This document shows positions 1 to 64,000 of a DNA stretch of 64,000 bases, piece after piece; position 1 is the first letter of the stretch; each line of letters starts with the position of its first letter. The notes under the pieces are model-generated. The model ran no database searches and was not told where the DNA came from. It worked only from the letters and a program-made list of their open reading frames with translations. The translations under genes and the position numbers were made by a program. The DNA comes from Candidatus Kuenenia sp. Its GTDB lineage: Bacteria; Planctomycetota; Planctomycetia; Pirellulales; UBA1268. The DNA lies in assembly GCA_038144795.1 (NCBI GenBank), contig JAYQOK010000001.1, positions 2,085 through 66,084 on the forward strand, in the 5' to 3' direction.

Positions 1-12
1 ACGTGGTCCGCC

Positions 13-1194
13 TCATGGCGCGAAGCGGTGGACCATAGTGTGCCGGTAGACCTGCCCCGGGTCGAGTCGTTGCGTCGGCCACTCCGGGTGGTGAGCTGAA
101 TCGGGATAGGTCTGCGTCTCGAGGCAGATGGCTGCATGCTTGGCATACACAGCCCCGCCCTTGCCCGTCAGCGAACCATCGAGAAAGTTGCCGGTGTAGA
201 CCTGGATGCCGGGCTGGTCGGTGAGGATGCTCATCGCCCGACCACTGGCCGGATCGCGAAGCAGGGCGGCCGGCCGAAGGCCGCCGTCGGGATGCCAGCC
301 ACGAATCACAAAATTATGGTCGATGCCACCGGGGTTTTTCCCGTTATCGCTCGGAGGGAGGAGGCCGATCCGTTCACCAAGCCGCACGGCCACGCCTCGA
401 TCGGGCCGCAGGTCGAACGGCGTGCCCTCCACGGCAGCGATGTCACCAGTGGGGATGCCACCGGCATCGACCGGCAGATAGCGGTCGGCGAAAACGGTGA
501 GTTCCTGGTCGTGGATCGTGCCCGCGGCCTGCCCGGCAAGGTTCCAATATGAATGGTGCACGATGTTCACGAGCGTGGGAGCGTCGGTCGTGGCCTCCAT
601 CTCCACCCACAGTTCACCGTCGCGGGTCAAGCGATAGGTGGCGCGACCAGTGAGCCTGCCGGGATAGCCTTCATCACCAGCGGGTGAAACGACCTCGAAC
701 GTGACTGCCGGTCCAGTGGGATCGACCCGCGGCATCCCCTTCCAAAGCAGCTTGTCGAAACCGACGGTGCCACCGTGGAGATGATGCGGGCCGTTGTTGG
801 CGGCGAGTTGATAGTCCTTGCCGTCGAGCGTGAATCGCGCTCCGGCGATGCGGTTGGCCACGCGGCCGCAGATCGCCCCAAAGTAGGGATGGCCCTTCAG
901 ATAGCCGTCGACCGCATCGAAGCCGAGGACCACGTCGACCGTTTTCCCCGGCTCGCCGCGCACCGGCACATGCAGGCTCGTGAGGATCGCTCCATAGTCA
1001 GTGATCGTTGCCTGCCAGCCACCGGGCACAGTGAGCGTGTAGAGGTGCGCCTCGCGACCATCGAGGAGGTTACCGAAGGCACGCACCGTCGGCGGAGGGA
1101 TCACGGCAGGTTCAGACACAGAGCGTTCTCCAGAAAACGCCGGGGCACCGATCATGGTCCCCACCAGCACGACACAAAGCACGACACGGTTCAT
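13..1194 (-). CDS. galM: aldose 1-epimerase (galactose mutarotase), signal-peptide bearing
   Basis: ORF 13..1239. Motifs GFDAVDGYLKGHPYFGAICGRVANRI and NNGPHHLHGG are typical of the aldose 1-epimerase family. Start moved to Met16 (MNRVVLCVVLVG..., signal-like). Confidence 0.85.
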   Translation of the reverse strand: MNRVVLCVVLVGTMIGAPAFSGERSVSEPAVIPPPTVRAFGNLLDGREAHLYTLTVPGGWQATITDYGAILTSLHVPVRGEPGKTVDVVLGFDAVDGYLKGHPYFGAICGRVANRIAGARFTLDGKDYQLAANNGPHHLHGGTVGFDKLLWKGMPRVDPTGPAVTFEVVSPAGDEGYPGRLTGRATYRLTRDGELWVEMEATTDAPTLVNIVHHSYWNLAGQAAGTIHDQELTVFADRYLPVDAGGIPTGDIAAVEGTPFDLRPDRGVAVRLGERIGLLPPSDNGKNPGGIDHNFVIRGWHPDGGLRPAALLRDPASGRAMSILTDQPGIQVYTGNFLDGSLTGKGGAVYAKHAAICLETQTYPDSAHHPEWPTQRLDPGQVYRHTMVHRFAP

Positions 1195-1235
1195 CAATAC
1201 GCCTCCCAAGGGTGGAGCCGTATTGTACGCAAACC

Positions 1236-1730
1236 TCAAGCGGCCCGCTTCTGCTGGCCGCCGCTACCCCGGGCCGCCCCGCCCCCGGCTTCCGCCTCTT
1301 CGCGGCGGGCCTCGATCCAGCCGTCCACGCTCCACGGCCCACCGCCGAAGGCCATTAGCCCGAAGAGGCCACCGCAGATGGCAAGGTTTTTCATGAAGTG
1401 AATCACCTGCGCCTCCCGGTCAGCCGGGTTGGCAAACGTCCAGAAGTCGTGGAAATAAAACGTGGCCGCCGCCAGAAAGATGGCGAGGAAGCCAGCCCCC
1501 ATCCGTGTCCACGCGCCGGCTGCCAGTGACAGGCTGCCGATGAGGATCAGGCCGATCGCGCCAAAGAGCATCAGCCGCGGATTAGGAATGCCCTGCGAGT
1601 GCATCATCATCGCTGTCTCGGTAAACCGCGGCACCTTGCTGCCGAGCGTGCTGACCAGGAAGACCGCCACCATCATCAGCCGCGCGAGCAACGCCATCAG
1701 TCCTTGCGCCGCATGTGCCATTTGTTCCAT
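1236..1730 (-). CDS. DoxX family membrane protein
   Basis: ORF 1236..1817. Four hydrophobic helices and a FYFHDFW...HFMKNLAICGG pattern typical of DoxX. Start moved to Met30 (MEQMAHAAQG). Confidence 0.7.
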   Translation of the reverse strand: MEQMAHAAQGLMALLARLMMVAVFLVSTLGSKVPRFTETAMMMHSQGIPNPRLMLFGAIGLILIGSLSLAAGAWTRMGAGFLAIFLAAATFYFHDFWTFANPADREAQVIHFMKNLAICGGLFGLMAFGGGPWSVDGWIEARREEAEAGGGAARGSGGQQKRAA

Positions 1731-1838
1731 AACTACGATCCCTCCACAAACATCCCGGCAGGCAGCCGAGGGACGAGGCGGGATGGTCGCGAACCACCCC
1801 GCTTCAGGCAAGGCCAAAAGCCCCCTGCTTTTCCCGGC

Positions 1839-2882
1839 TTACGCCCGCCACGCCGGCTGGTCACGGGTGATGCAGTGGAGGGCCCCGCGGCCGCGGACGA
1901 GCTCACGGCAGTCGACCGGCTCGATACGGCGGCCCGGAAAGCATTCGGCGAGGAGCCGCACCGCCGGCTCGTCGGTCGCCCCGTGAAACACCGGCACCAG
2001 CACAATGCCGCTGGCCACATAGAAGTTAAGATGGCTTGCCGGGAGTTGTACGCCATCAAATGAAAAGTGGGCCGGGATGTCGATCGGCGTCACGTCGAGC
2101 GGTCGGCCACGGGCATCGGTTGCCGCGCGGAGCGACGCTAGGTTTTGTTCGAGCGAAGCATGGTTGGGATCGCTCGCGTCGGGTTGCCGGGCGGCGACGA
2201 CGTGCCCCGGCGCCACAAACCGGGCGAGCTGATCGATGTGGCCGTCGGTGTCGTCGCCCGCCAATTCACCGCCGAGCCAGATCACCTTCTCGACGCCGAG
2301 CTGCTCGATCAGGATCTGCCCCATCGCCTCCCGCCCCAGGCCGGAATTCCGTTTGTCATCGACGATACATCGCTCATTGACCAGCAGCGTGCCCGCGCCA
2401 TCGGTTTCGATCGCACCTCCCTCGAGCACCAAACCCGGCTCGAACACGGGCAGGCCGGCCCGCGCGGCAATCGTCTCAGCCACGCGAGCATCGTCGTCCC
2501 ACGGCGGATACTTGCCGCCCCACGCATTCCAGTCCCAGGCCACCGCCGCCGCCGGGAGGGGGCAGTCGCCACGCGGCAGAAGAAACACCGGGCCGGTATC
2601 CCGCAACCATGAATCATTCGTGGGGATATCGAGGCACTCGACATTCTCGACGTCACCAACATGCCGCCGCGCCTCCTCAAGCGCGGCGCCCGATGCGATC
2701 ACGTTCACCGGCTCATGCGGCGCAACAAGTTTTGCCACCCGCTCAAACACTTCCGGAATCGGCGCGAAGTCTCCGAGCCAGGTCGCCCGGCGGTGCGGCC
2801 AGGCCAGCCAGGTAGCCGCATGCGGCTCCCATTCAGCCGGCAAACGGTAGCCGAGTTCGGCAGGCGTGGGGGCTGCTGCCAT
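1839..2882 (-). CDS. aguA: agmatine deiminase
   Basis: ORF 1839..3014. N-terminal GYRLPAEWEPHAATWLAWPH and C-terminal GALHCITRDQP (catalytic Cys) are hallmarks. Start at Met45 lies 1 nt downstream of the aguB stop codon (2884..2886). Confidence 0.9.
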   Translation of the reverse strand: MAAAPTPAELGYRLPAEWEPHAATWLAWPHRRATWLGDFAPIPEVFERVAKLVAPHEPVNVIASGAALEEARRHVGDVENVECLDIPTNDSWLRDTGPVFLLPRGDCPLPAAAVAWDWNAWGGKYPPWDDDARVAETIAARAGLPVFEPGLVLEGGAIETDGAGTLLVNERCIVDDKRNSGLGREAMGQILIEQLGVEKVIWLGGELAGDDTDGHIDQLARFVAPGHVVAARQPDASDPNHASLEQNLASLRAATDARGRPLDVTPIDIPAHFSFDGVQLPASHLNFYVASGIVLVPVFHGATDEPAVRLLAECFPGRRIEPVDCRELVRGRGALHCITRDQPAWRA

Positions 2883-2883
2883 C

Positions 2884-3762
2884 TCAGGCTCCCCAACGGT
2901 TCTGGAGGTCTCCGTAGAAGTCGATCCGCCGGTCACGAAAGAAGGGCCATCGCGTTCGCGACCATTCGATCCGGCCGAGGTCACACTCGACAACCAGCGT
3001 CTCGGGAGCATCATGCCCCGCCTTCGCGATCAGCTCGCCATTCGGTGCATAGACCACGCTCGCCCCCCAAAACCGCAGCGCCCCCTCGCGGCCGGCGCGA
3101 TTCACCGCCACCACAAACACGCCGTTGGCGATCGCGTGGCTGCGGAGCATCGTGTCCCAGGCTTCATACTGCTCGTGGTGCAGGGCTTCTTCCCCATCGA
3201 GCCAGCCGATCGCCGTCGGGTAGAAGAGCACCTCGGCCCCGGCCATCGCTGTGAGCCGCGCCGCCTCGGGATACCACTGGTCCCAGCAGACGAGCGGGCC
3301 CACCTGCAGCAGGCTTGTCGGCACACTCATGAAGCCGGTGTCGCCGGGCGCAAAATAAAACTTCTCGTAGTAATGAGGATCGTCGGGGATGTGCATCTTG
3401 CGGTAGATGCCCGCCACGGAGCCATCGGTCTCGAAGATGACGGACGTATTGTGGAAAAGGCCGTGGCCCCGTCGCTCAAACACGCTTCCCACCACGACGA
3501 CCGCATGCTCCCGCGCCGCCGCGGTGAGCCTGTCAGTAAGCGGCCCCGGCACGGACTCCGCCTCGGCAAACTTTTCGTGATCCTCGCTCTGACAGGGATA
3601 CTCGCCGGCGAAGAGCTCCTGTAGGCAGACGACCTCGGCCCCCTGCGCCTTCGCCGCCGCAATGCCGGCCAAGGCCTGGGCGATGTTGGCCTCGCGGTCG
3701 CTCGTGCAGGCCGACTGCACGAGCCCCACCCGCACCACCCGTCGGCCGGTCGCGGCCGCCAT
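2884..3762 (-). CDS. aguB: N-carbamoylputrescine amidase (carbon-nitrogen hydrolase family)
   Basis: ORF 2884..3762. Nitrilase-superfamily pattern (VVCLQELF..., LVCWDQWYPEAAR with catalytic Cys). Adjacent to aguA. Its ATG shares 1 nt with the glyA TGA (TGATG). Confidence 0.85.
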   Translation of the reverse strand: MAAATGRRVVRVGLVQSACTSDREANIAQALAGIAAAKAQGAEVVCLQELFAGEYPCQSEDHEKFAEAESVPGPLTDRLTAAAREHAVVVVGSVFERRGHGLFHNTSVIFETDGSVAGIYRKMHIPDDPHYYEKFYFAPGDTGFMSVPTSLLQVGPLVCWDQWYPEAARLTAMAGAEVLFYPTAIGWLDGEEALHHEQYEAWDTMLRSHAIANGVFVVAVNRAGREGALRFWGASVVYAPNGELIAKAGHDAPETLVVECDLGRIEWSRTRWPFFRDRRIDFYGDLQNRWGA

Positions 3763-5045
3763 CAGGCCACCGGCTCCAAGAGCCGCGCCGCCGGCACGGG
3801 AAACTGCTCGGCCAATTCGGCCACCTCTCGCTTGGTCGTCTCCACGAGCGTGGCGTCGTCGGCGTTCTTGAGTACCCGCAGAATCCAGTCGGCGATCCGC
3901 TTCATCTCATCGGCACTCATGCCCCGCGTCGTCAGAGCGGGCGTGCCGAGCCGGATGCCGGAGGGATCCATCGGCTTCCGCTCGTCATAGGGAATCATGT
4001 TTTTGTTGCAGGTGATGCCGCAGCGGTCGAGCGTCTCCTCAGCCAGCTTGCCGCCGACGCCCAGCGGCGTCACATCGACCAGCATGAGGTGGGTGTCGGT
4101 GCCACCGCTGACGAGTTTCACGCCGCCGGCGGCCAGCGCCCCCGCCAGCGCCCGGGCGTTCTCGACCACCTGCACGGCATAGGCCTTGAACTCCGGCCGC
4201 AACGCCTCGGCGAAGGCCACCGCCTTGCCCGCGATCACATGCATCAGCGGGCCACCCTGCGTGCCGGGGAAGACGGCGCGGTCGAGCGCCTTGGAATCGG
4301 CCTCGCGGCACATCGCCACGCCACCGCGGGGCCCGCGGAGCGTCTTATGCGTGGTGCTCGTGACGAAGTCGGCCACGGCCACGGGATTGTTGTAGATCCC
4401 GGCCGCGACGAGGCCGGCGTAGTGGGCCATATCGACAAGTAGTTTCGCCCCCACCTCGCGGGCGATCTCGGCGAACGTGCCATGGGGTATCTCCCGCGGA
4501 TAGGCGCTCGCACCGGCCACGATCATCTTCGGCTTGTACTCGCGGGCGAGCCGGGCCACCTGATCGAAGTCGAGGAGATGGTCGTCGCGGCGGACGCCGT
4601 AGTGCACGAAGTTGTAAAGAATGCCGGAGCTGTTGAGCTTCATGCCGTGGGTGAGGTGGCCGCCGTGGGCGAGGTCGAAGGCGAGCACAGTGTCGCCCGC
4701 CTGCAGCGACGCAAGATACACAGCCGCGTTGGCCTGGCTGCCTGAATGGGGCTGCACGTTGGCATGCTCAGCGCCGAAGAGGGCCTTGAGCCGGTCACGG
4801 GCGAGATCCTCGACCTTGTCGACAAATTCGCAGCCACCGTAGTAGCGGCGACCGGGATAGCCCTCGGCGTACTTATTGGTGAGCACGCTCCCCACAGCCT
4901 GCATCACGGCGGGGCTGGTGAAGTTTTCGCTGGCGATCATCTCCAGGCCCTCGGCCTGGCGGGTCTGCTCAGCGGCGATCGCCGACCACACCTCGGGATC
5001 TTCCTGCTCCACAAAATTCGGCACGGCCTGCTGGCTGGATTGCAC
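3762..5045 (-). CDS. glyA: serine hydroxymethyltransferase
   Basis: ORF 3762..5114. [38 protein letters not shown] and the [15 protein letters not shown]-lysine motif. Preferred start is the GTG at codon 24 of the tracked ORF, preceded by GGAGG plus a 6-nt spacer. Confidence 0.93.
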
Positions 5046-5110
5046 GGCGATCCTCCATGGGGTGAACGGTTGCGATCGGACCTCAATTGTCAGCGAGGCT
5101 GCCAACAGCG

Positions 5111-6010
5111 TCAACGAGCGGGTGGCTTCGCCCTACCCCGCGGAAACTCCACCAGCGGCGCAAGGTCGCGGAGAGTCGCAGCACCGATACCCGGCACGCG
5201 GTCGAGATCGGACAGCTTGGCATAGGGCCGGCCCTCGATGATCCGGTTGGCCAGCGCCTCGCCCACGCCCGGCAGCCGCATGAGATCATCCCGCGAGGCG
5301 GTGTTCGGATCGATCCGCGTGCCCGGTGGCAGCGTGCCACCGTCAACAGCCTGTTGCAGGTCGCGGGCCTCGTCCCGCTCCAGCCGCCGCTCCTCCGGCA
5401 ACTGATCCCAGTCGGTGAAGGCCCAAATGCCGCGGCCGCGGGTTGCGGCCTGCAACTCAAGATCCCGCAACTGCTCGCGGTAGTCATCGGCTGGTTCACC
5501 AGCGAGCGTGCTGCGGCTCACGCCAAACGCACGGGCCAGCCCGTGTGACACGAGATGCGCGGCAAGATCATAGCCATCGGCATCGAATACAAAGGCATAG
5601 ATTCGTTTGAAGCGACCGTCGCCCCGGCCGTCGGCGAAGCTCGTATGGATCGTGAAGGGCCCGCGTTCAAGAAAAGACCGTGTGGCAACTGTGGCGACCG
5701 CAGCCTGTTCCTTCGCGAATGCGATCGAGTCGGCCGCCGTCGCGCGAACCTGGGTGATCCCGAAATACCGTCGCTGGCTGCGGAGCCGACGGGCGTCGGT
5801 TTCGCCGCTCACATGCTGCTCCACGCAGTCGACGCCGTAGAGCCGCACCGTATGCTCCTCGCCGTCGGGAGTGCGGATGCGAAAACTGTCGCCATCTGCC
5901 CAGTCGGTCGGCACGAGCCTACAGCCCCCGATCGCCACCAGATCGGCCGCCATCAGCGGCCCGGCCGCTACCGTGCCGAGCACCATGACGAGCCAGCGCA
6001 CATGCCACAT
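5111..6010 (-). CDS. secreted thermonuclease (SNase)-like domain fused to a C-terminal ComEA-type helix-hairpin-helix DNA-binding domain
   Basis: ORF 5111..6208, start moved to Met67 ([21 protein letters not shown], signal-like). [26 protein letters not shown] and [16 protein letters not shown] resemble SNase. [31 protein letters not shown]...IPGIGAATL is a ComEA-like HhH pair. Confidence 0.6.
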
Positions 6011-6129
6011 GAATGAAGTCCCGCGTGAAAACGATTTTAAAACGTTTCGCGTGCTCCTGAGCATACCCTGACCACAGCAGGGGCGACGATCGCTTCCTGT
6101 GCGCGGGAAGCAGCGGGTATTCTCTCGCC

Positions 6130-7785
6130 ATGGAAGCGACCGTCTGGACCCACGTGTACGACCCCTTGGGATCGCAGCCGCTCTCCACGCTCGTGGCACT
6201 GCTGCCACTGGCCGTGTTGCTCGGCCTGCTCGCCTTCGCCGGCTGGTCGGCGACGCGGGCCGCCGCTGCGGGGCTGGCTACGGCGCTGGCGATCGCCGTG
6301 AGCGTGGTCGGCATGCCAGCTGATGCCGCCGCCGCCGCGGCACTACATGGCGCCGCGTTCGGCCTCTTCCCGATCGGCTGGATCATTCTCAACGCCATGT
6401 TTCTCTACGCCCTCTCGGTCGAGGCCGGCGGGCTCGACGTGATGAAGCGGTCGGTCACGCGGCTCTCTGCCGACCACCGGGTGCAGGCGTTGCTCATCGC
6501 CTTTTCGTTCGGTGCCTTTCTCGAGGGGGCGGCTGGGTTTGGAGCGCCCGTCGCGATCTCGGCGGCGCTCCTGACCGGCGCCGGCTTTCCGGCGCTCGAG
6601 GCAGCCTGCATCGCCCTCATCGCCAACACGGCGCCGGTGGCCTTCGGCGCCCTCGGCACACCGATCCTCACGCTGGCCAAGGTGACCGGCCTCGACGTGC
6701 AGGCGATCTCGGCGCTGGCCGGCCGGCAGCTGCCCTTCTTCTCGCTCATCATTCCGGCCTGGATGGTCGTGGCGATGGCGGGCTGGCGGGGGCTTGTCGG
6801 CGTCTGGCCAGCGGTGCTCGTCTGCGGCGTATCGTTTGCCAGCGTGCAATTCGCGCTGGCCAACTTCGTGGGGCCGGCGCTGGTTGATGTCGTCGGCGGC
6901 ATCGCCAGCCTGGTGGCGATGGCAATCTTCCTGCGGGTCTGGCGGCCGCAGACGATCTGGCGGCATGGAGCCGTCGTCGACGATCCCGCGACAACGACGA
7001 TTGACCGCGAGCCGCACGACTCGGCCGGCCGCATCGCCTGGGCCTGGATGCCGTGGGCCTTTCTGTCGCTGGCCGTGTTTCTCTGGGGCCTGCCGTCTAT
7101 GAAGGCCACACTCGAAGTGGTCGCACCGCCGCCGGAGGTCCGCGTGCCACGGCTCGACGGCCGCGTCGCCAAGGTGCCGCCGGCCACCCGCGAGCCGCAG
7201 GAGATCGAGCGGGCTGTCTATCGCTTCAACTGGCTCTCGGCCGCCGGCACCGCGATCCTCGTGGCGGCACTGGTGTCGATCCCCTGGCTGGGCCTGTCGT
7301 GGCGACGCGCTGGCGCCATCTGGCTCATCACGCTCCGCCGGCTCACCGAATCGCTCACCACGATCGCCCTCATGCTGGCGCTCGCGTTCGTGACCCGCTA
7401 TTCCGGCACCGACGTCACGCTCGGGCTCGCGCTCACGCAAACCGGCGCGGCCTATGCCTTCTTCGCGCCGCTCTTGGGCTGGCTTGGCGTCGCCCTCACC
7501 GGCAGCGACACCTCAAGCAACGCGATGTTTGGCAGCCTCCAGCGGGTGACAGCTGAGCAGCTCGGGCTCAATCCGCTGCTCACGTGTACGGCCAACAGCA
7601 CCGGCGGCGTGATGGGCAAGATGATCGATGCCCAGAGCATCGTCGTGTCGGCGACGGCCACCGGCGTGCATCGCCAGGAGGGAGCAATCCTGCGGCGGGT
7701 CTTCCCTCACTCACTCGCCCTTGCTCTGCTGATGGGCGTGCTGGTTTGGCTCCAAGCTGGCCCACTCGCCTGGATGGTGCCGTAA
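6130..7785 (+). CDS. L-lactate/glycolate permease (LctP family)
   Basis: 551-aa polytopic membrane protein. FGLFPIGWIILNAMFLY and AFSFGAFLEGAAGFGAPVAI motifs are typical of the LctP family. Confidence 0.85.
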   Translation: MEATVWTHVYDPLGSQPLSTLVALLPLAVLLGLLAFAGWSATRAAAAGLATALAIAVSVVGMPADAAAAAALHGAAFGLFPIGWIILNAMFLYALSVEAGGLDVMKRSVTRLSADHRVQALLIAFSFGAFLEGAAGFGAPVAISAALLTGAGFPALEAACIALIANTAPVAFGALGTPILTLAKVTGLDVQAISALAGRQLPFFSLIIPAWMVVAMAGWRGLVGVWPAVLVCGVSFASVQFALANFVGPALVDVVGGIASLVAMAIFLRVWRPQTIWRHGAVVDDPATTTIDREPHDSAGRIAWAWMPWAFLSLAVFLWGLPSMKATLEVVAPPPEVRVPRLDGRVAKVPPATREPQEIERAVYRFNWLSAAGTAILVAALVSIPWLGLSWRRAGAIWLITLRRLTESLTTIALMLALAFVTRYSGTDVTLGLALTQTGAAYAFFAPLLGWLGVALTGSDTSSNAMFGSLQRVTAEQLGLNPLLTCTANSTGGVMGKMIDAQSIVVSATATGVHRQEGAILRRVFPHSLALALLMGVLVWLQAGPLAWMVP

Positions 7786-7804
7786 AAAAACAGGAGATGC
7801 CACC

Positions 7805-9559
7805 ATGGCAGCCGACCTGATTCTCAAGGCTCTCACCATCATCACGATGGATGCCTCAGCCGCCCGTGCCGAAGCCGTGGCGATCGACACCAACTCCGGC
7901 AAGATCGCGGTTGTCGGCACCCTCGAGGCGTGCCAGCGGGCGGCTCCCGGTGCCCAGGTTCGGTATCTGGGAGAAGCCGTCCTCATGCCAGGATTCATTG
8001 ATCCTCACAGCCACCCGCTCCTTGGCGGAATCGTGACCCAGGAACCCGCCTTCTGGATATCGCCTTACCGCGGCTACGCGACCTTTGCCGATGTTGAGAC
8101 GTTGTGGCGGAAACTGGACGCCGAATTGCCACCAGGGCAGCCAGTGCTCTGCAACGGACTCGATCGATTATTGCAGGGAGCGCCGGAGTTGACGAACGTG
8201 CAGCTCAACTCGTACTTCCCCAAGCGACCGGCCCTGATCCTCGACAACTCCGGCCATGAAGTTTATTTCAACTCGGCCGTGATCACGCTCAACGGCTGGG
8301 CCAATGGCAAGCCGCCGGCCGATCCCGTGGGAGCACGCTTCGGCCGCAATGCCGACGGCACCTCCAACGGCCGCGCCTACGAAACGGCCGCGATCGTGGC
8401 GGCCTCCGTAAAGGCCATGAAGGCTGCCGTACCGCATCCCCTCCTTTCCGGCGCGCGGTGGTATGCCCTGATGGCACGGAATGGCATCACCGCCACCACG
8501 GAGCACACCTACGAATCATCGCTGCTGGCAGCATATGTCGCGCTGGCCGGAACGAAGGATTGTCCGCTGCGGCTCGCGCTCTACCACATGTCGATTGATC
8601 CGACGTGTGGCGAGAAGCTTTCGACGCCGATCCCTGAGGAGTTGCTTTGGAAGCAGGGAATCAAGCTCTGGGCAGACGGCTCTCCCTGGGTCGGCACGAT
8701 CGCCGCGTCATTTCCCTATCTCGATAACGAGACGACCCGGCGAGCGGAGATTCCACTCGGCCCGGCCGGGGAGACAATGCTCAACTATCCCCGCAGCAAG
8801 CTCGATGCGATTCTCGCACAGCATGCCCCGGAAGGCTGGCAGATGGCATTTCACGTCAACGGTGACGTGGGGCTTGATGTTGTTCTCGACGCTTACGAGC
8901 GGGCGTTGGCGTCATATCGGCTGGCGGGCACTGACCACCGTTGGCGGCTTGAGCACTGTGGAGCAGGACGGGGTGATCAGTTCACCCGCACTGCCCGCAT
9001 GGGGGTTGCTGTGTCACTTCTGCCCGCGCAGTTCATCTACTGGGGCGATCTGCTTGACGGCACGATGTTTGCGCCGGAGATCGGCAGTCAGTGGGTGCGG
9101 GCAGGCGATGCCGTGCGGGCGGGCGCGTCAGTTTCGTTTCACAACGACGGCTGCGTGAGCCCACCGATTCCGCTTTTGAACGTGCAGGCGATGGTGACAC
9201 GGCGAACGGCATCGGGACGGATTCATGCCGCCAATCAGGCAGTGACGCTGCATGACGCGTTACTGGCCCACACAGTGAATGCCGCCTTCCAGATCGGCCG
9301 GGATCATGATCTTGGCTCAATCGAGGCCGGGAAATGCGCCGACTTCGTGGAACTCTCCGCTGATCCCTTTGCGGTCGACGTGAATAAGCTCACCGATCTG
9401 GTGAAGGTCCATGGCACGTGGCGCGGGGGGCGGCGAATTGACCTCGACGGGTTTCTTGACCAAGTGAAGGCGATCGACCCGTCCGCCTACACAAAACTCG
9501 CGGAAAAAGCTGCTGGTAGACATGTCTGCTCGCACGGGGGACACGGCTGCGAACACTGA
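7805..9559 (+). CDS. amidohydrolase family protein (Amidohydro_3 / YtcJ-like metal-dependent hydrolase)
   Basis: 584 aa. LMPGFIDPHSHP metal-binding motif near the N-terminus, HVNGD and HCG/FHNDG motifs further on. AGGAG lies 10 nt upstream of the ATG. Confidence 0.8.
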   Translation: MAADLILKALTIITMDASAARAEAVAIDTNSGKIAVVGTLEACQRAAPGAQVRYLGEAVLMPGFIDPHSHPLLGGIVTQEPAFWISPYRGYATFADVETLWRKLDAELPPGQPVLCNGLDRLLQGAPELTNVQLNSYFPKRPALILDNSGHEVYFNSAVITLNGWANGKPPADPVGARFGRNADGTSNGRAYETAAIVAASVKAMKAAVPHPLLSGARWYALMARNGITATTEHTYESSLLAAYVALAGTKDCPLRLALYHMSIDPTCGEKLSTPIPEELLWKQGIKLWADGSPWVGTIAASFPYLDNETTRRAEIPLGPAGETMLNYPRSKLDAILAQHAPEGWQMAFHVNGDVGLDVVLDAYERALASYRLAGTDHRWRLEHCGAGRGDQFTRTARMGVAVSLLPAQFIYWGDLLDGTMFAPEIGSQWVRAGDAVRAGASVSFHNDGCVSPPIPLLNVQAMVTRRTASGRIHAANQAVTLHDALLAHTVNAAFQIGRDHDLGSIEAGKCADFVELSADPFAVDVNKLTDLVKVHGTWRGGRRIDLDGFLDQVKAIDPSAYTKLAEKAAGRHVCSHGGHGCEH

Positions 9560-9808
9560 ATGACGTGCCGATACCCCCGCGTTCCCTTTGCCGCCATGAA
9601 AAAACGCCGTCGCAAAACCCCCGTCGCTGACCCTGAGGCCACGTACATCTGTGACTCGTGTGGCGAAGAGATCGTCGTTCCAGTGGATATTTCGGCCGGC
9701 TCACACCAAGACTACGTCGAAGACTGTCCAGTCTGTTGCCATCCGATGTCACTGCATGTCGAAATAAATATTGATGGTGAGGCCTGTATCGACGGAGAAC
9801 ATGAATAG
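9560..9808 (+). CDS. CPXCG motif-containing cysteine-rich small protein
   Basis: ICDSCGEEI...YVEDCPVCCHPM matches the two Cys pairs of the CPXCG family. The ATG directly follows the amidohydrolase TGA (TGAATG). Alternative start at Met13 (9596). Confidence 0.6.
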   Translation: MTCRYPRVPFAAMKKRRRKTPVADPEATYICDSCGEEIVVPVDISAGSHQDYVEDCPVCCHPMSLHVEINIDGEACIDGEHE

Positions 9809-9908
9809 CCTAGCCCGGCGTTTTTCCGTTGCCGGAAGGCTGAGTGTCTCCGGCTGGCGTTCTGCGGTGTCTCGTGACACAAAGCCGCCAGCCTGCGTGG
9901 AGGAGCGG

Positions 9909-11849
9909 TCAAAACGTCCAGCGACGTGACCCGCCCTGCGACGGGACGATGACAATGTCATCAAGATCGATGGCGGCAGATCCCGATGGCAGATAGAGCC
10001 GCAGGATGCTCACGTTTTCCTTGACGGGCAGTTCGATGGTCACTGTCTGCCAGACGGATTCGCCAGCGACCCGGTAGGGCACGGAAAGAGCCTCGGCGGC
10101 ACCGGCTGTCGCGAGCAGAGCGATACGACCCTCGCCTGCCTGCGGCGCCCGGACGCGGAATGAGAAGCGGGCAGTGCCTGGAGCCAGCCGCACACTGACA
10201 CCAAGAAAGGAGGCGGGGCCCTTGGACTGCACACTGAGGGCACCGTCGCGGACGACCGCTACTCCAGCGCGATTCTTCCAACCACCGGAGAGATCGTCCG
10301 CTGCCATGGGCTTGTCGATGGCAACTCTGGCGGCGGGCGGTGCTACCGTACTGCGGTCCGAGTTGAGCAGCGGAATCACGGCGTCTGTGTCGACGAGGTG
10401 AGACTGCAGCAGATTGCTGAGTTCTGTAACCATCTCAGGACGTTCACCGGCCAGATTGTGTCGTTCACCCGGATCGTTGGCGAGGTCGTAGAGTTCAAAT
10501 TCATCGGAGCCATCGTCAGCCCGCGCGTAGAAGCGAATGAGTTTCATGCCTCCTCTCCGCAGGGACGATGAAGCGTAGAAACCATCCATCGCCGAGGCTT
10601 GGGTGGCAGTGCCATGCGGGAAGTGACAGAAAACGTGCGTTCTGGGCGAGGCTCCGCCCATGAGGGCTGCGGCTTGGTCCACCCCGTCAACCCGCTGCCC
10701 AGGCTTTCTCGACACTCCACAGATGGTAAGCAGCGTCGGGTAGAGATCGGTCGACTGCATCAAAAAGTCAGCCGTGGCGCCGGCCTTGATCCTCCCGGGC
10801 CAGACAACGAGTCCGGGTTCCCGTGTGCCTCCTTCATAGATCGAGGCCTTGCCACTGCGGTAGGGCAGGTTGCTGGTCGCGGGGATCTCGGCATATCCCT
10901 CCGGGTCAGTCTTCTTGGGCGGGTAGGCGTAACCGCCATTGTCAGACCAGAACACGACCAGCGTGTTGTCGGCCTCACCAGACTCCTCGAGGTGGTGCAG
11001 CAATCGCCCCACCGCGGCATCCATGCTCTTCACCATGGCGGCGTAGAGTGGGTTTCTTTGTGGGTTGGCAGGATCGGTTTTCTTCGAAAAATGCGCGATG
11101 GAATCTGCCCGTGCGTTCCATGGCGAGTGTACGGAAAACAGCCAGAAGTTCACGAAGAACGGCCGGCCCTTGTTGGCCCGGATAAAGGCGCCTGCCTCAT
11201 CGGCCATGCGCTCATCGATATGGCGGCCAGCCTCATCCGTGATCAAGGGATCACGGATAAATTTCCATGGTGCGAGATAGCCTCCCCCACCACCAGGCCC
11301 TGGCGCTTTCGGGGTGTGCGGCCAATCGATATCGAATCCCTGATCCTTCGGCTCATAGGCCTCGTCTGCAGTGAGGTTGTGACCGAGATGCCACTTCCCG
11401 AAATGACCGGTGGCATACCCGGCATCCTTCAGCGCCTCGGCAAGCGTGTAGTATTTGGAGTCCAGCCGTGTTACTGAGTCGGCGACGAGAACGCGGGCGC
11501 TTCGACTCACCAACAAACGCTTTTCAAGCTGGACGGTCGGCAGGTGACAAACCGGGGCGGTGATGCCGATACGCGCCGGGTGTTGTCCGGTCAGGATGCT
11601 CGCCCGGGTGGGAGAGCAGAGGGGGCTGGCAGCATACGCATTCGTCAATCGAACGCCCCGCGAAGCGAGCCGATCCAGATTGGGAGTCTCATGGTAGGTG
11701 CTGCCAAAACAGCCCAGGTCAGACACACCGAGATCGTCCGCGAGGATCAGCACGACGTTCGGCCTGCCTTCGGCGCAAGCCACCGAACGACTGAGAAGAA
11801 TCGCGGCGAACAGAGCGAATCGAAGGCTGCTCATCACTGATCTCATCAT
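9909..11849 (-). CDS. formylglycine-dependent sulfatase (arylsulfatase A family) with an extra C-terminal domain of about 170 aa
   Basis: NVVLILADDLGVSDLGCFGS and the CSPTRASILTG sulfatase signature, plus a signal peptide. The C-terminal 160-170 aa (about 9909..10400) lie beyond the usual sulfatase core. Confidence 0.9.
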   Translation of the reverse strand: MMRSVMSSLRFALFAAILLSRSVACAEGRPNVVLILADDLGVSDLGCFGSTYHETPNLDRLASRGVRLTNAYAASPLCSPTRASILTGQHPARIGITAPVCHLPTVQLEKRLLVSRSARVLVADSVTRLDSKYYTLAEALKDAGYATGHFGKWHLGHNLTADEAYEPKDQGFDIDWPHTPKAPGPGGGGGYLAPWKFIRDPLITDEAGRHIDERMADEAGAFIRANKGRPFFVNFWLFSVHSPWNARADSIAHFSKKTDPANPQRNPLYAAMVKSMDAAVGRLLHHLEESGEADNTLVVFWSDNGGYAYPPKKTDPEGYAEIPATSNLPYRSGKASIYEGGTREPGLVVWPGRIKAGATADFLMQSTDLYPTLLTICGVSRKPGQRVDGVDQAAALMGGASPRTHVFCHFPHGTATQASAMDGFYASSSLRRGGMKLIRFYARADDGSDEFELYDLANDPGERHNLAGERPEMVTELSNLLQSHLVDTDAVIPLLNSDRSTVAPPAARVAIDKPMAADDLSGGWKNRAGVAVVRDGALSVQSKGPASFLGVSVRLAPGTARFSFRVRAPQAGEGRIALLATAGAAEALSVPYRVAGESVWQTVTIELPVKENVSILRLYLPSGSAAIDLDDIVIVPSQGGSRRWTF

Positions 11850-12857
11850 TCAGTTCGCGTCCTCGACCACATCGTGACCGCGTGCCGTGCGGCGGCTGAA
11901 GAGGATGCTCAGGGTTCGCAGGTAGGTATGCAGACCCGCATCTTGGATCGGCAGAATATGGGCCGGGTGGCCTGACTCGTTGTGGTGCGAATGCCACAGG
12001 CCGGGCGGTGTGATGAAGACCGAGTGCGGCTCCCAGTCGAATCGCTCACCATCGGCAATCGAACCGTCGGCGGCCAACTGCGGCCCTACCATCGTGTAGC
12101 AGCCCGGCTTGGCATCGACAACAAGATCGACTGCCACTGACTGGTGCCGGTGTGGCGGTTGCACGACCCCCACCGGCAGGATACCGAACATTGCCCATAA
12201 CACGTGCGTGACCGTCATCGACTGCGGAAAGAGATGGTTGCCCAAAAGAACACTCAGGCGGTTGGCCCGAGCGCTCTCCGGATTGCGAACCACGGCATCG
12301 AGTGCCTCGCGGATTGCCTCGTGGCGGTAGAGCGTGGGGCCAAACCGCCGGGTCATCGCCTGAACGCCAAGATGCCTCAGGAGCGGTTCGTCATGCACCC
12401 AGTAGAGGGCTGCGTCGTCGCCACCCACATGCGTTGCCGTGCTCCGGGCGGGGAGTGTGAAGACGTCACCCGCACACCACGGAATCTCAACGCCCGCGGG
12501 CATGTTGAACCCACCGTCGAAGTCAAGCCGCGTCGCCCCCGTGCCTCGCATGACGAAGAACAGTTGGCTCGTCGCGTTGACGTCGGTGACGATCGCGTCG
12601 CCCGAGTGGATTCGAATGAAGTTGGCACACAGCCCAGGCGTCGTGGCTGGCCCCACGCAGCCGAGCGTCGTGCTGGTATCGAGGGGCAGGATGCGGGTTG
12701 GCCCCTGCTCATGAAGCGTGGCGGCGAAGCGCGCCCCCGGGACTGGCGCTACCCCCGTGTCGGCGAGCGGGTTTGAAGCCCGCCGGTAATCATAAAATCG
12801 GGCAGCCGCAGTGAACCGCTCCGTGGGGTCGTCATGCGATCGCATCGGTTCAAGCAT
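11850..12857 (-). CDS. bicupin protein (gentisate 1,2-dioxygenase-like cupin)
   Basis: ORF 11850..12932, start moved to Met26. Cupin metal motif PPHRHQSVAVDLVV and a second cupin-like half. Its stop is immediately followed by the sulfatase ATG (TGAATG). Confidence 0.55.
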   Translation of the reverse strand: MLEPMRSHDDPTERFTAAARFYDYRRASNPLADTGVAPVPGARFAATLHEQGPTRILPLDTSTTLGCVGPATTPGLCANFIRIHSGDAIVTDVNATSQLFFVMRGTGATRLDFDGGFNMPAGVEIPWCAGDVFTLPARSTATHVGGDDAALYWVHDEPLLRHLGVQAMTRRFGPTLYRHEAIREALDAVVRNPESARANRLSVLLGNHLFPQSMTVTHVLWAMFGILPVGVVQPPHRHQSVAVDLVVDAKPGCYTMVGPQLAADGSIADGERFDWEPHSVFITPPGLWHSHHNESGHPAHILPIQDAGLHTYLRTLSILFSRRTARGHDVVEDAN

Positions 12858-12997
12858 CGGCTGATTCCTGGCGGGAAAGGCGGGATCACAGTATACGACC
12901 CGCACCAGGCCGCTCAGTAACGCTGGCGGCAAACCAGAATATCGCCAGGTAGACGGTTGATGGCGGCCTGTGCCACACTTTGAGCGGGAGGATGCCT

Positions 12998-13621
12998 ATG
13001 TCATGGCTATTGTTCGGTTTTGATTCCCACCTGCCGCCCCTCGTGGCCGCTGTGGCAGACACACCGTGGGGATGGATTGTCGTCGGTCTGATTGTGGCCA
13101 TCGGCGTCGGGGCAATCGTTCTTTACAACCAGCTTGTTGCGATGACCGTTCGCGCTGACAATGCATGGAGCGATATCGATGTGCAACTCAAACGGCGTCA
13201 CGACCTCATCCCCAACGTGGTCGAGGCCGTGAAGGGCTACACGGGCTACGAAAAAGATGCCCTGCAGACGGTCATCGAGGCCCGTGGCCGTGCAATGGGG
13301 GCGACTACTGCACACGATGCCGCCACCGCGGAGAATATGTTGACCGGTGCGCTCAAGAGTCTCTTTGCACTGGCGGAGGCTTACCCCGATCTCAAGGCAA
13401 GCGACCAGTTCACCCATTTGCAACAGCAGTTAGCGACCATCGAAGACACGCTGCAGGCCGCGCGGCGTTACTACAATGCTACCGTCCGTGACCTGAATAC
13501 CTCGGTGCGAATGTTTCCTTGGAACCTTCTCGCCGGCCCCGCTGGCGCCAGGCCACGCGAGTTCTTCGAGGTGGAAAACGTCACTGAGCGGGCCGCACCG
13601 AACGTGCGCTTCGAAACCTGA
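12998..13621 (+). CDS. lemA: LemA family protein
   Basis: YNQLVAMTVRADNAWSDIDVQLKRRHDLIPNVVE and YPDLKA...F..LQ..L...E are typical of LemA. Start placed at Met7 (GGGAGG 6 nt upstream). Confidence 0.85.
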   Translation: MSWLLFGFDSHLPPLVAAVADTPWGWIVVGLIVAIGVGAIVLYNQLVAMTVRADNAWSDIDVQLKRRHDLIPNVVEAVKGYTGYEKDALQTVIEARGRAMGATTAHDAATAENMLTGALKSLFALAEAYPDLKASDQFTHLQQQLATIEDTLQAARRYYNATVRDLNTSVRMFPWNLLAGPAGARPREFFEVENVTERAAPNVRFET

Positions 13622-15510
13622 TGCACTTCGCTGTGATCCTCTTGGCGGCGTTGCTCGCCACCGCGATGGCCGAGTCACGCGAGTCGTTCGCACGATCGAT
13701 TGCCATCGACGACTTCGACGTGGCGATCGATCTTGATGATGGCGGCACACTCGCCATCACCGAAACGATTCGCCTACGATTCACGGGCCAGTGGAACGGC
13801 ATCCATCGGCTTGTGCCCGTGGAATACCGGGCGCCTACCGGTGATCGCTTTTTCCTTCGATTCACCTTTGAGGGTGTGACCAACGAGGCAGGCGTGCCGC
13901 TCAAGGTGAGCCGCTCCCGCGAGGGCCCGCATGAGGATCTCAAGATCTTTATTCCCGGCGCTGTCGACACCGTGCAAACAATCGTTGTCCGCTATCGGAT
14001 CGGCCGCGGCGTGCGGTTCTTTCCCGACCACGATGAACTCTTCTGGAACGTCACTGGTGATGAATGGCCCTATCCGATCCGCGCAGCTCGGGCTCGCATG
14101 ACGCTGCCCCGCGACCTCATAAACGTGCGTGCCAATGGCTTCACGGGGGCCTACGGCGCCACCGAGCGGGCCGTTACGATCCGCATCGATGGCGAGCGGC
14201 ATGGACCTGCCGATACCTTCGACCCGGCGGTGGAGTCACCACCGCCTCCTGCTGAAAGGCATGTCGTCGAAATCAAAGCTGACCGGCCGCTGGGTATTCG
14301 TGAGGGACTCACGATAGCGGTTGCCTGGAACCCAGGTGTCATTCCGCGACCGAGTGCGATGACACGGTGGCTTGACTGGATCCACGACAACCTCGCAGGC
14401 TTCCTCACCGCTGGTGTGCTCATCGCGGTGCCACTCGTGACGTTTTCTCTGCTGCTGCGGCGCTGGCTACGGCACGGCCGCGATCCGGTGACGGGGCCCG
14501 TCGTGGTGCAGTATGAGCCTCCGGCTGGACTCGGCCCCGGCGAAGTAGGCACGCTCGTCGACAACCGACCTGACACCCGTGACCTCATCGCAATGCTTGT
14601 CGATCTGGCGGCGCGCCGGGTGATCCAGATTCGTGAGACAGCCGCGGCGGGCTGGTTCTCGAAGGCGACCTATGCTTTCGATCTCCTCCTGCCTGCCAAT
14701 CCTGCCAATCAGCGCTCGCAGTTGTCCAGGACGGAACGCCTCCTCCTAGATGGCCTGTTCGCGGAGGGGCACCTCGTGTCAGGACAGACGACCCCCGACG
14801 GACAGCCCATCGTTGAGACTGTAGAGAGTGGTGATCTGGAAAACCGCTTTCACAGCCAGCTGCCGGGCATCCGCTCAGCCATTTTCGAACGACTGGTTCA
14901 GGATGGGCATTATGCGAAGCGGCCCGACCACGTCGTCTCGACTCACATGGCGATCGCGATGATCGGGGCCGTCCTTGTAGTTTTTTTTGTTGCCTTCGCC
15001 GGCGTCTTCGTGCCATCCCTGCGACGCGGCCCTATGTTTTTCCTGACAATCGTCTCGGCAGCCACCTCGATTTTCTCGGTCGTCGGGTTCGGCCTCATCA
15101 TGCCAGCCCGCACAAAACGCGGAGCCGATACCCGTGCCGCGATCCTCGGCTTTGAAGAGTTTCTCTCGCGGGTGGAGGCCCATCGGCTGGCGACCATGCC
15201 GCTCACTCCCGAACTGTTCGAACGCTACCTTCCCTACGCGATGGCTTTGGGTGTGGAAGGCCGCTGGGCGAGAGCCTTTGAAGGGATCTGCAACGAGCCG
15301 CCACGGTGGTATTCAGGAACCGGAACGGTCGGCACCTTTCACACCGCCAATCTCACCGGCGGCCTGTCGAGAATGGGCGCTGTGACAGCCGCGGCCATGC
15401 AGTCGGCGCCTCGTTCTAGCGGCGGCTCAGCTTTCGGCGGGGGTGGTTCTTCCGGAGGGGGCGGCTTTTCAGGAGGCGGCTTCGGTGGGGGCGGTGGCCA
15501 TGGCTTCTAG
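13621..15510 (+). CDS. DUF2207 domain-containing membrane protein (usual LemA partner)
   Basis: 629 aa. N-terminal signal, internal TM helices, a Gly-rich GGGSSGGGGFSGGGFGGGGGHGF C-terminus. TGATG overlap with lemA. Confidence 0.8.
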   Translation: MHFAVILLAALLATAMAESRESFARSIAIDDFDVAIDLDDGGTLAITETIRLRFTGQWNGIHRLVPVEYRAPTGDRFFLRFTFEGVTNEAGVPLKVSRSREGPHEDLKIFIPGAVDTVQTIVVRYRIGRGVRFFPDHDELFWNVTGDEWPYPIRAARARMTLPRDLINVRANGFTGAYGATERAVTIRIDGERHGPADTFDPAVESPPPPAERHVVEIKADRPLGIREGLTIAVAWNPGVIPRPSAMTRWLDWIHDNLAGFLTAGVLIAVPLVTFSLLLRRWLRHGRDPVTGPVVVQYEPPAGLGPGEVGTLVDNRPDTRDLIAMLVDLAARRVIQIRETAAAGWFSKATYAFDLLLPANPANQRSQLSRTERLLLDGLFAEGHLVSGQTTPDGQPIVETVESGDLENRFHSQLPGIRSAIFERLVQDGHYAKRPDHVVSTHMAIAMIGAVLVVFFVAFAGVFVPSLRRGPMFFLTIVSAATSIFSVVGFGLIMPARTKRGADTRAAILGFEEFLSRVEAHRLATMPLTPELFERYLPYAMALGVEGRWARAFEGICNEPPRWYSGTGTVGTFHTANLTGGLSRMGAVTAAAMQSAPRSSGGSAFGGGGSSGGGGFSGGGFGGGGGHGF

Positions 15511-15564
15511 CCGCCGGTGAAAATGTCGTCGCTCAATCTGATCGACTTGGTCACCCGGGAATGA

Positions 15565-16842
15565 TCAATAGCTGGGAAAGATGGCGGGCGTCGGAAAGCG
15601 CTCGTCGAGGCCGGCTGATCCGTCAGACAGGTACTCCTCTCGCGGCAGGTTGACGACGGGCCAATCTCCGGGGCGTACACGCACCGTCCTACCGATGCGG
15701 ATACCCTCGATGATGAGGTCGGTTTCAAAGCGGATTTGAATGCCGCTGCTGCCGAGCGGCGGCTCTCCGGGCGCCTTGATGACGTCGATAATGGTTCCTC
15801 GTGAGGCCATATGCGCCGGGCCATAGGCACCGTGGGTGTGCTTCAAGGTGTTCTCCACCGCGTTCATCATGGCAGGGCTCCCGTTCCGAAAATCGGCATA
15901 GAGCGAAGGAGCCATGCCACCAAACAGGGTCGCGGTCACGGTCGCCCTACCAAACGCTCCGTACTCAACTGCATCGATCCGGGCGGGGAGCCAACGACTG
16001 CGGATAAAGGTCTTGTGGATCTCCGTCTGGTTGTGTGCCGCTCGCTGGATCGCCACGTCATCCAGCCAGATGTCGGAGACATGAAAGCGGGTAAAAATTC
16101 CGTCCGGCGTGGGCCTCCAGGTGATGCCAAGCAGAACAGGCTGCGCCTCAAGAGATTTCTTGCCGCTGGCCGGCCACACTCCTTCGGCCACGAGATCCTC
16201 GATGTGGAGCAACTCGCGGCCGCGCCACACACGAATCGCGGTATCAAAGGTCATTGCTTCCTCAGCCGACAAGCCCGCGCCGCCATCCTTCGGTTCACGG
16301 CTAGCGACGATCGTGCCCCCGTGCTTCTGCAACTCCACTTCCTGAAGCCTCCAGACCATGCCCTCGCGGAGGCAGCGGCTGGGCTCATCTTCCAGGAGAA
16401 GGACATGGTTCTCGGCGGGTGCAATCCCGGCGCCGCGATTGTGGTTTGCATCTTTCGTCTTGTTGTCGACCGGCAACACCGGCACGGCGGAGATCGTCGG
16501 GTCCGGAGGGAGATAGGCACTGACGTATACGACGGTTCCCAGTGGGATGTCACGGAGATCGGCCGGTGCTCCGTGGTAGCGAATGACTCCGTAGGGAAGC
16601 ATGGCGAAGGGGTGCGGATCGTTGCGGAAAAACATTCCCGTACCCTGCACGCGGATGCTGCCACGGCGGTTGGCATGGTCCACGAAGACAAGTTCACCTC
16701 GATAGACGTGCGCTTTGTCGAGTGGAGGAAACCTGCCTGCCTCCGGTCGGAATGGTTCCTCGGCGGCAGCGATGGATGAGGCGAGAAACGACACGCCAAG
16801 GCACGAGGCCGCGAGCCAGCATGGACGGGACGATCTGGTCAT
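15565..16842 (-). CDS. hypothetical secreted protein (425 aa), translationally coupled to the DUF1552 gene
   Basis: ORF 15565..16956. Met39 gives a signal peptide ([30 protein letters not shown]) and forms an ATGA overlap with the stop of the upstream DUF1552 gene (16839). No family recognised. Confidence 0.55.
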
Positions 16843-18200
16843 AGCTCCAGCACCTTGTTGCTGTCGCCAAACTGGTCGATCTCGACGCCCATCCGCTGGG
16901 CCATGAGGAGGAGCAGGTTGCTCATGTGGGCCGCCGGGTTTGCCGGACGGCTGCACAGTGCATAGTGGTCCCCTGGTGTGTCGAGTTGGTAGCCCTCAAA
17001 GTGCCCCTGATTGAAGTCAAGGTGGCTACCATGCTTCAGACCTAGAGCAACACCGCCGGCGAGAACCAGCGGCAGATTGGCGTTGCCATGGCTGTGGCCG
17101 TAGGACATGCCACTCCCGAAAAGTGCCATCGTCGTATCCAACAGCGGCCTGTCGTTGAGATCCTTTGTTTCGGTGAGCCGGGTGAGAAAATAGCCGAACT
17201 GCTCAATCGCAAAGGTGTCGTACATTGTGAGCTTTTCCATATAGCCCGGATCGCCGCCATGGTGGCTCAGTTGATGTCGTGACTCGGTGATGCCAATCTC
17301 CGGGATTGCGATGGCGTCCCCTTCACCGCCGAGGCTGAAGGTGGCCACCCGCGTCACATCGGTCTGGAAGGCGAGCACCATGAGGTCATAGACCGTGCGG
17401 AAGTATTCGCCCGCCATGGTTTTGGCGATGTCACGATTCGTCCGGTTGCGATCAGCCTCGGTGATGGTGGGCAGCGGTGTGTCGAGCCACGCATCTGCCC
17501 GCCGTGTGCGAATCTCCGCGTCGCGCACGGATGAAAGATATTGGTCGAGGCGTCCCTTGTCGGTAGTTCCCATTTTCTGCTCCAGACGACGCACCTCCGC
17601 GAGGTTGGCGTCGAGCACGCTCCCCTTGCGGCGTAAGGCGCGTCGTTGGGCTGTCTTTCCCCCTTTGGGCTCCTCGAAAAGGGAGGCGAAGATCTCGCTG
17701 CACCGCCGCATCGCAGGCAGCCTCACACCATCAGCCGTCCAGGCGAGGGAGTCCTGCGTGATGGCAACCTCCATCGATGGGTAGCGGGTGTGCTGCGCCG
17801 TGAGTTCAGCCATCTTCTGATCGACCGAGATGGTGTTGCGATCAGATGGCCCAAGCTTGCCCCCCGTGAGCCAGACGGAGATGCAGTTGTGGTGGTGACT
17901 CAGGGCCCCCGGGTGATGAAGTCCGCTGATCGGCGTGATCACGTCACGGTGCTTCTCAAGAGGCTTCAGCGACCGCGAGAACTGATAGTCCCTGCCCGGT
18001 GTGACGATTTGGTAATTCAACGAATGAACACCGTTGGCCAGATAGATGAAGGCGCTGCGTTTGGGCGGTGTAGTGACAACATTCTCAGCCCCCTGCAATG
18101 GGACCATGCATTCGAGGAGGGGCAACGAGATACAGCCGCCCATGGCACGCAGCGCATGGCGCCGGTCGAGCAGCCAGGATTGCGAAAGAAAGGTGCCCAT
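16839..18200 (-). CDS. DUF1552 domain-containing protein (Tat-signal type)
   Basis: N-terminal [32 protein letters not shown] hallmark, C-terminal [18 protein letters not shown] lies 7 nt upstream of the ATG. Confidence 0.85.
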
Positions 18201-18224
18201 CGAAATTCTCCTTGTAGGATCAAC

Positions 18225-20672
18225 TCATCGTTTTTGGATCAAATCAGACAGGGCCACTGCGCGGATCATGTCCTGGACACGGTAGTCGTTCTTTTCTGCT
18301 TCAGCCTGGATCGCCTCGAGGTCGTCGCGGTCGTCCACGGTCAGTACACGACGCAACGCATACGTGCAAAGGTGCTCGATAAAGGCTCGGGCGACCGCGT
18401 CACGGTCCTCGAGTAGCAATCGCTTAAACTCATTGGCATTGGTGAATGCCCGGCCATCAGGCAGCACGCCGGCAGGATCAATGAGAGGATCCTCCCCAAC
18501 ACCAGCTGCAACTTTCTCGCGGGTCCGCCATTGGCCGATGGCATCATAGTTGTCCCAGGCGAGTCCGAGTGGATCGATGGAGGCATGGCAGGCGGCACAA
18601 TTGGCATTGTTCTGATGTGCCTCCAGTTTTTGCCGAAGGGTTGCCTTGGGGCCCTGAGGCTGATTCGGCTCGATGGCAGGAACGTTGGCCGGCGGGGGCG
18701 GTGGTGTCTTTGCAAAGATCGTTTCGCTGACCCACACGCCCCGATGAACCGGGCGATGGCGGGTGCCGTCGGAGGTGAGCCCGAGGACCGCGCCCATCGT
18801 GAGCAAGCCGCCGCGGTGATCCTCCGGCTTGAGCGACACGCGTTGGAAGCCGTCAACTTTCGGCTCCGGCAATCCATAAAAGTCACAGAGACGGGCGTTG
18901 GCCATGGTCCAGTCGCAGTCGATGAAACCGTCGATCGGCAGATTTCCGGTGAACATCTCACGGAAAAACTCGACCGGCTCGGAACGCATGCTGGTCTCAA
19001 GCCATGCGTCATAGCTTGGGTAGAGTTTCCTGTCCGGGGGGAACATGCCTACGCGGTGCAGTTGAAGCCACTGCCGTGCGAAGTCATCGATGAAGCGGTG
19101 GATCCGGCTGTCACCCAGCATCCGATCCACTTCCATCTGCAGGCCCGCGCCACTCAGCGCGTTGTCGCGGGCTGCCGCGAAAAGCCTGTCATCAGGCATG
19201 GAACTCCACAGAAAATATGAAAGCCGGGAAGCAATTTCCCAGGCGGTGAGTTGCTCACGGTCGACTGTGTCGCCCTCGACAAGATACATGAAATTCCGAG
19301 AGGTCAGCACGCCCTCCAGTGCCACGCGATAGGCTGCGTCCAGGGTTTCGCCCGCTTCCCGCTCGGCACGGTAGGACTGCAGATAGTCCTGCACCTCCTC
19401 CAGGTGAACGGGCCGCCGCCACGCCCGTTCGGCAAAGCGTTGCAGATGGTCTGCGACTCCGTCGGGGGCCGCGTCATCGGGCGGCAGGACACCCCGCCGT
19501 CGCGACACCTCCGCCTCCGTCTCCAGCGGTCCCTGCCATTCGATCCAATCGAGGATGACCGTCGAAAACAGCCCATTTCCCTTGTCATCAAACATCTGCG
19601 GGGCGTTCGGATTCAGCAGCAGGGTCTCACTGCTGTGTGTAAAGACATGACCGCTGCGGCTGGTGAGCGCGTTGCGAAAGGCCGCTCCCTGCCTTCTGTC
19701 AACCACATTCGTGGCGACCACGCAGAAGTCGAGCGATGTCGGCATTTCAAGGAACACCTCAAACTCATAGACCTCTGGACGGTCCTCCGGCGCCGTTAGG
19801 TCAAACTCGATGAGTCCCTCCACTGTCTCCTCGCCGGTTCGCTTGCCGATGCTCAGATGAGCCGGCTGGCCACCGGGCGGGCGGATGCCACTTGCCTGAA
19901 TTCGCACTTTATAGAGCCCGCTGTGCTCCGGCCCCATCTTTCCAAACCAGTGCGGAGAGAGCGCGTTTTGAACACTGCCGGGAAACAGGAGATATCGCAG
20001 CGGCCGCTTGATACCGAAGCGATCCAGCAGCTTCTGTTGTGACTCTCCTCCACCGTAACGCAATTCGGCTGCCGTCTTCCGCACCGTGCGCGCGTCACCA
20101 GACACAGCGGGAAAAGCACGGTTGAGGATAGTCTCCGCTGCACGGTAATACCGATCAATATGGGACGGCGATAGCGACAACTCTGAGCCGATCCGCTCAT
20201 ATCCGTGCCACAACGTATCTTCGTTCAGTTCGCCCGGCTTGGTCGGATCGTAGCGGACCCCAAGCAGGTCATAAATTGTGTTTTCATATTCCTTCCGGCT
20301 CAGTCGGAAATGGGATACTGCAGGCCTCGCTGCCATCCTCGCTGCACGCCCCTCTTTGATGAGCGCATCAAGACTCATCACAAATGACGCAATCTCATCC
20401 TGTGTTGGTTGCCGTTCAGTTTTCGGGGGCATCTCCCCCGAGTTCACCCGCTCAACGACCTCCGCCCAGAGGTGTGAATCGGCGGCTGATGTGAAGTCCC
20501 GTGAGAGGCGATCAATCCGCACATCGCCTTGCTCATCCTCGGCCCCATGGCAACGGATGCAGTGCTTCTCCAGAAAGGATTCGAAAGGTTCAGCGGCGCC
20601 AATGGTACCGATCACGCTCACGCTACAGACGAGGAGCAGAGATGCCCGGTACACAGACGAACAAAAACGCAT
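18225..20672 (-). CDS. DUF1592/DUF1587/DUF1595/DUF1588/DUF1585 family protein with an N-terminal CxxCH (planctomycete cytochrome-like) motif
   Basis: ORF 18225..20777, start moved to Met36 (signal peptide). CIRCH at 20547..20561. [17 protein letters not shown] (DUF1587-like), [11 protein letters not shown] (DUF1592-like), [14 protein letters not shown] (DUF1588-like), [12 protein letters not shown] (DUF1585-like). Confidence 0.85.
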
Positions 20673-20706
20673 GGTGATAATATGGAATCGGAAAGGGAAT
20701 TCTGAC

Positions 20707-21951
20707 TCACCACAACAGCGGCGGTCCATCAAGCCGCATAGTGTACTCAGTGCGAAAGGCCGCCAGGCGGCGATCACTCGTCTCCTTAGCCTCCATAGTG
20801 GCCGCCCCAGCGCGGAGCGCGGTGCTCACCACCCTCTCATCGATAACACCAAGGGCCCTGACCAGATTGAGTGCTTTTCCGACCCGCTGGTCGGCGGCGA
20901 TTCGCTCCTCAAGGTCAGCCCTGACCTGAGTAGCATCGACCTGCTCATGATCTGACCAGAGTGTCACCCAGCGCCCATCGGTCAATTGCGCCTCGAAGAC
21001 ACTCTCCACAGTCACCAGACCCTGTTCCGGCAGCGTTTGTACACGCGTCGCCCGGAACCGCCCCTCGCCCTGCGCTTGGTGCCTCGCTGACGCACGCCAA
21101 ACCTGCAGGGCAGCCTGCTGCTGCCCTGCTTGGTCATCTGCCTGAAGAAGAGCACCCACGCCCCCGGAGAACATCTTTATGATCACTGGCAAGAGGGTTT
21201 CGAATGCCGCCTCTCCGTCGTCGCGCACGACGAGATCACCAGAGCCCTGGAACGCGACCGGATCCCCATACGCGTCCTGGATGATCGCCATGCGTGCAAC
21301 CCACTCGTCCTCACCCTGCGGTAGAGGCGGAAGACGTTCGCCGAGCGTTGGTGCCGGCTCGCTAATATCGACCGACTTTTCCTTCAAGGCCCTCGCCAGG
21401 TTCTGCTGGGAGAGCGACTCAACGTCGGGAAGATCCTCGTGCCAGCCCCACTGCACAAGCCCTCGCCACACCGGGTCAGCCACAACTACATCTCGGATGG
21501 TTCCGGCTGGAAGCGGCAGCCAGAGAAACTGCGGTTGCGGCAGTGCAGGGGCATCGAGCAGGTCTGCGATCCGAGCCTGCTCCATTCGGAGAAAGACGAG
21601 GAGCACATCGCCATACCGATCACTGGACGCTCCCAGTATCGCCTCAATCCGCGTGGCAAGTTGCTCGAGCGCCTCACGGGAACGATGCTGTTCATTGGCG
21701 ATGGCCTCCTCCGCGAGCCCGGGTTCTGTCTGATGCAGCCATTGCCTGCGGACTAACATCAAGAGCCCACCATCGGGCTTTCTGCGAATGATCTGACCCC
21801 GCACGACGCTGCCGTCGTGCAATCGCACCACATCGGTACCCGCCCCGATAGCAGTGGTGGAACGCCCACCGAGGCCGAGCATCATGACAACGCCACACGT
21901 CAACGGCCAGAATGCGTTATGAAACACGGCAGACCTCAAGGGCAATGACAT
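20707..21951 (-). CDS. hypothetical protein with an N-terminal hydrophobic anchor/signal (414 aa)
   Basis: ORF with a genuine ATG, a hydrophobic N-terminus ([16 protein letters not shown]) and non-shadow amino-acid composition. Ends 35 nt upstream of the DUF1592-family gene on the same strand. No family recognised. Confidence 0.5.
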
Positions 21952-22082
21952 CGCTGCGGAAAATTGCCATCAAGCGTGATGGTCTATAGTGTAACTGGAA
22001 AACTATGAAGATCGCGAACTGATTTGATACCAACTGCTACGCACGGTCGGGACTCTACCTCGGCGATCGGCTCCCTCCGCTC

Positions 22083-25028
22083 ATGGAACTGCACAAGAAC
22101 CAGAGGCCGCTCGGGATGATCAAGAGCAGCGGACTGCGCGGAGGGTATCGGCTGTTGATCGGGTGTTGCCTGGCTTTAGGCAGCATGCTCACCCCCGTTC
22201 ACGCCAGCGATCCCCGTGATACCAAGCCTGGCGGCGGCGCCGAACTCTTTGTTCGACGGATTGAACCACTCCTGGCCGCCAAGTGTTTCGCGTGCCACGG
22301 GAACACTAACGAACCTGAGGGAGACTTCACGCTGACGAATCGGGAGGGGCTTCTGCGTGGCGGTGAGAGCGGTGATTCCGCTGTGGTGCCTGGCGATCCC
22401 GATAAGAGCCCCCTGGTGCGAGCGGTGGAGCGAACGAATGCGATCGTCTCGCCGATGCCGCCGAAGGAGGCGGAGCAACTCTCCGCCCGTGAAGTCGGCT
22501 GGTTGCGGCAGTGGATCGCCGCCGGGGCACCCTGGCCGGATACTGCCGAGGCTGCCGCGATCATACGCACGCGGGCCGACGCCTGGTCGGCTGAAGATGG
22601 CGTTGCGGTTTCGACATCAGGTGGACTCTCCGCAGTATGGACCAACCGCCGGTACGATCCGGCTGCGCTCTGGGGCTATCGACCGATTTTAAAGCCCAAG
22701 ATTCCGCCAGCGTTGGCGGAAGAGCACCCAGTTGATGCCCTGCTCGCGATGCACCGACCGGCAGGCTTGACGATCGCGCCGCGGGCCGACCGCCGCACAC
22801 TCCTACGACGGGCCACTTTTGATCTCACTGGCCTACCGCCGACCCCCGAAGAGATGGCCGCATTCGTCACTGATCCCCGCGATGACGTGCCTGCCTTCAA
22901 TGATGTCATCGATCGACTGCTGGCGAGCCCGCATTACGGGGAACGAATGGCTCAACACTGGCTCGACGTGACCCGCTACGCGGATTCCAGCGGCTTTGCC
23001 AATGATTACGAACGAGGCAATGCCTGGCGGTATCGCGATTATGTTGTGCGGTCTTTCAACAGCGACAAGCCGTTCGACCAGTTCATCCGCGAGCAGATGG
23101 CAGGGGATGAAATCGCTCCCGACGACCCTGAGGCGATCATTGCTACCGGATTTTTGCGCATGGGGCCCTGGGAACTCACCGGCATGGAGGTGGAAAAGAT
23201 CGCCAGGCAACGGTTTCTGGATGATGTGACCAATGCCATTGGAGAGGTCTTTCTTGGCCATGCGTTGCAGTGCGCCCGCTGCCATGATCACAAGTTTGAC
23301 CCGGTTCCGACGCGAGACTACTACGCCATCCAGGCGGTCTTCGCGACAACCCAGTTGGCGGAGCGAGCGGCTGCTTTTCTGCCGGAAGAAAACCGATCTG
23401 GCTTCGAAGAGCGACAGTATTTGGAGCAGTCGCAGGCCGCCCATCAACAGGCTATGGCATCGCTCGACGACACGCTGCTCGACAACGCGGGGCTCTGGTT
23501 CGAAGAACAGGGCAAAGATCCCTCGGCCTGGCGGGCCGCCGTTACCGAGGCCCGCCAGCGGCAGACCGATGGCACACGCCGGGACCGTAAGCAACTTCGC
23601 TATTCCGATGTCTTCGGCAGCGCCCGTCGGCTGCTCAAAGAACAGGGCATACCTGAGGCCGACTATCCGCCGAAACTCGTCGGGTTGACACCGGCAGAGT
23701 TCGGAATGGAGCGAATCGCCCGCAAGGGGCTGGAACGACTCCGCTGGGAATTCGACCGCTACGAGCCCTACGCGCTAGCAGTCTATTCCGGCGTCACGCC
23801 GAGTCTCAGAAATGTGTACGCGCCGCTGCGGATGCCGACGGATCCTCTGGATCGAGGCATTCGGGAAGAGACCTGCATCCTTGTCGGGGGTGATCCTTTT
23901 TCAGAAGGGCAGCGGGTGGAGCCGGGAGTGCTGAGCGTCCTCCATCAACAGGGCCCGCCGCCGGCATTTCCTGATGGCAATGCCATGGCTGGGCGGCGAC
24001 AGGCGTTTGCGTCGTGGGTGGCGGATTCGCAAAACCCGCTGACGACCCGGGTGATCGTCAACCGAATTTGGATGTGGCATTTCGGTGTCCCTTTGGCAGG
24101 GAACCCCAACAACTTTGGCGGCACCGGCAAACGGCCAACCCACCCGGAGTTGCTCGACTGGCTGGCAGCGACCTTCGTCGAGCAGGGCTGGTCATTCAAA
24201 ACGATGCACCGTCGGATCATGCTGTCTGCAGCCTATCGGCGCCAGAGCCTCCATCCTGATCCTGACGGGCTTCGAGAACAGGATCCGCTGGGGCTTGGCT
24301 ACGCGGCCTTTCGACAGCGTCGACTGACTGCCGAAGAGATTCGGGATGCCATGCTGGCCACCAGTGGTGAATTGAATCCCGATGTCGGCGGCATTCCGGT
24401 CCGCCCGGAAATAAACCTCGAGGCGGCGTTGCAGCCGCGGCAGGTGATGGGCACGTTTGCAGCCGCTTGGGTGCCACACCCGCTGCCTGAGCAGCGGCAT
24501 CGGCGTTCACTCTACACGCTCAAACTGCGCGGGCTCCGTGATCCGGGGCTGGAGGTCTTCAACGCGCCGGGCCCTGATTTTTCCTGTGAACGCCGCGACA
24601 CGAGCACCGTGACACCGCAGGTCTTCGCGCTCTTCAACAGTCGTGCCACACATGCTCGAGCCCTGGCCCTCGCGAACCGCGTCTTGAGGGAAGCCTCCAG
24701 CGACGAAGCCGCTATCGAACGGTGCTTCGCACTCGCCTTCGGCCGAGTCGCCCGTGGTGGCGAGATGCAGGCCTGCCTGACACACTGGCGACAGATGGAA
24801 GGAGTGGAACGAGACGCGGTCTACCCGCGTCATCAGCTGCCCCGGACGGTTCTGCGCGAGGCGATTGAAGAAAATACGGGGGTGCCCTTCACCTTCACTG
24901 AGACGCTCCATGCGAACGCCGATTTCGTTCCCGACCTCCAGCCAGCCGACTGCGACGTACGCACTCGAGCCTTCGCCAATGTCTGCCTTGTGCTGCTCAA
25001 CTCCAACGAGTTTCTTCATGTCGATTGA
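22083..25028 (+). CDS. DUF1549 + DUF1553 (PSD1-type) protein with an N-terminal planctomycete cytochrome c motif
   Basis: CFACH at 22284..22298. LRRATFDLTGLPPTPEEM...SPHYGERMAQHWLDVTRYADS (DUF1549). CARCHDHKFDP. NPLTTRVIVNRIWMWHFG...THPELLDWLA (DUF1553). C-terminal LLNSNEFLHVD. Confidence 0.88.
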   Translation: MELHKNQRPLGMIKSSGLRGGYRLLIGCCLALGSMLTPVHASDPRDTKPGGGAELFVRRIEPLLAAKCFACHGNTNEPEGDFTLTNREGLLRGGESGDSAVVPGDPDKSPLVRAVERTNAIVSPMPPKEAEQLSAREVGWLRQWIAAGAPWPDTAEAAAIIRTRADAWSAEDGVAVSTSGGLSAVWTNRRYDPAALWGYRPILKPKIPPALAEEHPVDALLAMHRPAGLTIAPRADRRTLLRRATFDLTGLPPTPEEMAAFVTDPRDDVPAFNDVIDRLLASPHYGERMAQHWLDVTRYADSSGFANDYERGNAWRYRDYVVRSFNSDKPFDQFIREQMAGDEIAPDDPEAIIATGFLRMGPWELTGMEVEKIARQRFLDDVTNAIGEVFLGHALQCARCHDHKFDPVPTRDYYAIQAVFATTQLAERAAAFLPEENRSGFEERQYLEQSQAAHQQAMASLDDTLLDNAGLWFEEQGKDPSAWRAAVTEARQRQTDGTRRDRKQLRYSDVFGSARRLLKEQGIPEADYPPKLVGLTPAEFGMERIARKGLERLRWEFDRYEPYALAVYSGVTPSLRNVYAPLRMPTDPLDRGIREETCILVGGDPFSEGQRVEPGVLSVLHQQGPPPAFPDGNAMAGRRQAFASWVADSQNPLTTRVIVNRIWMWHFGVPLAGNPNNFGGTGKRPTHPELLDWLAATFVEQGWSFKTMHRRIMLSAAYRRQSLHPDPDGLREQDPLGLGYAAFRQRRLTAEEIRDAMLATSGELNPDVGGIPVRPEINLEAALQPRQVMGTFAAAWVPHPLPEQRHRRSLYTLKLRGLRDPGLEVFNAPGPDFSCERRDTSTVTPQVFALFNSRATHARALALANRVLREASSDEAAIERCFALAFGRVARGGEMQACLTHWRQMEGVERDAVYPRHQLPRTVLREAIEENTGVPFTFTETLHANADFVPDLQPADCDVRTRAFANVCLVLLNSNEFLHVD

Positions 25029-26445
25029 AACCACCTCCGGCCGCACCGCCATGCCCACGCGTCGGGACGTGCTCTATGGTCTCGGCGCCTCGCTGGGGAG
25101 TGTCGCCTTTTCAGCCCTTCTGGCCGCCGAAGACCGGTCTCCAGCGCCGTCTCCGCTCGAACCGCGATCCCGACATTTTCCGCAAGCAAAGGCACGGAAT
25201 GTCATCTTTCTGATGATGGAAGGGGGGCCCTCCCACATCGACACCTTTGACCCCAAGCCAGCACTCGACCAAAGGCACCTCGAGGAGTTTATCCGCGACG
25301 ATGACAAGCAATCAGCAATGGCGAGCGGCAAGCGATATTACGTGCGGAGCCCATTTCGCTTCATCAAGGCAGGGCAGAGCGGCGCGGACATGGCGGAGAA
25401 CTGGGCTCACTTGGCCGGCGTGGCCGACGAGATCTGTTTCTTTCGCGGCTGCACCGTCGATAGCGTCAACCACCCCACAGCCATGTACCAGATGAACTGC
25501 GGGAACCGATTTGGCGGTGATCCGGCAATCGGTTCTTGGGTGACCTATGGCCTCGGCTCCGAGAACCAGGACCTCCCCGGCTTCATTGTCCTGCCGGAGT
25601 TGAGTTTTCCACAGGGGGGCGCAGCGAATTGGAGCAACGGCTACCTCCCGGCCCGTTACCAAGGGACGCCGCTGCGACCGAAGGGATCGCCGATCCTCGA
25701 TCTCTCACCGCCGCCAGGTGTGACGACCGAACACCAGCGGAAAAATCTTGATTTTCTCTCTCAACTCAATGCTGCGCATGCCGAGTCGCACCCTGGACAG
25801 GATGATCTTCGAGCCCGAATGACCAGCTACGAACTTGCGTTTCGTATGCAGATGCAGGTTCCCGAGGTACTCGACCTTTCCAGGGAAGATGAACGGACCC
25901 GGGATCTTTACGGCATCGGGAAGACCGGCACCAATGCCTTCGGTCGAAAGTGCCTGCTGGCCCGCAAACTCGTGGAGACGGGCGTGCGATTTGTCCAGCT
26001 CTATCACGGCTCGTGGGACAGTCACGACTCGATCGAGCGGGCACACGGCAGTCTCGTCGAGGCAGTCGACCAGCCGATAGCGGCCCTGCTTACTGATCTC
26101 AAGCAGCGTGGGCTCCTCGAGAGCACGCTCGTCGTCTGGTGCGGTGAGTTTGGCCGGACGCCCGACAACGGTGTGCGGGGGGGCATCGCCTACGGCCGTG
26201 ACCACAACCCTAACGCGATGACGATCTGGCTGGCCGGCGGCGGCTGTCGAGCCGGACACACAATCGGAGCCACCGACGAACTCGGTGCCGAGGCGGTTGA
26301 GGATGTGCGGCACGTTCGTGACTTCCACGTGACGCTGCTGAGGCTTCTCGGACTTGATGACAATCGGCTCACCTTCTACCACGCTGGTCGTTTCAAGCAA
26401 CTCAGTCAGTTTGGTGGCCAGGTCATCGAGGAGCTGATCGGCTAA
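25018..26445 (+). CDS. DUF1501 domain-containing protein (sulfatase-like fold, Tat signal)
   Basis: ORF 24865..26445. The real start is probably Met52 (25018) or Met63 (25051, MPTRRDVLYGLGASLG). GGPSHIDTFDPKP and CGEFGRTP...GRDHN hallmarks. Confidence 0.88.
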   Translation: MSIETTSGRTAMPTRRDVLYGLGASLGSVAFSALLAAEDRSPAPSPLEPRSRHFPQAKARNVIFLMMEGGPSHIDTFDPKPALDQRHLEEFIRDDDKQSAMASGKRYYVRSPFRFIKAGQSGADMAENWAHLAGVADEICFFRGCTVDSVNHPTAMYQMNCGNRFGGDPAIGSWVTYGLGSENQDLPGFIVLPELSFPQGGAANWSNGYLPARYQGTPLRPKGSPILDLSPPPGVTTEHQRKNLDFLSQLNAAHAESHPGQDDLRARMTSYELAFRMQMQVPEVLDLSREDERTRDLYGIGKTGTNAFGRKCLLARKLVETGVRFVQLYHGSWDSHDSIERAHGSLVEAVDQPIAALLTDLKQRGLLESTLVVWCGEFGRTPDNGVRGGIAYGRDHNPNAMTIWLAGGGCRAGHTIGATDELGAEAVEDVRHVRDFHVTLLRLLGLDDNRLTFYHAGRFKQLSQFGGQVIEELIG

Positions 26446-26508
26446 CTGTTGAGCCCCAAGATATCGTTGCCCAGCCGTGTGCCTCCTCCAGCCCTTTGTG
26501 CCCGTCGC

Positions 26509-27444
26509 TCACTCGATCAGGAGTGGCTCCGGCATGAACGTGATCACCGGGATCAGGAGCGCAAAGAGGCCGAGCGTGGTGCGGACAAGCCCGAGGGGCC
26601 GGCCGTCCTGAAGGATCGGTGGATGATCGGTGCCCATCAGCATCACGATCACCACCATCGCGATCCAGTTGTAGAGCCCGAGCACCGCGATCGCGACGAC
26701 CGCTCCGGCCAACACGCTGCGGGCCACCCACTTTGATTGCCGGCCAAAGATCGCGTAGCTCACATGGCCGCCATCGAGTTGGCTCACCGGAATCATGTTG
26801 AGCCCCGTCACCAGCAGCCCCACCCAGCCTGCCATGAAGAGGGCATTGGGCTCGATTCCGTTCGCAGCGTCTGGCCGCACCGTGACGAGCATCCAGCGGG
26901 CCAGCGGCGAGAGTGCAAACGGGCTCGAGTCGCTCGGGGTGCCGAAGAGCATCCCCACCGCCATCACCGGCACCGCAATCACGAGCCCGGCGATCGGCCC
27001 GGCCAGCGCGATGTCGAAGAGCTGCCGACGGTTGGCCCGTGAGCCCTCCATACCGATCACGGCGCCGAGGGTGCCGGTGAGCAGAACCGGCACCGGCAGG
27101 AAGAAGGGCAGCGTCGCCGGAATGCGATGCCACCAGGCGGTGACGAAATGCCCTGCCTCGTGCGCCGTGAGCACCGCCATCACGGCCACCATGTAGGTCA
27201 GGCCGCGCGACCACTGCTGGGAGAGCTTGGCGAGCATGTCGTCATCAAAGCCGAGGAGCATCGGCTCCCAGCCCACCACACCGGCGGCAAACGTCGTAAG
27301 GCATGTGAGCAGGTAAAGTAGCGCCTGCAGCCGAAGCCGCCGAATCTCCGGCGAACGCGAGCGACGTCGACGGGCTGCCAACTCCCGCGATTCGGCAGGA
27401 GCGGCCGGCGTTTGTGGGTCGTTGGGAAAGGACTCCGGCTGCAT
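26509..27444 (-). CDS. site-2 protease family (peptidase M50) membrane metalloprotease
   Basis: HEAGH zinc motif within a TM helix and a downstream NMIPVSQLDGGH motif. Polytopic membrane protein. Confidence 0.8.
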   Translation of the reverse strand: MQPESFPNDPQTPAAPAESRELAARRRRSRSPEIRRLRLQALLYLLTCLTTFAAGVVGWEPMLLGFDDDMLAKLSQQWSRGLTYMVAVMAVLTAHEAGHFVTAWWHRIPATLPFFLPVPVLLTGTLGAVIGMEGSRANRRQLFDIALAGPIAGLVIAVPVMAVGMLFGTPSDSSPFALSPLARWMLVTVRPDAANGIEPNALFMAGWVGLLVTGLNMIPVSQLDGGHVSYAIFGRQSKWVARSVLAGAVVAIAVLGLYNWIAMVVIVMLMGTDHPPILQDGRPLGLVRTTLGLFALLIPVITFMPEPLLIE

Positions 27445-27547
27445 GCGGCCCGAGGATACCGGTTTTTGCCAGCCTACTGGTACACTGCGTCAGAGTTCGA
27501 TCACCACTTCACGGTCCCCGACGGATCGGCTTCCAGGAGATTCTTCG

Positions 27548-29254
27548 ATGCGACGAGTCGCTTCGCCCGCCGGAATCGGTGCGGCTGCTCCCCTGCTCTG
27601 CTTCGTTCTCGCCGTGGCGACGGTCGTTGCCGGCCAGTCCGCCGCCCGGGCCGACGAGCCAACGGTGCTCGGGGTCGTCGCTGTTGATGGATACGCCGAT
27701 CTCAAGAAGCAACTCGGCTGGCTGGGAGGCCAAGTCGGCCAGCCAGGGCTGGCGGGCATCGCGGAGTCGCTTCTCATGGTGGCCACACAGGGTCAAGGCC
27801 TCGCCGGGCTGGATGTCACGCGGCCACTCGGCGCGGTCGTCACCGTCGCCAACGGCATGCCGATCGTGCATGGATATGTGCCAGTCAAAAATCTCGACAA
27901 ACTCCTCGAATCGCTGCAAGGCACGCTCGGGCCAGTGGAACGCGAAGGCGATGCCCGCCGCATAACGCTCCGAAATGGAATTCCGCTTGAGTTCAAGGAG
28001 AAAGCCACCGCGGGCGGCGCCTGGGCCGTGACGGCGATCCCCGGCAGCCCTGCCGGTGTCGATGACCCACTGCCCCTTTTGAATCAGGTTGTCGGCCCCT
28101 TCTCGCTCGGCATCCGCCTGTTTCCCAGCGTGATGCCCGAGCCATTGCGGCAACAGCTGGAGATGATCCTCGAACAGGCCGCCAACTCGGCCGGCGAGCA
28201 GGGCCAGCCGATCGATCCCGAGGCGGTTCGTGGATTCGTCACCAATCTGCAAGACACCGAGTCGCTCGCCCTCGGGCTGGCCATCGATCTGCCGGGCGAG
28301 CAGCTCTTCGTGGAGGCCAGTTCGTCGCAGGTCGCCGGCTCGACAGCCGCCGCCACCGTTGCTGCCGCCGCCCAGGGCACGCTCACCGTAGGCATGCCGG
28401 CCGCGGCTAATTACGCAAAGCCGGCGATCCGCGGCCACGTCGCCCAGTCGCTGCCTCCCGAGCTGAAAGCTGGGATCACGAAGTCGATCGATGAGGCGCT
28501 CGATAAGAATGAAGACGAGCCGCTCGCGAACTCGCTCGGCAAAGCCGGCCGCAGCCTGCTCGCCGCGATGCTCGAGGCCGGCGGCATCGACGCCGCGGTC
28601 ACGGTCGATACCAGTCCTACCACAGCGGAATCTCCTCTCCCTCATGTAACACTTGGCGTTCGCATCAAGGATGGCAAGGGGCTTGAGGCGACGCTCAAGC
28701 AGCTGCTTGGTGGCGATGCAGCCCTGCCGGCGGGGATGAAGGTGGTGTTTGGCACCGGCACGGCCGGCAACGCCACGCTCCATACGATCACGCTCGATCT
28801 CGCCGACTCGCCCGCAGCCGAGCAGCTTGGTGACTCGATCGACCTCACGCTCGCGGTGGCCCCGGAGTATGCGTTTGTGCTGGCTGGTGGCGATGTGAAG
28901 GCCCGGGCGGCCGCAGCGCTGGCCGCCAGTGGCAAGCCCGATCCGTCAGCCGGGCCGATCGCCGGCCTGCAGGCGGCACTCGATGGCCTGTTTGCCTATG
29001 CCGCGGCCCGCAGCAAAGGCGACGAGGCCGAGCAGGCCGAGAAGGCGGCCGAGGTGGCTCGCAAAGCGGGCGGCGGCGCGGTTGAGGTCACTGTGAAGCC
29101 AATCGAGCGGGGAGTCGCCACTCGGCTGGCGGTTGACGCCGCGGCCTTGAAGGCGGCGGCCGCAATGGTGGCCGCCCAGCAAGAAGGGGGCCTAGGAGGC
29201 GGCGGAGCGGTGCCGCTGCCGCAGGGCTTCCCGATTCCGCTGCCCGTGCGATGA
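27548..29254 (+). CDS. hypothetical Ala-rich secreted protein (568 aa)
   Basis: ORF 27422..29254. Met43 gives a signal peptide (MRRVASPAGIGAAAPLLCFVLAVATVVAGQSAARA). The antisense 424-aa ORF is Arg-rich shadow. No family recognised. Confidence 0.5.
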   Translation: MRRVASPAGIGAAAPLLCFVLAVATVVAGQSAARADEPTVLGVVAVDGYADLKKQLGWLGGQVGQPGLAGIAESLLMVATQGQGLAGLDVTRPLGAVVTVANGMPIVHGYVPVKNLDKLLESLQGTLGPVEREGDARRITLRNGIPLEFKEKATAGGAWAVTAIPGSPAGVDDPLPLLNQVVGPFSLGIRLFPSVMPEPLRQQLEMILEQAANSAGEQGQPIDPEAVRGFVTNLQDTESLALGLAIDLPGEQLFVEASSSQVAGSTAAATVAAAAQGTLTVGMPAAANYAKPAIRGHVAQSLPPELKAGITKSIDEALDKNEDEPLANSLGKAGRSLLAAMLEAGGIDAAVTVDTSPTTAESPLPHVTLGVRIKDGKGLEATLKQLLGGDAALPAGMKVVFGTGTAGNATLHTITLDLADSPAAEQLGDSIDLTLAVAPEYAFVLAGGDVKARAAAALAASGKPDPSAGPIAGLQAALDGLFAYAAARSKGDEAEQAEKAAEVARKAGGGAVEVTVKPIERGVATRLAVDAAALKAAAAMVAAQQEGGLGGGGAVPLPQGFPIPLPVR

Positions 29255-29402
29255 CTGTCTCTATGACAGCCCACCACGAAGCCATTCGCCACACAATCGC
29301 CGGAGCGAGCGTGCGGCAGCCCGCCGAACTGGTCGCGTCGATCCCTTGAAAAAACAGCAGGACCGCCACTGGAGCCACCATCACAATCATCACTTTTTCC
29401 GC

Positions 29403-31535
29403 ATGTGCCGCCGTCGACTGTCCTCCCTGATCTTTTTGTTGGTGCTCTTAATGATGCCTGCCATGCCTGCTACTTCTGCTACCGACGATCCCTCTCTCGC
29501 TAACTGGCAAGGGCCGTTCGGGGGTGTGCCACCCTTTGATCGGGCGACTGCGGCTATCCTAGGGTCCACGCTGGAGGCGGCGATGGCCGACGAGCTGGCG
29601 GCAGTGGAGCGAATTGCCGCCAATCCGGCCCCGGCGAACTTCGACAACACGATCGTAGCGCTGGAGCGAGCGGGACAGAGCCTCGACCGCGTGAGAACGA
29701 TCTACTCGGTGATGACGAGCAACCTCGCTGACGACGCCGTACAGGCGGTAGAGCGGGACATGTCGCCGAAGCTCGCTGCACACGGCGACACGATCGTGCA
29801 GAACGAACGGCTCTTCGCTCGCATCAAGTCGGTCTACGGTACACGCGAAACAGCGGGGCTCACGCCGGAGCAGCAGCGGCTGACGTGGCTGAACTACACG
29901 AACTTTTTACGGCAGGGGGCCGCCCTCGACACCACGGCGAAAATGCAACTGGCTGAGATCAACAGTCGGCTGGCCACGCTGACGACTGACTTTTCGCAGC
30001 ACGTGCTCGCCGATGAGACCGATCAGTTTGTGGTGGTTGAGGATTGTGATCGGCTGGCCGGGCTGCCAGAGTCGCTCATCGCCGCTGCCAAGAAGGAGGC
30101 AGTGCGACGCGGTGTAGCCGGCTGGGCGATTGCCAACACCCGCTCGGTGATCGAGCCCGTACTAACACTCGCACACGACCGCCGCTTGCGGGAAGAGGCC
30201 TGGCGGATGTTTGTCGGCCGGGGCGAGCACGCCGGCCCGACCGACACGCGGCCGATCATTCAAGAGGTCGTCGCCCTCCGATATCAGCGAGCCAATCTGC
30301 TGGGGTATTCCACGCACGCCCATTGGCAACTCGAGCATGCGATGGCCCGAACACCGGATCGGGCGATGGCTCTCATGGAGGAGGTTTGGCAGCCAGCCGT
30401 GGCAACAGCCGCCGATGAGGTGGCGGCGATGCAAGCCATCGCGGATGCCGAGGGAGCACGCCTCACGATCGAGCCGTGGGATTACCGTTTTTATGCCGAG
30501 AAAGTTCGATTGCGCGACTACGACCTCGACGAGACGGAGATTGTGCCGTACCTGCAGCTGGAGAAACTGCGGGAGGGGATGTTCTTCGTTGCGGCAAAAC
30601 TATTTGGCCTGCACTTCCGTCCTGTGGCGAAGGGACTGCCGGTGTTTCATCCCGATGTGCGGGTCTGGGAGGTAACCGATCCCAATGGCACGCACGTAGG
30701 GCTGTGGTACTTCGATCCCTTTGCACGCACAGGCAAACGCTCGGGGGCGTGGATGAGTAGCTACCGTTCACAGTCGCTCTTTGATGGCGGTACGACTGCC
30801 ATTGTGTCAAACAACTGCAATTTCACGAAACCTCCGGAGGGGGAGGCGGTCACAATTTCGTGGACCGATGCAACCACGCTCTTCCATGAGTTTGGGCATG
30901 CGCTGCACGGCCTCTCGTCGCGGGTGGGCTATCCATCACTTTCCGGTACGCAAGTGCCCCGCGACTACGTAGAGTTTCCCTCGCAGGTGCTCGAGCACTG
31001 GCTCGCCACACCTGAGATCCTCGAACGGTATGCCCTGCATGTTGAAACAGGAGAGCCGATCCCAAAGTCGCTTGTTAAGAAGATCGAAGCTGCAGCCACG
31101 TTCAACGAGGGCTTCGCGACGGTGGAGTTTCTGGCCAGTGCACTTGTCGACATGAAGCTTCATCAGGCCACGCCACCGATCGATCCGGCAGCGTTTGAGC
31201 GGGACACCCTCGCGGAGTTCGGCATGCCCCGCGAGATTGTGATGCGACACCGCCTGCCACACTTTCTCCACCTCTTCACGGGCGATGCCTATTCCGCGGC
31301 CTACTACAGCTACCTTTGGGCAGACGTGCTGACGGCCGACGCCTGGGAGGCGTTTACCGAGGCGGCGGGGCCGTGGGACGCAGACGTGGCCAGCCGACTG
31401 GTGGAGCACGTGTTTTCAGCCGGCAACACGAGCGATGCAGCCGACGCCTACCGTGCTTTCAGAGGACGGGATCCAGAAACAGCAGCGCTAATGCGGAAAA
31501 GAGGCTTTCTGCCTCAGCAAGATGCTGCTCACTAA
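29403..31535 (+). CDS. dcp: M3 family metallopeptidase (peptidyl-dipeptidase Dcp-like), secreted
   Basis: HEFGHALHG zinc motif, YSAAYYSYLWADVL and other M3 signatures. Start moved to the ATG at Met20, which precedes a signal peptide. Confidence 0.88.
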   Translation: MCRRRLSSLIFLLVLLMMPAMPATSATDDPSLANWQGPFGGVPPFDRATAAILGSTLEAAMADELAAVERIAANPAPANFDNTIVALERAGQSLDRVRTIYSVMTSNLADDAVQAVERDMSPKLAAHGDTIVQNERLFARIKSVYGTRETAGLTPEQQRLTWLNYTNFLRQGAALDTTAKMQLAEINSRLATLTTDFSQHVLADETDQFVVVEDCDRLAGLPESLIAAAKKEAVRRGVAGWAIANTRSVIEPVLTLAHDRRLREEAWRMFVGRGEHAGPTDTRPIIQEVVALRYQRANLLGYSTHAHWQLEHAMARTPDRAMALMEEVWQPAVATAADEVAAMQAIADAEGARLTIEPWDYRFYAEKVRLRDYDLDETEIVPYLQLEKLREGMFFVAAKLFGLHFRPVAKGLPVFHPDVRVWEVTDPNGTHVGLWYFDPFARTGKRSGAWMSSYRSQSLFDGGTTAIVSNNCNFTKPPEGEAVTISWTDATTLFHEFGHALHGLSSRVGYPSLSGTQVPRDYVEFPSQVLEHWLATPEILERYALHVETGEPIPKSLVKKIEAAATFNEGFATVEFLASALVDMKLHQATPPIDPAAFERDTLAEFGMPREIVMRHRLPHFLHLFTGDAYSAAYYSYLWADVLTADAWEAFTEAAGPWDADVASRLVEHVFSAGNTSDAADAYRAFRGRDPETAALMRKRGFLPQQDAAH

Positions 31536-31702
31536 GGCGACGCTGAATCTGTGCAGTTGTTTTCCCTCCTTCATTCCTACGGCTTTCTATGAACCTTCTT
31601 TCACGTGAAGCCACCGTTGCTGCCCCTGGCTTCAATCGATGGCTCGTGCCTCTCGCCGCCGGATTCCCAGGAGTTAGGGTTTCGCCCTCTGGCTCTGCCC
31701 CC

Positions 31703-31731
31703 AGGCGGCTCTCCTAGAGAGAGAGCCGCCT
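31703..31731. terminator. perfect 11-bp stem / 7-nt loop hairpin between convergent genes
   Basis: AGGCGGCTCTC-ctagaga-GAGAGCCGCCT. Overlaps the TAG of the minus-strand oxidoreductase gene and lies about 170 nt after dcp. No U-tract on either strand. Confidence 0.4.
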
Positions 31732-33169
31732 ACACCATCGAGGGAACCACGTAGCCTTCACGGTAGTCCCGCTTGAGGAACCGATTGGCCTGGGCCGCAG
31801 CCGTTCCAGTGAACTGGCCACGCGCCTGATCGATCTCCAGGATTGGGCTTGCCAGGATCTCACCGCCGTTGAGATCGAGGCCATGGGCTGCGAGCATCGT
31901 GCTCACCTCGTCCGTCAGCCCGGCCATCTGCGGGAAGCCGTCCTTGATTGTGTTGGGATGAAAGCGGCTGCCTGCCCGGAACGCGATGTTGGCAAGATTG
32001 CACCAGCCAGTCGAATCGTTGCCCACTGCCACGTCAGCGTTGAGCAGCGAGGCGTCACGTGCCCGTACAGCATCGATAAAGTTTTTCTGATGCACGTGAT
32101 CGCCGTTGTTTCCCTTGAAGCGGCGGATCTCCTTGCCGGCGGCATCAAAGGCCGCACCATGTCCACGCTGCCCCTCGTAGCGGCCTCCTTCGCAATACGC
32201 GATGTAGCCACTGCCGGGACCAGGATGACGAGGGCTCTTCTTGCCTTCCGGCGTGGCGGCGATGTTGGCCAAGTGAATGCTCACCGGAATCGAACCGGTA
32301 TCGAAGTGCACCATGTGTACGTTGGGCGTTTCGCCGGCGTCCATCCAGGCCACACGGCCGCCAAGGCCCTGAATCCGCTTGGGCAGCGCCACACTGTCCT
32401 GAAAGACGACATTGCGAACATCGTCGAGCACATGCACACCCCAGTTCCCCATCTCACCAGAGCCGGTGTTCCAATCCCAGTGCCAGTCGTACTGCAGCTT
32501 GTCGCGGTAGATCGGCCGATCCGCCGCTGGCCCAAGCCAGAGGTCGTAGGCCACATCCCTGGAGCTTTCCAGCGGCGCGTCCCGCTTGCCGATCGAGGCC
32601 CGCACGCCGAAGCGGTTCACCCGCGCTGAGAGGATCTCGCCGAGTGCCTTCTCCTCATGGAGAAACTTCTTGATCTCCGCCTGCATTGGATCGGACCGCT
32701 GCTGGGTGCCGATCTGGCAGATGCGGCCGAGCTTACGGGCAGCGGCGACGGTCTGCTCGCCTTCCCACTGGCTGTGCGAAAGTGGCTTCTCTACATACAC
32801 ATCCTTGCCGGCTTGCATCGCCCAGATCGCAGCCAGGCAGTGCCAGTGGTTGCAGGTGGCGATCACGACCGCGTCGATTCCATCGTCCTCGAGCAGGTCA
32901 CGAAGATCGGTCCAGGTGCGAGCCTTGGGAAAGCGTTTGCTGGCCAGCCGCAGTCGCTGCTCGTCCGGATCGCAGAGGCCGCCGATGGTCACGCCCTCAA
33001 TCTTCTCAAAGGATCCCATCAGGCCACCCGCGCGGCCGCCGCAGCTGATAAAGCCAATGTTGATCTCCTCGTTGGCGTTGGCCGCCCACAGGGAGCGGGC
33101 AGGCGTTGCCAGGGCCACTCCTCCGATGAACCCCGCCTTCAACAGATGACGACGTGAGATGCCTGCCAT
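31730..33169 (-). CDS. Gfo/Idh/MocA family oxidoreductase with a Tat signal
   Basis: ORF 31730..33376. Met70 gives MAGISRRHLLKAGFIGGVALATPA followed by the INIGFISCGGRAGG Rossmann motif and a EKPLSH motif. Confidence 0.85.
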   Translation of the reverse strand: MAGISRRHLLKAGFIGGVALATPARSLWAANANEEINIGFISCGGRAGGLMGSFEKIEGVTIGGLCDPDEQRLRLASKRFPKARTWTDLRDLLEDDGIDAVVIATCNHWHCLAAIWAMQAGKDVYVEKPLSHSQWEGEQTVAAARKLGRICQIGTQQRSDPMQAEIKKFLHEEKALGEILSARVNRFGVRASIGKRDAPLESSRDVAYDLWLGPAADRPIYRDKLQYDWHWDWNTGSGEMGNWGVHVLDDVRNVVFQDSVALPKRIQGLGGRVAWMDAGETPNVHMVHFDTGSIPVSIHLANIAATPEGKKSPRHPGPGSGYIAYCEGGRYEGQRGHGAAFDAAGKEIRRFKGNNGDHVHQKNFIDAVRARDASLLNADVAVGNDSTGWCNLANIAFRAGSRFHPNTIKDGFPQMAGLTDEVSTMLAAHGLDLNGGEILASPILEIDQARGQFTGTAAAQANRFLKRDYREGYVVPSMV

Positions 33170-33623
33170 GCTTTTGATCCTTGTCGACGACGGACGGTTG
33201 AAACGCGCACTCCCGAAACATGGCATAGCGCCAGTGTCCCGGCTTGCCGAAAAGCCTATCTCGCCTTCAGCGGCAGTGCCACAGCGACTGAAAGTCGGGA
33301 GGGGTTGGCGTTTGCCCGAGTGGGCCCCCTGTCGACGTCCCCTGCCCCGCTGGCTTCGTGGATCCATCAGGCACACCCATCCGCAACTGGCTGCTGCTCA
33401 CTGCGTGGCTCTGGCTCATCGTCACTGGCGCACATGGGGCGGAAGCCGAAGGCGATCGTGATGGAGGTGTGCCTCAAACGACTCCTGTCCACTGTCGCAG
33501 GCTCACGCACCTGGTCAAATCAGCTGAGAACCACCCTCGTGACTGCGCCGGCATGTGGCAGATTGTGTAGGTTACTGGTGTTCACCCTCCGTTCGCACCA
33601 CTCTCGGAGCCCTTGGCCTCATC

Positions 33624-34580
33624 ATGGTCGTACCTCGTCTGTTCACCGCCCTCGCGTTCGCCGGCGTGCTTCTCTCCGGCACGGCCGCCGCCACTGAGTC
33701 CGCGCGAATCGTGATGATTGCCGGCGAGCCGAGCCACCCGTCTGGTCAACATGAGTTCAACGCTGGCACGATCCTGCTCGCACGGGCTCTCAGTGAACAG
33801 AGCGGGCTACCGCTCAAGGTCGATGTCGTGCACAACGGCTGGCCTGAGGACGAGTCGATCCTCGAGGGTGCCGCGGCGATTGTGATCTACTCCGACGGAA
33901 ATGACCGACACCCCACCTTTGGCCATGAGGAGGTCATCGACCACCTGACAGGACAGGGTGTGGGGCTGATGTGCATGCACTACGCCGTCGAGGTGCCGGC
34001 GGGCCCGCGCGGCGCGATGTTCAAGAAGTGGATCGGCGGCCACTACGAGGCGGGCTTCTCCTGCAACCCGCACTGGACGGCCACCGTCACCCCCACTCCC
34101 GAGCACGCGATCGCCCAAGGCGTGTCCACATTCAAGGCCAACGACGAATGGTACTACCGGATGCGATGGGCGGAGCCAGAAACTGCTATCGGCCTCCTCA
34201 CTGCCACGCCCACACGGGAGCGGATCAACCGTTACATCCACTGGACGCCTGTCGGCGAGGAGGCCCTCGAAAGCACGCAAACCCTGATGTGGGCAGTGGA
34301 GCGGCCCGACGGTGGCCGCGGTGTTGGGTTCACTGGTGGTCACTGGCACCGCAACTGGGCAGTCGACAACTTCCGCACCCTGGTGCTCAATGCGATCGTG
34401 TGGACTGCCAAACTCGACGTTCCCGAAGGCGGTGTGCGTTCGCAGCCTGTCAGTGAACGGCAACTCAACGAAAACCTCGACTTGAAAAAGATGATGGTGC
34501 ACGTGGACCTGCCGTCGGAGGCCGATCTGACGCAGCCCGCCGCCGAGCCGGTCGAATTCCGCTGGCCTGGGAAGCCGTAA
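33624..34580 (+). CDS. ThuA domain-containing protein (secreted)
   Basis: ORF 33555..34580, start at Met24 (signal peptide). ARIVMIAGEPSH...IVIYSDG...MCMHYA and GGHWHRNW...FRTLVLNAIVW resemble PVC ThuA-like proteins. Confidence 0.7.
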   Translation: MVVPRLFTALAFAGVLLSGTAAATESARIVMIAGEPSHPSGQHEFNAGTILLARALSEQSGLPLKVDVVHNGWPEDESILEGAAAIVIYSDGNDRHPTFGHEEVIDHLTGQGVGLMCMHYAVEVPAGPRGAMFKKWIGGHYEAGFSCNPHWTATVTPTPEHAIAQGVSTFKANDEWYYRMRWAEPETAIGLLTATPTRERINRYIHWTPVGEEALESTQTLMWAVERPDGGRGVGFTGGHWHRNWAVDNFRTLVLNAIVWTAKLDVPEGGVRSQPVSERQLNENLDLKKMMVHVDLPSEADLTQPAAEPVEFRWPGKP

Positions 34581-34592
34581 GCTCAGGATCCG

Positions 34593-34623
34593 CCAGCCTG
34601 TTGCACGCCCTGCGACAGGCTGG
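34593..34623 (+). terminator. hairpin immediately downstream of the ThuA gene
   Basis: CCAGCCTGT-13 nt-ACAGGCTGG (9-bp stem) starting 13 nt after the stop codon. Weak T-rich trailer (TTATT). Confidence 0.35.
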
Positions 34624-35119
34624 TGCAGTTATTGCGACACCGCATTGCAGTCTGTCTTGGTTCAGCGTCAACCGGAATCGCGTGGGCAAGGCCGAGGAAC
34701 TCGCCAAGCAACCGGCTGTCGGTGCTCAGGGCAGATGGTCGAATTTTAACGCCAGATCGGGGGGCGGTGAAAACGACTTTATCCACAGCCTGCTCGCTCA
34801 ACCACGCCCGTCTGCCCAGGGAACGATCCGATATGCGGTCTCCAAGACTCACGAAGCGATCTCGAGCCACCGGCACGAGGATGCTCGACGCTGAAGACCT
34901 CTTGTTCACCATGCAACCACGTGGAAAGCGTCGTTTTATGGCTTTCCCGCGATCCGTAAGCGGATCCCGGGACGTGACTAGGTTGTAGAAATGTGCCATA
35001 ATTCATGGGGATCTGGTGGCAGAGACAAAGTTGCCGCTCGTGTGCAGTGTTCGGTTCGATGCACTGCACAGCCCCTCGGATGACCTTTTCGACTTCGCAG
35101 CGGCGGCCCTTCATCCAAT

Positions 35120-38100
35120 ATGCATTTCTTCGTTCGACTTGCCGTCGCCTGCGTATGGATTGGCGTGTCGGCTGCGCCAGTGACTCGGGGGCAGACGGTT
35201 GAAGAAGCCTCGGCCGAATCGCTGAAGTTTTTTGAGACTAGCATCCGACCCGTGCTGGCACAGAAGTGCTACCGTTGCCACAGTGACGAGAAGGTGAGCG
35301 GCGGGCTGAGAGTCGATCACATCAGCACCCTTGTGAAAGGAGGTGATTCAGGACCCGCACTTGTACCGGGAAAACCAGACGCTTCATTCATGATCGAACT
35401 TGTGCGCCGCGTTGATCCCGACTACGCCATGCCACCCGATGAGAACGATGCACTGTCGACACAACAGCTTGGCGACTTCGAGCGATGGATTGGGATGGGC
35501 GCCCCGTGGCCAGAGGCGGATGTGGCTGCCGCTGTCGAGCGGGATGAAAACGGCTTCACCGCGAAGGACAAGGCGTGGTGGGCCGTGCAGCCTTTGGCTG
35601 ATGTTGTGGTGCCGGCGGGAGAATCGGCGTGGATCAGAAACGACCTTGATCGGTTTGTCCTGAAGAAGCTTGACGGTCTCGGACTCACTCCAGCTGTGGC
35701 CGCCGAGGCGAGCGAACTACTGCGACGCATCCATTTCGATTTGGTGGGCGTGCCTCCTAACCCCGAGCGACTCGCGTCTTTTTCAGATGCCTATGCCAAA
35801 GCTCCGGATGCCGCCGTGGCCGCCGAGGTGGACCAACTGCTCGACGATACGCGATACGGCGAGCGATGGGCACAGCATTGGCTCGATGTGGTCCGCTATG
35901 CCGACAGCGACGGCTACAACGCCGACGGCTATCGGCCAGACGCCTTTCGGTATCGCGACTATGTGATTCGCTCATTCAACGAAGACAAACCATACGACAC
36001 ATTCGTCCGTGAGCAACTTGCGGCCGATGAGTTTGCGGCCGATGACCCGGCAACCTTGATTGCCACGGCGTTTCTTCGGAACGGCGTTTACGAATGGAAT
36101 CAGCGCAATGCCGAAATGCAGTGGGACCTCATTCTCACGGAAATGACCAACGTCACAGGAGAAGCCTTTTTAGGCGTTGGGGTGGGGTGTGCCCAGTGCC
36201 ATGACCATAAGTTCGACCCGATTCTGCAGAAGGATTACTACGCACTGCAATCCTTTCTCAACAGCACATGGTGGCCGGAAGACCATTTCCTCGCGACCCC
36301 GGAGGAACGGGACGGCTACAAAACCCAACTCGCAGCGTGGGAAAAGGCGACTCAGGACCTTCGAAAAGAGCTCGATGCGCTCACAGGTTCGTACTACAAG
36401 AGTTCCCGGGAGAACGCTGCGAAAGTCTTTCCGGAGTCAGTACGGGAAATGTATGCAAAAGACCCGATGGCTCGGACGGCCTACGAGGAGCAGATTGCAC
36501 AGCTGGTCCAGCGACAGGTCGATGCAGCGATCCGAACGCTTGACTTCAAAAAGAAGTTTGAAAAAGACAAAGACAAGCTTGAGCAGTACCAGCGCCTGAC
36601 CGAAGACTTGGCAAGGTTTGACAGTCTTAAGCCCAAGCCGCTGCCGACGGGCTTTATCGCAACGGACGTTGGACCGAACGCAGCCAAAACCTTTTTTTCA
36701 AAAAAAGGCGGCAGAGTTGCCGTCGAGCCTGCTTTTTTCACATTGCTCAACCTGCCGGTTCCAACGATCACACCGACGGCACACACAACGGGTCGGCGAT
36801 TGGCGCTGGCCAACTGGATCGCCAACAAGGACAACCCGCTCTCCACTCGCGTCATCGTCAATCGTCTCTGGCAGCACCACTTCGCCACAGGACTGGTCAA
36901 GACCCCAAATGACTTCGGCCGCTTGGGTGAACTGCCAAGCCATCCGGAACTGCTTGACTGGTTGACCCGACAGTTTCTTGCGGGGGGATGGAAGATGAAG
37001 CCGCTTCATCGTCTCATCATGACGAGCGGCACCTACCGTCAGACCGCACGGCGAGAGCCCGGTGAGAAAGAAGTTGCCGCTGATGCAGGCAACCGGTTCC
37101 TCTGGCGTTATCCACCGAAGCGACTCGATGCCGAGCAAATCCGTGATTCCATGCTTGCTGTCTCTGGCGAGTTGAAGCCACTTGCTGGAGGGCCTGCAGT
37201 GGATGGTTCTGCAACGAACCGAAGCGTTTACGTCAAGAGACGTCGCAACACGAAAGATCCTATGATCGGCGGATTTGATGCACCCCTGTGGTTCGCGTCG
37301 GAACCCGATCGCCTGTCCACGACAACTCCGCTGCAGTCGCTCATGCTCGTCAACGGCGACTTTCCACGACAGCGGGCAGTTGCCTTTGCCCGACGCATTC
37401 TCGGCAACAGACATCAGATAGACAATGAATCGATTCAGGGTGCCTATCGGCTTGCCTACGGACGTGAGGCTGCGGCAGCAGAAATGACTGCCGCAATCGA
37501 GTTTATTCATTCACAAAGTGCGCTCGTCCCCTCCTCCGACACGGGGGTCGACAAATACCCGAATGAAACCGGCCTCCGACCGACGTCACAGGTTTTTCGG
37601 GATGGTAATAGGCTTGGTCTTGGGAAAACCTCTCTCTGGATTCAGCCCGAGAGTCGCTTTGAGCGTCTCTCCTTCGACGGTGTTTCGTTCCCCGCAGATG
37701 GGTTCACCATCGAAGTCGTTGCGAACCTTGACCGGCTCTATGCCGATGCGTCTGTGAACACCCTCATCAGCCAGTGGAATGGGAGTCCGCAGGCCTCCGG
37801 CTGGAGCTTTGGTGTCACCAGCAAACAATCCGCCTACCAGCCAGCGAATGTCATCGTGCAACTGGCCGGCTCCACCTTCCAGAATGAACCGTTTTATGAA
37901 GTGGTTGTCTCGAACCTCCGCTTTCCCCTCCAGAAGCCCATGTATGTTGCGGCGGCCATCTCGGCAAAGCCGAGCAAGGATGACGTGACGAAAGGGTGCG
38001 TCACCTTTTATTTGAAGGAACTCGGGAATCCTGAGGCGACCCTTCAAGCCGAAACGGTGGAGCACCAGGTTGTGGGCGGACTTGATGCGGCCAAGGCGTT

Positions 38101-38401
38101 TCAGGCAATTCTCGGTGGTCGTGACGGGACTCGTGGGCATCTCTGGGATGGGCAGGTCGGCCGGATCGTGGTCAGTGCCGGCGTGCTCCCTTCGGACCAA
38201 CTCTTCGTCCACGGTGGAACAGGCGGGCCCCGGCTTTTGGACTGGAACTTTTCAGGTGATGACGGTGAGCATCCCGCTCCGAACACAGCGTGGATACGAG
38301 AGCGTCAGCAGCGTTCGGGTGTTCCAGAGGCAGTTCTCGGCGCCGTGACCGATTTCTGCCAGACGCTGCTCACGTCCAATGAGTTTCTTTACTTGCACTG
38401 A
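35120..38401 (+). CDS. DUF1549 + DUF1553 (PSD1-type) protein with an N-terminal CxxCH motif and an inserted LamG/concanavalin-like domain
   Basis: CYRCH at 35267..35281. LLRRIHFDLVGVPPNPERL...DTRYGERWAQHWLDVVRYADS. CAQCHDHKFDP. NPLSTRVIVNRLWQHHF. An insert of about 190 aa (about 37640..38210) of LamG-like character precedes the family C-terminus LLTSNEFLYLH. Confidence 0.88.
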   Translation: MHFFVRLAVACVWIGVSAAPVTRGQTVEEASAESLKFFETSIRPVLAQKCYRCHSDEKVSGGLRVDHISTLVKGGDSGPALVPGKPDASFMIELVRRVDPDYAMPPDENDALSTQQLGDFERWIGMGAPWPEADVAAAVERDENGFTAKDKAWWAVQPLADVVVPAGESAWIRNDLDRFVLKKLDGLGLTPAVAAEASELLRRIHFDLVGVPPNPERLASFSDAYAKAPDAAVAAEVDQLLDDTRYGERWAQHWLDVVRYADSDGYNADGYRPDAFRYRDYVIRSFNEDKPYDTFVREQLAADEFAADDPATLIATAFLRNGVYEWNQRNAEMQWDLILTEMTNVTGEAFLGVGVGCAQCHDHKFDPILQKDYYALQSFLNSTWWPEDHFLATPEERDGYKTQLAAWEKATQDLRKELDALTGSYYKSSRENAAKVFPESVREMYAKDPMARTAYEEQIAQLVQRQVDAAIRTLDFKKKFEKDKDKLEQYQRLTEDLARFDSLKPKPLPTGFIATDVGPNAAKTFFSKKGGRVAVEPAFFTLLNLPVPTITPTAHTTGRRLALANWIANKDNPLSTRVIVNRLWQHHFATGLVKTPNDFGRLGELPSHPELLDWLTRQFLAGGWKMKPLHRLIMTSGTYRQTARREPGEKEVAADAGNRFLWRYPPKRLDAEQIRDSMLAVSGELKPLAGGPAVDGSATNRSVYVKRRRNTKDPMIGGFDAPLWFASEPDRLSTTTPLQSLMLVNGDFPRQRAVAFARRILGNRHQIDNESIQGAYRLAYGREAAAAEMTAAIEFIHSQSALVPSSDTGVDKYPNETGLRPTSQVFRDGNRLGLGKTSLWIQPESRFERLSFDGVSFPADGFTIEVVANLDRLYADASVNTLISQWNGSPQASGWSFGVTSKQSAYQPANVIVQLAGSTFQNEPFYEVVVSNLRFPLQKPMYVAAAISAKPSKDDVTKGCVTFYLKELGNPEATLQAETVEHQVVGGLDAAKAFQAILGGRDGTRGHLWDGQVGRIVVSAGVLPSDQLFVHGGTGGPRLLDWNFSGDDGEHPAPNTAWIRERQQRSGVPEAVLGAVTDFCQTLLTSNEFLYLH

Positions 38402-38428
38402 GGAAGGCCTCTCCTGTAGTGATTGCCC

Positions 38429-39856
38429 ATGAGTTGCAACCGAATCGATCATCCCCAAAGCCGTCGTGAGTTTCTCGCGCGTGCTGGCTCCGGGTTTGGC
38501 TTGCTGGCGCTCTCCGCGATCACTGGTGAGCGGCTCGTCGCAGCAGGCCAAGCCTCCACAGCGTCAGCAACCATTCCCGACCGTGTCGGGCGGGCGAAGA
38601 GTGTGATCTGGCTCTTCATGGAAGGTGGTCCGAGCCACATCGATCTGTTTGACCCCAAGCCGGAGCTCGACAGGCTCCACGGCCAGCGGTTGCCCGACAG
38701 TTTTGAGCTTCCGGTGTTGCCGATGGGAGAGACCACTGCGCCGCTGATGAAGAGCCTCCGAACCTTTCGACAGCATGGAGCAAGTGGCCTCTGGATCTCC
38801 GACTGGTTTCCCCATCAGGCAAAGGTCGCCGATGACCTGTGTGTCATCCGGTCATGCGTGTCAGACGGCATCAATCACGCCGGAGGCGTGTGTCAGATGA
38901 ATACCGGTGCCGTCTTCGGTGGCCGTCCCTCACTGGGATCGTGGATCTCCTACGGACTCGGAACCGAGAATCGGAGCCTGCCTAGTTTTGTCGTGATTAA
39001 AGACTCCAATTCGATGGTTGTGAATGGTGCCAGGGCCTGGGGCTCCGGCTTTATTCCCGCGGTCCATCAAGGCGTTCTCTTCGAGCAGGGCAACGAGCCC
39101 ATCAAATTTCTCAATAACCCGAAGGACACCACGAGTATCCGGCAGCAGCGAAAGCTTGAGTTCCTCGAGCAGCTGAATCAGAGGCATGTGGCGGACCGTG
39201 CCGCGCATACAGACCTTGAGGCCCGCATTCGTAGCTACGAACTGGCGTTCCGGATGCAGGCAGAGGCGCCCGAAGCCATCGATCTCGACAGCGAGCCAGA
39301 ACACATCAATTCGCTCTACGGACTCGATGAAAAGGAGACCGAAACCTACGGCCGCCAGTGCCTCATGGCCCGGCGGCTTGTCGAGCGAGGAGTCCGCTTC
39401 ATTCAGCTCTATCATGGTGCGGGAAGCAAGTGGGACAGTCACACCAAGATGGAGCAGAACCATGGTCGGCTTTGCAGAAATGTCGACAAACCCATCGCGG
39501 GATTGATTCAGGATCTCAAACAACGAGGCCTTCTGGACGAGACCCTCGTCATCTGGGGCGGGGAGTTTGGTAGGACACCCATGAGTGAAAAGGGGGACGG
39601 CCGGGACCACAATCCCACCGGCTTCACCATGTGGATGGCCGGTGGTGGCGTGAAGGGTGGCCAGACGATCGGCAGCACCGATGACCTGGGGCTCTATGCG
39701 GTTGAGGATCGGATGCACGTGCACGACATTCACTCGACGGTGATGGCCCTGCTTGGGCTCGACCACACAAAAGTTGTTTACATGCACAAGGGCCGCCCCG
39801 AGCGAGTGGATTTGAACGAGGGGCATGTCAATCGTGTGATCACAAGCGGTGTCTGA
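38429..39856 (+). CDS. DUF1501 domain-containing protein (Tat signal)
   Basis: ORF 38423..39856 (first ATG at codon 3). SRREFLARAGSGFGLLAL, GGPSHIDLFDPKP, WGGEFGRTP...GRDHN. Confidence 0.88.
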   Translation: MSCNRIDHPQSRREFLARAGSGFGLLALSAITGERLVAAGQASTASATIPDRVGRAKSVIWLFMEGGPSHIDLFDPKPELDRLHGQRLPDSFELPVLPMGETTAPLMKSLRTFRQHGASGLWISDWFPHQAKVADDLCVIRSCVSDGINHAGGVCQMNTGAVFGGRPSLGSWISYGLGTENRSLPSFVVIKDSNSMVVNGARAWGSGFIPAVHQGVLFEQGNEPIKFLNNPKDTTSIRQQRKLEFLEQLNQRHVADRAAHTDLEARIRSYELAFRMQAEAPEAIDLDSEPEHINSLYGLDEKETETYGRQCLMARRLVERGVRFIQLYHGAGSKWDSHTKMEQNHGRLCRNVDKPIAGLIQDLKQRGLLDETLVIWGGEFGRTPMSEKGDGRDHNPTGFTMWMAGGGVKGGQTIGSTDDLGLYAVEDRMHVHDIHSTVMALLGLDHTKVVYMHKGRPERVDLNEGHVNRVITSGV

Positions 39857-39965
39857 GATAGCCCTGGCACATGACGCGATCCCCTGGATACCCGGTTTTC
39901 GTTCTGCTTTGTCTGCTGGTTCCGTTCGGGCCTGCGCTAGGCACGCCACCCGAACGCGAGGGACT

Positions 39966-40334
39966 GCCGCCACTCAGCCCCATCTGGACCGGGCGTTTCG
40001 CGAGCGGGCTCCCGGGGCGGTGTACGTCGTGCCGCGAGCCCGCAATGGAAGCAACCTGGCAACGCACGCCAAGCGGCTGGTTGTGAAGGCGGGCATTGAG
40101 CCGTGGCCGAAGCTCTTCACGAATATGCGGGCCAGCTGCTCCGACGATCTGGAGCGAGCCGGGTTTCCCGAAAAGGCCATCAATGCCTGGATCGGCAACA
40201 CAACCCACCTGCGGCGGCGGCACTACCACGCCGTGCGGCCGGAGGACTGGCTGGCGGCGACCAAAAATCCGGCACCAATTCCGGCACCATCAGGAGCCAT
40301 CAACCCTTCACGAAGCCCGCGAAAAGTCGCTTGA
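39966..40334 (+). pseudogene. 5'-truncated tyrosine recombinase/integrase remnant (C-terminal catalytic region only)
   Basis: PGAVYVVPRARNGSNLATHAKRLVVKAGIEPWPKLFTNMRASCSDDLERAGFPEKAINAWIGNTTHLRRRHYH matches the C-terminal R...(H/N)...Y segment of phage-type integrases. There is no room for the roughly 250 N-terminal residues, because the DUF1501 gene ends at 39856. Confidence 0.6.
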
Positions 40335-40376
40335 CGTCCGAAACGACGCCCAAAATCAGTACCCTCTTTTCAGATA

Positions 40377-40986
40377 ATGCGACGGCAGCCTCCACAAAAC
40401 CTGCAGCCTGCTGACTGTGTTCGCGGACAACTGTGTTGCTGCCTGGCACTCGTTCTCGGCCTCGGAACGGCCTCACTTGGAGCTGCCGCAGAACAGACGA
40501 CTCCGGTGTCGATCGACCCTGCTGAGCAGCCGAACTTCGTCATCGTGGTGGCGGATGACCTTGGGATGGAATGCATTGGCGGCTATGGCGGACGCTCATA
40601 CCAGACACCCCATATCGACCGCCTCCTCGCGGCGGGCATGCAGTTTTCACACTGCTTCTCAAACCCATATTGCTCACCCTCCCGTGGTCAGCTGTTAACC
40701 GGACGGTATCCGCTTCACAATCACCGTCTTTATCTTCACAGCCGATAATGGCACCGACCGCAAACCGTCTATTCCAACATGGATTTACGTCCAAGATCAA
40801 CATCGTCGCCATGTGCGAGATCATCAGTTCATTCTCAGCGACACTGGAGCGATGCGTCCGGTGGTTGAAACCGGCAGGAAATCTGTGCGGCCTCTTGAGT
40901 CACTCACCCCGACCCAGCAAACTGCTCGCATGGCGCTGGCCAAAGCGTTGCAGGATGCTATCAGCCAGACACAGATCACGCCCTGA
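40377..40986 (+). pseudogene. sulfatase pseudogene (internal deletions plus a frameshift)
   Basis: Frame 0 encodes a signal peptide, NFVIVVADDLGMECIGG and the CSPSRGQLLTG signature, then stops at 40748. From about 40714 the +1 frame continues with the mid-sulfatase motif VFIFTADNGT and a short C-terminal remnant ending at 40986. Roughly 200 aa or more of the core are missing. Confidence 0.7.
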
Positions 40987-41018
40987 TATCACAAAACTGT
41001 TTCCGAGGAGTTTTTCGG

Positions 41019-43115
41019 ATGAAGTATTGGCAAACCTGTTTCTTGTCGACGTTCCTGATTGGCTGTTCGGGGGTGGGGCTTCTCTGGGCTGAACCCGTGG
41101 GCAACTACGACCTCGTGATCTACGGCCCAACCAGTGCCGGGGTCGCCGCCGCCGTACAGGCCAAGCAGATGGGCCTCAGCACAATCATCGTTGGTCCCGA
41201 CAAGCACCTCGGGGGGCTCTCTGCAGGTGGACTCGGCTGGACGGACAGTGGCAACAAGGCGGTTATCGGTGGCGTGGCGCTCGAGTTCTACAAGCGGGTC
41301 TACGATTATTACGACAAGCCCGCAACCTGGAGATGGCAGGACCGGGATGCCTATGGCAACCGCGGCCAGGGAACGGCAGCCATGGATGGGAATGGTCGGG
41401 CAATGTGGGTCTTTGAACCACACATCGCCGAACAGGTCTTTGAAGACCTCATCCGCGACCACGAGATCACCGTGCACCGCGACGAGTGGCTGGACCGCTC
41501 CGGTGGCGGCGTAACAACAACGGACGGCCGTATCACCTCGATCAGGATGCTCTCGGGCAAGGAATACGTGGGGCGCATGTTTATTGACGCTACTTATGAA
41601 GGCGACCTGATGGCAGCAGCGGGCATCAGCTACACCGTCGGCCGCGAGGCCAATAGCGTCTATGGCGAGACACTCAACGGCGTTCAAGTCGACCACGCCC
41701 ACTCGCACCAGTTCACCAACGACATCTCCGCCTACAAGGTGCCGGGTGATCCGGCCAGCGGCCTGCTGCCCCGGGTCCACGACGGCAGCCCCGGCGTGCA
41801 GGGTGAGGGTGACCATCGCCTGCAGGCCTACAACTTCCGAATGTGCCTCACCCGCGTGCCGGAGAACCGGGTGCCATTCCCCAAGCCACCAGGCTATGCC
41901 CCGGCTCAATACGAACTTCTGCTCCGCGATCTCCAGGCTGGCTCCCGACATATCCGCGGCAAGTTTGACATGATTCCGAACCTCAAGACCGACACCAACA
42001 ACCATGGGTCGTTCTCCACTGACAACATCGGCATGAACTACGACTATCCTGACGCCAGCTATGAGCGTCGCCGGGAGATTCTGGCCGAGCACCGGACGTA
42101 TCAGCAGGGCTACTGCTACTTCCTCGCCAACGACCCGCGGGTGCCCGAGGATGTTCGGCAGTGGTACGGAGCCTGGGGTCTCGCCAAGGACGAGTTCACC
42201 GACAATGGCCACTGGCCGCATCAGATCTACGTCCGTGAGGCTCGGCGGATGGTTGGCGACATGGTCGTCAATGAGAACCATCTGCGGCGAAAGATTCCGA
42301 CCGAGCGGTCGATCGGCATGGGGTCCTACAACATGGACTCGCACAACGTGCAGCGGTACGTCGACAAGGACGGCTTTGTCCGCAACGAAGGTGACATTCA
42401 GGTCAACCCGGGTGGCCCCTACCCGATCGACTATGGGGCGATTCTGCCGAAAAAGGCTGAGTGTGAAAATCTGCTGGTCGTCTGCGCGGTCTCCAGTTCC
42501 CACATCGCCTACGGCTCGATCCGAATGGAACCGGTCTTCATGATCCTCGGCCAGAGTGCGACGACCGCGGCGGCCCAGGCACTCAAAGCCGGTGTCGCTG
42601 TCCAGGATATCGACTACGAGATCCTCGCTGCCCAACTCACCGCCGACGGCCAGGTGCTGGACTACGCTGGAGGCCGCCGGACCAGCTCCAAGGGAGTCGC
42701 CGTCGAAAGCATCAAGGGAATTGTTGTCGATGACGAGGCTGCCGACCGCAGCGGCGATTGGGGTGTGTCGAGTGCCGTCGGACCGTTCGTCGGGCAGGGC
42801 TACCGCCACGATGGAGATGACAGCAAGGGCGACCGAACAATCAGCTTTGCAACCAAACTCACGTCAGGCCGATATGAAGTGCGGCTGGCCTACACGGCCA
42901 ATCCCAATCGTGGCACGAATGTGCCGGTCACCATTCGGCACACCGGTGGCATCGCCACCAAGCAGATCAACCAGCGAAATCCCCCAGACATCGACGGGCT
43001 CTTCGTCTCTCTCGGCAGGTTTACTTTTACCGACACTGCCACCGTCGAACTGGGCAACGCCGGCACCGACGGCCATGTGATTGCCGATGCGGTCGTGTTT
43101 GTTCCAGTTGAGTGA
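41019..43115 (+). CDS. FAD-dependent oxidoreductase (PF12831-like) with a C-terminal beta-sandwich/carbohydrate-binding-like domain
   Basis: YDLVIYGPTSAGVAAAVQAKQMGLSTIIVGPDKHLGGLSAGG dinucleotide-binding motif and a signal peptide. GAGGAG lies 8 nt upstream of the ATG. The C-terminal 150 aa or so (GDWGVSS...GHVIADAVVFVPVE) resemble the tail commonly attached to this family. Confidence 0.85.
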   Translation: MKYWQTCFLSTFLIGCSGVGLLWAEPVGNYDLVIYGPTSAGVAAAVQAKQMGLSTIIVGPDKHLGGLSAGGLGWTDSGNKAVIGGVALEFYKRVYDYYDKPATWRWQDRDAYGNRGQGTAAMDGNGRAMWVFEPHIAEQVFEDLIRDHEITVHRDEWLDRSGGGVTTTDGRITSIRMLSGKEYVGRMFIDATYEGDLMAAAGISYTVGREANSVYGETLNGVQVDHAHSHQFTNDISAYKVPGDPASGLLPRVHDGSPGVQGEGDHRLQAYNFRMCLTRVPENRVPFPKPPGYAPAQYELLLRDLQAGSRHIRGKFDMIPNLKTDTNNHGSFSTDNIGMNYDYPDASYERRREILAEHRTYQQGYCYFLANDPRVPEDVRQWYGAWGLAKDEFTDNGHWPHQIYVREARRMVGDMVVNENHLRRKIPTERSIGMGSYNMDSHNVQRYVDKDGFVRNEGDIQVNPGGPYPIDYGAILPKKAECENLLVVCAVSSSHIAYGSIRMEPVFMILGQSATTAAAQALKAGVAVQDIDYEILAAQLTADGQVLDYAGGRRTSSKGVAVESIKGIVVDDEAADRSGDWGVSSAVGPFVGQGYRHDGDDSKGDRTISFATKLTSGRYEVRLAYTANPNRGTNVPVTIRHTGGIATKQINQRNPPDIDGLFVSLGRFTFTDTATVELGNAGTDGHVIADAVVFVPVE

Positions 43116-43140
43116 CCGAAACGGCCGGCTAACAAGTCTG

Positions 43141-43500
43141 TTATCGTTCAACCGCTGAGATCGCCCTGCTCGATTGCCCCGGTTGGGGCTTCCCGCTCCT
43201 TTCTGGAATCACCAGGTGCACCACGCCGTCCGAATTCTCGCAGGAACACTCGCCCGGGTTGTTGCGACGGTCTTGGTGCTGGCGTCCAAAGGATGGCCCG
43301 GCCAATGGCACTTCGGCAAACATCACGGAGCTGATGAGCGGCTCGTGAGCCGCGTGTTTTCGTCCTGGCCCCAAACAGCAGTTGCAAGAATGTCCAGCCT
43401 TCCCCTCTGGAGTGATGTTTTTCTTGCCGTCAACGCAGAGTTTCTCCGCGTCCGGCGGCCTCCAGGTGCTCGCACTCTCCCGCTCACAAGTCAGCTGTTC
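43141..43500 (-). CDS. hypothetical Cys/His-rich small protein (start uncertain)
   Basis: 3' part of ORF 43141..43620 (the 5' part overlaps the esterase gene). Contains TCE...LCVDG...GHSCNCC...KHAAH...GECSCE cysteine clusters suggestive of metal binding. No clear start codon or RBS. Confidence 0.3.
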   Translation of the reverse strand, partial: EQLTCERESASTWRPPDAEKLCVDGKKNITPEGKAGHSCNCCLGPGRKHAAHEPLISSVMFAEVPLAGPSFGRQHQDRRNNPGECSCENSDGVVHLVIPERSGKPQPGQSSRAISAVER

Positions 43501-43522
43501 TGCCAGATGACGCCGCAGTTGT

Positions 43523-44347
43523 TCAGCCTCCTCTTGCCTTGATCCATTGCAAGAGGGGAATGACCGCCGGGCTGAACATCCCGTGTCCATAGCCCTGCAG
43601 TTCATAGAGGGTAACGTCACGGTGCCCAGCCACCTTCAGCATTCGCATGAAGTAGGCGTTCTCTTCATAGCGGCCCAGCATCTCCTGTTCTCGATCACCC
43701 GTGATCAAGAGAATTGGAGGAGCATCGTTGCGAACGTGGTACAGAGGAGCAAATTCGTCCAAGAGTGGCTGCTTTGCGGGTATGCCCCGTTCCTCACGAA
43801 CCGTCATGTGCGTGATGGTATGGCCACTGAGCGGAATCAAGCCGGCAATCTGATCGGCATCGATGTCGTGTTCAGCGAGCCATCGCTTGTCGATGCCCAC
43901 CATGCTGGTCAAGTAGCCTCCGGCAGAATGCCCCGTAACAAAAATATTTTTCGGGTCACCACCGTAAGACGCGATATTCCGGAAAGTCCAGGCAACTGCG
44001 GCGGCGGCATCCCGGATGTACTCCGGACAGGTCACTTTCGGATGCAACCGATAGTCGACTCCCACAATCGCAAGGCCCTTTTCCTGGAGTTCCTTTGGAA
44101 TTGACCGGTTACCAGCCTTCAAGCCACCGCCGTGAAACCAGATAAGCGTGGCGAAGTTTCCAAGGTTTTTTGGATAGTAGATGTCGAGGCGGCAGCGTTC
44201 GAGCTCATAGGAAGAAGCATCTGCTGGGTTGACCACGTAAGAAATGTCTGATTCTGTGGTGTAAGTCGTTGCCTCTGGCCAATCGGCGGCCTGAGAAATG
44301 GAGAGACAACCTATGAGCAGTCCGACAATAAGGAATGGACGAGACAC
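43523..44347 (-). CDS. alpha/beta hydrolase (carboxylesterase/lipase, HGGG type), secreted
   Basis: LIWFHGGGLKAG oxyanion motif and the GHSAGG nucleophile elbow, plus a signal peptide. GTG start with GGAG 5 nt upstream. Confidence 0.85.
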   Translation of the reverse strand: MSRPFLIVGLLIGCLSISQAADWPEATTYTTESDISYVVNPADASSYELERCRLDIYYPKNLGNFATLIWFHGGGLKAGNRSIPKELQEKGLAIVGVDYRLHPKVTCPEYIRDAAAAVAWTFRNIASYGGDPKNIFVTGHSAGGYLTSMVGIDKRWLAEHDIDADQIAGLIPLSGHTITHMTVREERGIPAKQPLLDEFAPLYHVRNDAPPILLITGDREQEMLGRYEENAYFMRMLKVAGHRDVTLYELQGYGHGMFSPAVIPLLQWIKARGG

Positions 44348-44514
44348 GTTCGCTCCTGTTTGTTGCGATAGTGACGTTGTACAGAGGGACGATTGCCCGC
44401 AATTCTAGCAGTCGCAGGGTACATTCGTTGAGCGCCGTTTTTTGATTTGGGTTGAGCTTGTAGGCATCAGTTGACGAAGCAGTGCGTTACAGGTTTTTTC
44501 AAGGGAGCAGGAAG

Positions 44515-45621
44515 ATGAAGCCATTGTCGATTGGTTTGGTCATCGTGTGCTGTGTCGTGCTGGTGCAACCACCCCCAGCATTCGCAGCGCCCCCCGTGAG
44601 GCCTTACGACGCTGCGACCGCGCCGCGGTTCACCGTACTGCAACCCGGGCAAAATCCAAAGCCTGACCAACAAGGCAATTTTGTGATTGGCCCTGACTAT
44701 GTCTCGGCACCTGAAAACGAGGAAAGAGCTGGCGTGCCACGTGGTGATATCCGGCAGTTCGCTATCGACTCGCGTGACACTAAGCTTCTCAATCCAGGGA
44801 TCGCTCGGGATGTTTTTGGGACTGTCGATCCAAGTAACCCGAAGACACTGGTCGTCAATACACGCGAGATCGATTATGTCCGGCAGATAACCGTCTATGT
44901 CCCCGCCCAGTACCAGAAAGGAAGCAAGTCGCCGTTTATGGTCTGTCATGACGGACCGAAAGGGAAACCAAGTCAAACGCTTCCACGAATTCTCGACAAC
45001 CTTATTGCCCAAAATCGGGTGCCTCCAATGATTCTGGTAATGGTGGCGAATGGTGGTGGTGATGCCCAAGGGCATCAGCGCGGCAGAGAGTACGACACGA
45101 TGTCCGGTCTCTTTGCAGAGTACATCGAGTCAGAGGTGTTGCCGCGTGTTGAAAGAGAGTGTGGCGTAAGCCTCACAGATGACCCCGATGGCCGAGCTGT
45201 GATGGGATCAAGCTCCGGGGGATCTGCAGCATTCATCATGGCCTGGTATCACCCCGATCTCTATCGGCGTGTCCTCACAACATCCGGCACGTTTGTGAAC
45301 CAGCAGTGGCCATTCAACCCTGAGACACCAGATGGGGCCTGGGGGTTCCATAAGACCCTGATCCCTGAGGGTCCGCTGAAGCCGTTACGGATATTTCTCT
45401 CTGTTGGAGATGGAGACCTGCTCAATCCGAATGTCATGCGGGACGGGATGCACGATTGGGTTGAGGCAAACCACCGGATGGCAAAAGTTCTGGCCGCCAA
45501 GGGATATCAGTACCAATACCTATTTTGCAGAAATGCTGGACACGGTATTCACAACGCCAAAGAACAGTTTTTGCCACACGCCATCGAATGGGTCTGGCAT
45601 GGCTATCAACAGGCAGAGTGA
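44515..45621 (+). CDS. esterase family protein (PF00756-like putative esterase), secreted
   Basis: ORF 44482..45621. The ATG at Met12 is preceded by GGAGCAGGAAG. MGSSSGGSAAFIMAWYHPDLY nucleophile region. Signal peptide MKPLSIGLVIVCCVVLVQPPPAFA. Confidence 0.85.
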   Translation: MKPLSIGLVIVCCVVLVQPPPAFAAPPVRPYDAATAPRFTVLQPGQNPKPDQQGNFVIGPDYVSAPENEERAGVPRGDIRQFAIDSRDTKLLNPGIARDVFGTVDPSNPKTLVVNTREIDYVRQITVYVPAQYQKGSKSPFMVCHDGPKGKPSQTLPRILDNLIAQNRVPPMILVMVANGGGDAQGHQRGREYDTMSGLFAEYIESEVLPRVERECGVSLTDDPDGRAVMGSSSGGSAAFIMAWYHPDLYRRVLTTSGTFVNQQWPFNPETPDGAWGFHKTLIPEGPLKPLRIFLSVGDGDLLNPNVMRDGMHDWVEANHRMAKVLAAKGYQYQYLFCRNAGHGIHNAKEQFLPHAIEWVWHGYQQAE

Positions 45622-45696
45622 TCTGCAGCGGTGCAACCCGACCGGAATAAACGGGGCTCGGCCGTGAGGGTGGACGGAAGTGCCCATGCCAAAGCG

Positions 45697-45954
45697 TCAG
45701 GAAGGGCCCCAACCAAGAGTTGGATGGTGGGACCTACGAAACACACAGCGCCGTGACGGCTTCCGGAGCCGGTGATTCGGCGAGAACACTCCGTTGTAGG
45801 GATGCCGATGCTCCCGCGGCAGCGGGACGAGATCGGCCAGCTGGTCCAGAAACTCAAACGGCGTGAGTTCGACGACCCCAATGGCCCCCGCCGCGTGGAC
45901 TTCCGCCCGCGCCCTAGGCCGAACCAGTGAGCCGCCTTGCCGCAGTTGCAGCAA
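45697..45954 (-). mobile_element. remnant of an IS91-family (Y2 / PF04986-type) transposase C-terminus
   Basis: ELTPFEFLDQLADLVPLPREHRHPYNGVFSPNHRLR resembles the conserved C-terminal segment of IS91-like transposases (L..L..L.PPPR.H..RY.GV..PN..LR). Only about 50-80 aa remain and no N-terminal part is present. Confidence 0.5.
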
Positions 45955-46011
45955 CGGCCCACCAACCCGCTGTCAGCCCAACAAACAAACAACCAACAGC
46001 CCATGCCATCC

Positions 46012-46707
46012 TCAATCGTCGCAACATCCGTCGTCCCCTTCGGCCACGGCGCCGACGCCCCGGCGAAAACTCCTGATGAGGGCAACCACCCCGCACGCTG
46101 CCACGGCCACCCCGACTACCGGCAACGTCGACGACAGCATGCTCCCCAGGCCAAGCAGGATCAGCAACAGCCCTCCGGCGCATGGTCCGAGCCGGCTCCA
46201 AAGTGCGTGACCAATCTTCGCGATCAGCCAGACCACGAGCAGCCCCGCCAACACAAGCCCGAGACGCGTGCCACGGTCGACCACCCGTTCATCCACGGCC
46301 TCCGCTGTGATGACAAGATCGCCACGGGGGGTGGTGAAGAGATACTCACGACCGCGTGTGGGGATCGAAACGTCAAGGCTGGCAAGCACCAGGCCGGCCT
46401 GAGGTGCGGTGCCAAGCCCCGCCGCGGTCGAGGAACTTGGGGCGACGCCGCTGCCAAATCCGCTGGCAGCACCACCACCCATGCCGCCCATCCCGCCGTA
46501 GCCACCGCCGGCGCGACCACCCATGGTCCCAAACTGGCGAGCCAAACCGAGTTGTTTCTGCTCAGCCTCTTCAACGAGCCGCACGTCACCGAGGGCACCC
46601 GATCTGGGGCCATCGATGGACTTGGCCAGCTGTCGCTGGCTCTGCTCGTCGCCCTGCATCGGAGCGTCGATAACGTCCTGAGCGAGTCGTTGTTGATAGC
46701 GCTGCAC
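46012..46707 (-). CDS. membrane-anchor tail of giant module B2, in frame with the giant ORF but separated from it by a TAA
   Basis: Same reading frame as 46795..54243 (both start coordinates are 1 mod 3), with no further stop in between. A Gly-rich linker is followed by REYLFTTPRGDLVITAEAVDERVVDRGTRLGLVLAGLLVVWLI and more TM helices, paralleling the C-termini of modules A and B1. The tracked start is a GTG without an RBS. Confidence 0.5.
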   Translation of the reverse strand: MQRYQQRLAQDVIDAPMQGDEQSQRQLAKSIDGPRSGALGDVRLVEEAEQKQLGLARQFGTMGGRAGGGYGGMGGMGGGAASGFGSGVAPSSSTAAGLGTAPQAGLVLASLDVSIPTRGREYLFTTPRGDLVITAEAVDERVVDRGTRLGLVLAGLLVVWLIAKIGHALWSRLGPCAGGLLLILLGLGSMLSSTLPVVGVAVAACGVVALIRSFRRGVGAVAEGDDGCCDD

Positions 46708-46794
46708 CTGATCGCGAAGTTCGACACGCTGCTGCTGAGGCTTCGAGGAATCTTCGAATTCTCGCTCTCCACCGCGACCAACCCAGCGTTTATT

Positions 46795-49700
46795 TTAAAT
46801 ATCCTCAAAGCCAACGCCAGACTGGCGACGATCAGCCTCGGCTACCGAAAGTTCGTCGAGGCTCTTCGCGAGCTGGCGCTCCCCGGCAGCCTGTTCGGCA
46901 TCGTTCACGGCCCCTCTGTCGGTGCGCCCAAACCAGTTGGTGTCCACCCAACGCCGGTTGAGAGAACTCGCTTCACCGGCTTGCTCGGCGACACCCTTTT
47001 CGTCTACAGCAAGCTTCGACTGGGGTGTGACCGCCAGACCCGAGGCGTCGAAGTTCAGGTTCAGTTCATTCACCACATTGGTGCCACGCGCCACATTCTG
47101 GCCTTGGAAGTACGACCAGAGCTGAGTCCCATTGCCAACGTTGACCTCGACCGCATCGGCCGGCATCTGGCCCGCCTGCACCTGCGCTTCTTCGACGATC
47201 GAACTGTTGGCCATCAGTTCTCGTTCGAGCCGGTCGTTCGCACCACTCGATTGCCGAGAACTCCGGAAGGTCGAGACATATCCCTGCAACGACTCCCCGA
47301 GCTGCAGGGCGTTGCTGCGTGCTCGCACCCGTGAAAATACATCCTGCGATTCGGATGAAGCCACCTGCATCAGCTGCTGCATCTTCTTGTTTTGGTAGGC
47401 CAAGAAATCGGCCGTGAGTTCGTCAGCGTCGCCGACCATGCGCAGGGTGCCATCGAAGGCAAACCAGCGATGCGTCTCTGGGAGCCAGAGCCGCACCTGA
47501 CTCTGCTCGACATTGATGTTCACTGTTTTGAGGAAAGGGAATCGCAGCGATGCCGTCTGCTCGAGTGGGCCAAGCGTGCCGCCATATGTAAGCACCACCG
47601 CGTAGTCGAGGTCGCCAGCCTGCGTCTTGATCAGCGGAATGCCCACACGGCGCGTGTTGGCGGCATCCATCGCGGTCGGCTTGACCGGTTCACCCGCGAC
47701 GACGGCAGACCAGAGCGAGGCTCCCTCTGGAAGTTCGACTTCGAGCAACTGCTCAGTCTTATTGTCGATACGGTATTCCTGAGTGGCCCGGTAGACGCCA
47801 CCACCGTCGACGGAGAGCGTCGTGACGGCCAGCCCAATCCGCGCCCCCGCCGATTCAACGAGGCTTCGCGACCGCAGGGCGAATGAAAGCTTTGGGGCCT
47901 CGGCGTCGGCCGACACTAGATACGCTTGCGTGGCCATCCCCGGCAGGATGCTCGCCAGGTCACGCCAAGCCGCCTGCTGGCGACTCACCTCGCGGACACC
48001 GTCGCTCTCGGTGACCACGATTTCGTCACGTCCCTGGTTTTCTAAAACGACGAAGCGGTGCTGCGTGCTGCCTGTCTCTATCTGTGGCAGCGCCGCCTCG
48101 TGGGCTACCTCGCGAAGCGGTCCTGTCTGTTCGACGAGGACGGCCAAGGCGCCAATCACCTCGTCCTGCAACCGCACGTGAAACCGCACCATGCCAGGCT
48201 GCTCCGCGACCGGTTCCACAGTCTTCTCGAGCAAGAGGGGCACGTGCACGTCGGCATGCTGAAGGGCTTCCGGGAGCAAAAACACTAACTCGCGAATACC
48301 CGCCTCCGCGATCTCAAAACGAAGCAGCACTGTTTCCACAAGCTCCCGTGGCGTGACCTGCACATTGGTGAGTCCAACTGCCGTGACAATCGGCTGCCTG
48401 CGGCTCACGCGAAAACTCGCCGCAAACGCCGCACCTCGGGCGAAAACGGCAAGCCTCGCGAGGCTTCGTTGCTCCGCGGCCAGCCAGTCAAACGTGCGGG
48501 GCAACGGAATCACCTCGGCATTCTCCAGGCCTACCACGTCGACACTCATCGACGGATCGGCCTGGACGACCACCGTGCTCGTCTGGCGGCTCGCCTCCGG
48601 AAGTACAAACGCAGGTGCTGCCACCGAGAGCCCACTCTCAAGCGTGCCCGTGATTGTTACCGACCACGGCCCCTTGGCTCCCGCCACGAGGTCGATCACA
48701 AGCTGCGTGTCCTCGCCGGGCACGAGCGTCCATCCGGAGAGCCCTGGGCAGCTGACCCGATCCACCGTGACGCCGGCAGGCACTTCCACACGGACGCGGT
48801 GGAGTGGACGATCATCCACCATGCAAGCCAGGCGAGTCTCATAGGTCGACTCCCGCTCCGAGATCCGCACGAGCGTCTGCACATTGGCGGTCAACTGCGC
48901 CTGCAGCGACCGTGCCGCGACCGCGAGGTCGAACCGCTCGTTCGCGAAGCGATACGCCTGGAACGAGCGAACAGTGAGCGGACTGTCGTCGGGAAATCGC
49001 TCGAGGAGCGTGGCAAGGCGATCGGCGGGCGGGTCATCCCGAACCAGCCCCTCAGCATTCACGACACGCAGGTCGACGAGCGGGCCCCGTCGCAGCACGA
49101 GAAAGCCTTGATGCAACACGGCCTCCGGAACCCCAACGGCGGAGAGAGCCAAGGCACTCGCGCCGTCAAACACCACGTCGACCGGGAGCGAAAGCCTGAC
49201 CCACAGCTGCTCGTTGCCAGAAGCCGGCTCGAGCAGCGTCACGTCAATCTGCTGCGCCACAGCCCCGTCGTCGCGATTGAGGCGGCTGATCTCCCAGCCG
49301 CGCACCTTTGGCCCTTGCACCGCTTCGACCAACCAGCCCTCAGGGACATCGAGCGTAAAAACCTCTCGCTGCCCCTGCCGCACATCGAGATCCAACTGCC
49401 ACGCCGCGTGCACCCCATCCTCTCGGACATCGACGACCGCCAGCGACCGAGCCGTGAGCGCCTCATCGACCCGAGCTGCCGAAACTTTCGATATCCACTC
49501 CACGGTGATCGACGCGTCTGCCGCGAGTGCGGTCTCCACGGTTTCCTCAGCCTGCCTCGTCTGCTGGGTGATCAACCCGTCTGCACCGACGACGCGGAGT
49601 TCGGTTTCAGCGGCCGGCACACGCAGCGACAGACGCGTGGCTGGGGCGACGGGGAGCTGGCCACGAATCGATCGCCAGCCTCCGCGCTGTTCCAGGGGGA

Positions 49701-52700
49701 GCCGGATCGTGAGGTTGAGCTGATGACGCCCGATGCCGTCGGCGATCAGCACCACCATCGGTTCTCCTGGATGCGGCGGGAGCACCGCTTGCTGTGCAGC
49801 CTCTTCGGCTGGCTGCTGGAGTGGCTCCACAAGGCGCAGCAGGGCCGGCTTTTGATCAAGCATCGCCCGCTCAAGAACGCCACCGCGCAGTCGCAACGGC
49901 ACCTCAACCGTCTCTTTGGAATAGATCTCCAACTCGAGTGATCCGTTGATCACGAGTTCGCCACTTTCGACGAGCCGCGCGGTGTAGGAGGCTCCGCCGA
50001 AGGCAAACGGAGCGGGCAGTGGGCGGGCAGCCTCCGGCCCATTCCCCTCAGCGATCGCCTTGAGCCTGGCATACTCGGCAAAAGGGATCAGCACCTTGTC
50101 GGCAGCGGCGAGCGCCGTGGCACTCGGCAGTTTGCCGGAGTCTTCTTGGGGATCCTCTGAGGCGTCACCTCCGTCGTAGGGAACAATCACCGTGTTCTCA
50201 GGCACCGAGACAGGCTCGCGTGGGTCGAGTTTCTCGAGAAACTCTGCCACCGTCATGTCACCCGCGGGTGGCTCCCCATCTTGCGCGGCTGCGTGCTCAC
50301 CCGCGGCCAGAAGCGTCAGCCCAACCAGCAGGCCGATCCCCCCATCGGCTGCGGCTCGCCACGGCACACGACGCGTCACCCAGCCGGCGAGATCAATCGC
50401 GACATAACACGGAAGCGCGACCACCGCGACAAAAAAAGCAGGCTGAAAGAGTTCGTGCAGTTGAAAGCCCATCGTCAGCTCCACGGCACTCGGCACGACC
50501 AGGGTGAGCAGGATCGCACTTGCAACCACACGTGCCCGCGCCCGCCAACTTCGACCAACGACCAGGACCCCACTCGCTGCCACCAGCACCGCCAACCCCG
50601 CGGCGACAAAGAACAGCCGAGTTTCCTGCACGAGCGTCGCAGAAAGCACAGGCCTCCCGCCCAAACTCACGAATGTCACGCGATGGCCTTGCTCACCGAG
50701 TTCAATGGGAAGACTGCGGACACCCTCCAGGGCCCATCGAAACGATTCCTGCGATGGTTCAGCGAAGTACACGTTTGCCTGAGGAGCGGAAGCCGGCTGC
50801 GAAGCAGGATCCGCAGGCGCTGACTCCGAAGCCATGCCTGTCGGGGCATTGGCTGCAAAGCCATCGGCAAGCACTGATTCTTTCGCCTTCGCGGCGGAGT
50901 CCTGGTCAAACTGCTCCGCTTTGTCAGCAAGTGCCGCCAACTCAGGTGACGTCGGAGCTGCGGGAGCATCAGAGGCCGCCAGCGGAATCGCCTCTGCGTC
51001 GGTGGCAACGGCATCTTTCCTCCGCGCCAGGAGCAATCGAGAGGGGCGTGCTGCCTGTGGGAGCAACGGTGACGCCACGCCCAACGGCTCAATGCCCCCA
51101 CCAAGCTCCGCGAGCAACCGCAGCGGCGGCGTCAACGACCACGGCCGATCATCCGAGGCGGCCGCAAAGACACTTCCATCACTGCGGACCACTCGGTACC
51201 CATCTGGCAACACCACCTGCCACTCCACATCCGCCAGCGGAACCTCGAATCGGGTTGCCCCATCCTCACTGCGAACCGCCAACCGCGGCGAATCCTCGCG
51301 CACCTGCCCACTCCAGCCGTACGTTGTCGATGCCATCTCGTAGACGATGGTCACATCGCGAAGCACCTGCTGATCACTCGTATTTGGCAGGCTGACCAGC
51401 AAGTCCTCTCCATCTCGCTGCGGCAACGAGGGGGAACCGTCGATCGTGATCGACCACAGGTTGGCCCCCGCAGGCAACGTGAGTTGGAGAAATGACGCAT
51501 TGGTGCGGAGCAGAAACCGGGCAGCGGTCTGACTCGTCCCGTTGGCCCCCTGAAGGGTGACCAACGCCGCCCGCTGAGTGATCGCGGTGGGCAGCCCGTA
51601 GCCCGGGCGTCGCTCCACCTCCGCCGTCACCGCCGCCGTCCCAGAAAACCCGTAGACGCCAAGCAGCCTCCGCCCCACCTGAGCCTCAGCATCCACCAGC
51701 TCTCCCACATCGATTCGCCGCCCTTCGGTCACAAGCGACACGCTGACTTCAGGGTTTCCTTCGACCGCGACGGCCGCCGACTGGTAGGCCACGCCTTCGG
51801 CAACGACACAGGGCAGATCGATCTGCGTCTCTTCCTCCACGGTGAGCGGTTCTTCAAAATCGATCGCCACACCAGCCTGGCCGCGGGTGTGATCGGCAAG
51901 TCTGGCCGTCCAGACCCGTCGTCCGTCCTCCTCACGGCTTGAGAACTCGGTGACCTGCACACCCTGCAAACCGCGCAGCGAGATTGTTTTGGGGGTGCTC
52001 GCCGGCAGGGAAAAACTCAGGCTCGTCGCCGCGGCACGCTGGATGTTGTAGAGCACCTCAGCATGGGTGGCGACTGCTTCGTTTTCGATCCGAAAGAAGT
52101 GAAACGAACGGGCGGTCAGGGCGGGTGTCTTCCGAGTTGCTAGAAAACGCACCTCAACCTCCTCGCCATCGAGGCGATAGGCGAACGTACCCTCGTCTGC
52201 GGACAGCCCCAAGGCTTCTAACTCACGTCGCGCGAGCGGAATCACCCCAGCGATCTGCTGGGGTTGCACGGCGAGATCATCTGTCGCCGTGATGGCAACG
52301 GCACCTTCGCGACGTTCCGCCCCATCGACGTTCACCATCGGAAACACCACCGGCATTTCAGCCCAGGTATCGAGCCAGCCGTCCGGGACACGCGTCGCCT
52401 CCAACGACAGCCGCACTTCGCCCCCAGCCGCAACGGCGTGGGGCAGCCTCACCAGAATGCCGCTTGCCCCTTTCTCACCGCCGACCACAGGGGCAAACGC
52501 AAGCAATGCATCTTGGGCATCGGTCACGCCAGTCACCTCCCAGCCGCGCGGAAGCCGCAGTTTCACGGCAAAGAGCGGATCGACCCGTGGTGAAAGCGAA
52601 ACCGTCGCCCGCAGTCGCAACTCCGCCTCGCGGAGCGTCAGGAGGGTGGCCGTCGTGGCATCGACGCCCGAAGAAGGTCGTTTCAGCTGGCTGCGCACCG

Positions 52701-53934
52701 TGGCCGTCGCGTCGGTTGCAAGCCACGCCCCAACGGCTCGCAGGGTTGCCGCACGAGGCTCCGCCTGCATCACACTCGCCGGGAGAACTTCCGCAAAGAC
52801 GGCTGTGTCGATCGGGATCAGTCGGACGGCATCAAACGACTCGGCGACCAAACGCTCATCGAGCAGCAAGCCAAGCAGCGACGTGTGGCTGGCCACATCG
52901 AGTGGCTCGATTCTTGGCATCACCCACTCGCCAAGCAGCGGACGACTTGAGCCCCCTGCGTTGGTGGACGCCGCCGTGATCCCCAGTGTGACCGAGTCCA
53001 TCAGCGGCTCGTGGAGCTGCACTTCGAGGACCCGCCCCTCTCCATCGTCTGGCTGCACAACCACCCAACGGCTCACCTGCGCAGCCGAGACATCCGTGAC
53101 CTCAAGCCCATCTGGGAGCCGAAACCGAAACTGCGTCACCGCTCCCCGCAGCACCCGCATCGTGAGCGTGGCGTGCAGCCGTTCCGCAGCCTGGGTGACC
53201 TCATCGACGATCACACTGCTCGCCTCAACCACCCGCTGGCTCGCCGTCGTGCGATTGTTCAGCGACATCACAAGGCTCTGGTCGCCCCGTGCCACTGGCA
53301 GTTCAAACGACGTCGCTCCTGCGGCTTCGTCAAACGACCGCGACAGGGCAGGGCTCCGCATTTCCACATTGCCAGGAACGGTGAGCCGCAGCTGCGTCGC
53401 AGCCGGAGTCGGCACACGGAAGGAGACCGCCTGCTGTGCCGCCGAGGCCTCAATGCGGGTCGTTCCTTCAAGCGTCAACGCGTGACGACCCACGCCTTCC
53501 ACAAAGAGCCGCAAGCCCCCATCCTCGCCGCGACCGAGCACGGCGACCGCCCCGTCGAGGGACGCGGAGAGCAGCCCCACGCGATCAAGGTCGAGCGGCA
53601 CGGCATGGAGCCCGGGTGCGAGCACCTCAACCTCCAAGGAGCCTTGCAGAAACGCCCGTTCGCCGGCCATCCGGATCTGATAGTCCGCCGACACGAGCAG
53701 CGTGTCGCGCGGCACCGGCGCCTCGGGCTCGGCAGGCTTCGCGCGGGCGAGGAGGTCTTGATACTCCTCGCGACTGACAAACACCCGCTCGGCGCGCCCG
53801 TCGAGCAGCAAGTCGAGATCGGCATACGGCACAAAGATCTCTCGCACCGGCTGCGACTCATCGGCCATCGCCTGCCCGAGCACCGCACCGAAGCAGCATG
53901 CGAGCAACACGCGCCACAGAAGAAGGCTACGCAT
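46795..53934 (-). CDS. giant secreted/membrane protein B (2379 aa), a fusion of two paralogous modules (B1+B2); no recognisable domain
   Basis: ORF 46795..54243. Met104 gives a signal peptide (MRSLLLWRVLLACCFGAVLGQAMA) and an 8-nt overlap with the stop of module A. An internal cluster of 4 TM helices at 50257..50619 separates two halves that each repeat the architecture of module A. Confidence 0.8.
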   Translation of the reverse strand: MRSLLLWRVLLACCFGAVLGQAMADESQPVREIFVPYADLDLLLDGRAERVFVSREEYQDLLARAKPAEPEAPVPRDTLLVSADYQIRMAGERAFLQGSLEVEVLAPGLHAVPLDLDRVGLLSASLDGAVAVLGRGEDGGLRLFVEGVGRHALTLEGTTRIEASAAQQAVSFRVPTPAATQLRLTVPGNVEMRSPALSRSFDEAAGATSFELPVARGDQSLVMSLNNRTTASQRVVEASSVIVDEVTQAAERLHATLTMRVLRGAVTQFRFRLPDGLEVTDVSAAQVSRWVVVQPDDGEGRVLEVQLHEPLMDSVTLGITAASTNAGGSSRPLLGEWVMPRIEPLDVASHTSLLGLLLDERLVAESFDAVRLIPIDTAVFAEVLPASVMQAEPRAATLRAVGAWLATDATATVRSQLKRPSSGVDATTATLLTLREAELRLRATVSLSPRVDPLFAVKLRLPRGWEVTGVTDAQDALLAFAPVVGGEKGASGILVRLPHAVAAGGEVRLSLEATRVPDGWLDTWAEMPVVFPMVNVDGAERREGAVAITATDDLAVQPQQIAGVIPLARRELEALGLSADEGTFAYRLDGEEVEVRFLATRKTPALTARSFHFFRIENEAVATHAEVLYNIQRAAATSLSFSLPASTPKTISLRGLQGVQVTEFSSREEDGRRVWTARLADHTRGQAGVAIDFEEPLTVEEETQIDLPCVVAEGVAYQSAAVAVEGNPEVSVSLVTEGRRIDVGELVDAEAQVGRRLLGVYGFSGTAAVTAEVERRPGYGLPTAITQRAALVTLQGANGTSQTAARFLLRTNASFLQLTLPAGANLWSITIDGSPSLPQRDGEDLLVSLPNTSDQQVLRDVTIVYEMASTTYGWSGQVREDSPRLAVRSEDGATRFEVPLADVEWQVVLPDGYRVVRSDGSVFAAASDDRPWSLTPPLRLLAELGGGIEPLGVASPLLPQAARPSRLLLARRKDAVATDAEAIPLAASDAPAAPTSPELAALADKAEQFDQDSAAKAKESVLADGFAANAPTGMASESAPADPASQPASAPQANVYFAEPSQESFRWALEGVRSLPIELGEQGHRVTFVSLGGRPVLSATLVQETRLFFVAAGLAVLVAASGVLVVGRSWRARARVVASAILLTLVVPSAVELTMGFQLHELFQPAFFVAVVALPCYVAIDLAGWVTRRVPWRAAADGGIGLLVGLTLLAAGEHAAAQDGEPPAGDMTVAEFLEKLDPREPVSVPENTVIVPYDGGDASEDPQEDSGKLPSATALAAADKVLIPFAEYARLKAIAEGNGPEAARPLPAPFAFGGASYTARLVESGELVINGSLELEIYSKETVEVPLRLRGGVLERAMLDQKPALLRLVEPLQQPAEEAAQQAVLPPHPGEPMVVLIADGIGRHQLNLTIRLPLEQRGGWRSIRGQLPVAPATRLSLRVPAAETELRVVGADGLITQQTRQAEETVETALAADASITVEWISKVSAARVDEALTARSLAVVDVREDGVHAAWQLDLDVRQGQREVFTLDVPEGWLVEAVQGPKVRGWEISRLNRDDGAVAQQIDVTLLEPASGNEQLWVRLSLPVDVVFDGASALALSAVGVPEAVLHQGFLVLRRGPLVDLRVVNAEGLVRDDPPADRLATLLERFPDDSPLTVRSFQAYRFANERFDLAVAARSLQAQLTANVQTLVRISERESTYETRLACMVDDRPLHRVRVEVPAGVTVDRVSCPGLSGWTLVPGEDTQLVIDLVAGAKGPWSVTITGTLESGLSVAAPAFVLPEASRQTSTVVVQADPSMSVDVVGLENAEVIPLPRTFDWLAAEQRSLARLAVFARGAAFAASFRVSRRQPIVTAVGLTNVQVTPRELVETVLLRFEIAEAGIRELVFLLPEALQHADVHVPLLLEKTVEPVAEQPGMVRFHVRLQDEVIGALAVLVEQTGPLREVAHEAALPQIETGSTQHRFVVLENQGRDEIVVTESDGVREVSRQQAAWRDLASILPGMATQAYLVSADAEAPKLSFALRSRSLVESAGARIGLAVTTLSVDGGGVYRATQEYRIDNKTEQLLEVELPEGASLWSAVVAGEPVKPTAMDAANTRRVGIPLIKTQAGDLDYAVVLTYGGTLGPLEQTASLRFPFLKTVNINVEQSQVRLWLPETHRWFAFDGTLRMVGDADELTADFLAYQNKKMQQLMQVASSESQDVFSRVRARSNALQLGESLQGYVSTFRSSRQSSGANDRLERELMANSSIVEEAQVQAGQMPADAVEVNVGNGTQLWSYFQGQNVARGTNVVNELNLNFDASGLAVTPQSKLAVDEKGVAEQAGEASSLNRRWVDTNWFGRTDRGAVNDAEQAAGERQLAKSLDELSVAEADRRQSGVGFEDI

Positions 53935-56900
53935 CGTTGCCTCCTTTGTTGCTCGCGAACTGGTCGAGAAGCGGCACCGAAGCATCGAGTTCAAGGGGTG
54001 GGCCATCCGCGGCAGCGCCGGGCTTGGCCGCGGGCGGCGAGGCCGTCTTTCGCGGGCGACAACGCGTGGCGGCTCCCACGAGCCACAGCAGCCCAACTCC
54101 GCCCAACCCCACCGCGAAATACTGATCGATGATCTGCATGGCCAGCATGGGAACGAGGATGCCCATCGCCACCAGCCCGCTTGCGAGCAGCACGAGCACT
54201 GCGAGTTTCGTGGAGAACCGCGATCGCATAAACACCAGCCCAATCAGCGTGAGCCCTGCCAACACGCCCCCGGTCACCAACCGCTCGTCAACGGCGATGA
54301 TCTTCAGGGAACCCTCTGGTGGTGGACTCGGCCGCAGGGCGGTAAAGCGATACGACCGTCCGTCCGTCGCGAAGGACCGCAGCCTCCCCTGGTCAACCGC
54401 CACGCCCTCGCTCACCCAGACGAGCAAGTCGCTGTCGTCGCCCGTTCTCCATGGAAGCCCGTTGAGCTGCGCAAAAAAGTCTTTCTGCTCGTTGGTCCAA
54501 GGCCCACGGGTGTCGAGTACGGCCAGTTCATCCGGCAGCGCAACCACCAGCGACACCTTCTGAACGGCTGGCTCGGTGGCCACACCACTCTGTTCTGGAA
54601 AGACCGGAAGATCGAGTTGGTCGTAGGTGCCAGGGAGCGTGTAGCGCATTTCCACGAGACACGGCTGATCATGTCCCTGGGCAATCAGCGGAATAAACAG
54701 TTGCTCCCCTTCGCCTCGTTCAAGCGGCTGTGGCTGCCCATTAATGGTGAGCATGTCCATGTCGAACTGGCTGCCAACTGGCAACGTCACGGCCAACCGC
54801 TGCAGCACACTTCGCACCCGATAGATGGCCTGCACGGTGATCTCGTCGCTGCGGGTGACCACCATCCGCACCACAGCACGTTCGATACTCGCCCGCTTCA
54901 CTTCCTCAAGTTCATACCGAGTGGCGGTGACCGTCAGCCCCCAGGCGTCGGTAAACTCAAACGCCCGAGCCACATCAGCCCCGTTCGCCCCAGGCATCAA
55001 GTCATGCTGGGGATCGATCGGCCGCAGTCCACTGAATCCTGGGGCGGGCCGGACATCGAGGGTCTCCGCTTTGCTCACCAGGATCTGCCCCCAGGCGCGA
55101 TCCACGCCACGCGGGGTAAGGACAGGCAGCGGATATTCTCCGCTCTCCCCAACGGCGAGTTCAGGCACGACCTCTTCCCAGGTCAACGGCACCATCACCT
55201 GGCCAAGCAGTTCTCCCTCGCCCGTAAACTCCAGGGCCACGTCTCCCTCGGCCACGTCTTCGGGCTGCGGCTCAAGTGCTCGCTTGGTGATGCCCGAGTT
55301 CACGGGCATGCGTGCAATCGCCGCAACTTCCGCAGGCAGGTCGATCCGCAGCGAACTGACTGGACTGTAGGCCACATCAAACGTGAACGTCGCCTTGGAG
55401 GTCACCACGCCCGAGTCGACGTCGACAGCGAGCAACTGCCTGGCAGTCACCTGCGGGCGACGTCGCTCCGCCGAGAGAGTGAGGCTGGCGGCGTCTTGGG
55501 CATAGGCAAATGCCATCACTTCCCGCAGGCCGGGCGCGCGGCCGTCACGAATACTCGGCACCTCGCTACGAGCATCGACCACCGCGACATCTTGCAACTT
55601 CGAGCGACTCGTCGGTGTCAGCTGCAAACTCTCGGGCCCGAGCACCACGAGCCGACCGCTGGTGCGGCGCACCGGGGTGACGATGGTGAGCAGAGGGAGC
55701 TCGAGAGTGCTCGTCTGTCCCGTGGCTGCAAGCAGATTGGGATCGTCGAGGGGCTTGATGAGCGTCACCACCAGCCCGACCCGGCCAAGCGCCTTGCTCG
55801 CTAGATTGATCGAAAGCCGGCCGCTCGCGTCGTCGGCGAGGTGGAAGGTGTCGACGTTGACGGGCTGGCTCTCACCCAGCTGTCGCCCCTGTACCCGGCG
55901 CACCTCATAACCCGACGGAACGGCCATCTCCAGCTGGAACACGCCCGCGTCTTCGATGCCAAAGATCGTGGCCACATCGAGCACGAGTTGATTGGGTTCC
56001 ACGTACGCTTCGATGAGTTGCTGCGCCTCGATCCTCGGTTGCACCGCCTCGATGTCGAGCTCGAGCGCAAACGGCATCGTCGCCGCACGGTAGGCAAAGT
56101 CCCACGGAATGGCGCGAACCGGTTCTGGCAACTCAGTCGCATCCAGTTGCAGCAGCCCCTCGGTGACCGCTGCCTCGCCACGGAGTTCGTCCGTCAGCCG
56201 CACCACGACCACCCCCTGCTGCCGGCTCACGCCAACCGCCTGCACGCTTGGAATGGAAAGATGCGAGCGGCTCGCCTCATCGAGAATCTGCTCCAGCTCG
56301 ACCGAGAGCTGCTGCTGATCACGCACCGGCTCAAACAAATCCACCGTGATCCTTTGCAGTCCATCGACCTCAGCCACATCCCACTGCCGTACGTTGGCAT
56401 CGGCCACCCGCGTGATCTTCTGACCGGCAGGCACGTCGACGACCAGCTGCGGCAACTCGGCTCGGCTGACGTCGTAGGTCAGTTCTGCACGCGTCCGCAG
56501 GAGCCCTTCATCCACGGTGACCTCTTGCCGCGACTGCACGCTGGCGACCGCCGCCATCCCCGACGCCCCTTCCGCCTTCGGCGTCCAGTCGATGCGAACA
56601 CTCGCCGCCGGCCCGACAAACGCAAGCACAACTGTCTCGTCTTCACGCGGAGGCTCACCATCGCCCCCCTCCGGAGGCACTTCGGCCGCCGCGAGCATCG
56701 GCTGCACGTTGACCGTCACTCCCGACTGCGGCACGCGAATCCGCCAACGGTTGACGGCCGCTCGGGGCGACTCAAATGAAACCGAGTTCTGACCAGGAGA
56801 CTTGGCATAGGCCTTGGAGTAGTCAAGTGAGAGGGTAAGCGTGCGGGGAGCGTCACCTTCATGCTCGACGAGCAGCATCGAACTGCCGTCGCCGGCCACC

Positions 56901-57385
56901 ACCACCCGCGCGGCCTTGGCGTCCAGCGTGGCGGAACGGACAGCAGCATCGGCGAGCCGCAAGGGAATCTCGTGCCACCCCTTTCCAAGGAGTTCGATCG
57001 AAACCTCAGCCCGCACCCGCACGACATCCGCCTCAACCGTCGCCTCGCTCTCGATCTCGGTGATCACCGCGCCCACGGGCGGCGGGGCGTCGGGCTGCGG
57101 CTCATCCGCAAGGCGGGCCTTCTTCCAGAGTTCCTGAAACTTTTCGTAGGGGATGAAAACGCCTCGGCCATCTTCCTCAAAGAAGCCCCGCAGCTTGCGG
57201 TAAGGAATGTAGATCGTCTGCTCGCGCAGCGGCGGCAGGCCAGACGCCTCTGCGGAAGCATCCGCTTGGGCGTCGGCCGGTGCGTCCGAAACCGGCTGCT
57301 CTTCTTGGGCCCACGCGAGAGACACCGCAAGAAGCATCGCCACGAGGCCCGCCGCCAAACCCTTCCCGAAGATTCGATTTTCCAT
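53927..57385 (-). CDS. giant secreted/membrane protein A (1152 aa), paralogous to both halves of B; no recognisable domain
   Basis: ORF 53927..57484. Met34 gives a signal peptide (MENRIFGKGLAAGLVAMLLAVSLAWA). Three C-terminal TM helices. N-terminal motif IYIPYRKL...VFIPYEKFQELW is shared with B1 and B2. Confidence 0.8.
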   Translation of the reverse strand: MENRIFGKGLAAGLVAMLLAVSLAWAQEEQPVSDAPADAQADASAEASGLPPLREQTIYIPYRKLRGFFEEDGRGVFIPYEKFQELWKKARLADEPQPDAPPPVGAVITEIESEATVEADVVRVRAEVSIELLGKGWHEIPLRLADAAVRSATLDAKAARVVVAGDGSSMLLVEHEGDAPRTLTLSLDYSKAYAKSPGQNSVSFESPRAAVNRWRIRVPQSGVTVNVQPMLAAAEVPPEGGDGEPPREDETVVLAFVGPAASVRIDWTPKAEGASGMAAVASVQSRQEVTVDEGLLRTRAELTYDVSRAELPQLVVDVPAGQKITRVADANVRQWDVAEVDGLQRITVDLFEPVRDQQQLSVELEQILDEASRSHLSIPSVQAVGVSRQQGVVVVRLTDELRGEAAVTEGLLQLDATELPEPVRAIPWDFAYRAATMPFALELDIEAVQPRIEAQQLIEAYVEPNQLVLDVATIFGIEDAGVFQLEMAVPSGYEVRRVQGRQLGESQPVNVDTFHLADDASGRLSINLASKALGRVGLVVTLIKPLDDPNLLAATGQTSTLELPLLTIVTPVRRTSGRLVVLGPESLQLTPTSRSKLQDVAVVDARSEVPSIRDGRAPGLREVMAFAYAQDAASLTLSAERRRPQVTARQLLAVDVDSGVVTSKATFTFDVAYSPVSSLRIDLPAEVAAIARMPVNSGITKRALEPQPEDVAEGDVALEFTGEGELLGQVMVPLTWEEVVPELAVGESGEYPLPVLTPRGVDRAWGQILVSKAETLDVRPAPGFSGLRPIDPQHDLMPGANGADVARAFEFTDAWGLTVTATRYELEEVKRASIERAVVRMVVTRSDEITVQAIYRVRSVLQRLAVTLPVGSQFDMDMLTINGQPQPLERGEGEQLFIPLIAQGHDQPCLVEMRYTLPGTYDQLDLPVFPEQSGVATEPAVQKVSLVVALPDELAVLDTRGPWTNEQKDFFAQLNGLPWRTGDDSDLLVWVSEGVAVDQGRLRSFATDGRSYRFTALRPSPPPEGSLKIIAVDERLVTGGVLAGLTLIGLVFMRSRFSTKLAVLVLLASGLVAMGILVPMLAMQIIDQYFAVGLGGVGLLWLVGAATRCRPRKTASPPAAKPGAAADGPPLELDASVPLLDQFASNKGGNDA

Positions 57386-57522
57386 GAACGTCGCCCTATG
57401 GCCCCGCCGGTCCCAACTCACGCCAATCGGGATCCAGCGTAGTTCCCCGTGCTCGTTTGAGCGAATTTCCCACGGATTCCGCACCTATTGTAAGGCTGAG
57501 AGCCCCTTGGACGCCGATCGCC

Positions 57523-57707
57523 TGGCTTCGACGCCTCATGTCCGACGCCGCTCAGAGGCTGTGAATATTGATCACGGCCAACTCGTCGGGCGATGCTTGA
57601 AAGATTGCCCGGTCGTCGTGGACCTGCACGAGCTCACCCCAGTCGATCGGCGGGCCACGAGCGGAAGAGACGGGCGGCGGCTCGAGTGGTTCGCCACCCG
57701 GGCCATG
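57523..57707. repeat. 185-bp direct repeat, copy 1
   Basis: 178/185 identical to 58738..58922 at a fixed offset of 1215 bp. Contains the 3' end of small ORF 57552..57776 (-). Confidence 0.9.
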
Positions 57708-57776
57708 AGCTTCGCTCAGGCAATCCGTGACGTGTCGTGCGAAGCATTCGCTGTCGCCGCAACAACTACTTTGCAA
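57552..57776 (-). CDS. small ORF S1 (74 aa) whose C-terminal 52 aa are encoded by repeat copy 1; coding status doubtful
   Basis: The C-terminus GPGGEPLEPPPVSSARGPPIDWGELVQVHDDRAIFQASPDELAVINIHSL is paralogous to S2. Three of 6 in-ORF differences between copies are synonymous in this frame. The N-terminus overlaps the DUF1080 stop region. Confidence 0.25.
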   Translation of the reverse strand: MQSSCCGDSECFARHVTDCLSEAHGPGGEPLEPPPVSSARGPPIDWGELVQVHDDRAIFQASPDELAVINIHSL

Positions 57777-58506
57777 GTTCGCGAAACATTACCTTCCGCC
57801 AGCGGACAGAGTAGGGGCCCGTTCCTTTGGCAATGCCGTGCACCTGAAAGCCAATGTGGCCCTCAGGATCGTGTGGCTGATGGAAGTCGGCGGTGGGGAC
57901 GTCGTTGATCCAACTGCGGTAGTGATCGCCTTGGACAACAATCCGGTATGCATTCCACTCGCCTTTGACAAACGCGGCCTTGGCCGCATCGGTGCGAATG
58001 CCTTGCGTCTGTGTGAGTTCGCTCCACCAGTTGCCGCGACGTGCCTCGTCCCAAAAGTCACCCGCGGTGCCATTGATTGCGATTTCACACTGTGGTCCGA
58101 AGAGACGTCCGGGTGGCAGGGCGTTCTGGGCGCCTTCTTCCGGCCCGTCGCCTTCCTTCGAGAGGTGGCTTCGCACCTGCACGCCCGAGTTCAGTTCGTC
58201 ATCGACGAGCACTTCGAAGGTCAGTTCAAAGTCGCCGACGGGCTTCGCGGTGGCAAGAAACGTGTTCGGGCTTCCGTCGGCAGTGGTGCCGATCAGCACG
58301 CCGTCTTTGATTTCGTAGGTGGCGGTGCCGCTGACGATTTGAAAGCCTTCGAGGCTGCCGTTTCCAAACCAGTGCACCCAGCCAGAGTCTTTCTCAGCTG
58401 CCACTGCAGAAGACGGAGATGAAGCGGCCAGCACGACCGTGCAGCCCATGGCGACAACACACATCAGGTGGCGAACAGGCCGGAAGGAATCGCGAATTTG
58501 CATCAT
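57766..58506 (-). CDS. DUF1080 (3-keto-disaccharide hydrolase-like) domain protein, secreted
   Basis: ORF 57766..58575. Start placed at the ATGATG (Met24) with GGGAG 4 nt upstream, followed by a signal peptide. GWVHWFGNGSLEGF...YEIKDGVLIG...GDFELTFEV...NSGVQVR...IGFQVHG pattern of DUF1080. Confidence 0.85.
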   Translation of the reverse strand: MMQIRDSFRPVRHLMCVVAMGCTVVLAASSPSSAVAAEKDSGWVHWFGNGSLEGFQIVSGTATYEIKDGVLIGTTADGSPNTFLATAKPVGDFELTFEVLVDDELNSGVQVRSHLSKEGDGPEEGAQNALPPGRLFGPQCEIAINGTAGDFWDEARRGNWWSELTQTQGIRTDAAKAAFVKGEWNAYRIVVQGDHYRSWINDVPTADFHQPHDPEGHIGFQVHGIAKGTGPYSVRWRKVMFRELAK

Positions 58507-58540
58507 GAAACTCCCATGAACAAAGACCTCTTGAAAAATT

Positions 58541-58560
58541 GGATAACGGATAACGGATAG
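58541..58560. repeat. tandem 7-bp repeat GGATAAC x about 3
   Basis: ggataac ggataac ggatag, 35-54 nt upstream of the DUF1080 start codon. Confidence 0.8.
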
Positions 58561-58592
58561 CCCGGTCAATGGCACCTCCGCAACGACTGCCT

Positions 58593-58625
58593 AGCTCATG
58601 AGCAGCTCATGAGCAGCTCATGAAC
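58593..58625. promoter_or_regulatory. 3 x 11-bp tandem repeat with a palindromic core (AGCTCATGAGC), candidate operator
   Basis: agctcatgagc agctcatgagc agctcatgaac. Each unit contains the palindrome GCTCATGAGC (first two units) or CTCATGA (third). Lies about 90-120 nt upstream of the DUF1080 start. Confidence 0.45.
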
Positions 58626-58626
58626 C

Positions 58627-58683
58627 GTTGCCCTGTTCTTCCTGGCCCCAAAAAGTGTTTCCGAAACGCGTGGCTTCCCCTCT
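58627..58683. repeat. 57-bp intergenic motif, copy X
   Basis: 47/57 identical, same orientation, to 63364..63420 (gttgccctgttcttcctggccccaaaaagtgtttccgaaacgcgtggcttcccctct versus gttggcccgttcttcctagccccgaaaagcgttcctgaaactcgtggctcctcctct). Confidence 0.7.
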
Positions 58684-58737
58684 ACAATGGCGTTTTTCTC
58701 GCGTCGGTGCAGACCGCATTACAGTCGGCCGTTCCCG

Positions 58738-58922
58738 TGGCTTCGACGCCTCCTGTCCGACGCCGCTCAGAGGCTGTGAATATCGATCACGACCAACTCG
58801 TCGGGCGACGCTTGAAAGATTGCCCGGTCGTCATGGACCTGCACGAGCTCACCCCAGTCGTTCGGCGGGCCACGAGCGGAAGAGACGGGAGGCGGCTCGA
58901 GTGGTTCGCCACCCGGGCCATG
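58738..58922. repeat. 185-bp direct repeat, copy 2
   Basis: See copy 1. Its distal end (58922) coincides with an abrupt switch to AT-richer sequence. Confidence 0.9.
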
Positions 58923-59063
58923 TGTCAATAAATTGGCTAAGTAAAAACTCCAATGACGCTGATCATTGAGACTCCGGCAATCGCTCCAACCATTCATCTC
59001 TTCTTTGGGTGACATGTCACGCCAATGAGATATTGTTGTGTTGGGAAAAGATAACTCAGGCAC
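58767..59063 (-). CDS. small ORF S2 (98 aa), C-terminus encoded by repeat copy 2; coding status doubtful
   Basis: The C-terminal 52 aa are paralogous to S1. The N-terminal 46 aa are encoded by AT-rich DNA beyond the repeat. No family recognised. Confidence 0.3.
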   Translation of the reverse strand: MPELSFPNTTISHWRDMSPKEEMNGWSDCRSLNDQRHWSFYLANLLTHGPGGEPLEPPPVSSARGPPNDWGELVQVHDDRAIFQASPDELVVIDIHSL

Positions 59064-59319
59064 GTGTGATTCCGCACTCGCTTCCGGTTAACGGTCTAAA
59101 CGCTTTGGTATTCTGCATCTGACCTAGTTTCCAAAGTATCGCTCGGAGGACCCAGTGGCAATGAAATAGCCGCACTAGGAACCAGTTTCCGGCCTGCAGG
59201 CGGTCGCTAGAATGCCATGGCAGGCTGGATTTGTGAGTGAGTGGAGCGCAAGGTGCCCTGTGATTGAAGAGAGCGCAAGGTCAAGTACTGAGATCGCGTC
59301 TAAAACTTTCGAGCCCGTT

Positions 59320-61944
59320 ATGAAATCGCAACAAAACTGCATTCGGCTTTTGGAAATCATATTGTGTGCGATTTTGGAGACGGTTGTGGTGGGTGTTGTC
59401 TGGCTGTCGGCTCTGGCCATGGCAACAGAGCAAAAGTCTGAAACGGCTGATGAGCAGGGGTATTACGAAACCGTCGTTCCCTTTTTCGGAAAGTACTGTG
59501 CGGAATGTCATGTCGGAGATTCAGCCGAGGGCGACTTTTCGATTGCAAAACGAGATCTCTCCCCAGATTTCTCTGCCGAACCAAATCGAGAGAGATGGCG
59601 AGAAATTCTCAACGTCATCTCCTCTCACGAGATGCCACCAGAGGACAAGCCACAACCCGATTCAGGCGAGGCAGGTGCAGTCGTGGACTGGATTACTCGT
59701 CAGACGGTGGCGGCAGAACTTGCGAGTCGTGAGCAGTCGGCGGTCATTCGTCGCTTAAACCGAACGGAATACCGCAATACGATTCGCGACCTTTGTAGTG
59801 TTGACTTCGATACCGAAGGCTTTCCCCAAGATCCTCCAGCAGGCGGGTTTGATAACAACGGAAGGGCACTCACAATTTCTCCCTTGCACATTGAGCTCTA
59901 TTTGAATGCCGCCGAAACAATTCTTGATCGTGCACTTGTGGAAGGCGAGCAACCGGAAATGGTTCGATGGCGGTTTGATCCTGAGCCAGACAGTAGTGAT
60001 CGCAATCGTGTTCGACTGGATCCCAAGAACAATCCCATTGTGCAGAGTGGCAAGAACAAGCACGAAGGACCCTTTGTCGTAATGCACCACGAGAGTTGGG
60101 ACCGGGGCTGTGGGGCGAGGGATTTTCGGGTGCCGGTTTCAGGGCTCTACACGATCCGAGTGCGGGCTGCAGGGCGGGTCCCTGATCGTGCAGCCGTTGT
60201 GGCCTCGGCTGAAGTGTTTCTCCGGGAGCGAATGAAGAAAGAGAATGAAAAAAACCCTGACCGTACGCAGCAGAATCAGCAGCGAATGAATGACGACTTG
60301 GAAACTTTGCGTACTGATCGGATGTATGACTACGGTCCTCCGCGGCTCAAGCTCAAGCTTCAACTTGGCTCGCAGCCGAATACCATTGCCGAGTTTGATG
60401 TCGATGCACCCGAGTCAGAGCCAATGATCTACGAATTCACTGCTCGGTTCACCACGGAAACCGCTGGAGTGGGATTGGTGTATGACTACTCAATACCGTC
60501 TGTCCTAGAAAACTTTTGGTTTCAGACAAGTGACCATTTTGCGAGGCCGGAGGCGCTTGTTGACTGGATTGAAGTCGAGGGGCCGATCTACGAGAGCTGG
60601 CCACCTCCCTCTCAAGCCAAGATCTTGTTTCCGCATCAGGCCGGCATTGACACGCCGGAAGACGAAGTATCGCACGCAGGCCATGTACTCAAGCGATTTA
60701 TGTCCGAGGCTTATCGCAGGCCTGTCACCCAGGAGGAAATCACTGATAAGTTGCAATTATTTAAAAGCGCCCGGCAGGCAGGGCTGTCCTTCATTCAATC
60801 GATTAAGCGACCACTGGTGGCGGTGCTGGTGAGCCCCAGTTTTCTCTTCTTGGCTGAGACGTTGCCAGGTGAGGCTGGACAGCAACTGGACGACCATGCC
60901 ATCGCAACACGCTTAGCGTATTTCCTCTGGTCAACGCAGCCTGATTGCGAATTGCGGCAGCGGGCCGATTCAGGGCAACTCACGTCTAAGGACAGTGGTA
61001 AAAGGCTTGAGGCAGAAGTAGATCGCATGCTGGAGGATGAACGAAGTGGTCAGTTCATCCATAACTTTGCCGGACAGTGGTTGGGTCTTCGTGAGGTCGG
61101 TGTCAATCCACCAGCGAAAGACCTCTTCCCACGATACGACAGGCATCTTGAGGTGTCGATTGTGGGTGAGTCAGAATCATTTTTTCGAGCGTTTGTCGAT
61201 CACAACCTTGATGCCCGAAAGATGATCCAGAGTGAGTTTGTGACGGTCAATGAGCGGATGGCGCGTTTTTACGGGATTCCCGGCGTGCGCGGTGATGCCT
61301 TTCGAAGGGTTGAGGTACCTGACGGTATCCATCGTGGGGGGATTGTCACGCAAGCGTCGATTTTAGTCATTACGAGCAATGGAACTCGTACGTCACCGGT
61401 GAAGCGAGGCACTTGGATTCTCAAAACGCTTTTAAACACTGATCCTGGGCTTCCGGTTGCGAACGCCGGTGAGATTTCCCCAAAGGTGCCTGGTGTCGAC
61501 AAGGCCACCGTTCGCCAGCGACTCGAGATTCATCGTGAACTCGCCCAGTGTGCTCGCTGTCATAGCAAGATTGATCCACTGGGCTTTGCCCTGGAAAACT
61601 ACAATGCCTGCGGAGAGTGGCGGGATCGCGAAGGGTTTGGCTACAAGGGCCGCATTGGCAAAGACGATCCTCTGATCGACGCCTCATCGAAGATGCCAGA
61701 TGGTACTGACATTGTTGGTGTCCATGGATTGCAGGGAGCGATGCTTGCTCGCGAAGATGAGTTTCTGAATTCGCTGGCCTCCCATATGCTCACCTATGCT
61801 CTGGGGCGCGAACTCGGAATGGCGGACCGGGCTGTCGTCAATTCACTCGTGGCTAATATGTCTGATCCGTCGAGTGGTGGTGCGCCAACCGTGAGGCGGT
61901 TAATCAAAGCGATTGTGACAAGCGATGTGTTCCTCACAAAGTGA
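59320..61944 (+). CDS. DUF1592/DUF1587/DUF1595/DUF1588/DUF1585 family protein with an N-terminal CxxCH motif (second copy, low GC)
   Basis: ORF 59212..61944, start at Met37. CAECH at 59497..59511. RRLNRTEYRNTIRDLCSVDF, AYFLWSTQPDCELR, SPVKRGTWILKTLL, CARCHSKIDPLGF. Confidence 0.88.
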   Translation: MKSQQNCIRLLEIILCAILETVVVGVVWLSALAMATEQKSETADEQGYYETVVPFFGKYCAECHVGDSAEGDFSIAKRDLSPDFSAEPNRERWREILNVISSHEMPPEDKPQPDSGEAGAVVDWITRQTVAAELASREQSAVIRRLNRTEYRNTIRDLCSVDFDTEGFPQDPPAGGFDNNGRALTISPLHIELYLNAAETILDRALVEGEQPEMVRWRFDPEPDSSDRNRVRLDPKNNPIVQSGKNKHEGPFVVMHHESWDRGCGARDFRVPVSGLYTIRVRAAGRVPDRAAVVASAEVFLRERMKKENEKNPDRTQQNQQRMNDDLETLRTDRMYDYGPPRLKLKLQLGSQPNTIAEFDVDAPESEPMIYEFTARFTTETAGVGLVYDYSIPSVLENFWFQTSDHFARPEALVDWIEVEGPIYESWPPPSQAKILFPHQAGIDTPEDEVSHAGHVLKRFMSEAYRRPVTQEEITDKLQLFKSARQAGLSFIQSIKRPLVAVLVSPSFLFLAETLPGEAGQQLDDHAIATRLAYFLWSTQPDCELRQRADSGQLTSKDSGKRLEAEVDRMLEDERSGQFIHNFAGQWLGLREVGVNPPAKDLFPRYDRHLEVSIVGESESFFRAFVDHNLDARKMIQSEFVTVNERMARFYGIPGVRGDAFRRVEVPDGIHRGGIVTQASILVITSNGTRTSPVKRGTWILKTLLNTDPGLPVANAGEISPKVPGVDKATVRQRLEIHRELAQCARCHSKIDPLGFALENYNACGEWRDREGFGYKGRIGKDDPLIDASSKMPDGTDIVGVHGLQGAMLAREDEFLNSLASHMLTYALGRELGMADRAVVNSLVANMSDPSSGGAPTVRRLIKAIVTSDVFLTK

Positions 61945-61970
61945 GTTTGTTCTCAATCATTTTCGGAAAA

Positions 61971-63329
61971 ATGCCCATGAATAAGCATCTCCCATTTCGT
62001 GGCCGCCGACTGTCTCGACGACATGTCCTCCGTGCCGCCGGTGCATCGCTATCGCTACCGTTTCTTGATGCGATGCTTCCCTCCGCCTGCTCTGCGCCGT
62101 CAACATTTGTGCCACTTCCTGAGTCAGGCCAGCCTCAGCCGAGAATGGTCTGTTGCTACGTGCCCAATGGCGTAAATATTGTGGAGTGGGTGCCGGATGC
62201 TGCGGGCAAAAACTACCAACTCTCGCCAACGCTTGCCGCCCTGGAGCCATTTCGTGATCGCTTTAGTGTACTGACAGGTCTTGGCCATCCAGCGTCAAAA
62301 GGAGGCCACAGCGGTGCGGATACCTGGTTGACGGCCGCCGATCTCACTGCAAAGCCGGGCAGCGACTATACCAACAGTCAGTCAATTGATCAGGTCGTGG
62401 CGAAGCACCATGGTCCGCATACAAGATTTGCATCACTCCAGTTCTCCGATCAATCTGGGACGGGCGCTGCCGGCCATTCCCACACGCTGTCTTTCGATCA
62501 GAATGGCACGCCTCTTCCAGCGGAAAATTCACCGCGACGAATTTTTCAGCGGCTGTTTGTTCCTGAATCAGCTGCTGACAAGCAGGCGCTGCTTGCTCGC
62601 TACGCCGAACGCCGCAGCATTCTTGATGCGGTTGCTGGGGATGCGAAAGCATTGCAGAAGCGACTCGGCTCGGCCGATCGTCAGAAAGTCGAAGAATACC
62701 TCTCAAGTATTCGTAGTACCGAACAATCAGTGGAGCGTATGGAGCAGTGGATCGATCGCCCCAAGCCACAGATTTCAGAAAAAGGTCTCCAACTCGACAG
62801 CAAGCCAGGGAATGCACACGACCGACCTATGTGGATCGATGTCATGTTGGAGTTGGTTTACCTTGCCTTTATTACTGATTCGACTCGAGTGATTACCTTT
62901 GAGTGGTCCCGTGAAGCGGGTGGTTATGGTGGCGGTGGTGAGAACCATCATGAGCTATCTCACCATGGCGGGGACGCCGACATGTTGAAAAAACTTGGCA
63001 TTATCGATCGGTTTTTCCTCAAGCGACTGGAGCGTTTTCTCGGCATGCTTAAACAGACAACCGAAGCTGATGGCTCGATGCTTGACCGCACGGTAGTCGT
63101 CTATGGTAGCGGTATGAATTCGGGCAAAGGGGGCGAACATTCCCCGAAAAACCTGCCGCTCCTAGTGGCGGGTGGTGATAAACTCGGAATCGCGCACGGG
63201 CAACACGTTGCCTTCGATGAGAATAACCATCCGCCGCTGTCCAACTTTCTCCTCGGGGTTGCTCAGCGGATGGGTGTGCCTGTGGATTCGTTCGCTGACT
63301 CCACAGGCGTTCTCTCTGGGTTCTTTTGA
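61971..63329 (+). CDS. DUF1552 domain-containing protein (second copy, Tat signal)
   Basis: ORF 61941..63329 (a GTG overlapping the upstream TGA). First ATG at Met11. RGRRLSRRHVLRAAGASLSLPFLDAM, NHHELSHHGGDADMLKKL, C-terminal NFLLGVAQRMGV. Confidence 0.88.
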   Translation: MPMNKHLPFRGRRLSRRHVLRAAGASLSLPFLDAMLPSACSAPSTFVPLPESGQPQPRMVCCYVPNGVNIVEWVPDAAGKNYQLSPTLAALEPFRDRFSVLTGLGHPASKGGHSGADTWLTAADLTAKPGSDYTNSQSIDQVVAKHHGPHTRFASLQFSDQSGTGAAGHSHTLSFDQNGTPLPAENSPRRIFQRLFVPESAADKQALLARYAERRSILDAVAGDAKALQKRLGSADRQKVEEYLSSIRSTEQSVERMEQWIDRPKPQISEKGLQLDSKPGNAHDRPMWIDVMLELVYLAFITDSTRVITFEWSREAGGYGGGGENHHELSHHGGDADMLKKLGIIDRFFLKRLERFLGMLKQTTEADGSMLDRTVVVYGSGMNSGKGGEHSPKNLPLLVAGGDKLGIAHGQHVAFDENNHPPLSNFLLGVAQRMGVPVDSFADSTGVLSGFF

Positions 63330-63363
63330 CTGCTGCCAAGTATCAGCGACAGTTGCTTGAGCA

Positions 63364-63420
63364 GTTGGCCCGTTCTTCCTAGCCCCGAAAAGCGTTCCTG
63401 AAACTCGTGGCTCCTCCTCT
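63364..63420. repeat. 57-bp intergenic motif, copy Y
   Basis: See 58627..58683. Starts 35 nt after the DUF1552 stop codon. Confidence 0.7.
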
Positions 63421-63660
63421 GGTCGATCGGGGCATCATGGGTGCGGGTTTCAGTGCCGTCAGACCTGCGGGGCCGCAAGGATGAGCGGATGCCGGCGGCG
63501 AACCGCTACACGTACGTGAACAGTCTTTGTGAGCGTTCCTCCGTGTGTACGCGTTCGTTTACTGGTGCGACCCGTATGAATCTGGAATAGTGACCTGCTC
63601 AGCATGACTACACGCTAGGGATCCGGCAGGCAGATTCCCGCTGAGCCGTCATGTTTTGGT

Positions 63661-63840
63661 TCAGACAAACCATTCGTACCAGGGAATGTACTTCCCAAGC
63701 AGCCCGCCGATCACCAGTCCGACAACAGCCCCGGCAATGGACAGGGGGACCGATTTCAGTTCACCGAGCAGGATGGCACCAACCGCAGCACCAAGTAAGC
63801 CGAGACATCCAATCCAAATGAATTTGAGGATCTTGAGCAT
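63661..63840 (-). CDS. small membrane protein (59 aa, two predicted TM helices), not in the ORF track
   Basis: Hand translation: MLKILKFIWIGCLGLLGAAVGAILLGELKSVPLSIAGAVVGLVIGGLLGKYIPWYEWFV*. ATG preceded by GGGAG about 11 nt upstream. It falls below the 60-aa cutoff of the track, and the tracked 79-aa plus-strand ORF here is its antisense. Confidence 0.45.
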   Translation of the reverse strand: MLKILKFIWIGCLGLLGAAVGAILLGELKSVPLSIAGAVVGLVIGGLLGKYIPWYEWFV

Positions 63841-64000
63841 TTTTCTTGATCTCCCGCCAGTTGCGAGGCAGCGTAGCCTGCCTGTGGGCCATTGAACAGA
63901 TCTCCGGAGAGCCGTGGGAAAAGGTCGAAACGCTGACCTTTGGCGTCAGCGGCTGGTTCCTTCGGCCTGCGTTGGAATAGTCCTCGCATCCTGGGCGGTA

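Follow-up and report, generated by a model that had tools for sequence, protein, structure and literature searches.

A Coupled Two-Gene Module Encoding Three Paralogous, Membrane-Anchored Units of Predicted Beta-Sandwich Fold in Pirellulales

BatD-like proteins and bacterial alpha-2-macroglobulins (A2M) are arrays of beta-sandwich domains tethered to the inner membrane. A layout of this kind is predicted for three very large tandem units encoded in a 64,000-nucleotide window from Candidatus Kuenenia sp., which belong to a real, unnamed and uncharacterized family that is common in Pirellulales and whose function we infer. Neither gene of this locus, nor the open reading frame (ORF) at its 3' end, has a match in Pfam or NCBIfam, and a PDB sequence search returned nothing. 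The initial annotation's view that the units contain no recognizable domain is thus upheld at the level of sequence, where no named or catalytic domain was found and no profile assigns them to a characterized family such as Bat or DUF4139, but not at the level of fold, where a chain of beta-sandwiches is predicted.

Gene organization and paralogy of the three units

Gene A encodes a single unit, and gene B is a fusion of two, B1 and B2 (Table 1). The ORFs and translations agree with the coordinates and architecture first given for them, and the description of the units as three tandem paralogous giants is supported by significant alignments for all three pairs. By BLASTP, A matches B2 with an E value of 1e-13 (24% identity over 762 aa), B1 matches B2 at 6e-8, and A matches B1 at 2e-5. 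Comparisons of family profiles by hhalign yield E values of 2.8e-46 for A and B1 (1018 columns), 1.1e-46 for A and B2 (1034 columns), and 1.7e-48 for B1 and B2 (1109 columns), each collinear from end to end. The three units descend from one very large, membrane-anchored protein of predicted all-beta fold that was copied long ago. B1 gives way to B2 at about aa 1190-1212, not at aa ~1226 as first proposed.

TABLE 1 Features of the A/B locus, numbered from the first nucleotide of the window
Feature	Position	Strand	Description	Basis
Gene A (unit A)	53927..57385	-	1152 aa; in order, signal peptide, N-terminal motif, beta-sandwich array, 3 TM helices, short cytoplasmic tail	ORF and translation
N-terminal motif of A	57107..57223	-	aa 55-93, 'REQTIYIPY..GRGVFIPYEKFQELWKKA'	
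Predicted periplasmic beta-sandwich array of A	54287..57070	-	aa 106-1033	AF2
C-terminal anchor of A	54065..54283	-	Three hydrophobic helices, aa 1035-1107	Hydropathy; AF2 helices 1034-1108
A/B coupling junction	53927..53944	-		Sequence
Gene B	46012..53934	-	2640 codons; B1 and B2 fused; interrupted by one in-frame TAA	
Unit B1	50365..53934	-	B aa 1-1190; signal peptide, N-terminal motif, beta array, Ala/Pro-rich linker of ~130 aa, membrane-adjacent hairpin, TM helices	hhalign against A profile
Central TM cluster of B	50299..50613	-	Four helices, aa 1108-1212	Hydropathy; alignment to A anchor/signal peptide
Unit B2	46015..50364	-	B aa 1191-2640; N-terminal motif, beta array, helical/low-complexity linker of ~360 aa, membrane-adjacent hairpin, 3 TM helices	hhalign against A profile
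Middle helix of B2 linker	47266..47337	-	B aa 2200-2223, 'FSRVRARSNALQLGESLQGYVSTF'	
Premature in-frame stop	46795..46797	-	TAA	Sequence; alignment to relative L006
'Tail ORF'	46012..46707	-	3' end of B2, same frame as B	
DUF1080 gene	57766..58575			

The Shine-Dalgarno sequence GGAGG (53944..53940) falls within the last codons of A, 5 nt ahead of the ATG of B (53934..53932), and the start region of B overlaps the stop codon of A (TAG, 53929..53927) by 8 nt. This 'GGAGG-N5-7-ATGnnTAR' layout is present in nearly all of the ~60 loci examined; the 8-nt overlap was scored directly in 35 loci, and called genes in relatives overlap likewise. Both GGAGG and the placement of the ATG over the stop codon of A are kept in orthologues of 45-96% identity, and in most loci where the contig runs beyond A, a B-type ORF comes directly after it. 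A and B constitute a translationally coupled, conserved two-gene module.

The translation of B contains one internal stop, at codon 2380, giving a product of 2379 aa and a 231-codon tail. Orthologues of B are single ORFs of 2550-2900 aa, and two close relatives (93% nucleotide identity) have GAA (Glu) at the site of the TAA and an uninterrupted gene of ~2640 aa. The B ORF is intact in relative L009, against which all indels are multiples of 3. Because the tail shares the frame of B and is cut off by a single TAA that is GAA in relatives, the two form one interrupted gene of 2640 codons, and the 'tail ORF' is not a gene of its own. The TAA is either a nonsense mutation private to this copy or an error in base calling. 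The tail supplies the three TM helices that end B2, together with a conserved hairpin near the membrane, 'LASLDVSIPTRGREYLFTTPRGDLVITA'; if the stop is real, B2 would lose only this last hairpin and its terminal anchor, and the remainder would be tethered by the central TM cluster.

Predicted fold, topology and conservation

The middle ~900 aa of each unit is confidently predicted to be a chain of beta-sandwich domains. In the AF2 model of unit A (pLDDT 84 overall), the array is almost all beta and mostly above 90, and in that of B aa 1190-2379 (pLDDT 77.5), local residues 121-961 form a beta array that precedes three long helices. The pTM values are low (0.48 and 0.44), and the models do not fix the overall shape as rod or compact. 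Within the array of A, a module of ~170 aa occurs in three copies (aa 304-470, 475-641 and 654-823), and an hhalign self-comparison detects shifts of ~171 aa (E values of 7e-15 and 1.5e-13) and ~350 aa (7e-5).

Hydropathy profiles show a signal peptide and three C-terminal TM helices in A, and a signal peptide, the central four-helix cluster and three terminal helices (aa 2560-2620) in B. Judging from the alignments, three helices of the central cluster represent the anchor of B1, and the fourth is the retained signal-anchor of B2, which in the predicted topology leads the chain back to the periplasm. With signal peptides present and TM helices in groups of 3, 4 and 3, all ectodomains fall on one side of the membrane, and the three beta-rich ectodomains are likely periplasmic and anchored in the cytoplasmic membrane, with a role in the envelope. 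Of the "envelope or cell-surface" location suggested by the initial annotation, the signal peptides and alpha-helical anchors favor the envelope; the cell surface is unlikely because helical TM anchors indicate the inner membrane.

The N-terminal motif is strongly conserved, as are the hairpins near the membrane, including that of the B2 tail; conservation is weak in the TM helices, as expected for anchors. The densest invariant block of A lies at aa 61-86, where 11 residues (P61, F69, E70, G73-V76, P79, Y80, F83 and L86) are invariant among 63 orthologues. The N-terminal motif is found in all three units; its AF2 confidence in A is low, and its B2 equivalent is modeled as two short strands and a helix. 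Also invariant are G136, W137 and L144 in the first sandwich and P951 in the C-proximal 'LP' strand, and the motifs named at the outset are confirmed and recur in the orthologues. Most of the 85 invariant residues of A are G, P, A, W or L, and none is His or Cys. The family is under purifying selection, with nonsynonymous/synonymous codon-difference ratios of 0.32-0.42.

The anchor of A has low sequence conservation save for G1075, F1077, P1079, Q1084 and W1101. Conserved polar positions near its TM2-TM3 loop (P1079 and Q1084) suggest that the anchor may not be purely passive.

Genomic distribution and neighborhood

The family comprises 5162 clusters at 50% identity, and the >573 clusters of ~1150-aa homologues of unit A are without exception named "hypothetical". 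Confirmed genome matches are from Planctomycetota, mainly Pirellulales, the cultured Anatilimnocola among them, and hundreds of genomes, complete ones of cultured strains included, have the family intact. All 87 clustered loci contain an A/B-family ORF, no other gene family occurs in more than 9 of them, and there is no conserved neighbor family. Nucleotide similarity to relatives of 93% identity breaks off right at the edges of the module, which is autonomous and self-contained. The DUF1080 gene is real, but neither it nor the upstream repeat, both originally noted beside the units, belongs to the system, given where synteny ends and that neighbors recur in at most 9 of the 87 loci. What was called an undescribed system holds only as an uncharacterized, conserved two-gene module of putative function.

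Proposed periplasmic scaffold and alternative roles

The reading that we favor, which could as easily prove wrong as right, is a non-enzymatic, pseudo-trimeric periplasmic scaffold that stands on the inner membrane, contains A and B in a 1:1 ratio and holds the three units side by side; the units carry no detectable catalytic signature. A and the fused B1 and B2 would be made in fixed proportion from the coupled genes, and each unit would be exported by its signal peptide or, in B2, by the retained signal-anchor. In each, ~900 residues folded into rigid beta-sandwich domains would project into the periplasm, a bundle of three poorly conserved helices would fix the unit in the cytoplasmic membrane, and the highly conserved N-terminal motif would lie at the membrane-distal end. 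A, B1 and B2 would then assemble into one scaffold in the Pirellulales periplasm through contacts at the N-terminal motifs and membrane-proximal hairpins, with variable linkers, that of B2 often including a pseudopilin-like helix, setting reach or flexibility. Assembly and stoichiometry are suggested only by gene organization, and complex formation, a structural or docking role and any partner are likewise putative.

The helix in the B2 linker raises an alternative, which we consider unlikely, that the module is an accessory or docking part of a type IV filament machine (T2SS-/T4P-like) using the expanded DUF1559 pseudopilins of planctomycetes. By mimicking the amphipathic half of the N-terminal helix of pilins, the B2 helix would engage pseudopilins or their assembly platform, with the beta arrays serving as a periplasmic cage or guide. 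The sequence 'FSRVRARSNALQLGESLQGYVSTF' is a degenerate copy of 'RAxxNLKQLGLALHNYHDTY', a motif of many orthologues that matches the DUF1559 pseudopilin signature (Pfam PF07596) and maps to AF2 helix 1010-1037. This motif ('NLKQLGLALHNYHDTY') is found at a fixed relative position (0.82-0.87) in 26 of the 117 full-length B homologues and in none of 120 A homologues, and orthologue P0129 exceeds the PF07596 cut-off (E value of 1.3e-7; 32.3 bits against 23.3). However, the match spans only ~33 of 268 profile positions (9-41), a prepilin leader and hydrophobic pilin helix are absent, and the motif has decayed here and in 91 of 117 orthologues, implying that it is dispensable in many lineages. The great abundance of DUF1559 genes in these genomes makes a captured fragment plausible. 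One Thermoguttaceae B orthologue contains an inserted STN/FecR_C, the periplasmic docking fold of secretins and TonB-dependent receptors, and T2SSE/T2SSF genes (L004) or a secretin gene (L007) lie a few kilobases upstream of A in two loci, but secretion and pilus genes are not conserved neighbors.

An equally improbable role is that of a periplasmic matrix whose arrays bind carbohydrate or protein and retain macromolecules taken into the enlarged planctomycete periplasm. Planctomycetes are reported to take up polysaccharides into the periplasm (PMC5394234), ligand binding is common among Ig-like and beta-sandwich arrays, and glycan-processing genes (DUF1080/3-keto-disaccharide hydrolase family, esterases and sulfatases) abound in the window and in several related loci. 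These genes are not conserved neighbors, however; no CBM or lectin family was detected in 38 orthologues at E values up to 5, and the invariant residues are mostly structural.

Membership in a known envelope family (BatD/aerotolerance, DUF4139/MuiA or a bacterial A2M-like protease trap) is very doubtful. In addition to the tethered layout shared with BatD-like proteins and A2M, Foldseek returns A2M, CD109 and complement proteins, and DUF4139 is matched at an E value of 0.2 in 1 of 38 orthologues. The A2M-type matches have probabilities of only 0.3-0.6 and TM-scores of about 0.06, and no BatD, DUF4139/DUF4140 or A2M profile matches the window proteins or, consistently, the 38 orthologues. The thioester CxEQ motif is absent from 240 homologues, and no MoxR, DUF58 or vWA neighbors occur in the loci examined.

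Similarly remote is a transporter or channel in which the ten TM helices of each A:B pair form a conduit and the beta arrays a periplasmic funnel. Conservation within or close to the helices extends to a few Pro, Gln and Gly residues, but the TM segments are less conserved than any other ordered part of the proteins, their loops are only 4-10 residues long, and there is neither a transporter family match nor a nearby ATPase or energizing partner. Least probable of all is a pseudogene or misassembly, as the premature TAA, the broken synteny, the transposase remnant and 195-nt direct repeat at the flanks, and a nonsynonymous/synonymous codon-difference ratio of 0.77 after the stop versus 0.33 before it might suggest, since the lesion is a single substitution with all indels relative to a close relative in multiples of 3, A and 90% of B remain uninterrupted and evolve under purifying selection, the family is intact elsewhere, and the post-stop stretch is the least constrained linker anyway.

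A function in binding a substrate such as a glycan or a protein, or a role of the ten TM helices beyond anchoring, is conceivable and weighs against the scaffold that we favor. The best Foldseek matches in the PDB are ribophorin I/Ost1 (E value of 3.5e-10), the integrin alpha legs and PIG-T, all non-catalytic, TM-anchored beta-sandwich scaffolds. All TM-scores are 0.30 or less, so the likeness of the units to ribophorin I, integrin legs and A2M is that of a generic beta-sandwich array.

Gene structure and paralogous units

The module comprises two minus-strand genes, A and B, the second a fusion of two units, B1 and B2, that are paralogous to A. The reading frame of B is open for 2379 codons before it meets a TAA; carried on through the downstream tail ORF, it runs to 2640 codons with one internal stop. 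The initial annotation listed the tail as an ORF apart from B, but it is not a separate gene: it shares the frame of B, with a lone TAA between them. In two metagenomic contigs whose A-B module is 93% nucleotide-identical to that of the window (L006 and L009), the TAA site is GAA (Glu); the B ORF is intact in L009 and open until the contig end in L006, and every indel separating L009 from the window is a multiple of three. Judged from these alignments, B and its tail are a single gene in which the TAA is either a G-to-T nonsense change private to this copy or an error in base calling. As the close relatives have GAA, the TAA is not a conserved recoding site, and programmed readthrough is ruled out.

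The junction between the genes (GGAGG-N5-7-ATGnnTAR) is conserved across the family, which accounts for the near-invariant Gly-Gly at the C terminus of A and argues for coupled translation of A and B in a fixed ratio. One 2372-aa protein from the search of representatives (P0318) contains three stretches matching the A profile, the first a full A unit, and could be either a fusion of A with B or a gene call merged by a frameshift; given the overlap, one frameshift would fuse the genes. The apparently split B genes of three loci (L003, L036, and L082) were considered as an ancestral three-gene state, which was not adopted: the splits look like frameshifts, and that in L003 is not located at a unit boundary.

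Triplication, as the initial annotation proposed, is borne out by sequence and profile comparisons. With B divided at about aa 1190, BLASTP matches A to B2 (E 1e-13), B1 to B2 (6e-8), and A to B1 (2e-5). Profiles of 63 A and 46 B orthologues give full-length alignments of A with B1 (E 2.8e-46, 1018 columns), A with B2 (E 1.1e-46, 1034 columns), and B1 with B2 (E 1.7e-48, 1109 columns), at an interunit identity of 18-22%. The sole large difference lies in the linker that runs from the final sandwich strand ("V.L.L.LP..") to the membrane-proximal hairpin; this linker measures about 35 aa in A, 130 aa in B1 (where it is Ala/Pro-rich), and 360 aa in B2. Within a unit, a module of about 170 aa occurs three times (aa 304-470, 475-641, and 654-823 of A; self-hhalign E values of 7e-15 and 1.5e-13). 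The observation of three giant modules is thus confirmed, with the gene boundaries corrected.

Features of the A-B module and its surroundings (window coordinates)
Feature	Position	Strand	Details
Gene A	57385 to 53927	minus	ATG start; 1152 aa
Start codon (ATG) of gene B	53934	minus	8-nt overlap with the TAG stop of A (53929..53927)
GGAGG	within last codons of A, 5 nt upstream of B ATG	minus	
B read through to the end of the tail	53934 to 46012	minus	2640 codons
TAA within B	46797..46795	minus	
Tail ORF	46012..46707	minus	in frame with B
Decayed pseudopilin-like motif	47266..47337	minus	RARSNALQLGESLQGYVSTF; degenerate window copy
Block shared with 93%-identical relatives	46028..57523		
85-aa ORF	45697-45954	minus	...ELTPFEFLDQLADLVPLPREHRHPYNGVFSPNHRLR...; just downstream of B
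195-nt direct repeat, first copy	57513-57707		about 130 nt upstream of A start codon
195-nt direct repeat, second copy	58728-58922		about 150 nt upstream of DUF1080 start
DUF1080 / 3-keto-disaccharide hydrolase gene	57766..58575	minus	
11-nt tandem repeat	58593-58623		AGCTCATGAGC; 2.8 copies, perfect; just upstream of DUF1080 gene start
Two pairs of typical planctomycete genes	35120-39856 and 59212-63329	plus	PSCyt1/PSCyt2/PSD1 with DUF1501; PSD/PSCyt3 with DUF1552
FAD oxidoreductase gene	41019..43115		Golvesin_C domain

Predicted topology, distribution, and genomic flanks

Hydropathy gives A a cleavable signal peptide (cleaved between ...AWA and QEE) and three C-terminal transmembrane (TM) helices (aa 1035-1107). 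For B it finds, besides a signal peptide, two groups of TM helices, four at aa 1108-1212 and three at aa 2560-2620. These counts of three, four, and three place all three large domains in the periplasm. The fourth central helix of B aligns with the signal peptide of the free-standing unit, indicating that B is an old fusion in which the signal peptide of B2 turned into a TM helix. A lipoprotein anchor for B was ruled out, the N-terminal "LLAC" not being conserved.

AF2 models of A and B2 were computed with family alignments as input, the latter from aa 1190-2379 of the window B and thus ending before the last hairpin and anchor. In A (mean pLDDT 84), aa 106 to 1033 are nearly all beta and are followed by four helices; B2 (pLDDT 77.5) has the same beta array, after which come three helices, all long, at local residues 981-1004, 1010-1037, and 1045-1066. 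With pTM at only 0.48 for A and 0.44 for B2, the models do not give the relative arrangement of domains.

Homologues of A form more than 573 clusters at 90% identity, every one named "hypothetical," and those of B number at least 147 among the scored candidates. An exhaustive profile search returned 5162 clusters (50% identity) at E ≤1e-3 and 1454 at E ≤1e-30. Across species-representative genomes, a relative is encoded in 329 stretches; among the 80 matches listed, nearly all are labelled Planctomycetota, mostly Pirellulales (Pirellulaceae and Thermoguttaceae), and a few are labelled Anaerolineales or simply "bacterium." Metagenome-assembled genomes labelled Verrucomicrobiota, Kiritimatiellia, or Omnitrophota carry copies of about 44% identity, the same as for Pirellulales matches, and are therefore read as containing misbinned contigs. 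Exact-pattern matches in other planctomycete orders (Singulisphaera, Gemmata, and Fimbriiglobus) were dismissed as chance. Cultured carriers are Anatilimnocola aggregata ETA_A8 (ETAA8_67280), A. floriformis, and Anatilimnocola sp. NA78, a strain since published under the name A. aquadivae (PMC12992917). The complete genome of A. aggregata (CP036274.1, around 8,466,156-8,477,979) has the two genes in the same order, with products of 1206 aa (A) and 2736 aa (B) and the 8-nt overlap kept.

The module is autonomous. An A/B-family ORF occurs in all 87 clustered loci, where no conserved partner gene was found and other families each appear in 9 loci at most. Of 86 loci scanned, 46 have a complete B-type ORF (2480-3000 codons) immediately after A; on many of the shorter contigs, B is cut off by the contig end. 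Similarity to the 93%-identical relatives spans exactly 46028..57523 and ends on both sides, making the DUF1080 gene, which the initial annotation had noted, a local neighbor lying outside the shared block rather than a partner. Both flanks of L009 and L006 are unrelated to those of the window, which suggests either rearrangement around the module or its transfer as a unit; upstream of the module, these loci encode a 1055-aa protein with borderline Pfam matches only (DUF3604 and Reg_prop).

Several features mark the surrounding sequence. The two copies of a 195-nt direct repeat (95% identical) bracket the DUF1080 gene, and the first starts where similarity to the close relatives stops; on the minus strand, this copy holds an open frame ending in ...IDWGELVQVHDDRAIFQASPDELAVINIHSL followed by a stop. 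No further copies were found in the window or the related loci compared, and the repeat may be a duplicated piece of regulatory sequence or of a gene, or else an insertion scar. At the downstream break in synteny, the 85-aa ORF resembles the C-terminal end of Pfam Y2_Tnp (IS91-type transposase) below the cutoff (E 0.067) and is probably a transposase remnant. The 11-nt tandem repeat forms an 18-nt palindrome. The PSCyt/PSD and DUF gene pairs, the FAD oxidoreductase, and two esterases that also flank the module confirm the phylum and are unlinked to A and B. Searches of the window for Rfam RNA families found none, and promoter and terminator scans gave background levels only.

A putative scaffold and its alternatives

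The conserved translational coupling, together with the side-by-side position of A and B from locus to locus, gives indirect support to an association of the two proteins, probably as one scaffold with A and B at 1:1. The self-contained module would yield, in fixed proportion, three paralogous beta-sandwich arrays that lie in the periplasm and are anchored in the inner membrane, and the three units would join into a nonenzymatic assembly whose interfaces would be the conserved N-terminal motifs and the membrane-proximal hairpins. These are the best-conserved parts of the proteins: in the N-terminal motif of A alone, 11 positions from aa 61 to 86 are invariant. Most of the 85 residues that are invariant in A are G, P, A, W, or L, and none is His or Cys; a thioester CxEQ motif occurs in 0 of 240 homologues.

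The function of A and B is only weakly constrained, and an unlikely alternative to a scaffold is an accessory role in a pseudopilin system, prompted by the B2 linker. The middle helix of this linker reads "…RAxxNLKQLGLALHNYHDTY(R/K)xF" in 26 of the 117 full-length B orthologues, always at 82-87% of the protein length; the motif is found in no A orthologue. Pfam assigns the stretch to DUF1559 (PF07596), as in the homologue P0129 (E 1.3e-7; 32.3 bits against a cutoff of 23.3; profile positions 9-41 of 268). The likeness, a family signature of "NLKQ[IL]GLALHNYHDTY", is confined to orthologues and to about 33 of the 268 profile positions, all within positions 9-45; in pseudopilin-like proteins, these positions follow the hydrophobic pilin helix. 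Against such a role, B has no prepilin cleavage/methylation motif, hydrophobic pilin helix, or globular DUF1559 body; the motif lies about 2200 residues into the protein, after a soluble helix; and the window protein itself has no PF07596 match. DUF1559, a family of unknown function, is the largest paralogue family of planctomycetes; P. limnophila has 68 copies (PMC10632474).

The arrays might alternatively, though improbably, constitute a periplasmic binding matrix. A Thermoguttaceae B orthologue of 2998 aa (P0225) has an STN/FecR_C domain, the periplasmic docking fold of secretins and TonB-dependent transducers, inserted at aa 1274-1349, and another orthologue (P0198) has a precomputed match to the PATR autotransporter repeat. 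Linkers appear to tolerate or recruit extra periplasmic modules, and the DUF1559-like helix and the STN/FecR_C insert are hints of periplasmic docking functions.

Membership in a described family (Bat, DUF4139, or A2M) is a weaker alternative. BatD is likewise an inner-membrane-tethered periplasmic beta-sandwich protein, of unknown mechanism and common in Bacteroidota and PVC groups, and the initial annotation had raised it as a possible identity; A and B differ in their far greater size, their triplication, and their three-helix anchors. No match to BatD (PF13584) or NCBIfam Bat profiles was found for A, B, or the tail (E up to 1) or for 38 orthologues (E up to 5), and MoxR, DUF58, and vWA (BatA/BatB) genes are absent from the called neighbors in 8 loci. 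As to DUF4139, also raised there, window proteins match neither DUF4139 nor DUF4140 (MuiA-type; PF13598 and PF13600), and the single hit among the 38 orthologues (E 0.2) is noise. Bacterial A2M proteins (YfhM/ECAM type) share with A and B large periplasmic arrays of beta-sandwich (MG-like) domains on the inner membrane, with a lipid anchor in place of C-terminal helices, and A2M, CD109, and C5 are among the Foldseek matches (probability 0.3-0.6, TM-score about 0.06). A global fold in common with solved A2M, C3, or CD109 was rejected (probability 0.28-0.57, TM-score about 0.06, rmsd about 50 Å), and neither the window proteins nor the 38 orthologues have A2M/MG Pfam domains.

A transporter would be compatible with the clusters of TM helices, but these are poorly conserved, and the overall pattern of conservation is more in keeping with a structural or docking role than with enzymatic or transport activity. 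The reading of A and B as a pseudogene or artefact, prompted by the TAA, is countered by the involvement of a single substitution and by the in-frame indels relative to L009.

The planctomycete envelope is atypical: its periplasm is enlarged and invaginated, crateriform structures occur, and each genome encodes dozens of DUF1559 pseudopilin paralogues. To our knowledge, the proteins that build it are mostly unknown. At its boldest, the scaffold interpretation would make the A:B complex an unrecognised, lineage-specific envelope machine of the Pirellulales: a pseudo-trimeric tower of beta-sandwich arrays, anchored in the inner membrane, whose conserved N-terminal tips would dock onto the peptidoglycan or outer-membrane layer or onto DUF1559 pseudopilin filaments. 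Such a tower would organise the wide periplasm, whether by fixing its width, by placing pili or crateriform structures, or by directing the uptake of macromolecules. We consider this unlikely; if true, it would offer the first functional handle on the DUF1559 expansion. Literature on crateriform structures, cryo-electron tomography, DUF1559, and planctomycete pseudopilins yielded no account of the A/B family.

At about 11.4 kb, the module is among the larger conserved coding investments of Pirellulales genomes, a fixed-ratio pair with thousands of clusters in metagenomes and no name in family databases. Were it a structural envelope complex, it would be a concrete, genetically testable candidate for periplasm organisation, and its presence in complete genomes of cultured Anatilimnocola makes a genetic test feasible. 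It would also exemplify the evolution of a three-paralogue assembly in which two members became permanently fused and a signal peptide became a fourth TM helix. If it is merely another sandwich-repeat protein, the gains are smaller, namely, a family definition and a corrected split-gene annotation. We regard the module as a good, tractable candidate for planctomycete envelope biology, a new mechanism not being demonstrated.

Comparison with known folds and systems

This real, large, and unnamed family presents a known type of fold in a new, triplicated, and partly fused arrangement. Pfam and NCBIfam searches of A, B, and the tail (E up to 1) returned zero matches, as did PDB searches with a single sequence and a 63-sequence profile (E up to 10), upholding the earlier view that no named or catalytic domain is recognisable by sequence. 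A Pfam scan of the 38 orthologues (E up to 5) gave scattered noise without a consistent weak match, the commonest families being Lipocalin_9 and DUF5693 (4 of 38 each). Foldseek comparison of both models with the PDB returned ribophorin I/Ost1, integrin alpha legs, PIG-T, mastigoneme, CD109/A2M, and the M1 aminopeptidase N-domain, all at TM-scores of ≤0.30 and identities of 7-12%, a pattern that is the generic signature of beta-sandwich chains ending in a helical anchor. The MCE barrel, beta-taco, and beta-jellyroll of MCE/LetB, AsmA/TamB, and Lpt systems are absent from the top 50 matches of either model, and the corresponding Pfam families match neither the window proteins nor the 38 orthologues.

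Integrin alpha legs (thigh, calf-1, and calf-2 plus a TM helix) align over 800-900 columns (E 4e-10; 8t2v_A and 3fcs_A) at a TM-score of about 0.15. As predicted for A and B, integrin alpha strings Ig-like sandwiches together ahead of a membrane anchor, and it works in a heteromer. A and B have no beta-propeller head, no metal-site motifs, and no sequence similarity to integrin alpha, and the predicted resemblance goes no further than a "string of sandwiches."

The best PDB matches are ribophorin I/Ost1 and PIG-T (6s7o_E, E 3.5e-10, probability 1.0; yeast Ost1 7oci_A, 6c26_1, and 6ezn_A; PIG-T 8imx_T and 7w72_T), with TM-scores of 0.23-0.30 (target) and 0.13 (query) and identities of 9-12% that are compatible with generic sandwich similarity; PF04597 (Ribophorin_I) matches neither the window proteins nor the 38 orthologues. 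These are eukaryotic endoplasmic reticulum proteins of two domains and one TM helix that have a catalytic partner, whereas A and B have at least roughly eight domains and three TM helices and no partner encoded nearby. Like A and B as modelled, ribophorin I and PIG-T consist of noncatalytic beta-sandwiches on the noncytoplasmic side followed by a C-terminal helical anchor, and ribophorin I/Ost1 and PIG-T act as scaffolds inside hetero-oligomers.

What the first reader, a model, noticed from the sequence alone, without database searches (positions are those of the whole stretch)
46707..46797. An in-frame TAA cuts the third giant module off from its membrane-anchor tail
ORF B stops at a TAA (46795..46797) inside a conspicuous AT run (GAT ATT TAA AAT AAA) in an otherwise GC-rich gene. 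Reading on in the same frame there is no further stop: ...GVGFEDI*NKRWVGRGGEREFEDSSKPQQQRVELRDQ(V)QRYQQ.... That frame then runs 260 more codons to 46012.

This tail contains the element that ends modules A and B1:
- A: SYRFTALRPSPPPEGSLKIIAVDERLVTGGVLAGLTLIGLVF.
- Tail: REYLFTTPRGDLVITAEAVDERVVDRGTRLGLVLAGLLVVWLI.

The only candidate start for an independent tail gene is a GTG with no Shine-Dalgarno sequence. The possibilities are a recent nonsense mutation (decay of the last module), a sequencing or assembly error, stop-codon readthrough, or a deliberately split soluble/anchored pair.
Basis: seen in the sequence. Interest (0 to 1): 0.65.

Follow-up and report, generated by a model that had tools for sequence, protein, structure and literature searches.

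The report
Record-only stop codon in giant gene
The stop codon that seems to cut a giant planctomycete membrane protein from its anchor exists only in this sequence record, inside a 20-base patch of five odd substitutions, so it is most likely a local assembly or sequencing error.

Summary
On the minus strand a TAA (46797..46795) ends a 2,379-codon ORF. The same frame stays open for 260 more codons and encodes the conserved anchor tail.

The stop is not seen anywhere else. Contigs assembled independently from three estuary metagenome runs match the window across 60 kb. The one place where all of them disagree with it, and none supports it, is five substitutions within 20 nt (46782, 46784, 46792, 46797, 46801). 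Those contigs read GAG ATT GAA AAG AAA CGC TCG CTT (E-I-E-K-K-R-S-L) where the window reads GAT ATT TAA AAT AAA CGC TGG GTT.

Four further runs, holding strains about 10% divergent, also read GAA, as do the two closest genomes. That makes seven runs from five studies. No indexed run holds the TAA-version 31-mers. In 61 of 61 related loci the body and the anchor lie in one uninterrupted frame, typically 2,600-2,800 codons. Tail-only database proteins that I checked were contig-edge fragments or pieces of frameshift-ridden long-read assemblies.

All five changes are transversions and all are nonsynonymous. The tail is still under purifying selection.

Most likely this is a local consensus error and the real gene is one 2,640-codon ORF (46012..53934). 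A private, very recent clustered mutation cannot be excluded. Readthrough or a designed split is not supported.

The parts
46795..46797 (-). In-frame TAA of the record. It reads GAA (Glu) in every other source.
   Evidence: Searches show the window sequence. Searches show + strand A>C at 46797 in all contigs of seven runs. Searches show Glu in L001 and L002.
46782..46801 (.). Record-specific patch of five transversions: + strand 46782 C (others G), 46784 C (G), 46792 A (C), 46797 A (C), 46801 A (C). On the coding strand these are E>D, E>stop, K>N, S>W and L>V.
   Evidence: Searches show that in 40-60 kb this is the only place where X1-X3 differ from the window. Searches show nothing comparable in 1-40 kb. 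One search gives the translation of both versions. One search finds no run holding the window version.
46798..53934 (-). ORF B as it stands in the record: 2,379 codons, made of modules B1 and B2. ATG 53934 follows AAAGGAGG and overlaps the stop of A by 8 nt.
46012..46794 (-). Tail: 260 codons plus TGA, in frame with B. It holds a disordered or low-complexity linker, the anchor motif and three predicted TM helices.
   Evidence: hydropathy; profile E=2.6e-30; pN/pS 0.22 against L001.
46012..53934 (-). Inferred true gene: one ORF of 2,640 codons (B + Glu + tail).
   Evidence: Searches show 61/61 related loci continuous, with ORFs typically 2,600-2,800 codons. Searches show single ORFs in L001 and L002. 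One search shows many 2,500-2,750-aa proteins with the tail at their extreme C-terminus.
46675..46707 (-). Conserved V/L-x-R-Y-Q-Q-R-L-x-Q motif. Its first codon is the GTG proposed as the start of an independent tail gene.
   Evidence: alignment columns ~1045-1057; coordinates.
46294..46386 (-). Conserved pre-anchor element LASLDVSIPTRGREYLFTTPRGDLVITAEAV. It corresponds to SYRFTAL...IIAVDERLV in A and RSLPIELGEQGHRVTFVSLGGRPVLSATLV in B1.
46075..46269 (-). Three hydrophobic segments of the tail, the predicted membrane anchor.
   Evidence: Kyte-Doolittle scan; coordinates.
50299..50634 (-). Hydrophobic cluster (4 segments, B residues 1101-1212) that ends module B1 and precedes B2.
53927..57385 (-). 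Gene A (1,152 codons), a single-module paralogue with its own C-terminal anchor. It lies immediately upstream of B in relatives too.
   Evidence: One search shows an A-like gene upstream of the B-like gene in about 50 loci. One search shows the exact protein on a Logan contig of SRR26337511.

Best explanation
The TAA is most likely a local error in this particular assembly, not a feature of the organism. A 20-nt stretch of the consensus (46782-46801) carries five wrong bases, and one of them turns a GAA (Glu) codon into TAA.

The real gene would then be a single 2,640-codon ORF (53934..46012, minus strand). It encodes a two-module envelope protein: signal peptide, module B1, a four-helix membrane cluster, module B2, a disordered charged/Gln-rich linker, a conserved LASLD..RGxxYxFTTPRG element, and three C-terminal membrane helices. 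With gene A just upstream, it forms a two-gene cassette that is conserved across Planctomycetota.

**Shown:** the patch is unique to the record, all other sources read sense codons, and orthologues are uninterrupted.

**Inferred:** the patch arose during sequencing or assembly, for example from an error-laden read bridging a low-coverage spot, and not in a living cell.
For: 1. Logan contigs of three runs from one estuary study (X1-X3, depth 5-8) match the window across 1-60 kb, apart from a few isolated run-specific SNPs. At 46782-46801 all three differ from the window at the same five bases, and no contig supports the window.
2. X4, X5, X7 and X9 come from four other studies and hold strains about 10% divergent. 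All of their contigs read C at 46797 (+ strand), which is GAA.
3. An 80-nt query in which every 31-mer overlaps a variant base (46752-46831) is held by no indexed run. The surrounding 1 kb is held by 20 runs.
4. The closest genomes read ..FEEIEKKRSFGRGGE.. (L001, 93% nt identity) and ..FEDIEKKRSLGRGGE.. (L002).
5. In 61 of 61 related loci that have both anchor points, body and tail share one frame with no internal stop. The three apparent stops are the natural ends of the proteins.
6. All five changes are transversions and all five are nonsynonymous. Natural differences from L001 are 62% transitions and 74% synonymous in the body. The pattern looks like random damage or error, not selected variation.
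7. The tail is under purifying selection (pN/pS 0.22 against 0.13 for the body) and is identical to the public contigs, so it has not decayed.
8. Public contigs break close to this spot in three runs, which suggests a weak spot in coverage or in the assembly graph: X2 at 46699-46712, X3 with a gap at 46735-46770, and X4 at 46810-46814.
9. Local assembly errors that corrupt protein-coding sequences are a documented class in MAGs (PMC7111523).
Against: - The reads behind this record could not be inspected. The public runs are held only as contigs, and contigs drop rare variants.
- Five substitutions with no indel is not the commonest form of assembler error.
- Two of the five window bases do occur as natural alleles in more distant strains. 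G(-) at 46782, giving Val, is in X4. T(-) at 46801, giving Asp, is in one minor X5 contig, and L002 also has Asp. The patch is therefore not wholly unprecedented sequence.
- The origin of the window's assembly, and whether it used runs X1-X3, is unknown.
Confidence: 0.74

Rival explanations
1. The stop is a real but private and very recent clustered mutation. A multi-nucleotide event, such as an error-prone repair patch, in the sampled clone truncated B after module B2. The protein would lose its last anchor and stay tethered by the B1 helix cluster, and the tail would become an untranslated remnant.
For: - The record does contain the sequence.
- All five changes being nonsynonymous transversions fits fresh mutation as well as it fits error.
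- An intact tail is compatible with a very recent event.
- The stop falls in a linker that is poorly conserved and predicted to be disordered, so truncation might be tolerated. pLDDT is below 50 over the last ~80 residues before the stop.
Against: - None of seven runs or two related genomes shows it.
- No indexed run holds its 31-mers.
- The window matches X1-X3 across 60 kb apart from a few isolated run-specific SNPs. It therefore represents the same population, whose majority reads GAA in all three runs.
- Five hits in 20 nt with none elsewhere in 60 kb is extreme for spontaneous mutation.
- The anchor is retained in 61/61 orthologues, so its loss should be selected against.
Confidence: 0.2
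2. The stop is a programmed feature. Either TAA readthrough or recoding yields both a truncated and a full-length anchored form, or the locus is a deliberately split soluble/anchored gene pair with the tail starting at GTG 46707.
For: The only support is that the frame stays open and the downstream part is conserved.
Against: - A programmed signal should be conserved, but the stop is absent from all relatives and from the same population in other runs.
- There is no Shine-Dalgarno motif before the GTG.
- The GTG lies inside the conserved RYQQRLxQ motif, which is internal in orthologues.
- Of the tail-only proteins in the databases, the two I looked up were a contig-edge fragment (P0038) and a piece of a frameshift-ridden long-read assembly (P0044).
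- The other long ORFs in the window give no sign of an altered genetic code.
Confidence: 0.02
3. The patch results from targeted hypervariation, either a diversity-generating retroelement acting on this segment or a strain-chimeric or recombination tract from a co-occurring relative.
For: - The substitutions are clustered.
- Two of the five window bases exist as alleles in other strains.
Against: - The window contains no second (template) copy of the region. The best matches elsewhere are at most 17 nt.
- The changes are not adenine-specific.
- A donor strain should also bring synonymous differences, yet all five changes are nonsynonymous, and three of them, including the stop, occur in no strain.
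Confidence: 0.03

Closest known systems
Local assembly errors in metagenome-assembled genomes (Chen, Anantharaman, Shaiber, Eren & Banfield 2020, PMC7111523)
   Same: A short stretch of consensus has no support outside the record and corrupts a protein-coding gene. It lies next to places where other assemblies of the same population break.
   Different: The defining test is that not even one read gives perfect support. I could apply it only by proxy, using 31-mer indexes and independent contigs, not the source reads. This case is a pure substitution patch, with no indel or repeat collapse.
Nonsense-mutation pseudogenes or split genes in bacteria
   Same: An in-frame stop separates a conserved C-terminal part, and the frame stays open downstream.
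   Different: The stop is absent from the same population in other runs. The downstream part shows no decay. The stop is embedded in a five-substitution cluster and is not a single point mutation.
Giant genes fragmented by errors in long-read MAGs, as seen here in homologues of B
   Same: The gene family appears as several short ORFs, including tail-only pieces such as P0044 (257 aa) on a 393-kb contig. These are artefacts.
   Different: Those breaks appear to be frameshifts that also fragment the neighbouring genes. Here there is a single substitution-type stop in an otherwise clean record.
Programmed stop-codon readthrough or recoding
   Same: An in-frame stop is followed by conserved coding sequence.
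   Different: The stop is not conserved in any relative, and no recoding context is known for TAA in bacteria (my own knowledge). The comparative test fails.

Membership tests
Local assembly/consensus error | The consensus in the region has no perfect support from reads | tested here: inconclusive
   By proxy only. No indexed run holds the window-version 31-mers. All contigs of seven runs disagree with the window. The source reads were not available.
Local assembly/consensus error | Independent assemblies of the same population give a different and mutually consistent sequence | tested here: met
   X1, X2 and X3 give the same five alternative bases and match the window over 60 kb apart from a few isolated run-specific SNPs.
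Genuine nonsense pseudogene | The stop is present in the organism's DNA in independent data | tested here: not met
   It is absent from seven runs, from L001 and L002.
Genuine nonsense pseudogene | Relaxed constraint or decay downstream of the stop | tested here: not met
   Tail pN/pS against L001 is 0.22, compared with 0.13 for the body. The tail is identical to the public contigs. This test cannot detect a very recent event.
Programmed readthrough / natural split gene pair | The stop, or the two-gene arrangement, is conserved in orthologues | tested here: not met
   61/61 loci are continuous. L001 and L002 have single ORFs.
Programmed readthrough / natural split gene pair | A proper start and ribosome-binding site for the downstream gene | tested here: not met
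   There is no GGAGG-like motif before GTG 46707, and the GTG lies inside a conserved internal motif.
Diversity-generating retroelement target | A template repeat near-identical to the variable region, with differences at template adenines | tested here: not met
   The window has no second copy of 46700-46900. The substitutions are C/A and G/C, not adenine-specific. The window was not searched for a reverse transcriptase.
Any curated protein family for A / B / tail | A significant match to a Pfam or NCBIfam model | tested here: not met
   Pfam and NCBIfam give no families at E<=0.1 for A, B or the tail. For 30 homologues, Pfam gives none beyond incidental DUF1559 and GntR matches. There is no meaningful PDB sequence or fold match.

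The most novel reading that the evidence does not exclude
The five-base patch is real in a rare clone. A single clustered mutational event truncated a deeply conserved giant envelope protein just before its last membrane anchor. That would be a natural experiment showing the third anchor is dispensable, and an example of multi-nucleotide mutagenesis in a planctomycete.
Probability: 0.18. Interest if true: 0.3.

Novelty: not a real feature. Interest (0 to 1): 0.1.

Why it matters
The main value is quality control. As deposited, the record would yield a truncated 2,379-aa protein and an orphan 231-aa ORF for what is, in every comparable genome, a single protein of about 2,640 aa. Annotation and any pseudogene or split-gene inference drawn from it would be wrong.

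The case also shows how to separate a record artefact from biology without the original reads. The approach is to compare independent assemblies of the same population and to check that the junction is continuous in orthologues.

A side result is that the A-B cassette is widespread in Planctomycetota and has no curated family. It carries three paralogous modules of roughly 1,150-1,430 aa, each ending in the same pre-anchor element plus membrane helices.

Tried and rejected
- **Pfam and NCBIfam on A, B and the tail:** nothing. Pfam on 30 homologues gave only incidental hits.
- **PDB profile search:** only low-complexity matches.
- **AlphaFold model of the last 450 aa of B2:** mean pLDDT 74, with a beta-sandwich, long helices and a disordered end. 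Foldseek against PDB gave only generic beta-sandwich hits with TM below 0.25. No functional assignment follows.
- **Exact-protein look-up of B as it stands in the record:** not on record. The look-up of A found only one Logan contig, so the source assembly could not be identified.
- **IUPAC pattern covering both versions of the patch against JGI metagenome contigs:** no match. My first pattern, was mistyped.
- **DGR idea:** rejected, because there is no template copy.
- **Stand-alone tail proteins as evidence for a natural split:** rejected. Of the two I looked up, P0038 is a contig-edge fragment and P0044 is a piece of a fragmented long-read assembly. The other short hits were not looked up individually.
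- **Apparent internal stops in L001, L062 and L063:** these are the natural gene ends, which tblastn had overrun.
- **Conserved downstream partners of the cassette:** none. The context after B varies between loci.
Full report

Yes, for this record. The minus strand reads ...GGC TTT GAG GAT ATT TAA AAT AAA CGC TGG GTT GGT..., with the TAA at 46797..46795.

The ORF that ends there is listed as 46795..54243. Its likely start is ATG 53934, which follows AAAGGAGG and overlaps the stop of the upstream gene A by 8 nt. That gives 2,379 codons. The same frame then runs 260 codons further, to a TGA at 46014..46012.

The AT run is conspicuous. Only seven 15-nt stretches in the 64-kb window (61.6% GC) have at least 13 A/T, and this is the only one inside the giant gene.

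The first start codon downstream of the stop is GTG 46707, and it has no Shine-Dalgarno-like motif upstream.

**2. Is the tail the missing anchor?**

Yes.

- Hydropathy shows C-terminal hydrophobic clusters in A (1035-1107), at the end of B1 (B 1101-1212) and in the tail (174-244).
- blastp aligns the tail with the C-terminus of A (36% over 83 aa, E=1.6e-4).
- A profile built from seven orthologous tails, without the window's own sequence, scores the window tail at 2.6e-30. Its best, weak hits in A and B fall exactly at residues 1005-1083 and 1071-1153, which are the ends of modules A and B1.
- The N-terminal part of A also aligns with the start of B2 (24.7% over 466 aa, E=1.7e-13).

The three-module picture therefore holds.

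**3. The decisive finding: the stop belongs to this record only.**

Twenty public runs hold 31-mers from the surrounding 1 kb.

Contigs assembled independently (Logan) from three estuary-metagenome runs of one study (X1-X3, depth 5-8) match the window over 1-60 kb, apart from a few isolated run-specific SNPs. There is one exception. At 46782, 46784, 46792, 46797 and 46801 all three runs carry the same alternative bases (+ strand G, G, C, C, C against C, C, A, A, A in the window). No contig supports the window there.

On the coding strand the public version reads GAG ATT GAA AAG AAA CGC TCG CTT, which is E-I-E-K-K-R-S-L. The window reads D-I-stop-N-K-R-W-V.

Four more runs from four other studies (X4, X5, X7, X9) hold strains about 10% divergent. 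All of their contigs read GAA at the stop position.

I also queried 46752-46831, an 80-nt stretch chosen so that every 31-mer overlaps one of the five bases. No indexed run holds it. A scan of JGI metagenome contigs for either version found nothing.

**4. Relatives.**

A scan of one genome per species returned 80 loci, nearly all from Planctomycetota MAGs labelled Pirellulales, Planctomycetales or Phycisphaerae.

The closest is L001 (JAPOIM010000073.1, 93% nt identity), which reads GVGFEEIEKKRSFGRGGE. L002 reads VNFEDIEKKRSLGRGGE. Both have Glu at the stop position and a single long ORF.

For 61 loci I could locate both a conserved body segment and the anchor motif. In all 61 they lie in one frame. 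The three apparent internal stops were the natural gene ends, which the alignment had overrun. Where the contig allows, stop-to-stop ORF lengths cluster at 2,600-2,800 codons. B + 1 + tail is 2,640.

In the protein alignment the stop falls in a poorly conserved, gap-rich linker. The candidate GTG is the first residue of a conserved [VL]xRYQQRLxQ motif that is internal in all homologues. An AlphaFold model of the last 450 residues of B2 gives a confident beta-sandwich, then long helices, then about 80 residues with pLDDT below 50 running up to the stop.

An exhaustive search with the tail found 475 relatives. Many are proteins of 2,500-2,750 aa with the match at their extreme C-terminus. I looked up two of the short hits that resemble stand-alone tails. 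One is a contig-edge fragment (P0038). The other is a piece of a long-read assembly in which the giant gene and its neighbours are chopped into many ORFs (P0044).

There is thus no evidence for a natural split.

**5. What kind of change is it?**

- All five differences are transversions: G>T three times and C>G twice on the coding strand.
- All five are nonsynonymous.
- Between the window and L001, natural differences in the body are 62% transitions (303 of 491) and 74% synonymous (362 of 491).

The patch therefore looks like unselected damage or error, not imported natural variation. Five changes within 20 nt, with none comparable in 60 kb, cannot be independent events.

The tail remains under purifying selection (pN/pS 0.22, against 0.13 for the body).

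Public contigs tend to break near this spot. X2 breaks at 46699-46712, X3 has a gap at 46735-46770, and X4 breaks at 46810-46814. This suggests a thin or branched part of the assembly graph, where an error-laden read could end up in a consensus.

Local assembly errors that corrupt coding sequences are a documented class in MAGs (PMC7111523).

One caveat applies. Two of the five window bases also occur as natural alleles in more distant strains. Val at 46782 is in X4. Asp at 46801 is in a minor X5 contig and in L002. The stop, Asn and Trp occur nowhere else.

**6. Verdict on mechanism.**

Most likely (about 0.74) the TAA is a local consensus error. The organism would then have one 2,640-codon gene encoding a two-module, membrane-anchored envelope protein.

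A private, very recent clustered mutation (about 0.2) cannot be excluded without the source reads.

Programmed readthrough, a designed soluble/anchored pair, and DGR-type hypervariation are not supported. The stop is not conserved, there is no ribosome-binding site, and the window holds no template copy of the region.

**7. What the gene is.**

A (1,152 aa) and B form a syntenic pair in about 50 of the loci. The downstream context varies.

None of A, B or the tail, nor 30 homologues, matches a Pfam or NCBIfam family. PDB sequence and fold searches give only generic beta-sandwich similarity.

The neighbouring genes are typical of Pirellulales: PSCyt/PSD families, DUF1501, DUF1552 and a 3-keto-disaccharide hydrolase.

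The function of the cassette remains unknown. The architecture, with a signal peptide, large beta-rich ectodomains and membrane helices, points to a cell-envelope role. That is inference only.

**8. Novelty and score.**

The anomaly is best classed as not a real biological feature, so interest is low (0.1).

The most novel reading still open is a genuine clustered truncating mutation in a rare clone. I give it a probability of about 0.18 and modest interest if true.

Noticed in passing
window 46012-57385 (-), and loci L001-L080: The A + B cassette has three paralogous modules of roughly 1,150-1,430 aa, each ending in a similar pre-anchor element plus membrane helices. It is conserved in synteny in about 50 Planctomycetota loci and has no Pfam, NCBIfam or PDB relative. 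It is a widespread giant envelope-protein family that has not been characterised.
   Followed up: partly
window 57513-57707 and 58728-58922: A 195-nt direct repeat (95% identical) flanks the 3-keto-disaccharide hydrolase gene (57766-58575, minus strand). The sequence just upstream of gene A's start is duplicated upstream of the hydrolase gene.
   Followed up: no
window 43305-43350 and 58561-58620: Similar short intergenic elements (ggNcaatggcacNtcNgcaa ... gctNatgagcNgctcNtgagc) occur at both places. At both, contigs of all three public runs branch off to unlike sequence (loose ends at 43330/43370 and 58555/58585). This is probably a multi-copy dispersed repeat.
   Followed up: partly
window 3247-3405: All three runs have a contig that joins 3295 to 3386, skipping 90 nt, and there are many loose ends around it. 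This may be a repeat or a length-variable segment, or a second place where the record differs from the public assemblies.
   Followed up: no
L082 (ENA ERZ25039597 contig_24639) 1-6774: In a 393-kb contig the orthologous giant gene is called as six consecutive ORFs (1028, 348, 56, 206, 331 and 257 aa), and neighbouring genes are fragmented too. This is consistent with frameshift errors in a long-read assembly. It probably explains many N-terminally truncated homologues that sit on very long contigs.
   Followed up: partly
window 45914-46027 (-): A 37-codon ORF (MLRRLRMAWAVGCLFVGLTAGWWAVAATAARRLTGSA) starts at an ATG 13 nt before the tail's TGA, in another frame. It is hydrophobic and resembles a signal peptide. 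The 1 kb downstream has no clear gene and no nucleotide match in L001.
   Followed up: no
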